This document shows positions 1 to 45,542 of a stretch of DNA of 45,542 nucleotides, piece after piece (positions within the stretch are counted from its first letter, which is position 1; each line of letters begins with the position of its first letter). A model generated the notes under the pieces. That model was not told the DNA's origin. It did no database searches and saw only the letters and a program-made list of their open reading frames with translations. This DNA comes from Macrostomum lignano. Its lineage: Eukaryota. The translations under genes were made by a program, and so were the position numbers. The stretch lies in NCBI GenBank assembly GCA_002269645.1, contig NIVC01004450.1, positions 1-45,542 on the forward strand. The letters run 5' to 3'.

Positions 1-1139
1 GAAAATTTCTGATCGAATGGTGCAAGTTTGAAGAAATCGGTTGAGCCATTTTTTCTGAAAATCTATCGCATACCCATAATACAGACATTTCATTTTTTAG
101 TATATAGGATAGACATTTGCTAAAATAGTTTTATTACTTTTTGCTTAAAATGATCCTAAAAAATAGTATAAATAAGATAGGTTAGAGTTGTTTTTTTCAA
201 TTTGCCTTTAAAACTTTACAAGCTAATTGAAAAAAATCTATTCAGTGAGTTCTGAATAAATAAGAGTGTATAGAGAAGTGATTCAAACTTTGTTAATTTT
301 TTTAAGTGAAGCAGAAATATATACCATATATACTACTGATAAATAGAATACCAAGACAAGAAAGGAGACAAAGTATTGATAGATCTCAAAGCATACTTAT
401 AGAATAGTAACAAGGCCATGACTTTTTAATCTTGGAAATGTCTTTGCTTAGCCATAGTTTGGAACACTATATATATCCTAGGAAAATTACCAAATTTTTG
501 GTGTATACCTGTGTATGCCAAATACATTACCTTATGCAAAGCTTCATATTAAAAAATTTAAAAACATAACTAGACTAGTGATTTTTATATTCAATTTCAA
601 TTAGATTAGATGAGAATGAGAAAGAGAAAAAATAACTATATTTATATATTCTTTTTCTATCTATAAATAACAAAAATAAAGTTTGTGCATTTTTGTTACA
701 ACTTCCAATTGTCACCTTGTAGAAAAACCCAGAAAGCAGTTTTGCATTAAATAGTTATCAAATTTTACAATTAAAATGCATGGACAACTATTGTGACTGT
801 GATTTTTATAAAACTTTTTAAATTTTCAATGCATTATCACATATCAAAAATTAAAAGTGTGCACCAAAAGCCCAAAATCACTTTTTTACACTAACATATA
901 CACCAAATTTCTTGAGCCAACCCCAGAAATTTCTAGCATATATGCTTTCTCCTTGACTATGGATGACTAGAAGAGATATGCATGCAATACATATATAATT
1001 AATAGTAATATACTAGCAATCTTCATCTCCCAATAGGGACATCTGGATAGAATCCTTGTTCTTTACAAATAACAAATAGACAACAAATAAAGCTTTCATA
1101 AGAAACAACAGACATTCCCTCTAAAAACAAAATATCCCA

Positions 1140-1570
1140 AGACAGCAAGCATTCAAGTATCAATCTTCAAATAGCAAGCATCCCAAGACTGCAAGAATTC
1201 CCAGATAGCAAGCAACCCCAGATAGCAAGCATCCCCCAAATAGCAAGCATCCCCTAGACCCTAGATAGCAAGCATCCCCCAGATAGCAAGCATCTCCCAG
1301 ACTGCAAGCAATTCTAGATAGCAAGCATAACCTGGATACAAAGAGACCTTATAGATATCTAGCAACCCCCTCTCATATAGCAAGTACCTTCCACCCCCCC
1401 CCCAAGAGCAAGCATCTCCCAATAGCAAGTTACTCCAGTAGCAAGCATCCTTCTGATAGCAAGCATCCCTCAATAGCAAGCATTCTTTAATAGCAAGCAT
1501 CCCTTAGATAGCAAGCATACCCCTGATAGCAAGTATCTATCCTTAAATAGCAAGCATCTACCAGAGAACA
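1140..1570. repeat. Degenerate tandem repeat, core ATAGCAAGCATCCC
   Basis: About 20 imperfect copies of (A/C)TAGCAAGCA(T/A)CCC with variable spacing; boundaries approximate. Confidence 0.85.
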
Positions 1571-1614
1571 AGAAGCTAGTGCAACAATTTCTTTAGCTTT
1601 ATAGTGGCTCTATT

Positions 1615-1840
1615 TTGTTTGGCATGACACTTCTTTTTATGTGTGTATTGTGGAATGGTGTCTCTGTTATGTTGAATTGGTGGCTCTTTAATATTTGACA
1701 TGGTGTCTTTTCTATGTTGGACATGATGGCTCTTTTGTGTTTGACATGATAGCTCTTTAATGTTTGACATGGTGGCTCTTCTATGTTTGACATAGAGTCG
1801 CATATATGTTTGACATGGTGGCTCTTTAATGTTCAACATT
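1615..1840. repeat. Degenerate ~23-bp tandem repeat, core TTTGACATGGTGGCTCTT
   Basis: Repeated TTTGACATG(G/A)TGGCTCTT units; boundaries approximate. Confidence 0.8.
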
Positions 1841-2555
1841 TACAATGATATGGGGAAAGATTCTTTCATTTTACAATCTCTTTATAGTATGGACAACAAT
1901 ATTTCACACTGTTGGGGATTGTATAATGAAAGTGAGGGGGCTTTAAAAAAAGAGAAAGGAGGGATGCCAAAAAATCACGACTTACTTTTGTGGAATCTCT
2001 ATTAGGTAGCCTAGACAAGGGGTTAAACAAGGTATACGATCCTCCATCCCCTGTAAACAAATTTTCAACTTGGCAGTAGAGGTCGGATGAGATCCCGATC
2101 CCGAAATCTCGGGATCCCAAGGAAAATTGAATTCCCGCGGGACCAGAATCCTGACCCTAAAAAACTCGAGATTCGGGAACAGGTCTTTTGATTAATAATT
2201 TATAGAACTAGTGATTACTTGAAGGTACGAGGGGCGTCCGGAAAGTAGTGTTACTTTTGCTTGGTGTGGACATATGGACAGTCACACTTGCATGTGCTTA
2301 GTGTCATTTGAAAGCGGCAAGTCTCTTCTTTAAAATGACACCAATTGCAAGAGATTTGGATCTGTGCTTCAAGAGATATGTACGATTAAGTAGAGAAAGG
2401 TCAGTCATAGACTTACAGAACCTCAAAAATGTCAACAGAAAACTTTTATCACGAGCGTAATTACTCCAGAAAAAAACAAAAAACACAACAGTACAGTACA
2501 GAAGCAGGTGAAACAGATAACAAGCAAATTATCACACAAGCGAACAACATTAAAA

Positions 2556-3944
2556 TCATTCATCGGTTGGTAGACTTGTCTTCTCAACGTAGTCACCATG
2601 AGACATGATGCACTTCTCCCATCGGTCTCGCATCTTGTCGATGGCGTTTGCATACACATTTCTTGGGATCTGGTACAGCAAGATCCTCCTGACCTCACTC
2701 TCCAAGTGATCACAACTGTTGTGAACTCGCCCTTGAAGCTGTCGCTTTAACTCAGGAAACAAGGCGAAGTCCGCAGGTGCCAGGTCAGGAGAATATGGAG
2801 GGTGAGGAAGCAACTCAAAGTTCAGTTGGTCAATTGCTTGCATGGTCTTTGCAGCAGTATGCGGCCTCGCATTGTCGTGGTGGAGGATATGGGGTCTTTC
2901 TTTCCCCCATCTTTTGTTGCAGATGCATACATGCGCAACAGTCGGCCGAGTCGGCCGATCCGGCCGACCGATTTGGCGGCCAATCAAGGAAGTCGCAAAA
3001 ATGCCCACCCAAAAAATAACCTGAAGAGTAGTACTAAGTAGCTGATGAGGCATTTTAGCTTAATAAAACAGTCATAGTTACTCCTGCCGTTTACCCAAAG
3101 TTGCGTTAATTTTGCTTTCGGGTTTTTTTATATGTAAGTCGCATTTTTGGCCAAAAACTACGTCGCATTTTTGTTAAAACTAAGTCGCACGGCTGACCGA
3201 ATTTTGGAGGTTGCACATGTATGTGCAGATGTCTGACTTCAGTTTTGTCAGGGAGGTCACATACCAATCAGCATTGATGGTCGAGTTTGGCTCCAGGAAC
3301 TCGATGGTCAGTGGGCCATTGCAATCAAAAAAGAGAGTCAGCATGACTTTGTTGCTGTGCCGGTCTCGGCGAGCTTTTGTTGGTGGATCAGATCCCCTGA
3401 CGGTCCAAACCATTGACTCCTGCTTTGTTGGAGGGTCGAAGTATGGCACCCATGTCTCGTCGCCAGTTACGATCAGCTCTCGAAAGGCTTCCCATCCTCC
3501 ATGTTGATTGACCAGCTCCAGGTTGTTCACACATTTCTGCTGGCGATCCAGCTTCATGACCTCAGTGAGCAATCGTGGTACCCAACGGGCACTCAGCTTG
3601 ACGTGATTCATCTTCTGCAGGCACTCGTGAACTGTGGACTTCGGGCAATCCAATCGATCGGCCATTTCGCGAATGCTCTGGCGGCAGTCTTCATCAATCA
3701 AGTCGAGAATGCGATCCGTCAGGCTGCTGCTGTCGCGAATTGCAGGGCATCCGGACCTTGGCATGTTGCTCACGTCAGTTCTTCTAGCCTGAAACTCGCC
3801 CACCCACCTGCTTACTGTCATCTTGCTGACAGCATGGTCACCATGAGCTATGCAAAGTTGCCTGTGGATGTCAGCCGATTTGGTTCCGGAGCTCCAAAGT
3901 GTAAAGATGGCATGTCGCTGCCCAGTCTTTGAATGCACATCCAT
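2556..3944 (-). pseudogene. Mariner transposase interrupted by a MITE
   Basis: ATG at 3944. WVPRLL, TGDETWV, HHDNARPH and YSPDLAPADF motifs, with 34 residues between the 2nd and 3rd Asp. Removing 2926-3223 plus one TSD copy rejoins KSDIC-NKRW into an open 1083-nt (360 aa) frame. Confidence 0.95.
2926..3223. mobile_element. 298-bp hAT-like MITE
   Basis: 14-bp TIR CATACATG(C/T)GCAAC and perfect 8-bp TSD TGCAGATG at 2918-2925 and 3224-3231. An 8-bp TSD is characteristic of hAT. Confidence 0.9.
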
Positions 3945-5701
3945 TTGCAGTTCACAATTGAAAATTGAATGTCAATAAACTTTGCAGGTGCAGCAGAAGC
4001 AGTTTTACAAGTCCCGTAGTTTTATGAGACAGCCCTTCTTGTTCACTGCATCACATTTGGCCATAGACAGCCCATGATTACGAAAAAGTCGATAAACTCG
4101 TAAAAGTTTTCTATTGACATTTTTGAGGTTCTGTAAGTCTATGACTGACCTTTCTCTACTTAATCGTCCATATCTCTTGAAACACAGATTCAAATCTCTT
4201 GCAATTGGTGTCATTTTAAAGAAGAGACTTGCCGCTTTCAAATGACACCAAGCACATACAAGTGTGACTGTCTATACGTCCACACCAAGCAAAAGTAACA
4301 CTACTTTCTGGACGCCCCTCGTATTTTGCTTTAACTTATACTCGTTACATTATTTACTTTGTTGGTTACAAAACTTCATATCAATTTTGTTGTGTTTTAC
4401 TTCTTGATCTTGACAATCTTTTCTCAATTTTGTTTAACTTTACATGGACAATACACTAAAAGACCTGATCCCAATTCCCAAATCCCGATCCCAATCCCGA
4501 GAAAAAAATTATTCCCAATCCCGATCTCGCCCGAAGATTTCAATCCCATCCGACCTCTAGTTGCCAGATCATATTATAAAATTGATGAAAAGCTCAAGTT
4601 TTGTTATTCAATCCCTTTCTATACATTTCATCATTTCCTCCATTTGAATAATTGTATAGGGCCTAACGCTAACAAAAGTGAATATAGATACATCCCTACT
4701 CTTGCTAAGAATTGTGGCTTACAATTAATTAGGGTAATTGCGCTTCAAAAATGCTTTCACACTGATATGCAAACAAGACTCCTATCTTTTACATAGGAGA
4801 TTGTATAATGTAAGGGGATCATAAAACAAAAGAATGCCAAATTTTTATTGCAGTCTTTCTATCTCCTATTTTTTGCTATGAATTTTTATTTGACCCATAT
4901 TTTCTAGTGCCTCTTAAAACTATATGAACTTCAAACTTTGTATGAAATTTTTACCAAACATATATTCAAATATATTCAAAACTTCTAACTGTTGACTGTC
5001 CATATTTATTTTAACAAACAAAAGTAGCACTAAGTCTAAATGGTTAAAATAGATGCCTATTTTTTAGCAGCAAATACTGTTCTTTACCCCAATACGGCAA
5101 TACATGCTTCATTGCTAAGTATTGTCTTCATAGGATGCAGCAGACAAACTGTCTACCCTAGGCCACAAGGTCTTTATTTAAAATTAGGCCTAGCCTAAGC
5201 CTATTGGCTATTTTATTAGGCCCCTATAATAAATAAAATGAGCCTATGACTAGCCATACACAGCACGCAGGCTTATATTGTATTGGCCCCTACTGGTAGT
5301 GCTACTATAATAAAAAGTAGGCCTACTAAACTGCATACGGTACACAGTATCAATGATTGACCTGATCTGACTAACATATATCTGTCAGCACTCAAAAAGA
5401 AAAAAATACGTAATACTGTCAAAAACATTAAGAAAGCCAGGGTTCAAAACGCTGTTCTTAAAGACGTTTTTACAATTTCGTATGGTTGGATTTTAAATCT
5501 TATCTCGCCGATTTATTAAAAATCTACTTTCCTTTGTTTAAATTGTAAACAATAAAATTTAAAAAAACTTGTAACAAAAAGTATTTTGACAAGCAAGTAC
5601 ACAAGATAGGATATGCTACAAATGAAAAAAGAGTCAGAAAAGAGCTCACTGGTGTAGCTAAAATATATGAAGTCATGAATAGCTAAAACAGTTATGCAAA
5701 C

Positions 5702-5807
5702 TGAAACAGATATATCAGCAGTGTAATAAATCCGCTTTTCAGTTGTTTATTCATTGAAACAGATATATCAGCAGTGTAATAAATCCGCTTTTCAGTTGTT
5801 TATTCAT
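5702..5807. repeat. Perfect 53-bp tandem duplication
   Basis: TGAAACAGATATATCAGC...GTTTATTCAT occurs at 5702 and 5755. Confidence 0.9.
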
Positions 5808-6028
5808 TTACTGTCTTTTTAATTTCCTATTTAATTCGTCGTTAATCGCTAGACGTTAAGTTCGTTCGAAGTGTGTTAATGCTTGTTTTTCACGCTTTAA
5901 AATATCACGCGCTTTCAAAAATACTATATCTTTTTACAAAAATCGCCTATTATGGAGAACAATCCTCAATTATACTAGATATTTGTTACATTGACAAAAT
6001 AATATTTAACTACCTTTTCTGAATAAAG

Positions 6029-7080
6029 CCATGGATTGCTCGTCTGCATTAAATTCAAAGTTTGCAATTTTGCCCCGCGAGGCCCCCGTTCGCATCGATT
6101 GGCTACTGAAGATTCCTTAATTAGTTGTCTATATGGTTATAAAAAAAGTTGTGTGTAATTGCTGCAATGGGTTGTTTCATACATAGTAAACCCTTCCCTG
6201 AGAGCTGTCAAATTGAGTCCGCATTTCGTCGGTCATGCAGTGTCCTGCAGATGGCTACAATGATTTAAAAAAAGCTGTAAGTACATGTACGTTGGGGCAT
6301 GCAGGCCAAAATCGTGCACATCAAATTTGTAATATGTAAACAACTGCGATGGCTTGTCTTTATTTGCTTATCCTGTCAAAGATGCACAAGGGCTGGCTAT
6401 TTGGCTCGACAACGTTGAAATTATTATAAAACAGATCGAGAATTCGCACCGACATATCAAAAAAGGTACACCTGTGTGAGCTAGCTCCATTCAAGAACGA
6501 AAATTTTCTTACTTTGGCACAGGGTAGCCAAGCTCAGCTGGTACATGAATGTACAGTAAGAGTAGAAAAATATTGAGACCGGGAGCGGTTCAGAAGTACG
6601 AAATGGCCCGATTCTCCACTAGTCCTGCAGCGCTTTGATGCTGAAGACTCATGCAGTTGGACAATAACACCGCGGAGATTTGCATCCATTTGCCAAACGA
6701 AGCTTAAAGCAGCTGATTCAAACAAAAGATCGAAGCCTTATTCTATCTAGAAAGCGACGCCATCGGGTCGAAAGATTTCTAAAGGCCAAGTGTAAAAGGC
6801 ATTTGCCTCTGGAGTAGTAATTCAGACAACTGAGGAGAAGTGCATGTGCGTGGAAAACTGAATGCGAAAGTTTCAAAGAAAATCTATTTAGTTAATCAGC
6901 TAGCTATAAAATTGTTACATGTATTCATATTTAGGAGACTTCCGTACATAAGAACTGTATCTTACAGTACGTTTTTGCCATAGACAACTAAGGAATCTTC
7001 AGTAGCCAATCGGTGCGAACGCGGGGGCTTCGCGGGGCAAAATTGCACCCCCAAATTTAAAGCAGAGGAGCAATCCATGG
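6029..7080. mobile_element. Non-autonomous DNA transposon with ~100-bp imperfect TIRs, superfamily uncertain
   Basis: 6029-6132 (CCATGGATTGCTC...GGCTACTGAAGATTCCTTA...GTTGTCTAT) is inverted at 6980-7080. Flanks are ATAA/TTAA-like, so piggyBac or Kolobok is possible but unproven. Confidence 0.7.
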
Positions 7081-7947
7081 TTTAATCATCCCAGCCTGGT
7101 TGAGCTCACGATTCTTTCACTGTCCACACGTACCAAGCTGATTTTGGAACAATAAGGGCCTCTATATGTGCCATGTACGAGCTATTCTTGCCAGACCAAT
7201 TAATTGAACGCAGCTAGGAGCCATAAAAGTCAAAGCGGTATAGCGAAAAAGCTGGCTATAGCGGCCGAGAAAGCGGATCCCAACGGACCGGCTTTGACAT
7301 CATGCAAAACTGCACATGCTATTCATGGAATAATACAGGTTCTTATAATACATCAATGCATGACTTTCTATTCTTTGCTGACATTCATTATTAATTGTCG
7401 CGGAGTCAAGAAACTAAACAACATATACTTTTGCTGCATTTTAGTAAGTTTTCTTAGTATAGTAATTAAATTTTACCTTTATTACATAGCTACTAGTATA
7501 TTTAAAATAAAAGTCTTTTACATCAAAATCTTCTGGAAGCCTATATTTACATGTACTATACTAAAAAATTTCAGAAAAGCCTGTGAAATAAAACTTTACG
7601 GCTCTATCTGTGAATCGAAATGACCAAGTTAATTGGTAGTGTTGATGTGGTTTCTAATATAGAAAATTTTGCAAAAAACTACACAGCTATCACAGAAAAT
7701 AACAATCGAAACTGCAGCTGCACCCTGCTGATCAGTGCTGATATGTGCGAGACGGATACCTTCTATATATATTTATTCTATCCAGAATACATGTACATGT
7801 ATATTACGATACTAACTATAAGCTGGAAAGCAGCTTGACACATTCTCAAAGGTATCAAGGCTATAGCTAATCATTACTTTTTAGACAGAAAGTATCTCTT
7901 GCAGACAGTTTGTTTAAACCATTTGGAAACAAAAAAATCTATAAAGT

Positions 7948-10005
7948 TCATCCAAACCTAAGCTGTTTCGCCTGCAAGTCAGTTCGCTCTCGCCATTCCC
8001 GGAACCGAGCTCTAGCGCCCATGCTAGGAAAGTGCAAGTCTAGAAGTTGAGCGCACTTCTCCAATGCCGACATGTTTGGCGCCTGGACTCGGATGACGCG
8101 CCTCTCCTCGCCATTCGGACGGCGCCTGATGCGGTCGGTTATCTCTATGCTACAGCCGCTGCGGGCGGAAACTACCGCACCGCGGCGATCGCAGCTGCCA
8201 GGAAAAAATGGCAGCAAGCCCGACGAGCTGTTCTCTACGTCAACCTCCAGTGTCAGGGGTCGAGCTTCGTTTAATTGCCGACGACTCATAGCGCTGCCGC
8301 CAAAGCTGTCAGTGGCATAGGGCTGCTCAGCGGCTGCGGGAGAGCGGGTAATTGCTATCAGTTGCATTCGATTGTCCTGCAACACAAGCCTATGAGAACT
8401 CTTGTTAGAAACGGCCCGTTGTGTCCACACTGAATTAGACGAAAGCATCCACAAAAAGTTTTGAAATAGTTTGAGAGACTCGTCAAAGAATTCTTACTCA
8501 TTGACTCGGCAGAGTTTCCCACGGCGCCATCAATACCACAGAAGTCACCGCTAGCAGCAGACGCTTCAGGCCCGACATTTTGGGACGACATCAATGGCTG
8601 GGTTGGCTGCGGATTAGACGGCTCTTGATCCCGGTCGGACGTTGTGTCTGGAGCAGCACTACTCAGCCAAGATCGCTCAGGCAAGTCGGGCTGACTCATC
8701 AGCACAGGCATAGACACCATGAGCTCGTTAATCGCTGCTGTAATGTCTTTACTCCGCTTGGCGCAAATATGAACAGCCCGTTTGCGCGCGGTGCCCAGCG
8801 TATCCTTTTCCCGTTTGCTGCATTCCACCGAGCAGCAGGATACGGTTATGTCCACTTGGCACTGCCGCATGACGGCCTCCATGTCATTTCCGTGCACGAA
8901 GCTGATGACGCTCGTCCAGTTTTGGGGAACGTAAACTGTACGACGAACCGTAGTTTCTGGCTGTGAGGAGTTGAAAAGCTCGAAAATAATGCAAATTATT
9001 TTCTTGGAAAGTAGGTGACTTTGTCTATATAGCGGCTGTTCAATTAATAGCTAGCTAGCTTCGATTAATTTTAAAGCTTGTCTAGAATTTCGATGCCTTG
9101 ATCTGCCTTGATCTGATCTGACTGCTTAAGAAACTGTTTTCAATTTAAATAAAAAGCTGCTTCATAGAATATAATCAAACCTCAACAGCGGGCTGCTTTT
9201 CACCAAAAGCAGAACCAGTGGATGCATTGGCAGTAGTCTCTTTAATAGGCATGGCGTTTGCTACAATAGGGCCAACGACTACTGGTGCTGCAGTAATTGC
9301 CGAGGTGAGACACGAAGAATCCGGTACATTGTAAATCTGTTGAGAATGTGGCTGCTGCTGCTGCTGCTGCTGCTGCTGATACTGCATGCTGCTATTGCAT
9401 GCATTGGAGGCTGGTACAGCAAAATTGTAGCTTTGCTGCATCTGATGCTGACAACTAAACTGTTGCTGAAGATTGTCAAACAAGTTTTCTGTTGGATCAG
9501 GAATCTTCTTTTGACTAAAGCAGCTTTGACTTTGTTGCTTGGAATGTTCAAGTTGATTGATGCTACTTTGCTGCATCAGTTGCTGCTTCAGCGTCTGATC
9601 ATTTCTAGCAAGAGGCTCGTGACACTGATCCAGTTTAGATGTAGGAATCTGCAGGTTGAACGGTGTCATGAATTTCCATGGTTTGTTATATGAAGTTTAA
9701 GAAATTTATTCTACACACGGATGCTATATGCTCGTACTAAAAAGGTGACAGTCTAACCGCAGATGGTGAGAATGAATCGTCAGGTAGAGACGTACAGACA
9801 TACTCTGACAGATATACTTCAGGCCACTGGGAATTATGAGCAGTATACGAGCGTCTGTAGAAGAGAACAGAAAGAGAGAAGAGAAGAGAAGTCAAAAGAG
9901 AAAGCTACGGTCGAACTCACGGCGGTATTGCTAGTAAGCCAGCATTCGTCATTGTCGTCGATCTCTGCATCGTTGCCACAAAAGAGTGCACCTTGTTGAC
10001 CAGGC

Positions 10006-10063
<58 letters not shown>

Positions 10064-10445
10064 GCTGTTGCTGCTCACGTGCTTCAAGCTCAGCTGTAGC
10101 AGTCAACGAGCTCTCGGTCTCAGTGAAGCAGCAATCGTTTGGCTGTGATGAATCTTCGCTGCAAAGTGCATCGCCGCCGCTGCTGCTGCTGCTGCTGCCA
10201 GAGTAGGCTTTGTCAAACTCTTCGCAAGCGCACCGGACAGTCTGGCTTTGCCTCCGGCCATCTTTCGGCCGCTGAGTTTGTTGTCGCTGCTGCTTGAGCT
10301 TGTTTGACTTGCTTCGACGAACGCTTTGCACTTGAGAGTTGAGGTTAAAAGACGCTCTGGTGGACTTTTTATCTTTGTTTGTACGCGACGGTGAAGAGAA
10401 GCCGTTGCCCATTTGCGACTTGTAGCTATTCAATTCGTCTAACAC
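7948..10445 (-). CDS. Probable multi-exon gene with polyQ/polyS tracts and two degenerate KH-like repeats (exon boundaries not resolved)
   Basis: Four collinear minus-strand open segments (9834-10445, 9175-9669, ~8480-8897, 7948-8454). CAG/CAA microsatellites near 9353-9380 and 10004-10075. GT/AG-like signals near 9855-9921. Two similar segments RAVHICAKRSKDITAAINELMVSMP and RVIRVQAPNMSALEKCAQLLDLHFP. Confidence 0.5.
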
Positions 10446-10577
10446 CTTTGTTTGTTAAGGCACTGAGCTACGTAGGATTTACTTTAAAACTTGCTTTTAC
10501 AAGTACGGGCTCCAAAAGTGTTTCAATAAAGTCTGGAAATATCTTTGTCCATAGACATCTTTGTCATATAGCGCTTA

Positions 10578-11357
10578 TATCGCTTTTGACGCTCTAGATA
10601 AGACTTAAGACATTCAAAATAAGACTGCATAGGATCGCAAGCAAGGCCAGGCTAGCCACGGCCAGAGCAAGCCCAGTCTTGGCTGCAGGGATGGCTTGGC
10701 CATAGACTAAAAAATTGAATATCAAAATGAGAATAAGACGCTCAATATGAGACCGGGAGTGAACGTAATTTATTTGCTTTTTGGCAGTCACCATACAAAC
10801 AGCTAAGGAGAAATTAGGCAATAAACAAGAAGCAGAATAGCATATCGAAATGTTTAGTCCATCACTGAAGTCAGCCTGGCGGACTGCGTTAGAAGGCCAT
10901 TCGATTTAAGCACCTGCCAAAGTGCCTCTGACAGCGGAGTTCCCATCTGGCCGCCTTCTCAGCTGTGATGACGAGGCCGACTGCCTCCCGTGCAATCCGC
11001 TCCAGCAGCATGAAGGTTGATCCATTGTTTACTGCGTCGATCAGATGCTGACGGTCTGCTGCAGGAATCGATGGTGCCATCACAGTGAAATCCAAGGGGT
11101 CAGATGCAACCCAAGGGGTGAAGAAGGAGAGCTGGCTGAGGGTCAGAGGGTTAGAGCGATATCTGAAGGCTTTCACACTCAGTCTCATATTGAGCGTCTT
11201 ATTCTCATTTTGATATTCCATTTTTTAGTCTATGGCCAAGCCATTCCTGCAGCCAAGACTGGGCATGCTCTGGCCGTGGCTAGCCTGGCCTTGCTTGCGA
11301 TCCTATGCAGTCTTATTTTGAATGTCTAAAGTCTTATCTAGAGCGTCAAAAGCGATA
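10578..11357. mobile_element. Foldback/MITE-like element with ~185-bp inverted arms
   Basis: 10578-10762 is inverted at 11172-11357 with few mismatches. Outermost bases are TA on both sides (possible TA TSD). Unique ~410-bp spacer. Confidence 0.75.
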
Positions 11358-11614
11358 CTACTGCTGCAGGATTTGCTTTGGCTAGTGAAATATTTTGTTT
11401 TGGAATTTTGTTTTCCGGTAACAAGGTTAACTCAAACGTACAATGCTCAACGTACATCTTTAAACAAAAAGCGATATCTTCGCTCAATTCCGATCAATGG
11501 CTACTTTCCGCTACGGAAGCGATTCTCTGCTTTATCAAGTACTTGTTTTTGCTGTTTAGACCTCATCAAAACTGCACTGCTAATAAAAACTATACTTTAT
11601 CCGCAGTTTCAACC

Positions 11615-11717
11615 AGTAGTATACGTTTTTTTGACACAAAGCCGATTTCCTTATGGCGAAATACATAGTAAGTACAGGCCCAAAAAATGGCAGAGTCCGA
11701 AATTTCATGTGCACGCA
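11615..11717 (+). repeat. Maverick left TIR
   Basis: AGTAGTATACGTTTTTTTGACACAAAGCCG...; first 83 bp identical to the reverse complement of the right end. Confidence 0.95.
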
Positions 11718-12172
11718 GTCTGAAATTCCATGTGCACGCAGTCTGAAATTCCAAGTGCACGCTAAATATCTTTTACGCAACGTGATTATTCAGACGAATT
11801 GCATATCCACCTGTCCAAAATACAAGTAACCGATTCTAGCAATGGTGACACAAACACACTTCAAAGGATTCCATTCAAGACAAATTTACTCCAAAGCTAT
11901 TCACACATTTCAAGTGTTATTGAAATATTGAAAACTTGTGAATATTATCACCCTTTTGAAGAAAGATAGTAAATGATCTATTCTTGAGTGCCTATAGAAT
12001 TTTTGCACCAACTTGAGCAGATGGTTTACAGATACTATGTCAACAACTGCGTCAACATGCTTCTTCTTTATACTATATATATATACGAACACACTGACAC
12101 AGAAAATATTAAATAACTTAAACCAAGTTTACATTATACTACTTGTTCAACTATACTTACATCTTAAGTGAA

Positions 12173-12824
12173 ATGAAGCGATCACGTCAGCAGGAATTGG
12201 CCGAGCGCTATGTTAAACAAGGTAAGATAATCACCTACTCTAGTTCAGTTTTCTTTTTTAGATTGACTGTTCGCTATAGTTTAGTTTCTAGATTGATTGT
12301 TAGTTCGGTTTCTGTTTAGACCGATCCTCTGTTTGTTCAGTCTCTAGATTGATTGTCTGCTAGTTCGGTTTCTGTTTAGACTAATACTCTGCTAGTTCAG
12401 AATTTCTAGATTGATTGTCTGCTAGTTCGGTTTCTGTTTAGACTGATTCTCTGCTAGTTCAGTTTCTATATACATTGTATACATGCACCTATACCAAATT
12501 TCCCTCATCTTATCCATTATTATAGCATTCAAGAATGGTTTCTTCACGCGGCCACCTCCAGATCAGTGCAAACGCATTTGCCACGACACCACCACATCCA
12601 ATTCTGCTGCAAGAGCATCATATTCTACATCTCTCGCCAGAGTAACCTCGATTCATGTCGAGAGACAGACAACTGAGCTAGATCGCATTTACACAAGAAC
12701 TGATGTTATTCAGTCAATTAGGCAGCAATCGAACCCACGACCAACTGACCAACTGCAGTATGCACCACCACCACCATCACCAACCAGCTACAATGACCCA
12801 CCCAACAAAGCAAACTTGCAGTAA
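12173..12824 (+). CDS. Putative spliced ORF of unknown function (exons 12173-12221 and 12526-12824, ~115 aa)
   Basis: ATG at 12173, donor CAAG|GTAAGA, polypyrimidine acceptor TTATAG|CA at 12525. Phase 1 matches on both sides, giving MKRSRQQELAERYVKQAFKNGFF... Confidence 0.45.
12240..12470. repeat. ~60-bp degenerate tandem repeat within putative intron
   Basis: Recurrent CTAGATTGATTG(TCTG)CTAGTTCGGTTTCTGTTTAGAC units. Confidence 0.75.
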
Positions 12825-13294
12825 GCCTACAAGTACCAAACCAACGACAGCAACTGAAACACCATCATCATCAATTGCCATTTCTACCCAAGTTCAACCG
12901 CTGCTAAACTCGCCAATTATTGTACAGAAGGACATCAAGTCTGTAAAAGTCTCTCAAATGAGCACAGGCTTCTACCAAGTAGAATTAGCAAAGACCTGTA
13001 ATACAACTCAAGTATTTGAATATTGGGACCTATCTTAAAAAGACATTTTTTCTAACTCTTCATAAAATTTTGCCAGCAATGTGTCCAAGTAATTGCTCTT
13101 TTAGTATATATCAAACAAGTCTGTAATCAATAATATAATCTCTATAAATTCATTATTCTAAAAAATTCTTTCAATTTTATTCACCATTCATTGAAATTAT
13201 TTAATTCAATAAAAAGTCAATATCTTGTACAGTCATCATTAAACAAAAATTATTAATCCATGCAAATAATTTTTTTTTCATACGTTTCTTTAGC

Positions 13295-14190
13295 CATGGT
13301 CTGGCTTTTGCCTCAACAGTATGATTTAGCTGTGGTCCAGCTTTTGCCTCAACAGTATGATTTAGCTGTGGTCCAGCTTTTGCCTCAACAGTATGATTTA
13401 GCTGTGGTCCAGCTTTTGCCTCAACAGTATGATTTAGCTGTGGTCCAGCTTTTGCCTCAACAGTATGATTTAGCTGTGGTCCAGCTTTTGCCTCAACAGT
13501 ATGATTTAGCTGTGGTCCAGCTTTTGCCTCAACAGTATGATTTAGCTGTGGTCCAGCTTTTGCCTCAACAGTATGATTTAGCTGTGGTCCAGCTTTTGCC
13601 CAACAGTTTTTAGCCGTGGTCCGGCTTTTTTGCCTCAGCAGTATGATTTAGCTGTGGTCTAGCTTAAAACTGCATCAACAGTGATTTAGCTATAGTCCAG
13701 GCTTAACTACCTCAACGATGATTTAGCTATAGTCAAGGCTTAACTGTCTCAACAGTAATTTTAGCTGTTGTCCAGACTTAACTGCCTCAACAGTGATTTT
13801 AGCTGTGGTCCAGGCAACTGTCTCAACAGGGATTTAGCTGTAGTCCGATTAGCTTAACTGTCCAGTTATTTAGCTGTGAGCCAAGCAGCAGCACCCGTCT
13901 CAACAGTGAGAATTAGCTATGGTCAGCTTTACCTCAACTGTGATTTGGCTGCTGTGGTCTAGCATAACTGACTCAACAGTAATTTTAGCTGTAGTCGTCC
14001 AGCTTAACCACCCGTCCAGTTTTATAACCATGGTCCAGCTTAACCACCGTCTCAACGTACAGCGATTTAGTCGTGGTCCAGCTTAACCGTCTCAACGTAC
14101 AGTGATTTAGCCATGGGTCTAGTAGCAATTAACCGTATCAATAGTGATTTAGCCGTGGTCCAGCTTAACTGTCTCAACACAGTAATTTAG
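13295..14190. repeat. 36-bp minisatellite inside the Maverick, perfect then decaying
   Basis: About 8 near-perfect copies of CAGTATGATTTAGCTGTGGTCCAGCTTTTGCCTCAA (13317-13600), followed by progressively diverged copies to ~14190. Confidence 0.95.
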
Positions 14191-14816
14191 CTTAGTCCAA
14201 ACAGCATTTGTGTGTCAACTGCACTGACTGCATGCGGTTATAGCAGCGGCAGTCATTATAGTCCCAACAAGCTGCGCGTCGCAGCATGATAGTGTAACTC
14301 TATATAGCTTCTGCTCAATATAGGACTGCAAAAGCTGAGTTACAACTATACCTTTTTCTGTTTGAAAAGTAACACTCTATATATAGGTTACTCAAGCAAT
14401 CTCTTGTCACCGTGCGAGCTAAAAAATTCCAACATGCAAGCAAAACTTTCAATAAATTAATTTCATAGCACCGCGTGCAGCTTATTTTTACTCTAAAATC
14501 CAAGATTGCTAATTTTTCAAGTCGCAAAATATTTTAATTACATTCTACTTGAGAACAAAACCAATCTAATGAAGCAGCAACCAGCAGTCTTCTTATTAAA
14601 CGCTTGCCATCGTGTTACTCTTGCAAATTTATAACTAGTGTGCCTAAGATTCATTAATTTTATTGTATAAAATATCAACCTACATTTGCGTAAAATTAGA
14701 CCTAATCATGCAACCCACCCTAGAAACTTATGCCACCTTTGGCACGCAACAATGTCTTAATCAGCACGCAACAATTAAATTTGTTTACTAGTTCACAAAC
14801 AGCATGCAATGCTTGC

Positions 14817-14824
14817 TATAAATA
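14817..14824 (+). promoter_or_regulatory. Canonical TATA box candidate upstream of the SSB-like gene
   Basis: TATAAATA 85 nt upstream of ATG 14902. Confidence 0.4.
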
Positions 14825-14901
14825 CAAGACCCGAAATGTCAATTTTTCATGAGCTCAATCATTACAGCAAAAGAAATACTATATTCAATTGCTTGTAAGA
14901 C

Positions 14902-16100
14902 ATGGCAGCTTGCATCAAGACGGAGTCAATTGTACGCTCCGACTCGAGTCCGATTTTTTACGTTGGAGAGCAGTCTACAACCACGACTGGTTCGTCCTGC
15001 CAGTTTCGATCTATTGCGTGGAAACCATCAATCGAGTGTACAAAATGGTACCCAATTATATTGCAAACCAAGGCTCCAATGGAGCTTTTTCGTGGAATCG
15101 CAGAAAGGCCAGAGCTCGATCATCCGTCTTGCAGACACGACTCTCGCGACGCAGTAAGTGTCCAATTTCATCCAGACAGCTGCGATAAGGAACTCTTCCA
15201 CTCTCTCCGGTGAGCACCATATTAAATTTATACAATTAATTTTAGGAAACTATATTCATAATTTATATAATGTTTTGCAGTCAAGTCGAAAAAGGTCTAT
15301 CGGTCAAGTTGAACGAGATTCAAGATGCTCGACCCTTGGCACGACTAACAAAACCAGCTCATCAGCATGCTAACGACGTCCTCGAGTTTGTGCCTCAACA
15401 ATGGCTGGCTATAAAGCCTGCTTACCCTTGTGCCACAATCAGGATCAGCAACGATCATCCACACGGGAAGGAGGTGTCCATTTCCGATTTCAAAGGTGTC
15501 AGCGGTACCTACCAAATGACAGTGCAAGCAACGAGCTTGTATTGTCCAAAAGGCTGCCTCGTCTGGCGCATTACATTCGCTGTGCGCTCTCTGACACTCA
15601 TAGAATCTTCCGACAACATGTTGCAGCGCCTCGACATGTTCAAGGGAGTGCTTGCACACCTACCCGCGACCAAGTCAGCAATTAGAAGCAGGAGTCCGTC
15701 CCCAACATCTACCTGTGAGCAAGAAGAAGCAAATGAACAAAGCCTGCAGAATTCAAGCCAGGTGACACCTGCCAAGTCACCTGCAAAGCGTCGGTCTACC
15801 ACCACCGTATCGAAGAAGTCGACTACATCGAATGCAGCGCCAGCCTCTATTGAACCGCCGCCTAAAAAGCAAGTTCGAAAACGCAGCGGTGCAAAACAGC
15901 AAAACAATTCTGCCGAAGCTGGTGCAGATGGCACAGACTGGGTGGAGGCTCCACCAGCAAAGATCTTGGTGAGTACACCTGCCTCTGGAACCAGGGTAGC
16001 GTCCAAGGAGACAGCATTTTTAAAGCGTGCTGCTGCGGACGCTACTACAGCTAGCGTGTCTTCATCGGACGACTCGTACAGCAGCTCTGATGATGAGTAA
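14902..16100 (+). CDS. Spliced 375-aa protein, candidate OB-fold ssDNA-binding protein (exons 14902-15209 and 15281-16100)
   Basis: 71-nt intron CG|GTGAGC...TTTTGCAG|T with matching phase 2. PIILQT..M..FRG and GTYQMTVQATSLY...WRITF patterns recall T7 gp2.5/NCLDV-type SSBs. Basic linker and acidic tail SSSDDSYSSSDDE. Gene structure is well supported; the function is inference. Confidence 0.6.
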
Positions 16101-16310
16101 CAAAATTTTTGACTAATTTTATCCAAGTTTTAACTAACTTATTCCACTATATTTATCAAATTTTTGGCTAGGGAAATATTATTTTTTAGGGAAAAGCTCA
16201 AAACATTTTTTGCTACTCCTTGTACGCTAACCAGGTTTTGTAATTTAATATTAGAATTTACGATAGTATAGTCATGTTTAACTTTTCTTATTATTTATTT
16301 TCCGTTTTAG

Positions 16311-16868
16311 CGACTTGTCCTATTAATAGTTACTGCGAGTCTGAAGCTGCACCCGTTTGAAAAATTTGATTTAAAGCAGACCAAACAGAAGCTACAGACC
16401 AGAAACCGGTTTTGCAAACTATTCCTAAGCCGACCAACAATGCTAAAGACAATTTATTCAAATGCTAAAATCCAACTTTATCCAGCAGGAAAACTAACTA
16501 TATATGGCTGTAAATCAAATTCTCAGATAGTCTCAGTTTTACGATTTATCAACGACACTATTAATTGTGTAGATTTTGATTCAGTAAAAATTCAGAGCAG
16601 TACCTATGTCGGCTTTATTGGTCATCTTTGGCCAAAATTCGGTTTCTCTAGTCTAAAAAGATATGCAGGCTACTATTCGAATTATCTGGTTGGATACGAT
16701 GCAGAAAATTTCCCACAAGCAGTTTCTGTTAGATCAGCATCAAAACCAAGGCTTTTTTGTAACATATTTTTTTCGAAAAAGTTTGTTATTATGGGCGTTC
16801 AAAACACTCATGAATTGAATAATATTCTTAACCATGTCAAGGATTTTTTAATCTCTGTTAATAACTAA
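16311..16868 (+). CDS. Divergent TATA-binding-protein (TBP)-like protein, full two-repeat core; 5' exon not identified
   Basis: Frame is open from the splice acceptor TTTTAG|CGA at 16311. Repeat 1: LIVTASLKL..KFDLKQ...AKIQLYPAGKLTIYGCKS (TBP: NIVSTVNL..KLDLKT...TTALIFSSGKMVCTGAKS). Repeat 2: KIQSSTYVG...YDAENFPQ...KPRLFCNIFFSKKFVIMG (TBP: KIQNMVGS...YEPELFPG...KPRIVLLIFVSGKVVLTG). Confidence 0.8.
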   Translation, partial: RLVLLIVTASLKLHPFEKFDLKQTKQKLQTRNRFCKLFLSRPTMLKTIYSNAKIQLYPAGKLTIYGCKSNSQIVSVLRFINDTINCVDFDSVKIQSSTYVGFIGHLWPKFGFSSLKRYAGYYSNYLVGYDAENFPQAVSVRSASKPRLFCNIFFSKKFVIMGVQNTHELNNILNHVKDFLISVNN

Positions 16869-17090
16869 ACTTAACAAGTAAACAATTGCTGTCAAATCGC
16901 AGTTGCGATGCATTCTTTTACAAACATTTTGTCTTTTTTTTTTATTTACCAATTGTTTTCTCTAATAGTAAACGTGTCAGCTATACCTATAACTAACCAA
17001 ATCATCATTTTTCTTACAGCCGCAAATGACAAACCGGATCATCTATTAATATTATGCTCGATACGCTCGTTGTCGAGCTAGGTGCACACA

Positions 17091-18152
17091 ATGCCGCGTG
17101 CACAATGCCAAATCTGCAGAAAAAAGTTCAGTAATCAAGCCGAGCTGCATGCTCACTCGCATGGTGCTTGTTTTTCACCGCAACGATTACTGACCGGATC
17201 GCTGCAAAACCTGATCGAAAACCCACCAGATGGGTGGTCCATCGCTTTGCGCGAGTCAGCTCATCGTGGTCGGGTAAATTTTGTCGAATTTACTCCCACT
17301 CTTGAACAACAAGGCAACAGCTCTGGCGAGTTACTTCCTGGCGAGTTGATTGCGTCTTTAAGAGAACCAATATTTAAAATATTGGAAAAAATTGGCTCAC
17401 CCAGTTTATTAATAAGAGTCTGCTTTCACTTGAAAGTGACACTATTTCGACCGAAAACAGCAGCAGACGACAACGATGGCTCGAGCAGCGAAGAGATCAT
17501 TTCGGTCTATTTTAATACCAACATTGCGACAATATCATTTGATGAGACGATTGCAAACAGTGACATGCTGTTATCTCCCGAGGCCTACAATGACTGGTTC
17601 GCACGCGTTATTAATCAGTTGTTAATAAAAATTGACAATTTTCAATCTCGAGGTAGTAATTGGCAATATAGAGCAATCGAGCAGCTAGACTTGATGCTCT
17701 GCGTTTATCGCAAAAGCCATGCAAGCACACTGTCAACAAATACGTCCCACGGTGGTGTGGGGGCGGGCGGCGGCAGTGGTGGTGGTGGCGGCGGTGGTGG
17801 TGGTGGTGGTGGCGGCGGTGGTGGTGGTGGTGGTCGGCGGCGGCGGCGGCGGCGGCGGGCGCGGGGAGTCCGGTCCAGTCCGGTCCGGTCCAGTCCGGTC
17901 CGGTCTGGTTAAGCAGCAATCGTTTAAAGTTCCAGTCTCAATCGGTCGCAAAGCTGGAGCAGTACTGCTTCTAAAGCCGCACAGAGCAGTTTAAAGCATC
18001 AAGACTATTTAAGAGTCTTACACAAGCGACAACTTGTGTTTTCGCGCATGCAGTCCATTCGTTCTCGAAAACAGAAAGTTTTTTTTGATGCAACAAAGAA
18101 AACTTGCACTAAGCTTCTTCGATACGAAGCGATCCTGGACAAGTTCAATTAA
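17091..18152 (+). pseudogene. Protein-primed DNA polymerase B remnant: N-terminus fused to extreme C-terminus
   Basis: C2H2 finger CQICRKKF...HAHSH and the Maverick pPolB N-terminal motif F.SRGSNW...I..L.L. After a microsatellite, a shifted frame (~17965-18152) reads SKAAQSSLKHQDYLRVL...SIRSRKQKVF, resembling the pPolB C-terminal tail. No exonuclease or polymerase motifs lie between. Confidence 0.7.
17752..17907. repeat. Compound GGT/GGC, CGG and GTCCG/GTCCA microsatellite
   Basis: (GGY)n, then (CGG)n, then pentamer repeats, seen directly. Confidence 0.9.
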
Positions 18153-18481
18153 TTCGCTACCCTTTGGACACTGGCACTTGGCTAATTAATTAACAATATG
18201 CTCTGATCTCTTTTGTTGTACAAAGTAATAGCATGCTATAGAAGACTGTAACCCATCATTAATTTTTTCATTGATCATTATTTACAATAAATAAATGATA
18301 CCGGCATTCGTTTAAATTATAATTTTAGCACTTTTTTGTGTTTAATTATTTGAAAAAGTATATTTTTTATAGTTAGATTCTCAAGACTAAGCTTGTGTTT
18401 GTAGTAGACGTAAATGTAGTGCTATCGTTCATGTTTCAAGAAAAAAAACTTTTTTTTAAACTTTCAGCTACAAGAATCGAC

Positions 18482-18964
18482 ATGAATCCCGAGCAGCAGC
18501 AGCAACAACAACTAACTGATCGTAAGCTTTTAGTTGAACGTCTATACGATTCGGCAACGATTCCGACCCGAAAAACTGTCGGGTCGATCGGGTATGATCT
18601 TTGCGCTGGCGTCGATGGTACCATTCCGGCCTACGAGTCCCGGAGTGTGCGAACCGGACTCAAAATTCGCTTACCGCCTGGTACCTATGGCAGGATAGCG
18701 GGACGTTCCAGCATGGCTCTGCACAGCTTATTTGTTGGCGGTGGCGTAATCGACCCCGACTATACTGGTGAAATCTGTATAGTCTTGTTTAATTACAGTC
18801 CGGAAGACTTTGAGTACTATGCCGGGCTCAGTATTGCACAACTGGTTCTGGAGCAGGCCGTGCTTGCTTCAGTCTATGTGACTGAAGCAGACAATTCGAT
18901 TCGGATGATTGAGCCGCCGACCAAGCGGCGCGGCTTTGGCGGCTTTGGCAGCACTGGCCAATAA
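18482..18964 (+). CDS. dut: dUTPase (trimeric type)
   Basis: All five motifs: GYDL, GRIAGRSS, GVIDPDYTGEI, IAQLV, RRGFGGFGSTG. Likely ATG at 18482; the ORF caller used an upstream GTG. Confidence 0.95.
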   Translation: MNPEQQQQQQLTDRKLLVERLYDSATIPTRKTVGSIGYDLCAGVDGTIPAYESRSVRTGLKIRLPPGTYGRIAGRSSMALHSLFVGGGVIDPDYTGEICIVLFNYSPEDFEYYAGLSIAQLVLEQAVLASVYVTEADNSIRMIEPPTKRRGFGGFGSTGQ

Positions 18965-19055
18965 GTATAATAATAATAATAAACTGATTTTTTTCTTTGG
19001 TGATTGGTGCACTATGCGAGAGCTTTGTAAATACTATAAGCAATTTTAAAAATTT

Positions 19056-19499
19056 ATGCCTAAAATATATGTTGTAAAAATGTCTCCAGCGAAAGATCGA
19101 GGTTTTAAAAAGAAAAAGAAGAGCATTCGTAAAAAGAAGAAATCTATTAGAAAGATTAATAAAAAGCAACAAGGTTATGGTGTCGTAAATTGGTTAATTA
19201 ATCATTTACCATTTGAAGCACATTTACCCGGCGGATATCAGTTTTGTGGTCCAGGTACGCAACTGCAAGCTAGGCTAGCAAAAGGACAACGAGGAATTAA
19301 TCGGCTTGACAATTTGTGCATGCTTCACGACGTGGCCTATGATAAAAATTCTGACGTGCAAGAGAGGTTAAAAGCTGATAAGCTATTAGAATCTGGTGCA
19401 CGAGAGATTGCCCACGATCCGTCTACTGGTTGGAAAGAAAAACTAGCTGCGAAGTTGGTTACCAAGGTTATGCAAGTTAAGCAACGCCTTATTGCTTGA
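19056..19499 (+). CDS. Parvovirus-VP1u-type phospholipase A2 virion protein (PLA2X-like)
   Basis: HLPGGYQFCGPGT calcium loop and LDNLCMLHDVAY catalytic HD. Lys-rich N-terminus followed by QQGYG. Confidence 0.9.
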   Translation: MPKIYVVKMSPAKDRGFKKKKKSIRKKKKSIRKINKKQQGYGVVNWLINHLPFEAHLPGGYQFCGPGTQLQARLAKGQRGINRLDNLCMLHDVAYDKNSDVQERLKADKLLESGAREIAHDPSTGWKEKLAAKLVTKVMQVKQRLIA

Positions 19500-20211
19500 A
19501 AATGCAGCAGCCATACAATATGCAACTAGCTCACGATTCTACATTTATTATGCTGGACCTTCAAACTCGGGTAAAACTGAATGGACGTTGCGTTTGTTGA
19601 CTGAACGAAAAGAATTATTTGATAAAAAACCGTGCCGTCTTGTTTGGTGCCATGGATCAAGTTTGAAACCAGACGATCAACAACGAATTAGAACATGCTG
19701 GCAAAAAAGCGGTCTTGACCCTATTGTTTTTGTACCCGAATTCACACCACAGATGATTAATCGTTTTTTACCACACGATTTGGTTGTTGTTGACGACTTG
19801 CAAAGCGAGATTGCTAAGTTGCCAGAATTTACTAGTATGTTTACAAAGCATGCGCATCATATCCCTTTGACTTGTCTGTACCTTTGTCAAGGTCTTTTTA
19901 ACAAGTCTGATCCAGAAGCACGCATGCGAAGTTTATCAGCTAGTTATATTTGTCTAACTCGTAGTGTGCGCGATCGAACCACAGTTGAACATCTCGGTCG
20001 ACAAATGTATCCGCGTAATAGTAGGTTTCTAGTGAATGTGTATGAAGACGCAACAAATAACAAACCTTTTTCATATTTATTCATTGACCTGCGGCAAGTG
20101 ACACCAGATTTTTTACGATTGAGAACAGGAATATTTCTGGTGATGAACAAGTTGTCTATACTCGTGAATGTGATGCAAAGTTTGTGTAATATTATTATAA
20201 GCAAATTATAA
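19492..20211 (+). CDS. FtsK/A32-like DNA packaging ATPase
   Basis: Walker A GPSNSGKT, Walker B VVVDDL, and C-terminal KPFSYLFIDL...RLRTGIF typical of Maverick ATPases. No in-frame ATG before Walker A. Confidence 0.92.
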   Translation: MLENAAAIQYATSSRFYIYYAGPSNSGKTEWTLRLLTERKELFDKKPCRLVWCHGSSLKPDDQQRIRTCWQKSGLDPIVFVPEFTPQMINRFLPHDLVVVDDLQSEIAKLPEFTSMFTKHAHHIPLTCLYLCQGLFNKSDPEARMRSLSASYICLTRSVRDRTTVEHLGRQMYPRNSRFLVNVYEDATNNKPFSYLFIDLRQVTPDFLRLRTGIFLVMNKLSILVNVMQSLCNIIISKL

Positions 20212-20246
20212 ACTGTTGTCAATATTAGTTTGTGTTTTATTTCAAA

Positions 20247-21236
20247 ATGAGTTTTTACGTTTTTTTGCCGTCAAACGATATCAGTTACGAAACCAACTCG
20301 CCTAATGAATTTCGAGTGCGACTAACTGAACCAATAAATTTATTGAACGGATTCTTCGAGGTTGCACTAGTTGAATTACTGTGCCATGGAGCAATTACGA
20401 CGCCAAATGCTCATCGTGAGCGTCGATTTGAAGTTCCATATTTTGCGGACATTGACTCAATAATACGATTAAAGAAAAACTATTGGGGTCGTGTTTGGGC
20501 AGAGGCAGACTTGGATGCTTACGTTTCCTGGCAACCGTCTGGTACAGATGAAAAATTTGCCTGGCTTTTACGAAATTCAGGCGAAAAAACTATTGGATTA
20601 GAACTACCAGTTACATTTATGGACGCTTTCAAATTTGACTCTTGGAAGAAACTTTCTGGACTTGTCTCGGAAAAATTATCAAAACCTGCCGCTGGTAGTG
20701 TACAACCACCGGATGGTTCATACTTGGATTTGATAAAAAGTCTCGACAATACTCTAGCGCTAGTACCTGAGAACTATTATGTTTTTTATTGTGTTCTATC
20801 GCCTGGTGAAGCTATACGACTTGTTTCGCATGGAGACTATCTTCGAAAAACGGAAGGAGAAGTGTACATCAAAGTACACCAATATTGGTTGAGAAATCGT
20901 GTTTGGCGCATTAACAAAACCTACTTGGATGCTGTGCTACCTTCTCCGATGCCTAGTAAAACGGTTTACATGTACTGTTACACAGATATAATCGAGTATC
21001 AAGCAGTGGGAAGTACATCAGTACCGTTGCTTCGAGTTGTGGAACTCCAACAAAAGAAAAACGGAGAACTTATACGCGATAGCAGTGCATTGCAAACACC
21101 CTACTACTTGAAAACAAATCGACAACAAATTCACGAGATTTCGATTCGACTATCGGACCAGCGCGGAAAACCGTTTAATTTTGATCCGGGAGCACACGTT
21201 GTTGTCGTACTGCATTTTAAACATAGGTCGGACTAA
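20247..21236 (+). CDS. Minor capsid protein (penton, single jelly-roll)
   Basis: N-terminal MSFYVFLPSN...FRVRL..PI.L...FEVALVE and C-terminal YCYTDIIEYQ.VG....PLLR...ISIRL.DQ.G..F.F....VVVVLHF match Maverick pentons. Confidence 0.88.
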   Translation: MSFYVFLPSNDISYETNSPNEFRVRLTEPINLLNGFFEVALVELLCHGAITTPNAHRERRFEVPYFADIDSIIRLKKNYWGRVWAEADLDAYVSWQPSGTDEKFAWLLRNSGEKTIGLELPVTFMDAFKFDSWKKLSGLVSEKLSKPAAGSVQPPDGSYLDLIKSLDNTLALVPENYYVFYCVLSPGEAIRLVSHGDYLRKTEGEVYIKVHQYWLRNRVWRINKTYLDAVLPSPMPSKTVYMYCYTDIIEYQAVGSTSVPLLRVVELQQKKNGELIRDSSALQTPYYLKTNRQQIHEISIRLSDQRGKPFNFDPGAHVVVVLHFKHRSD

Positions 21237-21292
21237 TTTATAAGCAAAGATTAATTGTGTAATAGAAAATTTTGTGAATTTGTTTTGTAAGA

Positions 21293-21725
21293 ATGAGCGA
21301 ACTAACAGAAAAAGGAAAACAAAATGCTCGCTCATTGTGTCAGTGTGCTTTTTTACTACAAATTGTTTATCGGCTAAAGCATCCAAAGCAGAGAAAAAGT
21401 TTTTTACAAACACTTTCAGAGTCGGAGATACGATGTCTAGTAGACTTTCTGTTTAATATTATTAGTGGACGTATTAAAATTAGTAACTGTAACAAAAGAC
21501 GACTCGAGAAGCATCGCAGATATAGCTATACGCCAGCTTTTGGAACAGAAGACTCCAATTACTGCAAAAAGGAAAATACTTGTCCAACACGGATGATTTT
21601 TACCTTTTTTGGCTCCAATTATTGCCGCTCTACCTGCTATAAGCACTGCGCTTGGGATAACGTCTGGAGTAGTTGGTACCGCCGCGGGAGCAGCGAATTT
21701 AATACGATCAATTCAACGAAAGTAG
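21293..21725 (+). pseudogene. Maverick small basic core-type protein (PW/cupiennin-like; naming uncertain) with frameshift and nonsense codon
   Basis: RKSFLQTL...IRCL...NII.G.I....KRRLEKH, then a +1 shift near 21520 gives AIRQLLEQK..ITAKRKILVQHG*FLPFLAPIIAAL...RK*. TGA at 21594 sits where GG|F is expected. Confidence 0.8.
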
Positions 21726-21735
21726 TAGGAATATA

Positions 21736-22425
21736 ATGCGAACTAACGAGAGTAGTAGTTTTCAACGAATGTATCTAGTACCTGAATCTGTGTATCAATC
21801 TGCATGTCAAGGTGCAGAGCAAGGATCGTCACCAACTGCTGAGACACCTCGAAAAACTGAAGTTTTAGACGCACCGCAAGATGCTCTGGCAAAAAATATG
21901 GTGGAAATGAGAGACCAAATGGATAACTTGGACAAGGAAATGGAAAAGGAGCCAAATTACACAGCTCAATTGAAACGAAGCAGATTGGAAGACAAACTTT
22001 TAAAATTGCGCAAAGTCTATCGCACTGGAGACGAGGACAATCTGTCACTTGTTCGCAAAGGGACTACTGTAAGAAGTTCATATGCCAGCGAATCAAGGGA
22101 AATTCCTAAAGTTTTTTTACCACGTTTCGAAGCTCTCGCTCAAAACCTATTTTCGGACATGGACAAGAATGCAGAACCAATGCTGGCTAATTTGACTGAT
22201 GCCGAGATACAAGATCTCATGGAATATGTTGTTCGAGACAGACCGCTTAAGCGACACGAGACTCAACCGCCTAGTGGACTAAAAACATTTTTAGACTTTC
22301 TTCGAAAACGTGGAATCGCAGCAAACCAAATCGGGCGTCATGTACGAAACGAGCTAATGTCTGCTCCAAAAACTGTTGCAAAGGAGGATCTTAGTCTGTT
22401 TGAAAATTATCAAACACTGAATTAA
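21736..22425 (+). CDS. Conserved Maverick ORF (PZ-like; naming uncertain), 229 aa
   Basis: N-terminal RMYLVPE and C-terminal PPSGLKTFLDFL...QIG patterns recalled from Maverick ORFs; position in the virion block. Confidence 0.55.
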   Translation: MRTNESSSFQRMYLVPESVYQSACQGAEQGSSPTAETPRKTEVLDAPQDALAKNMVEMRDQMDNLDKEMEKEPNYTAQLKRSRLEDKLLKLRKVYRTGDEDNLSLVRKGTTVRSSYASESREIPKVFLPRFEALAQNLFSDMDKNAEPMLANLTDAEIQDLMEYVVRDRPLKRHETQPPSGLKTFLDFLRKRGIAANQIGRHVRNELMSAPKTVAKEDLSLFENYQTLN

Positions 22426-22526
22426 GTTGTTTTAAATGTTTTAACAAAATTGATTCGAGCACTATAAGCTTTTTAAAAAGGTTACTTTTTTGTTTATTAA
22501 AAATATATAGTTTAATAAGACAAACC

Positions 22527-22715
22527 ATGTCATCTATCTTCCAAAAACTTTTGATTCGTCTCTGTGAGTTTTTTTGCATAAAATCTGAATGTGTGCCGTT
22601 TCTGGGAAAGGAGCACAACGAGGATACTGACGGAGATTCGATCGAGGCTTCGTTCTTTTGTTGCAACTGTCAAACGACTAGCATCAATCTAACTGATGAT
22701 GAAGCGAGTGCGTAA
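22527..22715 (+). CDS. Small Cys-rich/acidic ORF, 62 aa, unknown
   Basis: ATG-initiated, preceded by TATAAGC at 22463, and overlaps the integrase start as neighbouring genes do. Confidence 0.35.
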   Translation: MSSIFQKLLIRLCEFFCIKSECVPFLGKEHNEDTDGDSIEASFFCCNCQTTSINLTDDEASA

Positions 22716-23856
22716 GGAAATTGAAGAATTTTTGACGGATTCTTTTTTTAACTTGAACAAGCCTACTTCATTTAGTGGTAACAAGACTATACTTGTTCGT
22801 TAAGTACGTAAAAAGTTTCCACAGATTACGAACAAAGTTGCAAAGCGCGAAGTTGATAATTGGGTGCGATCAACAAATGAGCATCATTTATTTCGAAAAA
22901 CACGACGAAACTTTCCAACTCCAAAAATTAGTGTGCCACCAGTTGCAAAGTTTCAGTTTCAAATCGATTTGGCAGATTTACCTCAATACAAGACGGAAAA
23001 TCGAGGTTATCGTTACATACTTGTTCTTATCGACTGTTTTACTAGAGTTGTACGACTAAGACCATTGCGTACAAAGAAGCCTTCAGAAGTTAGTCAAGTA
23101 TTACTAGAGATTTTTCGAAGTGGTTTTAAGCCTGTTTATTTACAAGGTGATGCTGGTATGGAGTTTCTCGGAAGAGCTACACGTCAAATGCTGAAACAGG
23201 AAGGAGTTCGATTTTTTGTTAGCCAAAGCAATTACAAGGCAAGCATGGCTGAACGATTTATCCGCTCGTTAAAGGAACGTCTATTACGATACTTTCGAGC
23301 AAAAAATTTACCTCGATGGTTTGACATTTTGCCACAATTGGAAGATAATTTCAACTCTAGTCCTCATCGATCCTTGAGTGGAGAAACACCAAAACGTGTA
23401 GAGACAGACCCGCATTTACAAGGAATTTTGTGGGACAAAATGTTTGCGAAGTCGTACACTAAAAATAATGAGAATAAATTTAAAGTTGGTGATTGGGTTA
23501 GAATTACACGACGTCGAGGAACATTTGAAAAAGGATACACTACGACTTGGAGTAATTCAAAATATCGCATTCAGCGTGTACACTTGACAGACCCGCCAAT
23601 GTACGAATTAGTGGACCCTGAAGATGGATTTGAAGTGCTGAAAGGAAGGTTTAACCAAGCGGAACTAATGTTGGTAAACGAGACAGATGAAACACCTAAT
23701 GAAATTGAAAAAGTTATTGAAACTGATCGAGCGAAAAATGGAAGTCGTCTGTATCTAGTAAAATGGAAAGGTATGCCAATCTCAAGAAGTCAGTGGTTAA
23801 ACGAAAATGATCTTGACGCAAAGACTGCTAAACTATTTTCTAAAGTGTATAAGTAA
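22696..23856 (+). pseudogene. Retroviral-type (rve) integrase with C-terminal chromodomain, premature stop at codon 36
   Basis: DDE motifs QIDLADL, LQGDAGMEF and SMAERFIR; chromodomain YLVKWKG...SQW. ATG at 22696 is in frame and encodes the conserved F...KPTSFSG N-terminus, but TAA lies at 22801-22803. Confidence 0.92.
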
Positions 23857-23897
23857 CACATGAATTGGGATTGCATGACGAAGAGAAGACTGTTGAA

Positions 23898-24356
23898 ATG
23901 GATCCTATTTTTGCTTTTTATTCTGGTCCGAATAGATCTGCTGAAGGTGGAGGTGGATATGGCATTCCTGTTTACGAAGGTTACGGTTTTTTGTCAAATT
24001 TGGCGGACAGATTGGTGTATCCTGTACTACGCAACGCAAAGAAAGATTTCTTGGATCGTGGTCTGGAGTATTTGAAAAGTGCGACAGCAAAAATTGGTAT
24101 GGGTCGGAAGCGTCACTTGGACACAGAATCGAGCGAAGAGATGTTTAATACACCTGCAGTCTCGAGACCAAAGCGAAGGAAAAGAACCAGTGGAGTGGCT
24201 ATAAGCTTAGGAAAGAAGAAACGGCAAAAGAAACGACGAACAAGACAGTGTGGAAAGGGACGCGTGAACAAAAGAAAACGCAAGATTACCGGTGGTATAG
24301 GAAAACGTCGAACTGCTACTGCAAGCAAGAAACTTTTTAGTCTGTTTGAAAAGTAG
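23898..24356 (+). CDS. Basic Gly/Arg/Lys-rich core (genome-condensing) protein
   Basis: Y..P...G.GYG.PVY.GYGF..L...L.PVL N-terminus and highly basic C-terminus, located immediately before the capsid gene. ATG at 23898. Confidence 0.7.
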   Translation: MDPIFAFYSGPNRSAEGGGGYGIPVYEGYGFLSNLADRLVYPVLRNAKKDFLDRGLEYLKSATAKIGMGRKRHLDTESSEEMFNTPAVSRPKRRKRTSGVAISLGKKKRQKKRRTRQCGKGRVNKRKRKITGGIGKRRTATASKKLFSLFEK

Positions 24357-24357
24357 C

Positions 24358-25680
24358 ATGAACCATTTGCTTGGACCTGATATTGCTGCTCTTAAAAGTG
24401 AATTGTCGCTATTTGATCAAAGTCCTGTTCAGTTTAGTGTTTTGGATAATCGATATACTAACATTCAACCGCAACATGGTATTACAAAAGGATCACCTAT
24501 CGAATTTGAAGTTGTGCCTGCAGGCGATTTGTATTTGGATCTACAAGAAACTGTGCTCACGGTATGCTTCAGCGTTAGTGATAGTGAAGGTGAACCTATA
24601 GATGCAACGAAAAATTTTGTTTGTTTGAATAATTTGGTTATTGGAACATTGTTTGAAGACGTTCAATTTACTATTGGCGATACTGTAGTTGAAGGTGGTA
24701 GTTTTATGTATCCATACAAGGCTATGCTTCTCACATTACTGGAATATGGACATACAGCTCAGAAGGCTGGTTTACTGCCGTGGGGGTTTTACAAGGATAC
24801 AGCTGGTAAAATGAATGCAACAAGTGAAAACGATGGACGAACAAAGAGGCAGGCGCTCATTGCTAACAATAGGCGGTGCACTGTATCGGGGCCGTTATTC
24901 TTGGATTTGTTTCGTCAGCCTCGGTATCTACTATCAAAGACACCACTATGGATCAAGCTCATACCGGCAAAAAGTAAATTTGTCCTGAGCGGGTCAACAT
25001 TAGAAGCTGGTGCGGTTTTAAAAGACTATGAGATCAAGTTTTTGCGTGCAGAACTACGATTGCGGTTTGTTCAACCCTCGCCGAGTGTTATCAGTGCACA
25101 TGCTCATGGACTTAAAAGTCACAATGCATTATATCCGCACCGAAGTCTAAGCCTTGGTACGTTTACTATACCCCGAGGATCGTCTAGCCATACGCATGAA
25201 AATTTGTTTCCTAGTGGGGTACCACGGCTTTTATTGATGGCAATCGTAAGCAACAAGGCATTCAATGGAAGCATGGACACAAATCCGTTCAACTTTGAGC
25301 ATGCAAATGTGAGCAGCATTGGTGTGTTTGTGAATGGAGACTCGGTACCATCGCGTCCGCTGCAGACAAACTTTGGAGATGATTGTGTGACAGAGTATAA
25401 TTTTTTGCTACAACAGCTTGGAATCTATCTACAGGGACGAGATATTGGATTTAATATGCTGGATTACGCCAATGGTTACTCAATTTTTGCATTCAGTCTT
25501 GGAAGTGAACCTGGTGTCGGACGGGGAGTGCAACTGTATAAGGAAGGAAATGTAAAACTAGAGTTACGCTTCAATGCTGCAACTAGTACCGTGTACAACG
25601 TCATATTTGGAGGTATATTTGACAAGCAACTGCAACTGACTGAACTTCGCGACATTGTTCCTGGCACAGTATGGAAGTAA
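24358..25680 (+). CDS. Major capsid protein (double jelly-roll, hexon-like)
   Basis: ELSLF...PVQ.S...PIEF.V...D.YLDL..T N-terminus; GPLFLDLF.Q.RYL; FNF.H.NV..I...VNG; ~440-aa open frame. Confidence 0.93.
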   Translation: MNHLLGPDIAALKSELSLFDQSPVQFSVLDNRYTNIQPQHGITKGSPIEFEVVPAGDLYLDLQETVLTVCFSVSDSEGEPIDATKNFVCLNNLVIGTLFEDVQFTIGDTVVEGGSFMYPYKAMLLTLLEYGHTAQKAGLLPWGFYKDTAGKMNATSENDGRTKRQALIANNRRCTVSGPLFLDLFRQPRYLLSKTPLWIKLIPAKSKFVLSGSTLEAGAVLKDYEIKFLRAELRLRFVQPSPSVISAHAHGLKSHNALYPHRSLSLGTFTIPRGSSSHTHENLFPSGVPRLLLMAIVSNKAFNGSMDTNPFNFEHANVSSIGVFVNGDSVPSRPLQTNFGDDCVTEYNFLLQQLGIYLQGRDIGFNMLDYANGYSIFAFSLGSEPGVGRGVQLYKEGNVKLELRFNAATSTVYNVIFGGIFDKQLQLTELRDIVPGTVWK

Positions 25681-26234
25681 TTGATTCTATCCTAGATCGT
25701 GGTGTAACAGATCGCTTCCTTCGCAATGTTGTATCGAAATTGTGCGCACATTTTTTAAATGTTGTATTTCTTGGTGTTTTTCCTCAAAACTTTGTTGGTG
25801 GACTTGCACGCTTACCTTTAGACGGTAAAGACTATTTTTTTATCGTTAATACTGACGTCTCCAACCTGCCCGGAAAACATTGGGTATGCGTTTGGGTTTA
25901 TGGTCATCGAGCAGGTCGCGGTAGCAAACGACTTGGTGAATATTTTGATTCTCTTGGTCTAGTACCATTGCCAAGAATAGCAAAATGGCTAGGAAAAGAA
26001 TGTGGAAATTCGAAAAATTGGTGTTATAGTCGCTTTGCTATCCAAGACCCACAGAGTGGAAGTTGTGGATTTTGGGTAATTTTTTATATTTTTCATAAGT
26101 TGACTATCAGAGGAAACCTAGAGTGTTTTATTCGAAGCGTTTTTAAACGGAATATAATTCGCACTGGTTCGTTTCGATACTTGTATGCTAAATTACGCAA
26201 TTTTGTTTTACGAGTGCTGCCTCAATATTTGTAA
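25671..26234 (+). CDS. Adenain-like cysteine maturation protease
   Basis: FLGVFP, IVNTD....GKHWV (His), EYFDSLG (Asp), Q...SGSCG (Gln/Cys); overlaps the MCP stop codon. Confidence 0.93.
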   Translation: MEVIDSILDRGVTDRFLRNVVSKLCAHFLNVVFLGVFPQNFVGGLARLPLDGKDYFFIVNTDVSNLPGKHWVCVWVYGHRAGRGSKRLGEYFDSLGLVPLPRIAKWLGKECGNSKNWCYSRFAIQDPQSGSCGFWVIFYIFHKLTIRGNLECFIRSVFKRNIIRTGSFRYLYAKLRNFVLRVLPQYL

Positions 26235-26468
26235 ACTCGCTAATTTGTGCGTCAAATTGTGTTTGTATCTAGTTGAAATATACAATACTGCTTGAAAAGA
26301 AGAATTTAAATGCGTTAAGTTATACGCGAAATAAGCTTTGTGTCAAATTGAATTTTGGTTGGGCTTGTAATTAGCAGCATTCATTGCGGATAGAATTTAG
26401 GTGGATAGACAGGTGTTTGCGTAAAAGTGATTCAGCTAATTGGTTAATTCATTGCGTAAAAGCTAGTT

Positions 26469-26571
26469 TGCGTGCACGGCAAATTTCAGACTCTGCCATT
26501 TTTTGGGCCTGTACTTACTATGTATTTCGCCATAAGGAAATCGGCTTTGTGTCAAAAAAACGTATACTACT
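26469..26571 (-). repeat. Maverick right TIR
   Basis: Reverse complement of 11615-11717 with 4 mismatches, ending ACTACT. Confidence 0.95.
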
Positions 26572-27154
26572 GCGGTCTGCACTCCGAATCGTGAAAAATA
26601 AAACAAAAAATTCACTGGCTCTGAAGTGCGTAAAATGCGTACGCAAGTTGGCAGACATTCGGAGTACAGAAGAGAAAGAATAGCCCAGACTGCGGACAAT
26701 CGAGGCGCACACAACTACAGTGCATTGCACAGCGGTCTACGCTCAGCACTGTGACGAATTCGAGCCATTGCTGTGCGCATAGAAAAGAACTTTGGTACCG
26801 CATTTCGGCCCACAGAATCTGCCTGCTTGCAAGGACAAAAAAGAGATGACTAACCAGAGCTGCTGTAGCTGGTACGAGTAGTAAAATTTTTTAAAGACAA
26901 ATCGCGTCAGTGCGTTGCGTTGCCATGCAGGTGAGAAAGTAGGCTGCTTTCCTGTATTAGTATTTTGCATGACGATTCCATGAACTTTGTTTTATACATT
27001 CTAAGTTTGATGACCATTTATTTTATTAGGACGCTCAGGGGTCAGTGCTGCAGCAAGACAACGAGCAACAACCGCTGCTGCCGGAGAGAAAGGTACACTA
27101 AATATCCCCTCAGAAGGTATTTAAAAGATATACAGTATATAAAGTGTACCTCTG

Positions 27155-27455
27155 AATAAGTACACCCTTGAATGAGTACACCCTTGAATGAGTACACCCT
27201 TGAATGAGTACAATCTTGAATGAGTACACCCTCGAATGCAAGTACACCCTTGAATGAGTACACCCTTGAATGAGTACACCCTTGAATGAGTACACCCTCG
27301 AATGCAAGTACACCCTTGAATGAGTACACCCTTGAATGAGTACACCCTTGAATGAGTACACCCTTGAATGAGTACACCCTTGAATGAGTACAATCTTGAA
27401 TGAGTACACCCTCGAATGCAAGTACACTCTTGAATGAGTACACCCTTGAATGAGT
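27155..27455. repeat. 16-bp minisatellite GAGTACACCCTTGAAT with periodic variant units
   Basis: About 18 copies with recurring GAGTACAATCTTGAAT and CCCTCGAATGCAAGTAC variants. Confidence 0.95.
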
Positions 27456-27564
27456 TCACCCCCTAATGAATGCAACCCTGAATCCGGGTTGTAAGCAGCG
27501 GCAACTACTAGCGTATTTGAGTTTTCAACTCTGTTTTTCCCCGCAGACAGCCGCATCTGCAGAA

Positions 27565-29520
27565 ATGAGCGTGGTGTGGAAGATCGCGGGCATCGCACTT
27601 ATTTTTGCACTGGTGTCGTTTGCCTGCGTTGTGGAGCTTCGAGCCTACGAGCAGAGCCAGAGGGATGTAATCTGCAACGAGGGCGAGTGCCACAGGTCAC
27701 CAGAGGTCAACAGCACCAGGCACAAGGAGGTTTGGTTAGCGTGCCTGTCCTCCAGGTGTTTTCTTGCGTCGCTGGCGTTGGTTGCCATGGTAACCCTGGA
27801 GTGTGTAGCTCTAAGACATAGAATAGTTGATTCTGTGAAAATTGGCAGCGTGCTGATTAAAAATTTCCCATCTTGCGTCAAGGGAACGCCCGAGCTCTGC
27901 AGCCTGCCGTCCGATCTCCTCGTCAAGGCGTTTTGGCTCTTCGCCATCCCGAACTGCCTGTCGATGGGGATCGAGGTCGGCTGCGAGATCGATGAAATCT
28001 TGAAACACAAGGAGTGGGAGTCTCACTCCGCAACCATGATTGCCTGGCGGGTACTGCTGTTCCTCTGTACCATTGTTCAGATCCGACTGGTAGCCAAGTA
28101 CGCATTCCAGTCCATTCAGCTGAGGCTGGGACTCTCCTGGATCATCCTGTCCGCCATCATGTCATTCAACATAGCCGTGTGGTTCTCCACCATCGGCCTG
28201 GAGGTTCAGGGCATCAACGGCGCAGAGAAGGTGATTCCGAAAGGCTCCAATTGCGACGAGAACTCGTTGGGTCATTTCAACGAGCTGCTGTACCCGTTTC
28301 AAATTGAGTACTGCGTCATGGGCTCTCTGATGGCCTTCACGCTGATGTCCAACCTGGGCAGGGTGGCGAATCACCTGCAGAGGCAGCATTTTCCCGATTC
28401 AGACGCTGTTGAAAGGAAAATCAAAGAACTGCTGCAGCCTGCAGAAAGCATGACCACACACCGACAATTCTTGCCCAACTTCGAGGTCATTCGTCAGCAT
28501 TCGTTAATATTTGTCGCCGAGCTGCTGCTGCTTATCCTCTCAGTGGCCTGTGTGGCGTTCGTGCGCTTTGACGATCCGAACAACAGCGTCAGAGGCATTG
28601 TCTTCAACTTGACGCTGCTGTTGTTGCATTGCTTTGGGATGGCGACTCTCCTCATCATGTGTTGCTACATCAGAGGCGACAACAAGCAAAAGATCAGCGC
28701 CACGCACTTTCCTGACCGGTTGCTGCTGTGGCTGGGCACAGCCGCCATCCTGCTGAACAGCGTGTACAGGCTGTGGGGCAACACAAACGTGTTAATTTTG
28801 GAGGGCAATAGAGTTGAGAATACGACCGACCACAGCGTGCCGGAGTACCCGATGGTCTCGCGAAATCTGACCGAGGCCAATAAAATCAGACTGGAACTGC
28901 AGATTGGCAACGCGATATCCAACTTAGTTCAGAGCGCCGCTCAGACCGCTCTGCTGGAGTGGATCCTGATCAGCAGGTTCTCAAACCACAGCAAGCTGAC
29001 CGAATGGTGCAAAAGTCTCCTACGGTTACAATCACAACCACGTCAGGACCAACCACGTCAGGACCAACCACGTCAGGACCAACCACAACGTCAGGACCAA
29101 CCACAACGTCAGGACCAACCACGTCAGGACCAACCACAACGTCAGGACCAACCACAACGTCAGGACCAACCACGTCAGGACCAACCACAACGTCAGGACC
29201 AACCACAACGTCAGGACCAACCACATCAGGACCAACCAATTAGTCCCAAAATCTGCGCCCTGCTCAACCTTCTGATGGTGATCAACGGAGCTGAATGGAT
29301 TCTGAGCGCCCTGTGCTTCCCGTTCTTCTTTCCTGAGGATCAGAAGGACGCCCTCTCGCTACTGCTGACGCCGCTGCAGGTGTTCTACGCGTTCCACTCA
29401 GCCATTTGCATTCACGACTTCAAAGGGCATCTGAAAATGGAGGCCGCTGAAGCCGATGACGAGCAAGTTGCAGAGGATCCATTGGCTGTTAATTTTGAAA
29501 ACATCTTCGGTCAAAACTGA
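27565..29520 (+). CDS. Otopetrin-like proton channel, intronless coding region
   Basis: Multi-TM protein with LLYPFQIEYC (family LYPF.IEY), LVQSAAQT, INGAEWI and QVFYAFHS (family FYRFHS). Likely ATG at 27565 follows a splice acceptor at 27546. Confidence 0.85.
   Translation: MSVVWKIAGIALIFALVSFACVVELRAYEQSQRDVICNEGECHRSPEVNSTRHKEVWLACLSSRCFLASLALVAMVTLECVALRHRIVDSVKIGSVLIKNFPSCVKGTPELCSLPSDLLVKAFWLFAIPNCLSMGIEVGCEIDEILKHKEWESHSATMIAWRVLLFLCTIVQIRLVAKYAFQSIQLRLGLSWIILSAIMSFNIAVWFSTIGLEVQGINGAEKVIPKGSNCDENSLGHFNELLYPFQIEYCVMGSLMAFTLMSNLGRVANHLQRQHFPDSDAVERKIKELLQPAESMTTHRQFLPNFEVIRQHSLIFVAELLLLILSVACVAFVRFDDPNNSVRGIVFNLTLLLLHCFGMATLLIMCCYIRGDNKQKISATHFPDRLLLWLGTAAILLNSVYRLWGNTNVLILEGNRVENTTDHSVPEYPMVSRNLTEANKIRLELQIGNAISNLVQSAAQTALLEWILISRFSNHSKLTEWCKSLLRLQSQPRQDQPRQDQPRQDQPQRQDQPQRQDQPRQDQPQRQDQPQRQDQPRQDQPQRQDQPQRQDQPHQDQPISPKICALLNLLMVINGAEWILSALCFPFFFPEDQKDALSLLLTPLQVFYAFHSAICIHDFKGHLKMEAAEADDEQVAEDPLAVNFENIFGQN
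29032..29238 (+). repeat. In-frame 15/18-bp coding repeat (QDQPR/QDQPQR)
   Basis: CAGGACCAACCA(CAA)CGT units within the otopetrin-like ORF. Confidence 0.95.
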
Positions 29521-30224
29521 TGGCATACTCCACATGTGGGTTGAGTATATTGGATGGAGTACTATCCAAATGAATCGAAAGCGTGTACCAGAATGGTGTC
29601 AGGCTTCTTGGACGATTTTGCTGTTTTCTAGCTTGAACTAAATATTTATTTTATCTTTTTTCTCGTATTTTTATATCTCTGTATATCAGATCGAGACGGT
29701 TTGGATAAATTAAGAAACGAGACTTTCACCAATCGAGACGAAATATTCCGGCGGATGTCACCAATAACAATAAGGGGTATCCAAAAACCAGTTTTTTGTT
29801 ATCTCTGTAATGTAATTTGTCTACTTAGTCTGTGGCCGTTTCCCCCCCCCCCACCCCGTGCAGTGATTTTTAAGCTACTATGGCGAATATTTATAGAGAA
29901 GCAATTGCGTACACCTTAACAGCGGCCCTTATATCTTTTGTGTAAACTCCGTATACGCCAAAAAAGCTCGTTTATTGATCCGCTTATTTTTAGGGAATAG
30001 GCCGTCTATGGCTATTCCTGTTTACGTACAAACTGACTAGTTAAGTAATGGTCTCGGTTTTCGAGCCCATTATCTATATAATGGTACTGATTCGCAGGCC
30101 CAAAGAAACGTATATTTCCCAAGCAAATAATAAAAACAGTAACCAGAATAAGGAGCAAACACGATATAAATTGTTTATTAAGCTATTCATAGCTGAACAG
30201 CTAGTTTGCTGCTTATTTAGCAGT

Positions 30225-31290
30225 TCATTTGAAAAAAATTAGAACCTTCTCACCATCGATCTCCACCTTCTCAATTCCACGTTGATGTTTTACTTGTTCT
30301 ATAGGTACTTCAGCACTTTTCCGATTAGCATTAGCAGCAGCTTCACTTGTCAGTCCAGCAGGTACCATGGCGACGTTAGCCTGTTGAGACTGGCAGACAA
30401 GCAATGATTCACTAGTCTTGATGTTGCCGCATTGCAAAGCGTTAGAGGCCGATCGGATCGTGTCACTGGACGAGCCAATGTAGCGCTCGAGAGCTGCAGA
30501 AGTGTGCCCGGTAATTCTACTTATTTCGGCTCGCTCGAGGCCGGCGTCTCGCAGAGATGTAGCGCAAGTATTTCTTAGTGTTTGATTCGTGTAGCGGCCA
30601 CAAACGGGTGTCGGTAATCCAGCAGTTACTGTCCTAACAACAGAGTCAATGGTATGTCGACCGAGGGCCTGATTTTGATACCATCTACCTCTCTTCACGG
30701 CGTCCTCACTACGATACCAGTTGAGAAACAGATTAAGCTTATTACAGATCTGTGGTTTCATTTCGACATACTTCTTGTACAAACACAGTGCAGTACCGAT
30801 GGTCGACCGTATAAAAGATGCGCCCGGTCTTTAAGGGTCTGTTGTACGTCTTTAAGCCACATTGGCGAGTCTTGGAGACCGTTGTCTCCTTAAACTAGGA
30901 TTGGAATCTCCAAGAATGCCCTGCTCCCCTAATGACATCTCCTCGGCAGGGTCAAGTGCAATAGTCGACTGTGTTAGATTAAGGTTGCCTTCGCGGGCAG
31001 TCTCCCTCGTTGCAGAATTCTGACCGTCAACCTTCCGGACTTCAAACACAAAGTACTGCAGCAACTCGTTAAGATCTCCAGCTGACATCTCTTCCATTGA
31101 TTTTATGACCATTAGTCCAGGTGTCCTGCCTTCCAGTTGGGCTTGCAGGCAAGAAGCCTTCCAGGCTTCAAAAATTTTGACGGCCCAGTCTCGCTTCGCG
31201 ATTGTAGCTCTAGGGATCCCATCGTCTAGATGACGTTGTAAATCTTCTGCACTAAGAATCTCGCCGATAAGCCTAGGTTGTCGGCAATTT
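30225..31290 (-). pseudogene. Crypton-type tyrosine recombinase remnant (DUF3504-like)
   Basis: IP..TIAKRDWAVKIFEAW, L...LQYFVFEVRKVDG, L.EQGILG..NP, C.V.LYKKY, WY....LG..T, TNQTLRNTCATSL...G......ITGH.S..LERY. Contains internal deletions and frameshifts. Confidence 0.8.
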
Positions 31291-32391
31291 TACTCGAAGA
31301 GGAAGATGTCTGCGCTTCGCTCGCCTCGAGACCAGTATATGCAGCCTCTGACTTTCTGGCCACAGAATACATATTATAAAGCGTTTATCATACACATAAC
31401 ACAAGGATTAAACTTATTTACTGATTATTATAACTAATAAAATTCATAAAAACCTTCTGAAAACTGAATTGCTGTTTTTTTAAGTCCTAGAATATTAGTT
31501 CTATAGTGTTTAGTATACTCATATGTACTCACTGTCAACTATTTGTCTACTTGTTCTCTACATTGAATCGTTAATCCAAGTTAAAACTAGATAAACTTTA
31601 CCACTTGATGTAGCAGTCACGAAATGGCTATATCTATATCTCTATCGCTAGAAGGTTAGCAGTAGACGTGTTTTTATCTCTGTAATGTTTCTACAATAGG
31701 GCACCGCCCTCTGTGGAAACGGGTTCTGAAGGGGGACTGAGGGGAATGGGGATTCTCTCAAACTGGGTTAAGGGTTGTAGAGAAGAGGATACTCAAAGGC
31801 AGAAACCCATCCAAAGGCTCGCGAATCAGCTAAAGTGTTAATTTAAGAACCACTCGATGAACTTCAGCTTCTGTATCTGATCAGAACTTTGGTTTGGTAA
31901 TTTTTTTCTTAAACCGTCAAATGTCAAAACATGTTAAATGTGTCAAACAAAAACATAGGACTAAGGGGCGCCAGAGTTTCCTTGTAACATGAGCACGAGT
32001 TCAGTATCTATGCGGCAGGAAAGTGGAGAGAAAAAAATTCTAACGTGTTTTGAAACCCAGAAATGTTTGATGAAGAAAATTATTTTATTCCTGGATGAAC
32101 TCCATTGAAGAAAGGGGATTCTTTAGCTGAGCATAGAGGTAGAGGCTGCTCTGATGCACGCCATCAAGCTGGATGACACGGACGGCGAGTGGCGGACTCG
32201 ATCCTGCACCGGGCCACTGCTGGGCCTCACTGTGATGACACACCTGGGCTGCAACCAGGTGTTAAGCATTCAAAACTTGCGTCTCTAAAAAGGGTCAAAC
32301 ATCTTTTTTTGATTTCCATTTAATTATTTTTTAGTTCCTACAAATTACTATATTATTTAGGAATTAACTAGTTACCGCTCTAAATAAGAGC

Positions 32392-32906
32392 AGTGACTAG
32401 ATGTGAACAGAGCGACTAGATGTGAACAGAGTGACTAGGTGTGAACAGAGTGACTAGATGTGTGAACAGAATGACTAGATGTGAACGTATTGACTAGATG
32501 TGAACAGAGTGACTAGATTTGAACAGAGCGACTAGATGTGAACAGAGTGACTAGATGTGAACAGAGTGACTAGGTGTGAACAGAGTGACTAGATGTGAAC
32601 AGAGTGACTAGATGTGAACAGAGTGACTAGATGTGAACAGAGTGACTAGATGTGAACAGAGTGACTAGATATGAACGTATTGACTAGATGTGAACAGAGT
32701 GACTAGATGTGAACAGAATGACTAGATGTGAACGTATTGACTAGATGTGAACAGAGTGACTAGATTTGAACAGAACGACTAGATGTGAACAGAGTGACTA
32801 GATGTGAACAGAGTGACTAGGTGTGAACAGAGTGACTAGATGTGAACAGAGTGACTAGATGTGAACAGAGTGACTAGATGTGAACAGAGTGACTAGATGT
32901 GAACAT
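32392..32906. repeat. 19-bp minisatellite GTGACTAGATGTGAACAGA
   Basis: About 27 tandem copies with recurrent variant units. Confidence 0.95.
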
Positions 32907-33893
32907 GAGCACAGCACACAAATATTGTGTGGCCTTCCAAAAGACCAGCGTAATCAACAAAAGCAGAAAAGTCCACGTTTGAGTCCAGCACTCGTTGCAA
33001 TTGTACTCTAGAGTGATTGCTGCTCAATGTTAAACATTTTTCTTTTTTGAAACGGTTTTTAAACGCAAATAAATATATTCAAATAGTTTTCTGTTGTGTG
33101 TTGTTTTTTTGGATTTCTCATTTTACAACTAAAAAATAAGAGCGCAGAGCGGAGATGAAACTAAAACGGTGGTTTTGCCAGTCCGAGCAGAGGTGGGGCT
33201 GGGTCAATTGTGGGCAGACAGGCAGGCAGGTGTTAAATTCTATTTCACACAAGCAAAAATGTAAATTCCAGAGCTGTCCGGCCCCCGGTGTCCGGCCTGG
33301 CTACTATTAGTAGTGTGTGTTTGCAAAAAGGTGAAAAATACTACTTACTTGATTCTCAGCCTCGAAACCAATGATAAGCGTCTTCCAGGAGAAGGCAAAA
33401 CTGCAAAAAAAGAAATCCGAAAACCAAAAAAGCACAGACAGACAGACAGAGAAAACACCGCAAAAAAAACCGAATTCCAAATAAAATTTTCTCCTTCTTC
33501 CAAAATTCAGTTCGAAAATGGGTGGGTCAAAAATAGCCAGGGTTGTTGATGAGGACAAAGCAGAAATTACACTAAAAGGTCAGGCGCGGACACGGGGGCA
33601 AGCCACTCTCATGTTTGCTAATATTAAATTAGACTCTACAATAAATAGTTGCAGGCTGTAGCGGGGGACATTATCTCTAGGCAATCCTATTTATATAATA
33701 AGTAGCTCCGTTAGTCTACTTGCCTCAATTCTACAATATTAATAATGACAATAATAAGTAGAACTAATACGCCAAATTGTTGCATCTTCAAAGATCCTCA
33801 ATCGGAATCTTTGCGCACTACTCGTTAGTAGCGATAGAAGATGGAGAAAAACAGAGCGGTCAAGTCAGTTCTTAGAAACAGTTTTTCCTTCGC

Positions 33894-34141
33894 TCAGACT
33901 GGACTCATGGCGTCCTTGAGAAACTGGGCGATCTCCATCAGATGAAGCTGCTTGTTGCCAGCGGCGGCTGAGGCGGAGGGCGGCCGGCCAGCGTAGGAGA
34001 CGTGGCGGTGAGTGCGGTCCGGACAGTGGCTGCGGATCAGGTTGTTCACCCGGGGCTGGACATAGAACCAGCTGCCCATGTTCTTGTGCTCCTCCTGCAC
34101 CCACTGCACCCTGGCGAACGGGTACTTGTTGAGCTCCTTCA
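33894..34141 (-). CDS. OGDH: OGDH terminal exon
   Basis: Acceptor CGCAG|TG; KELNKYP...QEEHKNMG...YAGRPPSAS...stop. Confidence 0.93.
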
Positions 34142-37100
34142 CTGCGGCGCGGGGGGAGTTGAGTAGCGAAACTAGGGTTACCTTGGCGCTGTTTGGTTGA
34201 CAAGTTGGTAGATAAATTGGTACACCAATTGGTAGGGTAATTAGCAGACAAATTGGTAGGTAAATCGGTAGACTCTTTTGTAGGATAATGTGCAGACGAG
34301 TTGGTAGGCAAGTAGACAAGTTGGTAGGGAAATTGGTAGACAAGTTGGTAGGGAAATTGGTAGACAAGTTGGTAGGGTATATGGTAGACAAGTTGGTAGA
34401 GTATATGGTAGACAAGTTGGTAGGGAAATTGGTAGACAAGTTGGTAGATAAATTGGTACACCAATTGGTAGCGTAATTAGCAGACAAATTGGTAGGTAAA
34501 TCGGTAGACTCTTTGTAGGATAATGTGCAAACGAGTTAGTAGGCAAGTAGACAAGTTGGTAGGGAAATTGGTATACAAGTTGGTAGGGTAATTGGTAGAC
34601 AAGCTGGTAGGGTAATTGGTAGACAAGTTGGTAGGGTAATTGGTAGACAAGTTGGTAGGGTAATTGGTAGACTTATTGTTAGGTTAATTGATAAGACTCA
34701 ATAATCGGTTAACGGGCAGACACGTGTTTAGTCCTATTGGTAGACACATAAGTGGATTAGACGCCACTAGAAAACTACTAGGGAGATGATAAATCGGCAG
34801 CCACAACAGCAAGAAGTCGCTGACTCACAGACAAGATCGTAGGGGAAGGGACTGATCTGTTCAACCCTGCAGATGGCGATGGTGTCATCCTGCCCGGTCC
34901 TCTCGCGCTCCTTCACCAGCTCGTAGTAGACTTTGCCGGTGCACAGCAGCAGCTTGACCACCTCCTTGGGGTCGGCCTTGGCCGGCGGTCCCTGGTCGGG
35001 AATGAGCCGCTGGAAGGAGCTGTCGCCGGTCATCTCGGCGAACGAGCTTCGAGCTTCCGGCAGGCGAAGCAGCGACTTCGGCGTCATCAGCACCAGCGGC
35101 TTGCGGAACGGCAGCAGCACCTGGCGGCGCATCAGGTGGAAATAATTAGCCGGTGTGGTGACGTTGCACACGAACCAGTTGATGTCGTGCAGCTGCTGCA
35201 TCATGAAGTCCTCGTCCAGCACGGGGATGTGATCAGGGTCGTCGTTGGACATCTGCAGGAAGCGCTCGAGGCGGGCGGAGCTGTGCTCGGGGCCCATGCC
35301 TTCGTAGCCGTGCGGCAGCAGCAGCACCAGGCCGCTCTGGCGAACCCACTTCTGCTGGCCGCTGCTCACGAACTGGTCGATGATGCACTGGGCCGTGTTG
35401 TTGAAGTCGCCGAACTGCGCCTCCCACATGATCAGCGCGTTGGGATCGTTGAGAGAGTAGCCAAGCTCGAATCCCATGACGGCGTACTCGGATAGGCTGC
35501 TGTTGCACACGGTGTACGTGGCCTGGCCTGCGGGGTTGGGGAGAGTTGGCAGAATAGTAGGCAGAATAGTACCTCACACAGGGTGTACAGGGCATGCACA
35601 CTCTCTTGGCCTTGGGGTTGGTCCTCAGCTGTGAATCGAACGACAGCCCGCCGGCCAATTTTCATGCACAGCCCCACAAATGAAGGTGGCCACAAGAGTG
35701 CTCAAGAGGTGCTCAATAACTGACTATAAAGTAGACACAATGGTAGACTATAAAGTAGACACAATGGTAGACTATAAAGTAGACACAATGGTAGACTATA
35801 AAGTAGACACAATGGTAGACCACAAAGTAGACACAATGGTAGACTATAAAGTAGACACAATGGTAGACTATAAAGTAGACACAATGGTAGACCACAAAGT
35901 AGACACAATGGTAGACTATAAAGTAGACACAATGGTAGACTATAAAGTAGACACAATGGTAGACCACAAAGTAGACACAATGGTAGACTATAAAGTAGAC
36001 ACAATGGTAGACTATAAAGTAGACACAACAGTATGCCACAAAGCCAGCAGGACTCACCCTGCTCAATATTATTCAGCGGCACGTAGGTGGCCAAGTCTTT
36101 CTCCTGATCGTGCAGCACGTGGTGCCGGTGCGAGAAGGTGCCGCGCTCGACGTCCTGGCCGGACAGCCGGACATGGTAGCCCTCGGTGAGCAGGCTGCCG
36201 AAGGCGAAGGCTTCGCCCATGGCCCAGTCGGCCTGCTCGTGCTCCAGCAGCTCGGCCCGGCCGCGCAGGGTTCGCTTCAGCCCAGGATGAAGTTTGAAGC
36301 CCTGCGGCACGGTGGAGAACACCTGGCCGATCTTGTTCAGCCTGTCCAACGTCACTGATGTAGCCGGAGCTTTCATCGCGTCGCGGCCTTCGAAGAAGCC
36401 GTCCCAGGGCGAGTCCAGCCAGTCGCGGTTGCGCACGCCCTTCACAGACTTCGCGTTGGTGAAGGCGTCTTCGCACACCTTGTCGTAGCGCTGGCTCTCC
36501 TCGTCGTACTCCGCCTGAGTCACCGTGCCCTCCTGCAGGGACAGATGGGGATTTTAGTGTCTTGGGGAATTCTCATCTGGGATAAATAGGGGATATTCTC
36601 ATCTAGGGGATGAATAGGGGATAAATAGGGGATAAAAAGGGGATATCAGTGTCTTGGGGAATTCTCATCTGGGATAAATAGGGGATTTTAGTGTCCTGGG
36701 GAATCCTCATCTGGGATAAATAGGGGATATTAGTGTCTTGGGGAATCCTCATCTGGGATAAATAGGGGATTTTAGTGTCTTGGGGAATTATCATCTGGGA
36801 TAAATAGGGGATTTTAGTGTCTTGGGGAATCCTCATCTGGGATAAATAGGGGATTTTAGTGTCTTGGGGAATTATCATCTGGGATAAATAGGGGATTTTA
36901 GTGTCTTGGGGAATCCTCATCTGGGATAAATCGGGGATTTTATTGTCCAGGGGAATCATCAGCTGGGATAAATAGGGGATTTTATTGTCCAGGGGAATCA
37001 TCAGCTGGGATAAATAGGGGATTTTAGTGTCTTGGGGAATTCTCATCTGGGATAAATAGGGGATTTTAGTGTCTTGGGGAATCCTCATCTGGGATAAATA

Positions 37101-40100
37101 GGGGATTTTAGTGTCTTGGGGAATTCTCATCTGGGATAAATAGGGGATTTTAGTGTCTTGGGGAATTCTCAGCTGGGATAAATAGGGGATTTTAGTGCCT
37201 TGGAGAATCATTAGCTGGGATAAATAGGGGATTTTAGTGTCTTGGGGAATTATCATCTGGGATAAATAGGGGATTTTAGTGACTTAGGGAATCCTCATCA
37301 GGGATAAATAGGGGACATTAGTGTCTTGGGGAATTCTCATCTGGGATAAATAGGGGATTTTAGTGTCTTGGGGAATTCTCAGCTGGGATAAATAGGGGAT
37401 TTTAGTGTCGTGGGGAATCCTCATCTGGGATAAATAGGGGATTTTAGTGTCTTGGGGAATTATCATCTGGGATAAATAGGGGATTTTAGTGTCTTGGGGA
37501 ATCCTCATCTGGGATAAATAGGGGATTTTAGTGTCTTGGGGAATTATCATCTGGGATAAATCGGGGATTTTATTGTCCAGGGGAATCATCATCTGGGATA
37601 AATAGGGGATTTAAGTGTCTTGGGGAATTCTCATCTGGGATAAATAGGGGATTTAAGTGTCTTGGGGAATCCTCATCTGGGATAAATAGGGGATTTTAGT
37701 GTCTTGGGGAATTATCATCTGGGATAAATCGGGGATTTTATTGTCCAGGGGAATCATCATCTAGGATAAATAGGGGATTTAAGTGTCTTGGGGAATTCTC
37801 ATCTGGGATAAATAGGGGATTTTAGTGTCTTGGGGAATTCTCAGCTGGGATAAATAGGGGATTTTAGTGCCTTGGAGAATGATCAGCTGGGATAAATAGG
37901 GGATTTTAGTGTCTTGGGGAATTATCATCTGGGATAAATAGGGGATTTTAGTGTCTTGGGGAATCCTCAACAGGGATAAATTTGGGATTTTAGTGACTTA
38001 GGGAATCCTCATCAGGGATAAATAGGTGACATTAGTGTCTTGGGGAATCCTCATCTGGGATAACCTGGATTTCAGTGTCTTGGGGAATTCTCATCTGGGA
38101 TAAATAGGAGATATTAGTGTCTTGGGGAATCCTCATCTGGGACAAATAGGGGATTTTAGTTTAGTGGCTTAGGGCTGTGAAATCCTTTACTGATACATTC
38201 GATATCAGAATATCTTTCGAAATTCTCAAATGGGATAAATGAATAACAATAGGAGCCTTACGCTAATCAGTTTCTCCAGGTACAGCTGCAGCACATTCTT
38301 GTGCTCCTTGATCTTCTTGTACATGAGCGGCTGCGTGAACATTGGCTCGTCCATCTCGTTGTGCCCGTTGCGCCTGTAGCAGACCAGGTCGATAACAACG
38401 TCCTTGCCGAATTTGGCCCGCCACTCGGCCGCCACCCTGGCCACGTGAATCACCTCCTCCGGGTGGTCGGCGTTCACGTGCAGAATCGGGGCGTTCACGA
38501 CTCGGGCCACGTCCGTGCAGTAGGGGCTGGAGCGCGCCACTCGGGGTCAGTGGTGAAGCCCACCTGGTGAACGGAATTCGGTATTGTGATTTTTAATACC
38601 AATGCTTAAGGTCACTTGAGAGGCGCTGCATTTCCCTCAGGTAGCACTGCAAATCCCTCAGGTAGCACTGCAAATCCCTCAGGTAGCACTGCAAATCCCT
38701 CAGGTAGCACTGCAAATCCCTCAGGTAGCGCTGCAAATCCCTCAGGTAGCGCTGCAAAGCGAACCCACCTGGTTATTAACCACAATATGCACGGTGCCGT
38801 GAGTGGAATAGTTGGGCAGGTCAGACAGATGGAAAGTCTCCAACACGACGCCCTGGCCGCAGAAGGCGGCGTCGCCGTGCAGCAGGATGGACATGACCTT
38901 CTTGCCGTCCTTGTCGCCTCGGTAGAACTGCTCCGAGTAGGTCTTGCCCTGACACACCGGGTCCACCGCCTCCAGGTGAGACGGATTAGCCAGCACGCTA
39001 ATCTTCACCTTCTTATTATTCAGGCGGTTGATCCTTTCGTGACACATGCCCAGGTGGTACTTCACGTCGCCGGAGCCCTCGTCCATGGCTTTGAGCTTGG
39101 AGTCGAACTGGCAGAACAGATTCTCCAGCGGCTTGCGGGCCACATTGGCCAGGACGTTCAGCCTGCCGCGGTGGGGCATGCCGATGTTGAAGCTCTCCAC
39201 GCCCAGGTCCGAGGACACGTCAATCACGGTCTTCATGGCCGGGATCATCACCTCGGCGCCCTCCAGGCCGAACCGCTTCTCTGCCGACCACTTGCGGGCC
39301 AGGAACTCCTCGAATCTGGAGGGGGGGGGGCGGAGTGCTTGAGACTGCATGCTGCAGCTATGGGGTGACGCCTGACCCGCCTGTCTGAAGCTGGGGTGAC
39401 GCCTGACCCGCCTGTCTGATGCTGGGGTGACGCCTGACCCGCCTGTCTGATGCTGGGTGTGCAGGCCTGACCCACCTGTCTGATGCTGGGGTGACGCCTG
39501 ACCCACCTGTCTGATGCTGGGGTGACGCCTGACCCACCTGTCTGATGCTGGGGTGACGCCTGACCCACCTGTCTGATGCTGGGGTGACGCCTGACCCGCC
39601 TGTCTGAAGCTGGGGTGACGCCTGACCGCCTGTCTGATGCTGGGTGTGCAGGCCTGACCCACCTGTCTGATGCTGGGGTGACGCCTGACCCACCTGTCTG
39701 ATGCTGGGGTGACGCCTGACCCGCCTGTCTGATGCTGGGTGTGCAGGCCTGACCCACCTGTCTGATGCTGGGGTGACGCCTGACCCACCTGTCTGATGCT
39801 GGGGTGACGCCTGACCCGCCTGTCTGATGCTGGGTGTGCAGGCCTGACCCACCTGTCTGATGCTGGGGTGACGCCTGACCCACCTGTCTGATGCTGGGGT
39901 GACGCCTGACCCACCTGTCTGATGCTGGGGTGACGCCTGACCCACCTGTCTGATGCTGGGGTGACGCCTGACCCACCTGTCTGATGCTGGGGTGACGCCT
40001 GACCCACCTGTCTGATGCTGGGGTGACGCCTGACCCACCTGTCTGATGCTGGGGTGACGCCTGACCCACCTGTCTGATGCTGGGTGTGCAGGCCTGACCC

Positions 40101-43100
40101 ACCTGTCTGATGCTGGGGTGACGCCTGACCCACCTGTCTGATGCTGGGTGTGCAGGCCTGACCTACTAATCCCATCGAACAGCCCACCCTGACCCACCTG
40201 GTAGACCGGATCAGCCGGGCCAGCAGCAGCCGCTTCTCATCAGGCGTGATGCTCATAACTCCAGGCGTTTCAAACTTCTCCCTGAGCCATTCGCACTGCT
40301 CGTGATTGTTAATAAACATGAACTCGGCCCCGATATATTTGCAGTACACATTCTCCAGCCGGTTAATGATCTCCTTGAGCTGCAGCTCGACCTCCTCTCC
40401 CCCAATTAGAGTGGTCTGCGGCAGCCGGAACCGCTTCTCCATGTCCTCCTTGGCTGCGTTGGTCAAGGATGGTTTTGTTAAGAGCGCCAATCTTTGTTAA
40501 CAAACCCAGGACAAATTGGTATTGCTCAAAAGCTACTGAGACAACAGAATTCATCGTATTAAAAACAGAACTCATCAGGGATGAAGGAACATTATAGAAA
40601 ACTTGGGGTGAATACGCTTGCGCTTGTAAATATAACTGACACTGTGCATCGGGATTTCAAAAGCTTTTCCTATACTTACTACTCACTCTTATTCAGTTTC
40701 AGTAGTCTGTTTAGCGCGCATTTATTGAAGGGATTTTTTTAAAAAAAGTTTGCGGTAATATTGACATCAAAATACATGTACAGTGCAAGGATTATTCACT
40801 TCGGGCAAAGCACAGATAAGATGAAGAAGTTCCTCTTTAGAGCAGCTCAGCGTCACTGCAATACCAGACTATTGATTTTTCTTCTTTATGCTGGTAAGAA
40901 CTTCTCTCAATCGAATTAATGGAACACTTGTTTTGACTAGAAAGTTAAAAAATAAATTACGACAGACATCTAAGAAGACTGGAGTAAGCGAGCAAGTGAG
41001 ATACAGGTGAGTATGCAAGGTCGACAAAGGGGATCGAGGAGGTGATAACAGCTCGGCTTACAGATCCAACTGTACATTGCCGCCCGACAGAATGCGGGGA
41101 AGCCTGCAATTAGCAAAGTACATTGCGGTGTGCGTGCCAGTTGAGCTGAAATTCAGCCTCTAATTTTGTGGGTCGATTCGGCAGTTTTGAGTTTAACACA
41201 GGACTGAATTAGTGTGTCTGAATACAGGGGTTTGGACTGCGCGTCTGTGAGAACTTGGATTGGCTGTGTGTGGGGATTTGGACTGGCTGTCTGTGGGGAT
41301 TTGGATTGACTGTGTGTGGGGATTTGGACTGGCTGTCTGTGGGGATTTGGATTGACTGTGTGTGGGGATTTGGACTGGCTGTCTGTGGGGATTTGGATTG
41401 ACTGTGTGTGGGGATTTGGACTGGCTGTCTGTGGGGATTTGGATTGGCTGTGTGTGGGGATTTGGACTGGCTGTCTGTGGGGATTTGGATTGACTGTGTG
41501 TGGGGATTTGGACTGGCTGTCTGTGGGGATTTGGATTGACTGTGTGTGGGGATTTGGACTGGCTGTCTGTGGGGATTTGGATTGGCTGTCTGTGAGGACT
41601 TGGATTGGCTGTCTGTGAGAACTTGGATTGGCTGTCTGTGAGGATTTGGATTGACTGTCTGTGAGAACTTGGATTGGCTGTCTGTGAGAACTTGGATTGG
41701 CTGTCTGTGAGAACTTGGATTGGCTGTCTGTGAGGATTTGGATTGACTGTGTGTGGGGATTTGGACTGGCTGTCTGTGGGGATTTGGATTGGCTGTCTGT
41801 GAGGATTTGGACTGACTGTCTGTGAGGATTTGGACTGGTTGTCTGTGAGGATTTGGACTGGCTGTCTGTGGGGATTTGGACTGGCTGTCTGTGAGGATTT
41901 GGATTGACTGTCTGTGAGGATTTGGACTGGCTGTCTGTGAGGATTTGGACTGGTTGTCTGTGAGGATTTGGACTGGCTGTCTGTGGGGATTTGGACTGGT
42001 TGTCTGTGAGGATTTGGGCTGACTGTCTGTGAGGATTTGGACTGGTTGTCTGTGAGGATTTGGATTGGCTGTCTGTGGGGATTTGGACTGGCTGTCTGTG
42101 AGGATTTGGATTGGCTGTCTGTGGGGATTTGGACTGGCTGTCTGTGGGGATTTGGACTGGTTGTCTGTGAGGATTTGGACTGGCTGTCTGTGGGGATTTG
42201 GACTGGCTGTCTGTTGGGATTTGGACTGGTTGTCTGTGAGGATTTGGACTGGCTGTCTGTGGGGATTTGGACTGGCTGTCTGTTGGGATTTGGACTGGTT
42301 GTCTGTGAGGATTTGGACTGGTTGTCTGTGAGGATTTGGACTGGCTGTCTGTGAGGATTTGGATTGGTTGTCTGTGAGGATTTGGGCTGACTGTCTGTGA
42401 GGATTTGGACTGGTTGTCTGTGAGGATTTGGACTGGCTGTCTGTGGGGATTTGGACTGGCTGTCTGTGAGGATTTGGATTGACTGTCTGTGAGGATTTGG
42501 ACTGGCTGTCTGTGAGGATTTGGACTGGTTGTCTGTGAGGATTTGGACTGGCTGTCTGTGGGGATTTGGACTGGTTGTCTGTGAGGATTTGGGCTGACTG
42601 TCTGTGAGGATTTGGACTGGTTGTCTGTGAGGATTTGGATTGGCTGTCTGTGGGGATTTGGACTGGCTGTCTGTGAGGATTTGGATTGGCTGTCTGTGGG
42701 GATTTGGACTGGCTGTCTGTGGGGATTTGGACTGGTTGTCTGTGAGGATTTGGACTGGCTGTCTGTGGGGATTTGGACTGGCTGTCTGTTGGGATTTGGA
42801 CTGGTTGTCTGTGAGGATTTGGACTGGCTGTCTGTGGGGATTTGGACTGGCTGTCTGTTGGGATTTGGACTGGTTGTCTGTGAGGATTTGGACTGGCTGT
42901 CTGTTGGGATTTGGACTGGTTGTCTGTGAGGATTTGGACTGGCTGTCTGTGGGGATTTGGATTGGTTGTCTGTGAGGATTTGGGCTGACTGTCTGTGAGG
43001 ATTTGGACTGGCTGTCTGCGGGGATTTGGACTGGCTGTCTGTGGGGATTTGGACTGGTTGTCTGCGCCTAATGAGGATAAGTCTCCAAGTACAAAAACAC

Positions 43101-43606
43101 ACAGAAAACTATCGTTGGTACAACCTTATTACGAAAAAAATCAACAGAAAAGTAAAAAAGCAAAACTGCAAGCTCTGTAAACAGAGCTATCTCTTGCCCA
43201 TCTGCCTCGGACAATGGTTCGGTGGAATGTCACAAAATTATTTGAGTACAGGGGCACAGAGGACACACAGACACACCCTTAAAAACAGCGACACACACAC
43301 AGTCACTCACATTGTGCATCATAGGTAATAATATAGCTACACTTACAGATATTAGGGTGCTCCGACAGAAACTGCCTGGCCGCTTGAGTGTCTGAAAATA
43401 TTCACAAGAATATGGGGGGTAACGTTAAACAAGTGAAGCAGATCTTCAAGTTTATCATCAACTAACGAGTTAGTACGTAAAAAAGAGTAACACAGACCTA
43501 TAGCGGACAGGTCTTTGTTGAGAATGGCAGTGCTGCCGGCCGAGCCCTGCAGGCTGCCCCTAGTGATGTCCAGAGGGTCCAGGCGGGCCACGTTGTGTCC
43601 GCGGGC
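33894..43606 (-). CDS. OGDH: 2-oxoglutarate dehydrogenase E1 (3' seven exons; 5' exons lie beyond the window)
   Basis: Exons 43498-43606, 40198-40453, 38769-39315, 38262-38563, 36058-36532, 34829-35527 and 33894-34141, with GT/AG junctions and matching phases. Motifs [92 protein letters not shown]. Confidence 0.97.
34190..34670. repeat. Intronic 24-bp minisatellite GTTGGTAGGGAAATTGGTAGACAA
   Basis: Tandem copies plus a larger duplicated block. Confidence 0.92.
34829..35527 (-). CDS. OGDH: OGDH exon
   Basis: [15 protein letters not shown]...PFPYDLV; donor GTGAGT. Confidence 0.95.
35717..36030. repeat. Intronic 24-bp minisatellite GACTATAAAGTAGACACAATGGTA
   Basis: About 13 copies; the GACCAC variant recurs every third unit. 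Confidence 0.95.
36058..36532 (-). CDS. OGDH: OGDH exon
   Basis: EGTVTQAEY...WLDSPW...[14 protein letters not shown]...NNIEQ. Confidence 0.95.
36545..38160. repeat. Intronic 42-bp minisatellite
   Basis: GGGATTTTAGTGTCTTGGGGAATCCTCATCTGGGATAAATAG units. Confidence 0.95.
38262..38563 (-). CDS. OGDH: OGDH exon with apparent 1-nt frameshift
   Basis: VGFTTDP then [11 protein letters not shown]...[13 protein letters not shown]. Length 302 is one base short for a phase 0/0 exon. Confidence 0.9.
38632..38760. repeat. Intronic 21-bp repeat TCCCTCAGGTAGCACTGCAAA
   Basis: About 6 tandem copies. Confidence 0.92.
38769..39315 (-). CDS. OGDH: OGDH exon (ThDP-binding region)
   Basis: FEEFLARKW...GDVKYHLG...[11 protein letters not shown]...VNNQ. 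Confidence 0.95.
39360..40165. repeat. Intronic 31/33-bp minisatellite
   Basis: GTCTGATGCTGGGGTGACGCCTGACCCACCT interleaved with a GGGTGTGCAGG variant. Confidence 0.95.
40198..40453 (-). CDS. OGDH: OGDH exon
   Basis: [18 protein letters not shown]...[10 protein letters not shown]...ARLIRST. Confidence 0.92.
41250..43062. repeat. Intronic 23-bp minisatellite G(A/G)GGATTTGGACTGGCTGTCTGT
   Basis: About 79 copies; explains the spurious long ORFs on both strands. Confidence 0.95.
43498..43606 (-). CDS. OGDH: OGDH exon
   Basis: [14 protein letters not shown]...; acceptor AAAG|GCC, donor G|GTCTGT. Confidence 0.85.
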
Positions 43607-43709
43607 CTTTGAGGTGGTTCGGGTTGGTTGGTGCGGTAAGCGGGGCGAGTACGTACTTGCGTGGCAACTTTAACAAATGTCTTCTGAAGCTGAGATCTGA
43701 TCTATACTG

Positions 43710-45542
43710 CAGAGGTTACCCAAGGTCAATCTGAGCCTAAGACACTACTGCAGAGGTCACCCAAGGTCAATCTGAGCCTAAGACACTACTGCAGAGGTCA
43801 TCCAAGGTCAATCTGAGCCTACGACACTACTACAGAGGTCATCCAAGGTCAATCTGAGCCTAAGACACTACTGCAGAGGTCAACCAGGGTCAATCTGAGC
43901 CTAAGACACTACTGCAGAGGTCACCCAAGGTCAATCTGAGCCTAAGACACTACTGCAGAGGTCACCCAAGGTCAATCTGAGCCTAAGACACTACTGCAGA
44001 GGTCATCCAAGGTCAATCTGAGCCTAAGACACTACTGCAGAGGTCATCCAAGGTCAATCTGAGCCTAAGACACTACTGCAGAGGTCATCCAAGGTCAATC
44101 TGAGCCTAAGACACTACTGCAGAGGTCATCCAAGGTCAATCTGAGCCTAAGACACTACTGCAGAGGTCATCCAAGGTCAATCTGAGCCTAAGACACTACT
44201 GCAGAGGTCAACCAGGGTCAATCTGAGCCTAAGACACTACTGCAGAGGTCACCAAGGTCAATCTGAGCCTATGACACTACTGCAGAGGTCATCCAAGGTC
44301 AATCTGAGCCTAAGACACTACTGCAGAGGTCATGCAAGGTCAATCTGAGCCTAAGACACTACTGCAGAGGTCATCCAAGGTCAATCTGAGCCTAAGACAC
44401 TACTGCAGAGGTCATCCAAGGTCAATCTGAGCCTAAGACACTACTGCAGAGGTCACCCAAGGTCAATCTGAGCCTAAGACACTACTGCAGAGGTCAACCA
44501 GGGTCAATCTGAGCCTAAGACACTACTGCAGAGGTCACCCAAGGTCAATCTGAGCCTAAGACACTACTGCAGAGGTCAACCAGGGTCAATCTGAGCCTAA
44601 GACACTACTGCAGAGGTCAACCAAGGTCAATCTGAGCCTAAGACACTACTGCAGAGGTCATCCAAGGTCAATCTGAGCCTAAGACACTACTGCAGAGGTC
44701 AACCAGGGTCAATCTGAGCCTAAGACACTACTGCAGAGGTCACCAAGGTCAATCTGAGCCTAAGACACTACTGCAGAGGTCAACCAGGGTCAATCTGAGC
44801 CTAAGACACTACTGCAGAGGTCACCCAAGGTCAATCTGAGCCTAAGACACTACTGCAGAGGTCACCCAAGGTCAATCTGAGCCTAAGACACTACTGCAGA
44901 GGTCATCCAAGGTCAATCTGAGCCTAAGACACTACTGCAGAGGTCAACCAGGGTCAATCTGAGCCTAAGACACTACTGCAGAGGTCAACCAGGGTCAATC
45001 TGAGCCTAAGACACTACTGCAGAGGTCATCCAAGGTCAATCTGAGCCTAAGACACTACTGCAGAGGTCACCCAAGGTCAATCTGAGCCTAAGACACTACT
45101 GCAGAGGTCAACCAAGGTCAATCTGAGCCTAAGACACTACTGCAGAGGTCACCCAAGGTCAATCTGAGCCTAAGACACTACTGCAGAGGTCACCCAAGGT
45201 CAATCTGAGCCTAAGACACTACTGCAGAGGTCAACCAGGGTCAATCTGAGCCTAAGACACTACTGCAGAGGTCATCCAAGGTCAATCTGAGCCTAAGACA
45301 CTACTACAGAGGTCACCCAAGGTCAATCTGAGCCTAAGACACTACTGCAGAGGTCAACCAAGGTCAATCTGAGCCTAAGACACTACTGCAGAGGTCACCA
45401 AGGTCAATCTGAGCCTAAGACACTACTGCAGAGGTCACCCAAGGTCAATCTGAGCCTAAGACACTACTGCAGAGGTCAACCAGGGTCAATCTGAGCCTAA
45501 GACACTACTGCAGAGGTCATCCAAGGTCAATCTGAGCCTAAG
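43710..45542. repeat. Intronic 41-bp minisatellite running off the window end
   Basis: GACACTACTGCAGAGGTCA(C/T/A)CCAAGGTCAATCTGAGCCTAA, about 44 copies. Confidence 0.97.

Follow-up and report, generated by a model that had tools for sequence, protein, structure and literature searches.

A TBP-like gene and a conserved TATA-like box at virion genes point to a candidate late-gene switch in Mavericks of Macrostomum lignano

This analysis bears on how the expression of capsid genes is timed in Mavericks and on whether animal Mavericks manage without a helper virus. The locus analysed here raises the question of whether such an element may bring its own late-gene switch. A sequence-only reading had proposed a self-contained transcription system, in which the element supplies a TBP-like protein that recognises TATAAG ahead of every virion gene. 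With one factor and one 9-bp box defined, this hypothesis can be tested in a host with public RNA data. Throughout, the window is the complete 45,542-nt contig NIVC01004450.1 of Macrostomum lignano, in which the Maverick covers about 15 kb (11615-26571; Table 1).

Table 1. Features of the Maverick in the window; conservation is given for the sister families B-E
Feature	Position	Strand	Remarks
Left terminal inverted repeat	11615..11717	+	opens with AGTAGT
Canonical TATAAATA	14817..14824	+	candidate early promoter at the head of the left-arm unit
Two-exon gene	14902..16100	+	intron 15210-15280, frame kept; GT..AG joint in 3/4 runs
Pyrimidine tract and AG acceptor	16281..16310	+	opens the TBP frame; no upstream in-frame ATG
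TBP-like gene	16311..16868	+	185 codons, two-repeat saddle; Pfam TBP, structure model, Foldseek
AG acceptor joined to spliced leader	17018..17019	+	upstream of polymerase remnant; loose end, one X8 contig
N-terminal remnant of protein-primed PolB-type gene (presumed)	17091..17912	+	remainder absent in this copy
dUTPase	18431..18964	+	Pfam E 1.5e-29; leader-joined acceptor 18466-18467
Conserved box TATAAGCAA	19035..19043	+	before PLA2-like gene 19056-19499 (Pfam E 3e-9); TATAWG 4/4
Packaging ATPase	19502..20211	+	frameshifted in this copy; no box; adjoins PLA2
Conserved box	20196..20204	+	before penton-like gene 20247-21236; 4/4, 46-54 nt
Conserved box	21239..21247	+	before PW-like gene 21293-21736 (frameshifted here); 4/4
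TATAAGC, unconserved	21638..21644	+	before PZ-like gene 21736-22425; 0/4
Conserved box	22463..22471	+	before small Cys-rich ORF 22527-22715; TATAWG 4/4
Box TATAAGTAA	23848..23856	+	overlaps integrase stop; before basic core-like gene 23898-24356; 3/4
Conserved box	24200..24208	+	within core-like CDS, 158 nt before MCP 24358-25680; 4/4
TATAAGG	25537..25543	+	inside MCP (Tyr-Lys-Glu codons), before protease 25671-26234
Right terminal inverted repeat	26469..26571	-	closes with ACTACT

The element and its TBP-like protein

The marks of Mavericks, or Polintons, include terminal inverted repeats with AGT...ACT ends and a 6-bp target-site duplication, along with a protein-primed PolB and a double jelly-roll MCP. 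Here the 104-nt arms are 96% complementary and their ends fit this pattern, while the flanks of the window copy differ, i.e. this copy shows no target-site duplication. The element resembles Mavericks, Polintons and adintoviruses in these repeats, in its retroviral-type integrase (rve, E 4e-8, with a chromodomain), its putative A32-like packaging ATPase (Pox_A32 E 0.002 for the family E homologue, short of the curated cut-off), its putative adenoviral-type protease (Peptidase_C5 E 0.035, likewise short of the cut-off), its PLA2-type gene and its MCP- and penton-like ORFs. The last two gave no match in Pfam, PHROG or PDB sequences, and their putative labels come from gene order and from homologues in integrase/ATPase/protease cassettes. 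This copy also differs from Mavericks/Polintons in lacking most of PolB. Of the gene that we take, from motif similarity, to be PolB, the window and two longer family-A copies keep only the N-terminal part; a PolB-type C-terminus is visible in family C and type 2 has a Pfam DNA_pol_B_2 match. We saw neither an RNA polymerase gene nor a TFIIB gene among those of the element, which must therefore depend on Pol II factors of its host, and the system is not self-contained as had been proposed. The matches for host TFIIB were intron-split. Thirty family-A loci showed six synonymous and three non-synonymous variants, four indel copies being set aside, and this variation is too small for a selection test to be informative.

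The proposal that the element encodes a divergent TBP-like protein was borne out. The ORF matches Pfam TBP (PF00352) with E 2e-7, and its structure model (pLDDT 95.1) is matched to TBP by Foldseek at E 6e-10, with TM 0.70-0.76. The model supports a full saddle fold with a DNA-binding face that is conserved yet altered. As a family, TBPs bind the minor groove of DNA sequence-specifically. The protein occurs in all five families A-E at 39-46% identity; a homologue search from the short TBP ORF alone found nothing. Like the cellular TBP/TRF family, it has a two-repeat saddle, a YxxExFP stirrup and F190 and F207, but it shares only about 23% identity with host TBP, has no N-terminal extension, does not keep N69, N159 or F99, and its gene is mobile and multicopy. 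We aligned 18 proteins, nine of them type 1, and give positions on host TBP in yeast numbers. On the type 1 DNA face, L114Q is found in 8/9 proteins and V122T, V161T and L205N in 9/9. The four intercalating phenylalanines of the TBP family are not all present in the type 1 protein, where F116 is Tyr and F99 aligns with Pro, the first-loop alignment being uncertain. The acidic C-terminal stirrup of TBP is the TFIIB contact; here E188 is invariant (18/18), the E186 position is D, E, N or S, and conservation is higher in the stirrup than on the DNA face. A TBP tree had strong support on 3/15 branches and contained long-branch joins, and is therefore silent on origin or co-evolution.

A canonical TATA box had been reported before a left-arm SSB-like gene, and TATAAATA is indeed present there. 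The gene itself had no Pfam or PHROG match. Its atlas matches, below 0.9, fell in clusters containing DUF2738 (10% of members) and Pox_I3 (12%); as a label, SSB went unconfirmed and is only a lead. RNA evidence came from contigs of four runs, from which joins can be read but not starts, strand or levels. They contain the cis-splice and the leader joins of Table 1, the leader sequence at 17018..17019 agreeing with the published spliced leader (PMC5173321), and support the use of host splicing and trans-splicing by the left arm, which ends with an AATAAA at 18978. The TBP frame starts at its acceptor and the first ATG comes later, at 16440; the same layout is found in families B-E. At this acceptor itself no leader join was seen in the RNA contigs, and X5 and X6 contigs cross it unspliced.

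A conserved box in the virion arm

All eight + strand TATAAG hexamers reported for 18960-26240 were recovered (19035, 20196, 21239, 21638, 22463, 23848, 24200 and 25537; one on the - strand), and their distances of 21-158 nt to different ATGs agree. The hexamer is enriched, with 1.83 +/- 1.37 expected from dinucleotide shuffles (0/1000 reach eight) and a mean of 3.1 after synonymous-codon shuffling of the arm (1/300 reach eight). Among the 7-mers of the arm TATAAGC ranks first (6 seen, 0.41 expected), and the left arm (11614-18959) has no TATAAG. The signal is therefore local and strand-specific, the window as a whole showing no excess of the hexamer (17 seen, 20.9 expected).

This unremarkable overall count would fit boxes that are chance or coding by-products. 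In a held-out test, the motif defined on the window was scored in 32 promoter slots of sister families B-E. TATAAG fills 23/32 slots, where 300 codon shuffles gave a mean of 3.6 and never more than 8, and TATAWG fills 25/32. Four-fold sites are only 22-36% identical between families, meaning that inter-family DNA is saturated, and the expected positional conservation in related Mavericks is supported at the sequence level. Against this, a plain count of the hexamer gives only about a twofold excess over codon shuffles (24 versus 12 in B-E; single families 10-31 of 300). The consensus of the six conserved sites is TATAWGYAA, mostly 29-64 nt upstream of a start codon. Families A-E together have 32 sense and two antisense sites; 22 of the 32 lie 26-90 nt before a start, an interval picked post hoc that makes up 7.8% of the DNA. 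A shifted TATATAAG register was ruled out, none of the 32 being preceded by TA.

The claim of one motif before each virion gene was too strong, since six conserved sites serve about ten genes, the ATPase has no box and the integrase-chromodomain gene (about 22700-23856, interrupted by stops in this copy), which follows the small Cys-rich ORF, has none of its own. The sites before the PZ-like and protease genes failed as conserved promoters in the sister families; the former is probably chance, and the latter (2/4 families, shuffle mean 1.4) looks like coding constraint. The box before the core-like gene is partly coding-constrained (shuffle mean 1.0). The MCP box lies 124-165 nt from the MCP start in 4/4 families, in a poorly conserved core-protein stretch. 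Boxed genes have spacers of 34-102 nt, unboxed genes of -9 to 7 nt. An origin by chance or coding, which does hold for the PZ and protease sites and in part for the core site, is contradicted for five of the six conserved sites, and many boxes are intergenic; as a general explanation it is scarcely credible.

The motif could also be a 3'-end, termination or RNA-processing signal of the upstream gene, brought near the next ATG by tight packing. Indeed, relative to the upstream stop the PW box sits at -4 to +11 nt in 5/5 families and the penton box at -9 to -15 nt in the three families measured, and it counts against the promoter reading that we favour that the penton, PW and small-ORF boxes lie equally close to the preceding stop and the following start. 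However, the PLA2 box lies 71-152 nt beyond the upstream stop and, in the window, 3' of an AATAAA, the MCP box sits some 160 nt within the CDS that precedes it, and every lineage with a clear box has a TATA-like sequence. Such a signal is very improbable.

A further possibility is that the TAAG core is an initiator for a helper-virus RNA polymerase, as in baculovirus late genes or in virophages, whose late motif copies that of a giant virus, and that the TBP gene is unrelated. Those systems likewise share a short motif at virion genes, baculovirus polymerase being described as recognising TAAG in the available text of PMC4893493, DTAAG occurs in both type 1 and type 2, and a few boxes lie 11-29 nt from the ATG. 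There, however, a viral RNA polymerase reads the motif at the start site or close to it, and none was seen in the Maverick. In families B and D the slot is also filled by TATATG, which has no TAAG; the boxes of type 3 and L087 have none either. By itself TAAG is under-represented in the arm (24 versus 34.7), and spacing clusters at 41-54 nt. We rejected this very improbable reading; the spacing supports a box that would act like a TATA box some 30 nt before a short leader.

Which TBP reads the boxes

Two other Maverick clades of this genome and one metagenomic Polinton (L087) have different TBP-like genes and different boxes: TTAAGAA in type 2 (6 sense, 0 antisense), TATAAATA in type 3 (6 and 0) and TATAAACA in L087 (9 and 0), each reached in 0/300 codon shuffles. 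Cross-occurrence is low, and a pairing of different TBPs with different boxes in different lineages is supported by these sequences. In L077 a box chosen by eye, TTAWGCA, has six sense and two antisense sites; L078 has a TBP-like ORF and no clear box across five genes. The type 3 protein is the most eroded, without equivalents of F207 and P191; folded alone it reached pLDDT 43.5, with no Foldseek match below E 0.001 and TBP chains in most top ranks, and an atlas search gave no match. Its putative TBP identity comes from hhalign (probability 73%, E 3e-5), position and motifs. We looked for a TBP-less Maverick lineage and found none, either in viral contig scans or among the distant MCP clades of this genome, both of which carry TBP-like genes. 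Two family-D copies have no TBP match but are no control, being 100% identical to copies that have it.

The boxes could be real promoters that are read by host TBP/TFIID, the element protein being a helper or a decoy that ties up TFIIB, NC2 or Mot1 or blocks host promoters. Host TBP would then read TATAAGCAA and CTTAAGAA, and each lineage-specific box would be a founder promoter reused repeatedly. Host TBP may read such boxes, since TATAAGA and TATAAGT seven-base elements gave expression like miniCMV in HeLa cells (accessible text of PMC13732139) and wild-type TBP was crystallised, according to structure entry titles, on G(-26), C(-25) and T(-30) variants. G at position 6 is tolerated by the cellular machinery, and a sixth-position A-to-G change is discussed in the available part of PMC2396422. 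The canonical box of type 3, alongside its eroded protein, and the stirrup being conserved more than the DNA face point the same way. On the other hand, free replacement by TATAAA would be expected over saturated distances, and TATAAA fills only 2/32 slots (mean 2.6) and TATATA 1/32. The changed DNA-face residues are nearly invariant within type 1, type 2 TTAAGAA deviates at two positions, and TATAAGC itself is not among the variants in the available text of PMC13732139. We consider host TBP as the reader unlikely, though a real contender.

A proposed two-stage programme and its relatives

The reading that we favour, with moderate confidence, is that the element TBP and host Pol II drive the late genes in a two-stage programme. 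Early on, host TBP would read the canonical TATAAATA, and cis-splicing together with spliced-leader trans-splicing would divide the left-arm RNA into messages. That of the TBP-like gene would begin at its AG acceptor, its first Met being most likely the AUG that ends the leader. Late in the programme, the element protein, preferring TATAAGCAA to TATAAAAG, would occupy TATAWGYAA some 30 nt ahead of each of six start sites, and its conserved C-terminal stirrup would recruit host TFIIB and Pol II. The unboxed genes (ATPase, PZ, integrase and protease) would be expressed as second cistrons beside or overlapping a boxed gene. It speaks against this programme that in type 3 the early and late boxes would be alike, as its late box is that of the left arm of the window element.

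This pattern points to a candidate herpesvirus-style switch in a group whose gene regulation is poorly known. The beta/gamma-herpesvirus vTBPs (KSHV ORF24, EBV BcRF1, HCMV UL87) are described as acting at a TATT late box in the available texts of PMC12529657 and PMC4893493, and Table 1 of the former lists polar residues in KSHV ORF24 at the L114, V122, V161 and L205 positions. Both systems combine a virus-encoded TBP fold, a polar DNA face at these four positions, presumably host Pol II in the Maverick as well, and a non-canonical TATA-like box at structural genes, the last by sequence for types 1 and 2, type 3 being canonical. From what those texts give, KSHV-type vTBP keeps all four Phe, whereas the Maverick protein has no F99 equivalent, and the herpesvirus box differs at position 4, the Maverick box in its 3' half (positions 5-7). 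Unlike herpesvirus vTBP, the Maverick protein consists of a 185-aa saddle and nothing more, with the TFIIB stirrup kept; the likeness was compared at the TBP fold only. In the herpesvirus-type vPIC, whose late kinetics depend on DNA replication, the mimic bears a Pol II-binding domain and works with five other viral activators, none of which was recognised among the Maverick ORFs; by analogy the Maverick TBP would at most work like a vPIC and is not a member of one. If true, the vTBP strategy would have arisen a second time and in a much simpler form, with apparent convergence on the same four DNA contacts.

On the sequence-only reading, Mavericks are not known to have been described with a transcription factor of their own. 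The gene by itself is not new to the literature, as the legend of a figure on MELD viruses (PMC8502044) already names 'TBP'; it is only a gene label there, and 'promoter' is absent from the main text. More tentatively, a large Polinton branch may use a one-protein late switch, in which a rapidly evolving TBP paralogue and a TATA variant private to each lineage (TATAWGY, TTAAGAA, TATAAACA and others) diverge together; in this flatworm, the start codon of the factor would come from the host spliced leader. Several codes per host genome would then be natural altered-specificity TBPs, a series of TBP-box pairs for studies of TATA specificity. The five of 14 metagenomic Polinton capsid loci that have no TBP match are fragments of 1.0-4.4 kb; TBP-like ORFs adjoin the other nine, so that the feature may be common.

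The Maverick of the window and its conserved boxes

The Maverick in the window is 14,957 bp long, has AGTAGT...ACTACT ends and is bounded by inverted arms, with no target-site duplication found at the flanks of this copy. Its genes lie on the + strand: in the left part a two-exon gene, then a TBP-like ORF, the N-terminal remnant of a PolB-type gene and a dUTPase; in the virion arm, in this order, PLA2-like, ATPase, penton-like, PW-like, PZ-like, small Cys-rich ORF, integrase-chromodomain, basic core-like, MCP-like and protease. No library match confirmed the names penton, PW, PZ, core and MCP, which are assumptions that we took from the sequence-only reading and from the usual Maverick gene sets. 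The copy is defective: PolB is mostly missing, frameshifts break ATPase and PW, and stop codons interrupt the integrase. In the 764-Mb assembly with which the window was compared, 22 places show a full-length match of 100% to the TBP-like protein, a count possibly inflated by haplotype duplicates, and this family (family A) is therefore young. Since PolB breaks at an identical place in the two longer family-A copies checked, the family seems to have spread as a non-autonomous derivative retaining TBP.

Coordinates of features in the window and at other loci of the same genome
Feature	Position	Strand	Remarks
Transposon, presumably Mariner-type	2226-4323		223-nt inverted repeats; split transposase on - strand
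MITE-like elements	6023-7086; 10578-11357		short inverted repeats
Maverick inverted arms	11614-11717; 26469-26572
Maverick left arm	11614-18959	+	TBP-like, PolB remnant, dUTPase
Decaying tandem repeats	13260-14200		30-nt units, along non-coding left end of Maverick
Intron	15210-15280		GT..AG
TBP-like frame	from 16311	+	acceptor-like AG at 16310
Leader acceptors	17019; 18467		AG; on PolB and dUTPase messages
PolB end	17760-17910		GC-rich low-complexity tract
Maverick virion arm	18960-26240	+
Membrane ORF	27466-29520	-	intronless, multi-pass, 684 aa (label by inspection only)
Tyrosine-recombinase-like ORF	30225-31112	-	broken (label by inspection only)
Host gene	34767-40442	-	introns built of tandem repeats; we take it to resemble 2-oxoglutarate dehydrogenase E1
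Satellite	about 41000-43200		23-nt unit, after host gene
Family D duplication	L063:620-815		111 nt, upstream of PLA2; multiplies TATAAG box several times
Type 2 nuclease-like ORF	L074:4211-5300		ahead of TBP gene; presumably DEDD; no Pfam match; similar ORF in metagenomic locus L087
Type 3 copy	G000:C261:112484-122657 (L065, L067)		inverted repeats, multicopy; integrase, virion module, TBP-like gene

The sequence-only reading had proposed that TATAAG stands before each virion gene. The enrichment was borne out: the virion arm holds eight sense copies and one antisense, and a dinucleotide shuffle (mean 1.83) reached eight in 0 of 1000 trials, while a stricter synonymous-codon shuffle of the arm (mean 3.1) did so in 1 of 300. 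TATAAGC ranks first among the 7-mers of this arm and TATAAG fourth among its hexamers; the left arm has no TATAAG, and over the whole window the hexamer is not enriched.

Four sister families in the genome, B-E, with MCPs 66-80% identical, served as a held-out sample, one or two copies being fetched per family. Each has the TBP-like gene (39-46% identity), and between families the identity at four-fold sites is 22-36%. Under the slot rule taken from the sequence-only reading (TATAAG 21-170 nt upstream of each of its eight starts), TATAAG occupied 23 of the 32 slots, whereas codon shuffles filled 3.6 on average and never more than 8 in 300 trials. For this count the arm halves of families B and C were taken from different copies, and the two loci of family D were linked to each other by sequence comparison. 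Positional conservation is thus confirmed, and the rule of one box per virion gene stands for six slots, namely penton, PW and MCP (4/4 each) and PLA2, small ORF and core (3/4 each); it fails for PZ (0/4) and for the protease (2/4, codon-shuffle mean 1.4). With TATATG permitted, PLA2 and the small ORF both reach 4/4. Competing hexamers filled few of the same 32 slots (TATAAA two, TATATA one). Raw TATAAG counts exceed codon shuffles only about twofold (24 vs 12, pooled), so it is position that carries the signal.

Families A-E together have 29 sites in their six conserved slots, and these give the consensus TATA-W-G-Y-A-A, the first six positions of which were fixed by the selection of sites. 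The boxes lie 29-64 nt from the start, with one at 88, and at 124-165 nt for MCP, whose box falls within the core-like CDS and is read as xxT-ATA-AGC by each of the five families; the core-like protein is otherwise poorly conserved along this stretch. Three boxes are as close to the upstream stop as to the downstream start; those of PLA2 and MCP are not. Spacers before boxed genes, MCP excepted, measure 34-102 nt, and unboxed genes and MCP adjoin or overlap the preceding gene. The Maverick TBP-like gene with its boxes is a real, conserved feature.

The TBP-like protein and its messages

The structure model of the TBP-like protein, built from a nine-row alignment, has a pLDDT of 95.1, and every Foldseek match listed through rank 44 is a chain that contains TBP (E 6e-10, TM about 0.70-0.76). 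Residues were compared with the host TBP (locus L073) as reference, using the yeast numbering in Table 1 of PMC12529657. F190, P191 and F207 are retained, F116 is Tyr, and at the place of F99 the alignment has a Pro within an RPxM loop. Of 103 database proteins retrieved by a profile search, 83 share this loop and none has the host KRFAA loop. In TBP, contacts to the 5' half of the TATA box come from the C-terminal repeat and those to its 3' half from the N-terminal one; the retained TATA and altered WGY of the consensus would fit this. Furthermore, E188, which in TBP contacts TFIIB, is invariant in 18 of 18 aligned rows, suggesting that this predicted contact is retained. L114, V122, V161 and L205 are replaced by Q, T, T and N, resembling KSHV ORF24, which has the polar residues S, N, N and S there (PMC12529657).

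The frame opens directly after a pyrimidine tract and AG, with the first ATG 43 codons later. TBP frames that open at an acceptor-like AG, with no ATG there, are found in all five type 1 families (A-E) and also in the Maverick clade type 3; in type 1 an in-frame Arg codon comes next after the AG. Among contigs of four sequencing runs, which we guessed to be RNA, the intron of the left arm is present in three runs, with the frame kept across the joint. In one run, X8, two contigs have loose ends joining one shared leader, which matches the published spliced leader of the flatworm Macrostomum lignano, ending in ATG (PMC5173321), and so identifies the host as this species or a close relative. These joins on the PolB and dUTPase messages suggest an operon organisation of the left arm. 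The simplest reading is that the leader may also donate the Met of TBP; an upstream cis exon might instead supply this start, and no leader join at the TBP acceptor was seen in the contigs of the four runs. None was listed for the virion arm either, a weak negative because contigs drop rare forms.

Boxes in other Maverick lineages

Type 2, another clade of the same genome (C100, C906), has PolB and a Pfam TBP match (E 8e-25), and its box TTAAGAA has six sense copies and no antisense copy over 5.6 kb. Six of eight starts have a box within 200 nt; one of these six belongs to the type 2 TBP gene, which may therefore regulate itself. Type 3 (C261, C1070) is a 10-kb element in which no PolB was seen and box TATAAATA precedes 6 of 8 genes; its TBP-like ORF (157 aa) aligns with the type 1 protein at a probability of 73%, is open in many copies and is 78% identical between subfamilies. 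A TBP-like ORF was also present in 9 of 14 metagenomic loci found via MCP (about seven lineages). In L087 the box TATAAACA has nine sense and no antisense copies and precedes 7 of 11 genes, in five cases by 36-39 nt; a weaker box, TTAWGCA, occurs in L077, and in L078 no box was found. No TBP-less Maverick lineage was found among those examined.

Candidate readers of the boxes

We consider it probable that host TBP would begin transcription of the left arm, and that the element's TBP would next read the six boxes, using TFIIB and Pol II of the host, genes without a box being expressed as second cistrons. As the main alternative, host TBP might itself read the boxes, the TBP-like protein being a decoy or helper. 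We regard this as rather unlikely, while noting that the type 3 box is canonical, that minimal TATAAGA and TATAAGT promoters are functional in human cells (PMC13732139), and that structure entry titles describe wild-type TBP bound to G(-26) and C(-25) variants. Among viral TBP-like proteins, EBV BcRF1 binds TATA and TATT equally in vitro (PMC4893493).

Maverick TBP with its boxes would be a new form of the viral TBP-mimic strategy, the TBP-like protein being the putative reader. The titles and abstract openings searched did not describe any Polinton TBP paired with a promoter of its own; further reports may exist in subscription papers, figures, bioRxiv supplements or Repbase entries. In Starrett et al. 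(PMC8502044 and preprint), TBP is given as a gene label in figure legends on MELD viruses, and the passages searched of a 2026 PLV preprint make no mention of it. Besides the host TBP, which is intronless, the genome has a second locus of the TBP family with two repeats (73 bits), possibly a TRF (G000 contigs C70, C713, C1301; C350, C3090, C3513).

What the first reader, a model, noticed from the sequence alone, without database searches (positions are those of the whole stretch)
14902..16100. Intron-containing candidate T7 gp2.5/NCLDV-type ssDNA-binding protein
Seen: two ORFs called separately join through a clean 71-nt phase-2 intron into 375 aa with an acidic tail. Established: strand-displacing protein-primed replicons (adenovirus, phi29) need an SSB, and NCLDVs have a T7 gp2.5-like OB-fold SSB family with acidic tails. 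Inference: the P.ILQT..M..FRG and C-terminal beta-strand patterns fit that family, which is not a standard Maverick gene.
Basis: partly seen in the sequence, partly recalled or inferred. Interest (0 to 1): 0.7.

Follow-up and report, generated by a model that had tools for sequence, protein, structure and literature searches.

The report
Giant-virus-type SSB in flatworm Maverick
A virus-like transposon (Maverick) in a flatworm genome carries a spliced gene whose predicted structure matches the single-stranded-DNA-binding proteins of giant viruses, a replication helper for which our searches found no earlier report in these elements.

Summary
A 71-nt GT-AG phase-2 intron (15210-15280) joins two exons into 375 aa, identical to a Macrostomum lignano UniRef record. 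It is the best of 84 possible in-frame splice pairs against relatives. The fold call also holds. The AlphaFold2 core (about residues 15-228) best matches the African swine fever virus SSB CP312R (Z 12.7; Foldseek E 7e-5), then T7 gp2.5/Enc34 SSBs (Z 7). All 50 listed viral-structure hits are giant-virus (Nucleocytoviricota) proteins; ESM Atlas agrees. Corrections: (1) the tail is net basic, and only its last ~20 residues are acidic/Ser-rich; (2) this 15-kb copy has no detectable DNA polymerase, only a stand-alone terminal-protein gene next to a TBP-like gene and a dUTPase, and no target-site duplication; (3) sequence relatives are few (M. lignano models plus three unnamed proteins), so this is a lineage-specific accessory gene, not a general Maverick SSB. 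Best reading: a giant-virus-type SSB captured by a flatworm Maverick lineage, coating displaced strands during protein-primed replication driven by a polymerase encoded elsewhere. ssDNA binding itself is untested. Our literature searches found no earlier report in Mavericks.

The parts
14902..15209 (+). SSB exon 1 (residues 1-102 plus 2 nt): N-terminal extension, first OB strands, start of the long capping helix
15210..15280 (+). 71-nt spliceosomal-type intron, phase 2, GTGAG...CAG, 21% GC, lying inside the long helix H96-115 of the model
15281..16100 (+). SSB exon 2: rest of the OB core (to ~residue 228), then a disordered tail with a K/R-rich patch (residues 261-310: 12 K/R, 1 D/E), a motif shared with sister proteins (~residues 321-348) and an acidic/Ser end
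11615..11717 (.). Left terminal inverted repeat, starts AGTAGT
26469..26571 (.). Right terminal inverted repeat, ends ACTACT; the flanks show no 6-bp target-site duplication
16311..16868 (+). TBP-like ORF directly downstream of the SSB
   Evidence: Pfam TBP E 2.2e-7; PDB TBP hits E 3e-4 to 7e-3
17091..17912 (+). C2H2 zinc finger plus stand-alone PRD1-type terminal-protein (little-finger/PAD-like) domain; no polymerase follows
   Evidence: AF2 single-sequence model pLDDT 59; VIA: 10 of the top 11 rows are Y-family polymerase chains, best Z 7.4; BFVD top hits an adintovirus C2H2 protein E 1e-6 and a MELD-virus PolB E 1.5e-4; PMC11071308
18431..18964 (+). dUTPase
   Evidence: Pfam E 2e-29
19056..19499 (+). 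Phospholipase A2-like protein
   Evidence: Pfam PF08398 E 3.6e-9
19447..20211 (+). Putative packaging ATPase (Walker-A-like motif visible); the label is recalled and no family match confirmed it
   Evidence: no confirming match
20247..21236 (+). Putative minor capsid protein (label recalled from size and position, unconfirmed)
   Evidence: no match
22804..23856 (+). Retroviral-type integrase with chromodomain
   Evidence: Pfam rve E 3.9e-8, Chromo E 1e-6
24358..25680 (+). Putative major capsid protein (label recalled, unconfirmed)
   Evidence: no confirming match
25671..26234 (+). Adenovirus-type maturation protease (weak match)
   Evidence: Pfam Peptidase_C5 E 0.04

Best explanation
[quoted passage not shown] It was acquired, most likely from a giant virus, by a lineage of Macrostomum Mavericks (polintoviruses). 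Shown: the gene structure, the fold class by prediction and structure search, and its place inside a TIR-bounded element beside TBP-like, terminal-protein and dUTPase genes. Inferred: host RNA polymerase II transcribes it and the host spliceosome removes the intron. The basic tail patch brings it into the nucleus. The OB core coats the strand displaced during protein-primed replication from the terminal repeats, using conserved aromatic (W40, W144, Y180, Y190) and basic (R36, R64, R82, R103, K107, R124, K148) residues, and may help fold that strand back into a TIR panhandle. The tail motif recruits partners or links monomers. This copy has no detectable polymerase core, so replication would need a polymerase from an autonomous sister element.
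For: Fold: CP312R Z 12.7 stands 5.6 Z units above the next row, and rows 2-6 are all proteins of the T7-type SSB group or herpesvirus ssDNA-binding/annealing proteins (one search adds 7yeq Z 11.3). Foldseek E 6.7e-5 and 2.1e-4 to CP312R. BFVD: 102 hits at E<=1e-3, best 1e-9, with Nucleocytoviricota in all named rows of the 50 listed. ESM Atlas features, which do not use the AF2 model: top clusters 0.95/0.95/0.94 are mostly Nucleocytoviricota, plus clusters with DUF2738 (10-13%), DUF5871 (13-17%) and Pox_I3 (12%); shuffled proteins reach 0.95 once in 100. The long helix directly after strand E83-87 is the stated hallmark of T7-type SSBs (PMC5686142). Relatives are 23-35% identical yet keep these aromatic and basic columns. 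A chimeric M. lignano model (P0012) runs SSB C-half, then deoxynucleoside kinase, then the same terminal-protein domain (30% identity, E 1e-30), so a diverged sister element keeps the SSB beside nucleotide-supply and terminal-protein genes.
Against: No sequence-profile match to DUF2738, DUF5871, Pox_I3 or any SSB family (Pfam 0 relevant hits for 6 of 6 proteins; PHROGs 0 of 6; PDB profile search). Structural identity to the hits is only 5-16%. The model rests on 6 sequences (mean pLDDT 60.8, core blocks mostly 77-93) and rmsd to CP312R is 4.6 A. A shared fold does not show function. The tail is net basic, unlike T7/Enc34. No polymerase motifs in six frames of the element and no polymerase remnant in 44 small ORFs. 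No target-site duplication, so the copy may be dead or rearranged. The direction of transfer was not tested with a tree.
Confidence: 0.72

Rival explanations
1. Same fold, but the main job is strand annealing or recombination (TIR panhandle formation, end repair, recombination between copies) rather than supporting processive strand displacement.
For: The herpesvirus annealases BALF2 (Z 5.3) and ICP8 (Z 4.8) follow the T7-type SSBs. T7 gp2.5 has roles in recombination (PMC2553585, abstract start in listing). This element has TIR-like ends but no TSD, which would fit recombination between copies.
Against: The closest matches are compact replication SSBs (CP312R, gp2.5, Enc34), not the large annealases. 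The two roles are not exclusive.
Confidence: 0.12
2. It belongs to a captured giant-virus transcription/nucleotide module (with the TBP-like gene and dUTPase or dNK) and binds ssDNA or RNA for gene expression or genome packaging, not for replication.
For: It sits directly upstream of a TBP-like ORF. Baculovirus LEF-3 appears at Z 4.3. This copy has no polymerase.
Against: All top structural matches are replication-type SSBs. The neighbour after TBP is the terminal protein, and in P0012 the SSB lies beside dNK and terminal protein without TBP in that model.
Confidence: 0.08
3. A passenger: an SSB by descent but now inert cargo on a defective copy, or kept by the host for another use.
For: No polymerase core and no TSD. 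Several sister gene models look truncated or internally deleted (P0006, P0010, P0011, P0012). The left arm of the element is tandem repeats and short ORFs.
Against: The ORF is intact with host-consensus splice sites. Sister proteins at 23-35% identity keep the predicted binding residues and a tail motif, which implies long selection in the lineage. This rival concerns this copy, not the family.
Confidence: 0.3
4. There is no intron: two separate ORFs, or a frameshift or assembly error.
For: The only record of the joined protein is a computational gene model; no reads were available.
Against: Best of 84 splice pairs, no gaps across the junction in 6 of 6 proteins, and retention of the segment would insert about 24 residues into a conserved helix. 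GC drops to 21% and the splice motifs are host consensus. The two exons each hold part of one barrel.
Confidence: 0.03

Closest known systems
African swine fever virus CP312R (PDB 7yeq, 8hw5) and the Nucleocytoviricota gp2.5-like SSB family (ranavirus P31K, pithovirus, mimivirid and marseillevirus proteins in BFVD)
   Same: Best structural match over nearly the whole core, including the N-terminal extension (model 1-211 vs chain 2-279, Z 12.7); long low-confidence tail; ESM features. CP312R is reported to bind ssDNA (PDB title; PMC9963768 passages).
   Different: 8% identity; no Pfam match; encoded by a 15-kb integrated Maverick of an animal; contains a spliceosomal-type intron; tail net basic.
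T7 gp2.5 / Enc34 ORF6 / DUF2815 T7-type SSBs
   Same: OB barrel with a long helix directly after the second strand.
   Different: Lower similarity (Z 7.0-7.5). For 1je5 and 4klk the alignment starts only near model residue 50. No long acidic tail (Enc34: 16 of the last 29 residues D/E; here 7 of the last 30).
Mriyavirus (gamadvirus) PEV_26 SSB
   Same: T7-like OB-fold SSB predicted in a small (35-45 kb) eukaryotic dsDNA virus (PMC11253617, passages). A DUF2738/5871 protein is also listed in the legend of a figure of Phaeocystis PLV and NCLDV-like dwarf virus contigs (bioRxiv 10.1101/2022.07.28.501842; figure not visible, so which element carries it is unknown).
   Different: Mriyaviruses are related to Nucleocytoviricota, not to Mavericks; not compared directly here.
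Mavericks / Polintons (Polintoviricetes), including the coral polinton with a split terminal protein
   Same: AGTAGT...ACTACT ends, TIRs, integrase, protease, putative capsid and ATPase genes; stand-alone terminal protein as in the Stylophora polinton and adenoviruses (PMC11071308).
   Different: No detectable pPolB core, no 6-bp TSD, an intron (intact vertebrate Mavericks are intronless, PMC8097293), and SSB plus TBP-like accessory genes.
SSBs of protein-primed replicons (PRD1 P12, Bam35 B35SSB, adenovirus DBP, phi29 p5)
   Same: Proposed role: protecting the displaced strand (PMC11886824, passages).
   Different: None of these appears among the top structural hits listed. P12 is described as a distinct OB-like fold. 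That adenovirus DBP has an unrelated fold is recalled, not tested.

Membership tests
T7 gp2.5-type / NCLDV SSB | OB-fold barrel matching family members | tested here: met
   CP312R Z 12.7, rmsd 4.6, 185 aligned; gp2.5 Z 7.0, rmsd 6.0, 147 aligned; Enc34 Z 7.0-7.5; predicted model only
T7 gp2.5-type / NCLDV SSB | Long capping helix immediately after strand beta2 | tested here: met
   H96-115 follows E83-87 in the model; the feature is from PMC5686142; strand numbering assigned by me from element order
T7 gp2.5-type / NCLDV SSB | Long acidic C-terminal tail (phage T7-type) | tested here: not met
   Tail net basic, pI 9.3; only the last 20 residues acidic/Ser-rich; last 15 residues of 5 relatives hold 2-6 D/E
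T7 gp2.5-type / NCLDV SSB | Aromatic stacking and basic residues lining the ssDNA cleft | tested here: inconclusive
T7 gp2.5-type / NCLDV SSB | Sequence-profile match to DUF2738 / DUF5871 / Pox_I3 / DUF2815 | tested here: inconclusive
   No HMMER match in 6 of 6 proteins; language-model features do point to clusters with these families
T7 gp2.5-type / NCLDV SSB | Preferential ssDNA binding | not testable with these tools
   needs EMSA or anisotropy
Maverick / Polinton | TIRs with (AGT)2...(ACT)2 ends | tested here: met
   motif from PMC8097293
Maverick / Polinton | 6-bp target-site duplication | tested here: not met
   flanks differ
Maverick / Polinton | Retroviral-type integrase | tested here: met
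   Pfam rve above cut-off
Maverick / Polinton | Protein-primed family-B polymerase | tested here: not met
   Terminal-protein domain only; no catalytic motifs (motif patterns recalled); no remnant in 44 small ORFs
Maverick / Polinton | Double jelly-roll MCP, minor capsid protein, packaging ATPase, protease | tested here: inconclusive
   ORFs of fitting size and order; only the protease has a weak Pfam hit (E 0.04); the others had no confirming match and were not folded

The most novel reading that the evidence does not exclude
A clade of flatworm Mavericks has swapped its accessory replication kit for giant-virus parts (NCLDV-type SSB, TBP-like factor, dUTPase or dNK) and kept a free-standing terminal protein. 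It has given up its own polymerase as a lineage trait rather than by decay of one copy, is expressed through host cis- and perhaps trans-splicing, and replicates with a helper or host polymerase. It would also imply a still undescribed giant virus infecting Macrostomum as the donor.
Probability: 0.15. Interest if true: 0.82.

Novelty: new variant of a known kind. Interest (0 to 1): 0.58.

Why it matters
Mavericks are thought to replicate by protein-primed strand displacement, but no SSB turned up in the polinton papers we searched. This gives a concrete, intact candidate that can be expressed and assayed from a laboratory model animal. It points to gene flow between giant viruses and an animal Maverick, and suggests that unannotated accessory ORFs of other Mavericks should be screened by structure. 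The intron shows the element's genes adapting to host splicing. The limits: the SSB class is well known, similar proteins are already described in small mriyaviruses, and the gene appears confined to one lineage.

Tried and rejected
Pfam, PHROGs, NCBIfam and PDB sequence searches gave nothing informative for the protein or its relatives. The UniRef automatic names (VASt, YDG, DUF3668, DUF3074, DUF3699 domain-containing) disagree with each other, have no Pfam support and are rejected. No relative was found in bacterial/archaeal genomes (50 pattern matches, 0 confirmed, close relatives only) or in 50,697 phage records. Co-folding the core (1-232) with the tail (316-375) gave no verdict (score 0.00, alignment not used); it is no evidence either way. 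The ESM Atlas search of the terminal-protein ORF gave only leads under 0.9. The host trans-splice acceptor motif lies within 120 nt upstream of 4 of 14 start positions checked, against 0.225 expected per 120 nt (about 3 of 14), so it is not enriched overall. Literature: searches combining polinton/Maverick with SSB, OB-fold, ssDNA-binding, gp2.5, CP312R, P31K, DUF2738, TATA or Macrostomum lignano listed no paper describing such a gene in a Maverick; only listings and abstract starts were seen for most. Term searches in PMC12220804, PMC8502044, PMC11071308, 10.64898/2026.10.13.758929, 10.1101/2023.08.22.554363 and PMC8097293 and in supplements of PMC12220804, PMC10120064 and PMC8502044 found no SSB annotation. 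Kazlauskas and Venclovas 2012 was not held and is known here only as cited. Unchecked: subscription journals, Repbase, bioRxiv supplements, figures, viral and metagenome contig collections, cluster member accessions, the genomic context of sister copies, and transcripts. No tree was built, because no giant-virus SSB sequences were on hand.

Full report
Observation. The window holds two same-strand ORFs, 14902-15213 and 15246/15270-16100. A GT donor at 15210 and an AG acceptor at 15280 define a 71-nt, phase-2 intron of 21% GC between exons of 49% and 51% GC, with stops in both exon frames. Searching each exon separately against 5.8 billion proteins returned the same single hit: a 375-aa Macrostomum lignano UniRef record (A0A1I8JAC6, P0003), identical to both exons. 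This names the host and shows that an independent gene model chose the same junction, but it is not transcript evidence. The donor and acceptor match the most enriched M. lignano cis-splice motifs (PMC8629364, passages), and 4 of 84 in-frame GT..AG pairs have both.

Homology test of the junction. A search of 1.84 billion representatives gave 6 proteins at E<=0.001, the query included. A profile search added further M. lignano models (7 hits among 8000 candidates scored). P0004, P0007 and P0008 have no name. Read through with X at the junction, the proposed pair scored best of 84 against a profile of 5 relatives (169.7 bits against 150.4) and against the two relatives not shown as UniRef records (116.3 against 98.7). 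P0003 and the near-duplicates or partial models P0006, P0010, P0011 and P0012 were left out of the profiles. Residues 95-115 align without a gap in 6 of 6 rows, and the split codon falls on a column that is R/K in 6 of 6. Caveat: several relatives are themselves gene models from the same species.

Fold. AlphaFold2 on the 6-row alignment gave mean pLDDT 60.8, with a reasonably confident core (about residues 15-228, most 10-residue blocks 77-93) and a disordered tail. Foldseek against the PDB ranked ASFV CP312R first (E 6.7e-5, 2.1e-4), then T7 gp2.5, Enc34 SSB and their DUF2815-type homologs in ranks 3-10. VIA-align over 48,161 representatives gave CP312R Z 12.7 (rmsd 4.6, 185 aligned, model 1-211), 4klk 7.1, gp2.5 7.0, Enc34 7.0, BALF2 5.3, ICP8 4.8 and LEF-3 4.3 (one search agrees). 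The tool warns that Z under 8 alone may be a common arrangement, so the case rests on CP312R and on the functional uniformity of the top rows. BFVD returned 102 hits at E<=1e-3; every named row among the 50 listed is a giant-virus protein, best E 1e-9. ESM Atlas features, which do not use the model, put residues 1-232 next to Nucleocytoviricota clusters (0.94-0.95), some carrying DUF2738, DUF5871 or Pox_I3 in 10-17% of members. The long helix H96-115 directly after strand E83-87 matches the hallmark of T7-type SSBs stated in PMC5686142 (passages); the intron interrupts this helix. Against this: no HMM or sequence match to any SSB family, and identities of 5-16%.

Tail. Residues 229-375 are net basic (pI 9.3), with a K/R-rich stretch at 261-310 and an acidic/Ser-rich last 20 residues. 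A motif around residues 321-348 is shared with P0004, P0006, P0009 and partly P0011. Nuclear import and partner binding are inferences.

Context. The gene lies in a 14,957-bp element bounded by ~103-bp TIRs with AGTAGT/ACTACT ends and no target-site duplication. Downstream on the same strand are a TBP-like ORF, a zinc-finger ORF, dUTPase, a PLA2-like protein, integrase and a weakly matched protease. The ATPase and capsid labels are my recall and were not confirmed. The zinc-finger ORF 17091-17912 folds into a beta-alpha-beta-beta-alpha-beta domain. Its best PDB matches are Y-family polymerase chains (10 of the top 11 rows, best Z 7.4), and its best viral matches are an adintovirus C2H2 protein and pPolB proteins. 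This is the signature of the PRD1-type terminal protein, which is free-standing in adenoviruses and in a coral polinton (PMC11071308, parts 2-3 of 6 read). No polymerase motifs were found in six frames, and no remnant in 44 small ORFs of the left arm and intergenic gaps. A chimeric M. lignano model, P0012, runs SSB C-half, deoxynucleoside kinase, then a homolog of this terminal-protein domain. So the SSB/terminal-protein neighbourhood recurs in a diverged sister; whether that sister has a polymerase could not be seen.

Mechanism. Most likely the protein coats the displaced strand during protein-primed replication from the TIRs, as SSBs do in PRD1-type systems (PMC11886824, passages). The polymerase would come from an autonomous sister. 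Gene structure, fold class and context are shown or well supported; binding, expression and role in replication are inferred. Rivals are an annealing role, a transcription or packaging role with the TBP-like gene, and inert cargo on a dead copy.

Known and new. T7-like SSBs are known in several Nucleocytoviricota families and predicted in mriyaviruses (PMC11253617, passages). A DUF2738/5871 protein is named in a figure legend on Phaeocystis PLV and dwarf-virus contigs. TBP-like genes are named in a legend on non-animal MELD viruses. Intact vertebrate Mavericks are intronless. Eight library searches and term searches in six papers and three sets of supplements found no SSB described in a Maverick; subscription journals, Repbase, figures and bioRxiv supplements were not visible. 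The protein works like, and very probably descends from, the NCLDV gp2.5-type SSBs. It fails the T7 acidic-tail criterion and has no profile match, so I file it as a new, diverged variant in a new kind of carrier. Its narrow distribution keeps it from answering how Mavericks in general protect ssDNA. Interest 0.58.

Noticed in passing
window 17091-17912 (+): Stand-alone zinc-finger/terminal-protein gene with no polymerase core anywhere in the element. By eye, similarity to the sister model P0012 continues past the GGC/GGT repeat (~17750-17990) in a different reading frame, so this ORF may be broken there.
   Followed up: partly
window 16290-16868 (+): The TBP-like reading frame opens at 16311, 129 nt before its first ATG (16440), right behind a pyrimidine-rich TAG acceptor-like site. 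The M. lignano spliced leader ends in ATG (PMC8629364), so trans-splicing or an unseen upstream exon could supply the start. Untested.
   Followed up: partly
window 11615-26571: All recognisable genes of the element lie on one strand, and the two flanks show no target-site duplication, suggesting a rearranged or recombinant copy.
   Followed up: partly
window 12277-12468 and 13289-14191: Tandem arrays (32/62-nt and 36-nt units, degenerate towards 14190) fill the left arm where a polymerase gene might be expected.
   Followed up: no
window 14862-14867, 17014-17019, ~18462-18467: The host trans-splice acceptor motif [T/C]TNCAG lies shortly upstream of the SSB, terminal-protein, TBP (first ATG) and dUTPase (second Met) starts, but before none of the 7 downstream-module ORF starts checked; overall count near chance.
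   Followed up: partly
window 2226-4323: A mariner-like transposon (223-nt inverted repeats, broken transposase ORFs at 2556-3971 on the minus strand; label recalled from motifs).
   Followed up: no
window 6023-7086 and 10578-11357: Two small elements bounded by inverted repeats (MITE-like); the second lies just left of the Maverick.
   Followed up: no
window 27454-29520 (+): Intronless 684-aa otopetrin-like ORF (Pfam E 2e-5, below cut-off) with an in-frame QDQP-type repeat, just right of the element.
   Followed up: no
window 30225-31289 (-): Tyrosine-recombinase-like fragments (weak DUF3504, phage integrase and QRICH1 matches), possibly a Crypton.
   Followed up: no
window 33900-45542 (-): Host 2-oxoglutarate dehydrogenase E1-like exons (label recalled from sequence) whose introns are filled with long tandem-repeat arrays.
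   Followed up: no

Follow-up and report, generated by a model that had tools for sequence, protein, structure and literature searches.

Viral TATA-binding proteins (TBPs) are already known from herpesviruses, giant viruses and mirusviruses. In beta- and gammaherpesviruses, the viral TBPs KSHV ORF24, EBV BcRF1 and HCMV UL87 are paired with a late box TATT, and ORF24 is portrayed as a 752-aa protein which acts within a complex of six proteins and for which modelling indicates no binding of TFIIB (excerpts of PMC12529657). TBP is present in 59% of mirusvirus genomes (excerpts of PMC10132985). The locus described here is a TBP exon within a Polinton of Macrostomum lignano. It may share with the herpesviruses the use of a non-standard late box (TATT there, candidate TATAAG here) and differs from ORF24 in having kept its TFIIB stirrup. 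No genes corresponding to the Pol II-binding N-terminal domain or to the five herpesvirus partner factors were found among the ORFs of the element. Most plausibly, the TBP would work in the manner of the late TBPs of herpesviruses but is not one of them, and homology is claimed for the fold only. With the proteins of giant viruses and mirusviruses it has in common that it is a divergent viral TBP. Those viruses, however, have genomes of hundreds of kilobases, which in mirusviruses include RNA polymerase subunits, whereas the present gene belongs to an integrating element of 15–20 kb that encodes none.

The element itself resembles Polintons, Mavericks and adintoviruses in its AGT-starting inverted repeats, polymerase B, integrase, protease, ATPase, capsid candidates and phospholipase A2 (PLA2)-like gene. 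In the literature on Polinton-like TBPs, no other description of such a gene was found, although subscription papers, Repbase entries, figures or supplements may list one. Within the passages concerned of PMC8502044 and its preprint, TBP is named only in a figure legend, as a label on related MELD viruses, in the section on non-animal datasets, where no function, box or splicing is given. Term look-ups for TBP in PMC10748475, PMC10120064, PMC12220804 and 10.64898/2026.08.29.747986 returned none. What is new is that a single animal genome harbours three lineages of TBP whose boxes differ, and that a TBP exon lacking a start appears to be wired to a replication-cassette gene or to a host leader.

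The TBP exon and its Polinton

The window, i.e., the whole stretch of 45,542 nt that was analysed, contains a 15-kb Polinton (11615–26571) bounded by inverted repeats, and the TBP exon lies inside it. The left terminal inverted repeat (11615–11717, +) starts with AGTAGT and is the partner of the right one (26469–26571, −), the two forming a 104-nt arm pair that is 96% complementary. A 6-bp target-site duplication flanks one of the three copies with both ends read (C877, as opposed to the window copy and C84). In C84, C2373, C424 and C2693, six-base flanks match between rather than within contigs, which suggests recombination among copies or assembly chimeras. Further Polinton hallmarks are a retrovirus-type (rve) integrase and a protein-primed DNA polymerase B, the latter scored in the diverged locus L033, as the window keeps its 5′ part only.

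In the left arm, a gene without Pfam match (12174–13038) has a candidate first exon of short length and, near 12223, a strong donor. A 27-nt tandem array (13260–14200) decays rightwards and differs in length among copies. The 43 nt before the early gene (14794–14836) contain a TATA and are common to other loci in RNA and DNA contigs, where they appear at loose ends. A two-exon gene, discussed below as the upstream gene, and the TBP exon are followed by the 5′ remnant of the polymerase gene (17091–17988, +), in which about 3.2 kb are missing relative to a longer form of the element; the homologue in L033 matches DNA_pol_B_2 and Endonuclease_7.

The late arm encodes a dUTPase (18431–18964, +; Pfam PF00692) and a parvovirus-type PLA2-like protein (19056–19499, +; Pfam PF08398 above cut-off). 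Next is a gene with a Walker A motif in its translation (19504–20211, +), which from its place in the gene order we take to encode the packaging ATPase; it has no specific profile match. An ORF without Pfam match (20247–21236, +) is a candidate for the minor capsid protein. A retrovirus-type integrase with chromodomain (22693–23856, +) scores above cut-off for rve and Chromo. It is followed by a conserved 440-aa ORF (24358–25680, +), a candidate for the major capsid protein, which is kept across subfamilies and in a second Polinton family and matches neither Pfam nor PDB. The arm ends with an adenovirus-type protease (25671–26234, +; Peptidase_C5 below cut-off, E 0.035).

The window copy has broken genes for polymerase, integrase and ATPase, with a frameshift close to the 5′ end of the ATPase-like gene and an in-frame stop, also near the 5′ end, in that of the integrase. 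The longer form measures 19.6 kb and is 95% identical to the window copy. The 15-kb deletion form, its broken genes notwithstanding, has multiplied to 22 or more near-identical copies, each with an intact TBP, and RNA contigs carry letters of both forms, 18 of 23 variant positions agreeing with the longer one. On the host side, a mariner-like element with 223-nt inverted repeats (2226–4323), a single-exon otopetrin-like ORF (27466–29520) and a tyrosine-recombinase-like fragment (30225–30761) were observed, together with exons and tandem-repeat introns of a gene (34767–40442) which we take to be 2-oxoglutarate dehydrogenase-like.

The TBP exon (16311–16868, +) consists of 185 open codons covering two TBP repeats. 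There is no start codon before codon 44, where the first ATG (16440) opens an ORF of 142 aa; the longer frame spanning both repeats had been proposed by eye in the initial annotation and holds. The frame matches Pfam PF00352 over two stretches (31 bits, cut-off 22.9). Among TBPs from four other subfamilies, one scores above the cut-off, two lie just below and one has no match. A profile built from 14 relatives covers both repeats of solved TBPs (E 1e-9 to 1e-5). An AlphaFold model based on the alignment of these 14 relatives reaches a mean pLDDT of 94.6, with strands and helices in TBP order; a single-sequence fold was unusable (pLDDT 46). In Foldseek comparisons with PDB, the top 44 matches (E≤0.001) are TBP chains, the best at TM 0.75–0.76. 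Viral TBPs in BFVD match at TM 0.6–0.7, and solved cellular TBPs in PDB match the model as well as viral TBPs do. The nearest Atlas clusters are viral (0.95–0.96). The profile and structure comparisons that had been suggested for this frame agree, and the exon encodes a complete two-repeat TBP saddle, a member of the PF00352 fold family.

Copies, subfamilies and other TBP lineages

A genome search with the TBP exon gave 83 matches among 97 candidates, including 22 identical full-length copies and four at 99%; some copies contain stops. Other element genes adjoin the TBP at all 20 diverged loci examined, and the gene order, where not rearranged, is upstream gene, TBP, (kinase), polymerase. The window and these 20 loci form six subfamilies which are about 39% identical. 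A deoxynucleoside kinase gene follows or overlaps the TBP in other subfamilies (L031:5302–6000, L041, L044); kinase and TBP share one open frame in L041–L044, and the kinase is absent from the window's subfamily.

Mean identity between the six subfamilies is 38% for codons 1–43 and 39% for codons 44–185. Since the codons before the first ATG are as conserved as the remainder, they are probably coding and would need a spliced-on start. Purifying selection is evident from the comparison of copies, a test the initial annotation had proposed. Between the window and the longer form, codons 44–185 show dN 0.006 and dS 0.057, and dN is well under dS for these codons in all six close pairs. L031 and L033 give dN 0.30 and dS 1.21 for codons 1–43 and dN 0.20 and dS 1.56 for codons 44–185, i.e., dN far below dS in both parts. 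Over the six close pairs, constraint on codons 1–43 is weak (six synonymous vs. ten non-synonymous changes).

Against the host proteins, the identity of the exon's product amounts to 23% for TBP and 14% for TRF2. A family search, in which 150 of 330 candidates were scored, identified two more TBP lineages in the genome, with Polinton genes within 10 kb at 19 of 20 sampled loci. The second, high-copy Polinton family (L066–L070, L099–L118) carries a different TBP gene, which opens with an ATG of its own, lies last in the late cassette, overlaps an upstream ORF and converges on the polymerase; a third TBP family was seen in L106. One homologue of the second family's TBP bears the label Macrostomum lignano. 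All three Polinton TBP lineages have Tyr-Pro at the position of F116 and Thr at that of V161. A tree of 22 sequences and 170 columns, from which P0006, L102 and the giant-virus TBPs were left out and in which family 1 forms a very long branch, splits the Polinton TBPs from host and archaeal TBPs with a bootstrap of 100. The phylogeny with host TBP and TRF that the initial annotation had called for was obtained in this way, but it lacks the giant-virus TBPs also named there and therefore cannot name a donor. The low host identity, the grouping with other Polinton TBPs and the purifying selection point to an old resident rather than to a recent capture, so that the earlier view of a captured, fast-evolving TBP needs correction. 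At best, the aligned sequences suggest an old Polinton lineage of TBPs.

Protein searches for relatives of the family-1 TBP found only four proteins; two further matches were artefacts from repeat proteins. Pattern scans of viral contigs and one metagenome scan, which are insensitive and did not include eukaryotic genomes, revealed no relative. Another metagenome pattern scan gave three TBP-like matches on prokaryote-looking contigs without Polinton genes.

DNA-facing residues, promoter boxes and candidate roles

Residues were compared with host TBP as reference, using the yeast numbering tabulated in the relevant part of PMC12529657. The TBP exon has in common with cellular TBPs and TRFs the two-repeat saddle and the residues F190, P191, F207, R196, K211 and E188, all six of which are retained in 9/9 family-1 proteins. 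Both intercalating Phe of repeat 2 are kept (F190 as F134, F207 as F153). In repeat 1, the position of F116 is Tyr57, and F99 is lost, Ser40 or Arg41 standing in its place in a register uncertain by one. The Asn of both QN positions are replaced (N69 by Leu4, N159 by Ser96), as is the Thr pair T124 and T215 (by Tyr/Met). Two of the four canonical Phe are accordingly kept, one is Tyr and one is lost, and the Asn and Thr pairs are gone. These substitutions bear out the initial reading of both repeats and of the QN positions. Gln, Thr, Thr and Asn stand in place of L114, V122, V161 and L205 in all nine family-1 proteins. KSHV ORF24 likewise has polar residues at these four sites (Ser, Asn, Asn, Ser) and retains both Asn and all four Phe (table in PMC12529657), so that the loss of F99, both Asn and both Thr is the heavier change. 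Further differences from cellular TBP are that the gene is encoded by a mobile element and lacks a start codon of its own.

Across the nine family-1 proteins, eight of 15 DNA-contact positions are invariant, compared to 13 of 170 other positions (Fisher p 3e-5). A DNA face which was altered and then frozen in a polar form suggests a new fixed DNA target. The TFIIB stirrup is acidic (D130 and E132 in the TBP exon), with E188 invariant and E186 acidic or Asn, and the first stirrup is shortened relative to cellular TBP.

TATAAG, a tolerated TATA variant which host TBP may also read, occurs eight times on the + strand of the late arm (19035, 20196, 21239, 21638, 22463, 23848, 24200 and 25537), each time upstream of a late-arm gene start. 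These eight compare with a single occurrence on the − strand, 2.4 by expectation and none in the early arm. The extended word TATAAGC is found six times where 0.44 are expected (0/1000 simulations), and TAAG alone shows no enrichment. The box precedes eight of ten late starts (background 21%, p 1e-4), with the starts and the window of 15–240 nt having been picked after the boxes were seen. Late-arm genes without it are those for the ATPase and the dUTPase. All eight boxes are retained in the longer form, and whole late arms were compared for this one subfamily, i.e., the window and the longer form. Here, the early arm has TATAAA and no TATAAG, and the late arm has eight TATAAG and one TATAAA. 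In other subfamilies, the protease-proximal box is present at three of four loci, inside capsid codons for Y-K-E-G, and the constraint on these codons alone could explain it. Nor is the box purely late, since two subfamilies have a TATAAG ahead of the early upstream gene as well. The second Polinton family, which has a different TBP face, carries CTTAAG-type boxes instead. Their enrichment is modest (p 0.005–0.16 over eight loci) for a word which is palindromic. At L102, L108, L110, L111 and L118 they lie about 12–150 nt before late starts, including that of the family's own TBP gene.

The reading which we prefer, at a probability of roughly 60%, is that the protein is the element's own late-transcription TBP and mediates an early-to-late switch via TATAAG. 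The TBP would be made early, from a message whose 5′ end is supplied by splicing, and would take over from host TBP by binding the TATAAG boxes upstream of the capsid-arm genes. Its retained acidic stirrup would dock host TFIIB; host RNA polymerase II would then be recruited and the late genes activated. The outcome would be an early-to-late switch in a small element without a polymerase of its own. Supporting observations are the fold, the selection, the position in the cassette, the conserved splice signals, the distribution of boxes, and the transcription and splicing of the cassette. The altered DNA specificity proposed in the initial annotation likewise gains support, in that a replaced yet fixed DNA face would match a non-standard box before late genes. 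A TBP under selection and a box in front of the capsid-arm genes together have the anatomy of an early-to-late cascade. They bear on the timing of capsid genes in Polintons without RNA polymerase and on a virus-like cycle of animal Polintons. The three diverged families, two of them with different boxes, form a natural series for relating the TBP face to box specificity.

It is unlikely, although conceivable, that the protein instead serves all promoters of the element, or its replication or terminal repeats, and that TATAAG is nothing more than a common, strong form of TATA box. Such a general role would fit the two subfamilies in which TATAAG lies ahead of the early gene, as well as the location of the gene in the replication cassette adjoining the polymerase and the presence of the second family's box before its own TBP gene. 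The window's subfamily, with TATAAG in its late arm and none in its early arm, argues in the opposite direction.

Somewhat more doubtful is a decoy or repressor which binds host TFIIB (or NC2, Mot1 or TAF1) or occupies promoters of the host, whose transcription or defence it would dampen. Host TBP may in that case be the reader of TATAAG. The invariant E188 of the stirrup, with its acidic or Asn neighbour E186, would suit a protein of this kind. So would the loss of F99, both Asn and both Thr, as in TRF2, which does not bind TATA and whose host representative has also lost intercalating Phe. The DNA-facing positions are, however, far more conserved than the remainder, the phosphate-binding R196 and K211 are kept, and boxes vary between Polinton families together with the TBP face. 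A pure decoy needs no conserved DNA face, which makes the TFIIA/TFIIB decoy of the initial annotation the weaker reading, although the acidic TFIIB stirrup on which it could draw is indeed kept.

A passively inserted, decaying host TBP pseudogene, named at the outset as the copy-specific case to be excluded, is scarcely credible: low identity to TBP, an element copy with broken polymerase, integrase and ATPase, and stops in some TBP copies are in its favour, but it is contradicted by 22 identical and four near-identical full-length open copies among the 83 matches, by the same position at 20/20 diverged loci in six subfamilies, and by dN far below dS.

The 5′ end of the TBP message

In the E2 unit of adenoviruses, a DNA-binding protein and a polymerase are expressed early with alternative splicing, and some frames receive their first codons from an upstream exon; adenoviruses are not known to encode a TBP. 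The Polinton cassette is a similar early unit, with the difference that its host also offers trans-splicing.

The upstream gene starts with a segment (14902–15209, +) that is joined to exon 2 in RNA contigs and has homologues at the same place in diverged subfamilies. A GT-AG intron (15210–15280, +) separates the two; its removal, which unites the ORFs at 14902 and 15270 into one gene, is seen as a joint in 3/3 RNA-like runs and not in a fourth run. RNA evidence here means contigs from RNA-like runs, none of which is on record as RNA. Exon 2 (15281–16100, +) encodes a conserved domain, a basic low-complexity linker and an acidic tail. Its look-alikes in the Atlas (0.87–0.91) fall among clusters of giant viruses, a number of which contain DUF2738 (10% of members) or Pox_I3 (12%). 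For an OB-fold viral single-stranded DNA-binding protein, the Atlas values are 0.90–0.91 with low recognition. Comparisons with PDB, Pfam, PHROG and T7 gp2.5 were all blank, and a single-stranded DNA-binding protein is a weak lead for its identity.

A branch-point-like word, a pyrimidine tract and an AG acceptor at a conserved position (16275–16310, +) precede the TBP frame, and the acceptor TAG ending at 16310 doubles as an in-frame stop before it. Of the 20 diverged loci, 19 have AG and pyrimidine tract at this very codon, the 20th having lost that end; the acceptor is in frame at 13 loci and shifted at six by a downstream frameshift. The splice acceptor at which the frame had been proposed to open is hence well conserved, with phase 0, and the donor of any 5′ partner must also be phase 0. 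The intron-1 donor (phase 2), the donor near 12223 (phase 1 when read from its nearer ATG) and a spacer ATG (out of frame) were rejected.

A candidate donor with the required phase lies within exon 2, 342 nt upstream of the TBP acceptor (15969–15974, +), as an in-frame GTRAG at a K.L|VS peptide. This peptide is invariant inside the otherwise poorly conserved tail, and the in-frame GTRAG is present at 16/16 loci from six subfamilies, which comprise 14 of the 20 diverged loci besides the window and the longer form. Other Val-Ser pairs of exon 2 have GTRAG in 0/9 cases, with p 0.017 for the third base alone; in the coding sequence of the element as a whole it occurs at four of 21 Val-Ser pairs, counting the candidate donor site. 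No conserved acceptor was found upstream of this tail donor. Cis-splicing from here, which would place 332 codons before the TBP, has in our view an even chance of supplying the 5′ end.

In RNA contigs, the TBP frame is covered in two runs and in part in a third, with no joint reaching 16311. One contig continues without a break between 15879 and 17750, across both donor and acceptor. RNA, which the initial annotation had suggested for finding the 5′ exon, shows the upstream cassette to be transcribed and spliced but reveals no joint at 16311 in these contigs. The missing joint and the unbroken contig weigh against an abundant fusion in whole worms; a leader would be invisible to contigs. Depth in X6 and X7 drops in the spacer or over the TBP, an observation not used as evidence.

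A possibility to be taken almost as seriously is that the spliced leader of the host is added by trans-splicing to the TBP exon, as to a downstream cistron in an operon-like transcript. The leader would supply the AUG, giving a free 186-aa TBP and no fusion. According to excerpts of the respective sources, flatworm spliced leaders donate start codons (PMC9851317) and 30% of genes are trans-spliced in Macrostomum lignano (PMC8629364). The published 35-nt leader ending in ATG has an exact match in the genome and 126 matches within two mismatches (0 in the control), and at four of eight genomic loci read it is followed by a GTAAG donor. The trans-acceptor word YTNCAG is found in 5/6 subfamilies and AATAAA 48–52 nt before the TBP acceptor in 2/6. 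The polymerase frame likewise opens after CAG without an ATG near its start in four of six subfamilies (L031–L036, L041–L044), so a spliced-on start would be needed there too. A cis joint should moreover be visible in contigs, whereas a 35-nt leader tip is likely to be pruned. Trans-splicing alone, however, leaves the in-frame donor unexplained, which is conserved in 6/6 subfamilies. The window's TBP acceptor ends in TAG, and no leader-like loose end at 16311 is among the RNA-contig loose ends listed. Furthermore, an upstream cis donor normally beats trans-splicing (excerpts of PMC8629364). The two routes are compatible and can coexist. A start at Met44, although this residue is invariant, is improbable, since it would remove the first strand and helix of the modelled fold.

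Both routes would be unusual, the one in fusing TBP to a replication protein, the other in having a viral gene take its start codon from the spliced leader of the host. The former permits a bolder proposal, which we hold to be rather unlikely: alternative splicing would exchange the acidic tail of the upstream protein, presumed here to bind single-stranded DNA, for a TBP with switched specificity, and the fusion, sitting on genomes that replicate by strand displacement, would fire the TATAAG capsid promoters only there. If true, a single protein would tie late transcription to DNA replication, for which herpesviruses need a six-protein complex, and Polintons as a group would carry an old TBP lineage in which DNA face and promoter box change together. 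As for the genomic leader matches (L091–L094), four of the eight are without a GTAAG donor; three of these have no GT at all and may be retrocopies of trans-spliced messages.

Follow-up and report, generated by a model that had tools for sequence, protein, structure and literature searches.

Conserved TATAAG boxes ahead of the virion genes of a Macrostomum lignano Polinton, a candidate late promoter for the element's own TBP-fold protein

In a Polinton/Maverick element of Macrostomum lignano, the 8-bp box TATAAG[C/T][A/T] recurs upstream of the virion genes and is, with a probability that we put at about two in three, a late-gene promoter read by a TBP-fold protein encoded in the same element, functioning like the herpesvirus ORF24/TATT system. 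What is established is the box with its conservation and spacing, the TBP fold, and a match between TBP type and box type in three lineages. The shared box before the particle genes, together with an altered TBP of its own, suggests that the element switches on these genes itself, without a helper virus.

The element (15 kb) occupies positions 11615-26571 of the window, i.e., the whole 45,542-nt stretch of contig NIVC01004450.1 analyzed here, and all genes and boxes given below lie on the forward (coding) strand. It is bounded by AGT-type terminal inverted repeats (11615..11717, beginning AGTAGT, and 26469..26571; ends AGTAGT...ACTACT) with arms of approximately 104 nt that are 96% complementary, and close copies stop matching at ~11615 and at 26571/2. 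A 6-bp target-site duplication is absent from the window copy, the only one inspected for it (flanks TCAACC and GCGGTC). The protein-primed PolB is represented by an N-terminal remnant (17091..17990) that misses ~3.1 kb compared with longer copies; its deletion joint recurs in contigs from three of four sequencing runs, which were examined as contigs and thus show neither transcription starts nor levels. A relative of the same lineage (lineage A) carries the protein-primed PolB (PF03175 at 2.4e-25) together with endonuclease VII. The gene set further comprises a dUTPase (18431..18964), which has no upstream TATAAG in the window copy, a PLA2-domain gene (19056/19080-19499) directly abutted by an ATPase (Pox_A32, E 0.0036, short of the Pfam cut-off), an integrase-chromodomain gene (22696-23856; rve at 3.9e-8 plus chromodomain, one in-frame stop near 22801), a basic core-like ORF (23898-24356), the double-jelly-roll (DJR) major capsid gene (24358..25680) and a protease ORF (25671-26234; Peptidase_C5, E 0.03, likewise short of the Pfam cut-off). 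The capsid gene has no direct Pfam match; its Atlas score is 0.98, and the matched clusters contain PF21738 in 14-30% of their members. With inverted repeats, PolB, integrase, DJR capsid, A32-like ATPase and C5 protease, the element is a Polinton/Maverick (adintovirus).

An exact scan of the forward strand placed TATAAG at 19035, 20196, 21239, 21638, 22463, 23848, 24200 and 25537, in full agreement with the positions and distances to ATG listed in the first-pass annotation. Six sites read TATAAGC, and those at 23848 and 25537 read TATAAGT and TATAAGG, respectively. The annotation had estimated that fewer than one TATAAGC should occur by chance; in the block 18965-26234 (39% GC), 0.40 were expected against six seen, which ranks this word first among 5102 observed 7-mers (Poisson 4e-6). 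After correction for all 7-mers, this becomes ~0.07, so that the enrichment is marginal by count alone, and the window as a whole shows no excess of TATAAG (17 seen, 20.9 expected). The strong signal is the position of the sites upstream of genes. All eight lie within 160 nt upstream of eight different starts among nine genes, a limit chosen post hoc with the data already seen; of 2,000,000 random placements, none reached eight starts and five reached seven. TATAAG is first of 2890 6-mers by upstream position, and 6-mers not overlapping it reach at most four genes. Both the permutation of positions and the comparison of strands, proposed earlier as checks, bore out the pattern: the block holds eight TATAAG on the plus and one on the minus strand, and neither strand has any in the left portion of the element (11600-18964).

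For six of the sites, conservation extends over five divergent subfamilies (27 of 30 possible occurrences present), in which the capsid protein shares 66-80% identity with that of the window. These sites are TATAAGCA at 19035..19042, before the PLA2-domain gene and the abutting ATPase (four of five subfamilies); TATAAGCA at 20196..20203, before the ORF 20247-21236, presumably the minor capsid/penton by its position (5/5); TATAAGCA at 21239..21246, before the ORF at 21293, taken by us to be 'PW', and the abutting ORF at 21736, similarly taken to be 'PZ' (5/5); TATAAGCT at 22463..22470, before a conserved small ORF of 62 aa (22527-22715) and the integrase-chromodomain gene (4/5); TATAAGTA at 23848..23855, which overlaps the stop of the integrase gene and precedes the core-like ORF by 50 nt (4/5); and TATAAGCT at 24200..24207, within the core-like ORF and 158 nt before the major capsid gene (5/5). 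The last box is retained at the DNA level while neighbouring residues vary: all five subfamilies keep xxT|ATA|AGC, the preceding residue being A, S, G, T or T. From codon shares, four independent retentions would have a probability of ~6e-8, a figure to be read in light of the relatedness of the subfamilies. The two other sites behave differently. TATAAGCA at 21638..21645, within PW and 98 nt before PZ, occurs only in the window's own subfamily (1/5) and is perhaps a recent gain or chance. TATAAGG at 25537..25543, 134 nt before the protease ORF, consists of Tyr-Lys-Glu codons of the capsid gene; it is found in three of five subfamilies, the other two having synonymous TAC AAA or TAT AAA, and is probably a coding coincidence. 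Chance combined with codon constraint in AT-rich DNA would explain the latter site and perhaps the former, and fits the lacking enrichment over the whole window and the marginal corrected count. As an account of the motif in general it is barely credible, being contradicted for six of the eight sites by the permutation result, the conservation at six positions and the diagonal lineage matrix described below.

The assumption of one site per gene, and hence of individually promoted monocistronic genes, was overstated in the first-pass annotation, as only six sites are conserved; a promoter element shared by the virion block is upheld by conservation and spacing. For the ATPase, an exact TATAAG site exists in one of five subfamilies, and the window copy has only the near match already reported, GATAAGC at 19377. 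The ATG 64 nt downstream of the box at 22463 opens the 62-aa ORF and not the integrase gene, the ATG of which lies at 22696. Since the start codons of the ATPase, PZ, integrase and protease genes fall on or close to the stop codon of the gene ahead, approximately six transcription units appear to serve ten ORFs.

Alternatively, the motif could serve the upstream gene as a signal for 3'-end formation or polyadenylation. Three of the six conserved sites (20196, 21239 and 23848) overlap or adjoin an upstream stop, and AATAAA is scarce in the block. We consider this very improbable, since the best-conserved internal site lies ~156 nt ahead of the stop of its own ORF, a single host 3'-end machinery needs no three lineage-specific words, and the depletion of downstream ATGs, presented below, sets in at a TATA-like distance.

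The first-pass annotation had left the binding factor open; the candidate is now the TBP-fold protein of the element, encoded by an exon of 185 aa (16311-16868) behind a pyrimidine tract and an AG acceptor, with the first in-frame ATG at 16440, inside the fold. It matches Pfam TBP (PF00352) at 2.3e-7, above the cut-off, and its model (pLDDT 93.6) shows the full two-lobed saddle, the best Foldseek matches being TBPs (TM 0.73-0.76). The genome holds it in 78 places, and related elements carry it in the same location; no relatives were found in viral or metagenome contigs, and protein searches beyond this genome yielded TBPs of cellular origin plus a few element-like proteins lacking genomic context. 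The lineage-A protein keeps F190, P191, F207 and the acidic D/E186-E188, and has an aromatic residue at 116 (F116 replaced by Y). L114, V122 and L205 are replaced by Q, T and N in five of five lineage-A proteins, and F99, N69 and N159 are lost, the alignment near F99 being uncertain. The DNA face is remodelled and more polar. The TBP-family set of four intercalating Phe and two central Asn is incomplete in lineage A, and because F99, N69 and N159 are lost, TATA-type DNA binding by this protein is not assured. A yeast TBP-L114F mutant reportedly recognises TATAAG, which is not counted as evidence here.

Comparison of lineages within the genome links the type of TBP to the type of box. Lineages A, B and C each carry a distinct TBP-like gene, and the box words set side by side were TATAAGCA (A), the canonical TATAAATA (B) and CTTAAGAA (C; YTTAAGAA). 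On the coding strand, TATAAGC occurs 4-6 times per block in five A elements and is absent from B and C; TATAAAT occurs 6-7 times in two B elements and 0-1 times in the others among A-C; and YTTAAGAA occurs 6-7 times in three C elements and 0-1 times elsewhere, with 0.2-0.7 expected by chance per block. Lineage D, possibly represented by an incomplete element, yielded no TBP match and no box, only an A-rich run abutting the ATG, so the comparison comprises three positives and one negative. The PolB-only elements C491, C566, C173 and C234 have no capsid block and were left out, and in the lineage-A copy C4948 boxes are present with no TBP match within the 9.9 kb examined. In the TBP tree, A and B are joined on long branches.

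The main competitor, which we regard as unlikely but as the strongest of the alternatives, accepts the box as a genuine core promoter of late genes but has it read by host TBP/TFIID or a host TBP-related factor, to which it would be a weak TATA variant, the element TBP acting, for example, as a decoy or repressor. The host encodes a canonical TBP and a TRF-like paralog, the spacing would suit any TATA-type reader, and lineage B, despite its TBP-like gene, uses TATAAATA, which host TBP could read. Moreover, PDB entries are titled as wild-type TBP bound to the variants G(-26), C(-25) and T(-30), the title of 1QN5 naming wild-type plant TBP bound to the G(-26) variant. One host factor, however, leaves three mutually exclusive and strictly kept boxes in one genome unexplained; YTTAAGAA departs from the TATA consensus at several positions; and the same elements keep canonical TATAWAWR boxes before presumed early genes (5/6 in A; 8/9 ORFs in B and C).

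Width and spacing bear on how the box is used. Its bases, flanks of the core included, are constant within each lineage over 8 bp, the size of a TBP site (PMC1636458, in the portion consulted). All 52 box-to-start distances are at least 34 nt, and 37 of them fall within 34-65 nt; these pairs were hand-chosen and are not independent, and two were placed at the second ATG by homology. Up to +29, stray ATGs are as frequent as in the background (17 in 1144 nt), whereas from +34 onward they become scarcer (8 in 1861 nt; p=0.002 if independent). An initiator consensus is not visible at +25 to +35 from the boxes. Because of the 8-bp width and gene starts at least 34 nt downstream, a TATA-type core promoter would fit better than a baculovirus TAAG start site.

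Virophages borrow the promoters of their helper virus, and the box might accordingly be an (A/G/T)TAAG late start of baculovirus type used by a helper-virus RNA polymerase. The A box (ATAAG) and the C box (TTAAG) do contain this core (DTAAG), and in baculoviruses the viral polymerase starts within TAAG (PMC9927509, as far as the consulted text goes). This reading is improbable. None of the 52 gene starts is nearer than 34 nt; stray ATGs, which would be within the RNA if it started in TAAG, are tolerated to about +30; in lineage B the layout is the same and TAAG is missing; and in each lineage the bases around the core are constant over 8 bp. Spacing and upstream-ATG pattern in the Polinton rather point to a start ~30 nt downstream. 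A genome search for LEF-8/LEF-9 gave no match, with controls equally silent.

The ORFa locus preceding the TBP exon would supply the early step of the preferred reading, promotion by the element's own TBP. A canonical TATAAATA box at 14817..14824 is a candidate early promoter, and in five of six lineage-A elements the 900 nt ahead of ORFa contain a TATAWAWR match (counted with no chance control). A probable first exon (14902..15209) is followed by a GT..AG intron (15210-15280), the homologous junction of which appears in contigs of three of the four runs, from three studies, these runs being only presumed to be RNA. ORFa itself (15281..16100) matched no Pfam family and has no clear homology to ORF b of lineage B; its model reaches pLDDT 43 (best Z 3.0), and weak hints of a single-stranded-DNA-binding (SSB) fold are to be taken as a lead. 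Within ORFa, a conserved peptide is followed at 15969 by a phase-0 donor, GTGAGT, and the signals of this donor and of the acceptor at 16311 are conserved; the junction into the TBP exon is absent from contigs of the four runs, which span the region unspliced. In the proposed scheme, host TBP and RNA polymerase II would transcribe the ORFa locus from its canonical TATA box, and phase-0 splicing from 15969 to 16311 would join the TBP domain to ORFa. The resulting protein would bind the variant box, which differs from the TATA consensus at positions 6-7, and its retained acidic stirrup could recruit host TFIIB and Pol II, with transcription starting ~30 nt downstream. TATAAG[C/T][A/T] would thus be the core promoter of the late units (virion, packaging, integrase) in this lineage, abutting downstream genes sharing the RNAs of the six or so units.

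More tentatively, and with rather less than even confidence, animal Polintons may contain a self-contained single-gene switch from early to late expression, in which a single spliced locus encodes a DNA-binding replication protein and, through a second splice, a version of it with a private TBP attached, and in which TBP and 8-bp box co-evolved per lineage into orthogonal late programmes in one nucleus. If so, Polinton families sharing a nucleus would not trigger each other's late genes, and a natural series of altered-specificity TBPs would be available. The question bears on how Polintons express capsid genes and whether a helper virus is needed, and the defined box with its candidate factor makes it directly testable; the three TBP/box pairs in one genome are a natural experiment on the rewiring of TBP specificity, and the box can serve as a marker in the sequence for locating transcription units of these elements.

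Nucleocytoviruses for the most part encode an RNA polymerase and TFIIB of their own. Their TBP homologues share with the Polinton protein a virus-encoded TBP fold and are the nearest viral structures in BFVD; the 15-kb element, in contrast, has no RNA polymerase or TFIIB genes among its ORFs. With adintoviruses, as described in the consulted text of Starrett et al. (PMC8502044; bioRxiv 10.1101/697771), the element shares inverted repeats, protein-primed PolB, rve integrase, A32-like ATPase, C5-like protease, DJR capsid and PLA2 domain. A TBP is mentioned there; the word 'promoter' does not occur in the two main texts, which give no box or mechanism, and PMC11296320 and PMC11161782 contain no promoter or TBP terms. 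No paper describing such a Polinton/Maverick box was found in a search that lay outside subscription journals and supplements. The closest parallel is KSHV ORF24 (PMC12529657, as far as its consulted sections go), where a viral TBP fold, a minimal, non-canonical TATA-like box (TATTWAA) before structural genes and host Pol II come together; in the Polinton, fold and box co-occur and the use of Pol II is conjectural. Equivalents of F190, P191 and F207 are kept in both proteins, and the DNA face of ORF24 shows a comparable polar shift (Table 1 therein). ORF24, with 752 aa, belongs to a six-member complex and binds Pol II directly, without acidic TFIIB-binding residues, whereas in the Polinton the protein consists of the TBP fold alone, with ORFa probably joined by splicing, and it keeps the acidic residues and has lost F99; the viruses are unrelated. 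Given the TATAAGYW box and the retained D/E186 and E188, the Polinton system may work like ORF24 without being a member of that system and, if this is true, would be a minimal, independently evolved counterpart to the herpesvirus late complex.

The TATAAG block lies within a Polinton/Maverick element (11615–26571) bounded by 104-nt terminal inverted repeats, in which Pfam matches to TBP, dUTPase, a PLA2 domain and an rve integrase with a chromodomain were identified, together with a weak match to an adenovirus-type protease. A 440-aa ORF was similar to DJR capsid clusters, and its protein had 97 matches in the genome (identity 100% down to 30%); penton, PW, PZ and core are names given by position. 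Most of PolB is absent from this copy, whose integrase has one in-frame stop and whose ATPase and PW are frameshifted relative to a close copy, some of these coding defects being possible assembly errors. Database proteins that nearly match those of related elements are assigned to Macrostomum lignano. Around it, no target-site duplication was found (11609–11614 versus 26572–26577), and its left arm contains a degenerate tandem repeat of about 36 nt (13260–14200). The PolB deletion, seen at 17091–17990, marks the window's subfamily as a derivative, of which about 25 copies share an identical TBP frame; its deletion joint also occurs in three out of four sequencing runs. The subfamily gives the impression of a non-autonomous form that was amplified recently. 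Elsewhere, the window carries a Tc1/mariner transposon (2226–4323, 223-nt inverted repeats), a 780-bp element (10578–11357, 186-nt inverted repeats), an intronless otopetrin-like ORF (27466–29520) and a satellite array with a 23-nt unit (41068–43200).

All eight TATAAG sites proposed in the first-pass annotation, with their distances to ATG, were recovered exactly on scanning, namely those of PLA2 (19035), penton (20196), PW (21239), PZ (21638), the small ORF/integrase (22463), core (23848), capsid (24200) and protease (25537). The region 18965–26234 held eight sites on the plus and one on the minus strand, and no site occurred to the left of this region within the element. The hexamer was not enriched in the whole window (17 versus 20.9 expected), and the count of TATAAGC (6 versus 0.40 expected, rank 1 of 5102 observed 7-mers) was marginal after correcting for all 7-mers; it is position that carries the signal. 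All eight sites lie at most 160 nt upstream of eight different gene starts, a limit chosen post hoc with the data already seen; none of 2,000,000 random placements matched this, and other 6-mers unrelated to TATAAG reached at most four genes. A chance arrangement fits worse and is considered extremely improbable.

Conservation was evaluated in five subfamilies (window, C889, C297, C4948 and C1680; capsids 66–80% identical to the window's) as an exact TATAAG within 300 nt upstream of the gene. The penton, PW and capsid boxes were kept in all five, and the PLA2, small ORF/integrase and core boxes in four, amounting to 27 out of 30 boxes. The proposal of one box per gene was not supported as such: conservation was limited for the PZ and ATPase sites (1/5 each) and for the protease site (3/5), which is a Tyr-Lys codon pair inside the capsid gene with a synonymous change in two subfamilies. 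Judged site by site, six conserved boxes would serve about ten ORFs, and these six are very probably promoters of some kind; that the box is instead a 3'-end signal fits worse and appears very improbable. The site within the core-like ORF reads xxT|ATA|AGC in 5/5 subfamilies while adjoining residues vary, which points to selection at the DNA level. Box 22463 precedes a small ORF of 57–99 aa found in all five subfamilies (22527–22715 in the window); it has a CC motif, lies directly 5' of the integrase in each, and no Pfam family was found for it.

Among 31 sites of lineage A, the window's own, the conserved stretch comprised 8 bp, TATAAG[C/T][A/T], of which the search pattern already determined the first seven positions. 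The ninth base was A-rich, and downstream no consensus for an initiator was visible. For 52 box-to-start pairs, hand-chosen from ten elements of three lineages, no distance was below 34 nt and 37 were 34–65 nt; two starts were placed at the second ATG by homology, including that of the window's PLA2 (+45 instead of +21). Up to +29, 17 stray ATGs were counted in 1144 nt; from +34 onwards there were 8 in 1861 nt (p = 0.002 under an assumption of independence that does not hold). Spacing and stray ATGs together fit a TATA-like signal with transcription starting about 30 nt 3' of the box, rather than within TAAG. In baculovirus late genes, by contrast, transcription starts inside TAAG (PMC9927509). 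Use of the box by a TAAG polymerase of a helper virus accordingly fits worse and seems improbable.

A candidate reader is encoded by the element itself. The TBP-fold open frame (16311–16865; predicted-structure pLDDT 93.6) had TBPs as top structural matches (TM 0.73–0.76), nucleocytovirus TBPs as nearest viral structures, and 78 matches in the genome; in mapped relatives it lies between PolB and ORFa, the gene 5' of it. The frame has no start codon ahead of the fold and opens at a pyrimidine tract plus AG, and ORFa has a phase-0 splice donor 3' of a conserved peptide in 7/7 lineage-A elements, so that an ORFa-TBP fusion by splicing is predicted. In sequencing-run contigs only guessed to be RNA, the GT..AG joint of the first ORFa intron occurred in three of four runs, but none of the four showed the TBP-exon junction. 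In subfamily C297 (L036:4539–5945, minus strand), the frame continues into a P-loop domain, deoxynucleoside kinase-like by eye. With host TBP aligned to the yeast numbers of PMC12529657 Table 1, lineage-A TBP retains F190, P191, F207, Y at 116 and the acidic pair 186/188, has lost F99, N69 and N159, and shows Q, T, Y/F and N at 114, 122, 124 and 205 in 5/5. By pseudo-symmetry, we infer that the lobe without F99 and N69 would face the 3' half of the box, where it departs from the consensus. In our preferred reading, at a probability of roughly 65%, the box would serve as a late core promoter, read by the element's TBP together with host TFIIB and Pol II.

Other Polinton lineages of this genome provided a natural control, resting on three positives and one negative. 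Pfam TBP matches numbered at least 150; of six non-host loci opened, five belonged to a second lineage, C, the sixth being a decayed fragment of C type. In a third lineage, B, whose capsid is 30% identical, the TBP-like frame has diverged even further and follows a splice acceptor. A TBP tree tentatively grouped lineages A and B, on long branches. Unbiased upstream k-mer comparison yielded TTAAGAA for lineage C and TATAAATA, a canonical box, for lineage B. The count matrix was diagonal: each lineage had 4–7 of its own box on the coding strand and 0–1 of the other two (expected 0.2–0.7). For lineage D, the stretches fetched gave no TBP match, and its only upstream signal was an A-rich run adjoining ATG. 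Presumed early genes showed canonical TATAWAWR boxes, as raw matches without a chance baseline. Beside this lineage-specific pattern, the main rival, that host TBP alone reads the box, is considered unlikely.

The lineage C TBP gene itself lies behind the lineage box, which differs from lineage A. In L058, L055 and L061, its ORF overlaps the preceding ORF in a different frame, and a PC4-domain gene (PF02229) stands behind a canonical TATA box. Lineage B elements (L041, L043, L067, L070, L073, L075 and L078) span about 9 kb with integrase, capsid, protease, ATPase and the TBP-like frame; PolB had no match in the 20 stretches examined. Both strands carry genes in lineages D and F (L086–L088, L083 and L059), where almost every start codon has TAAAAATG or AAAAATG directly next to it; we take this to be reminiscent of poxvirus-type late starts or a mere A-rich start context. 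PolB-only elements (L089–L096 and L099) carry a short ORF in divergent orientation that resembles PC4 by eye; no capsid block lies near them.

No description of the Polinton TBP/box pair was found in the literature searched; in the adintovirus paper (PMC8502044), TBP is a label in a figure legend and the main text does not mention promoters. The pair would work like KSHV ORF24, which acts on TATTWAA (PMC12529657), without being a member of that system: the Polinton box is different, and its protein is a bare TBP fold that retains the acidic TFIIB residues.
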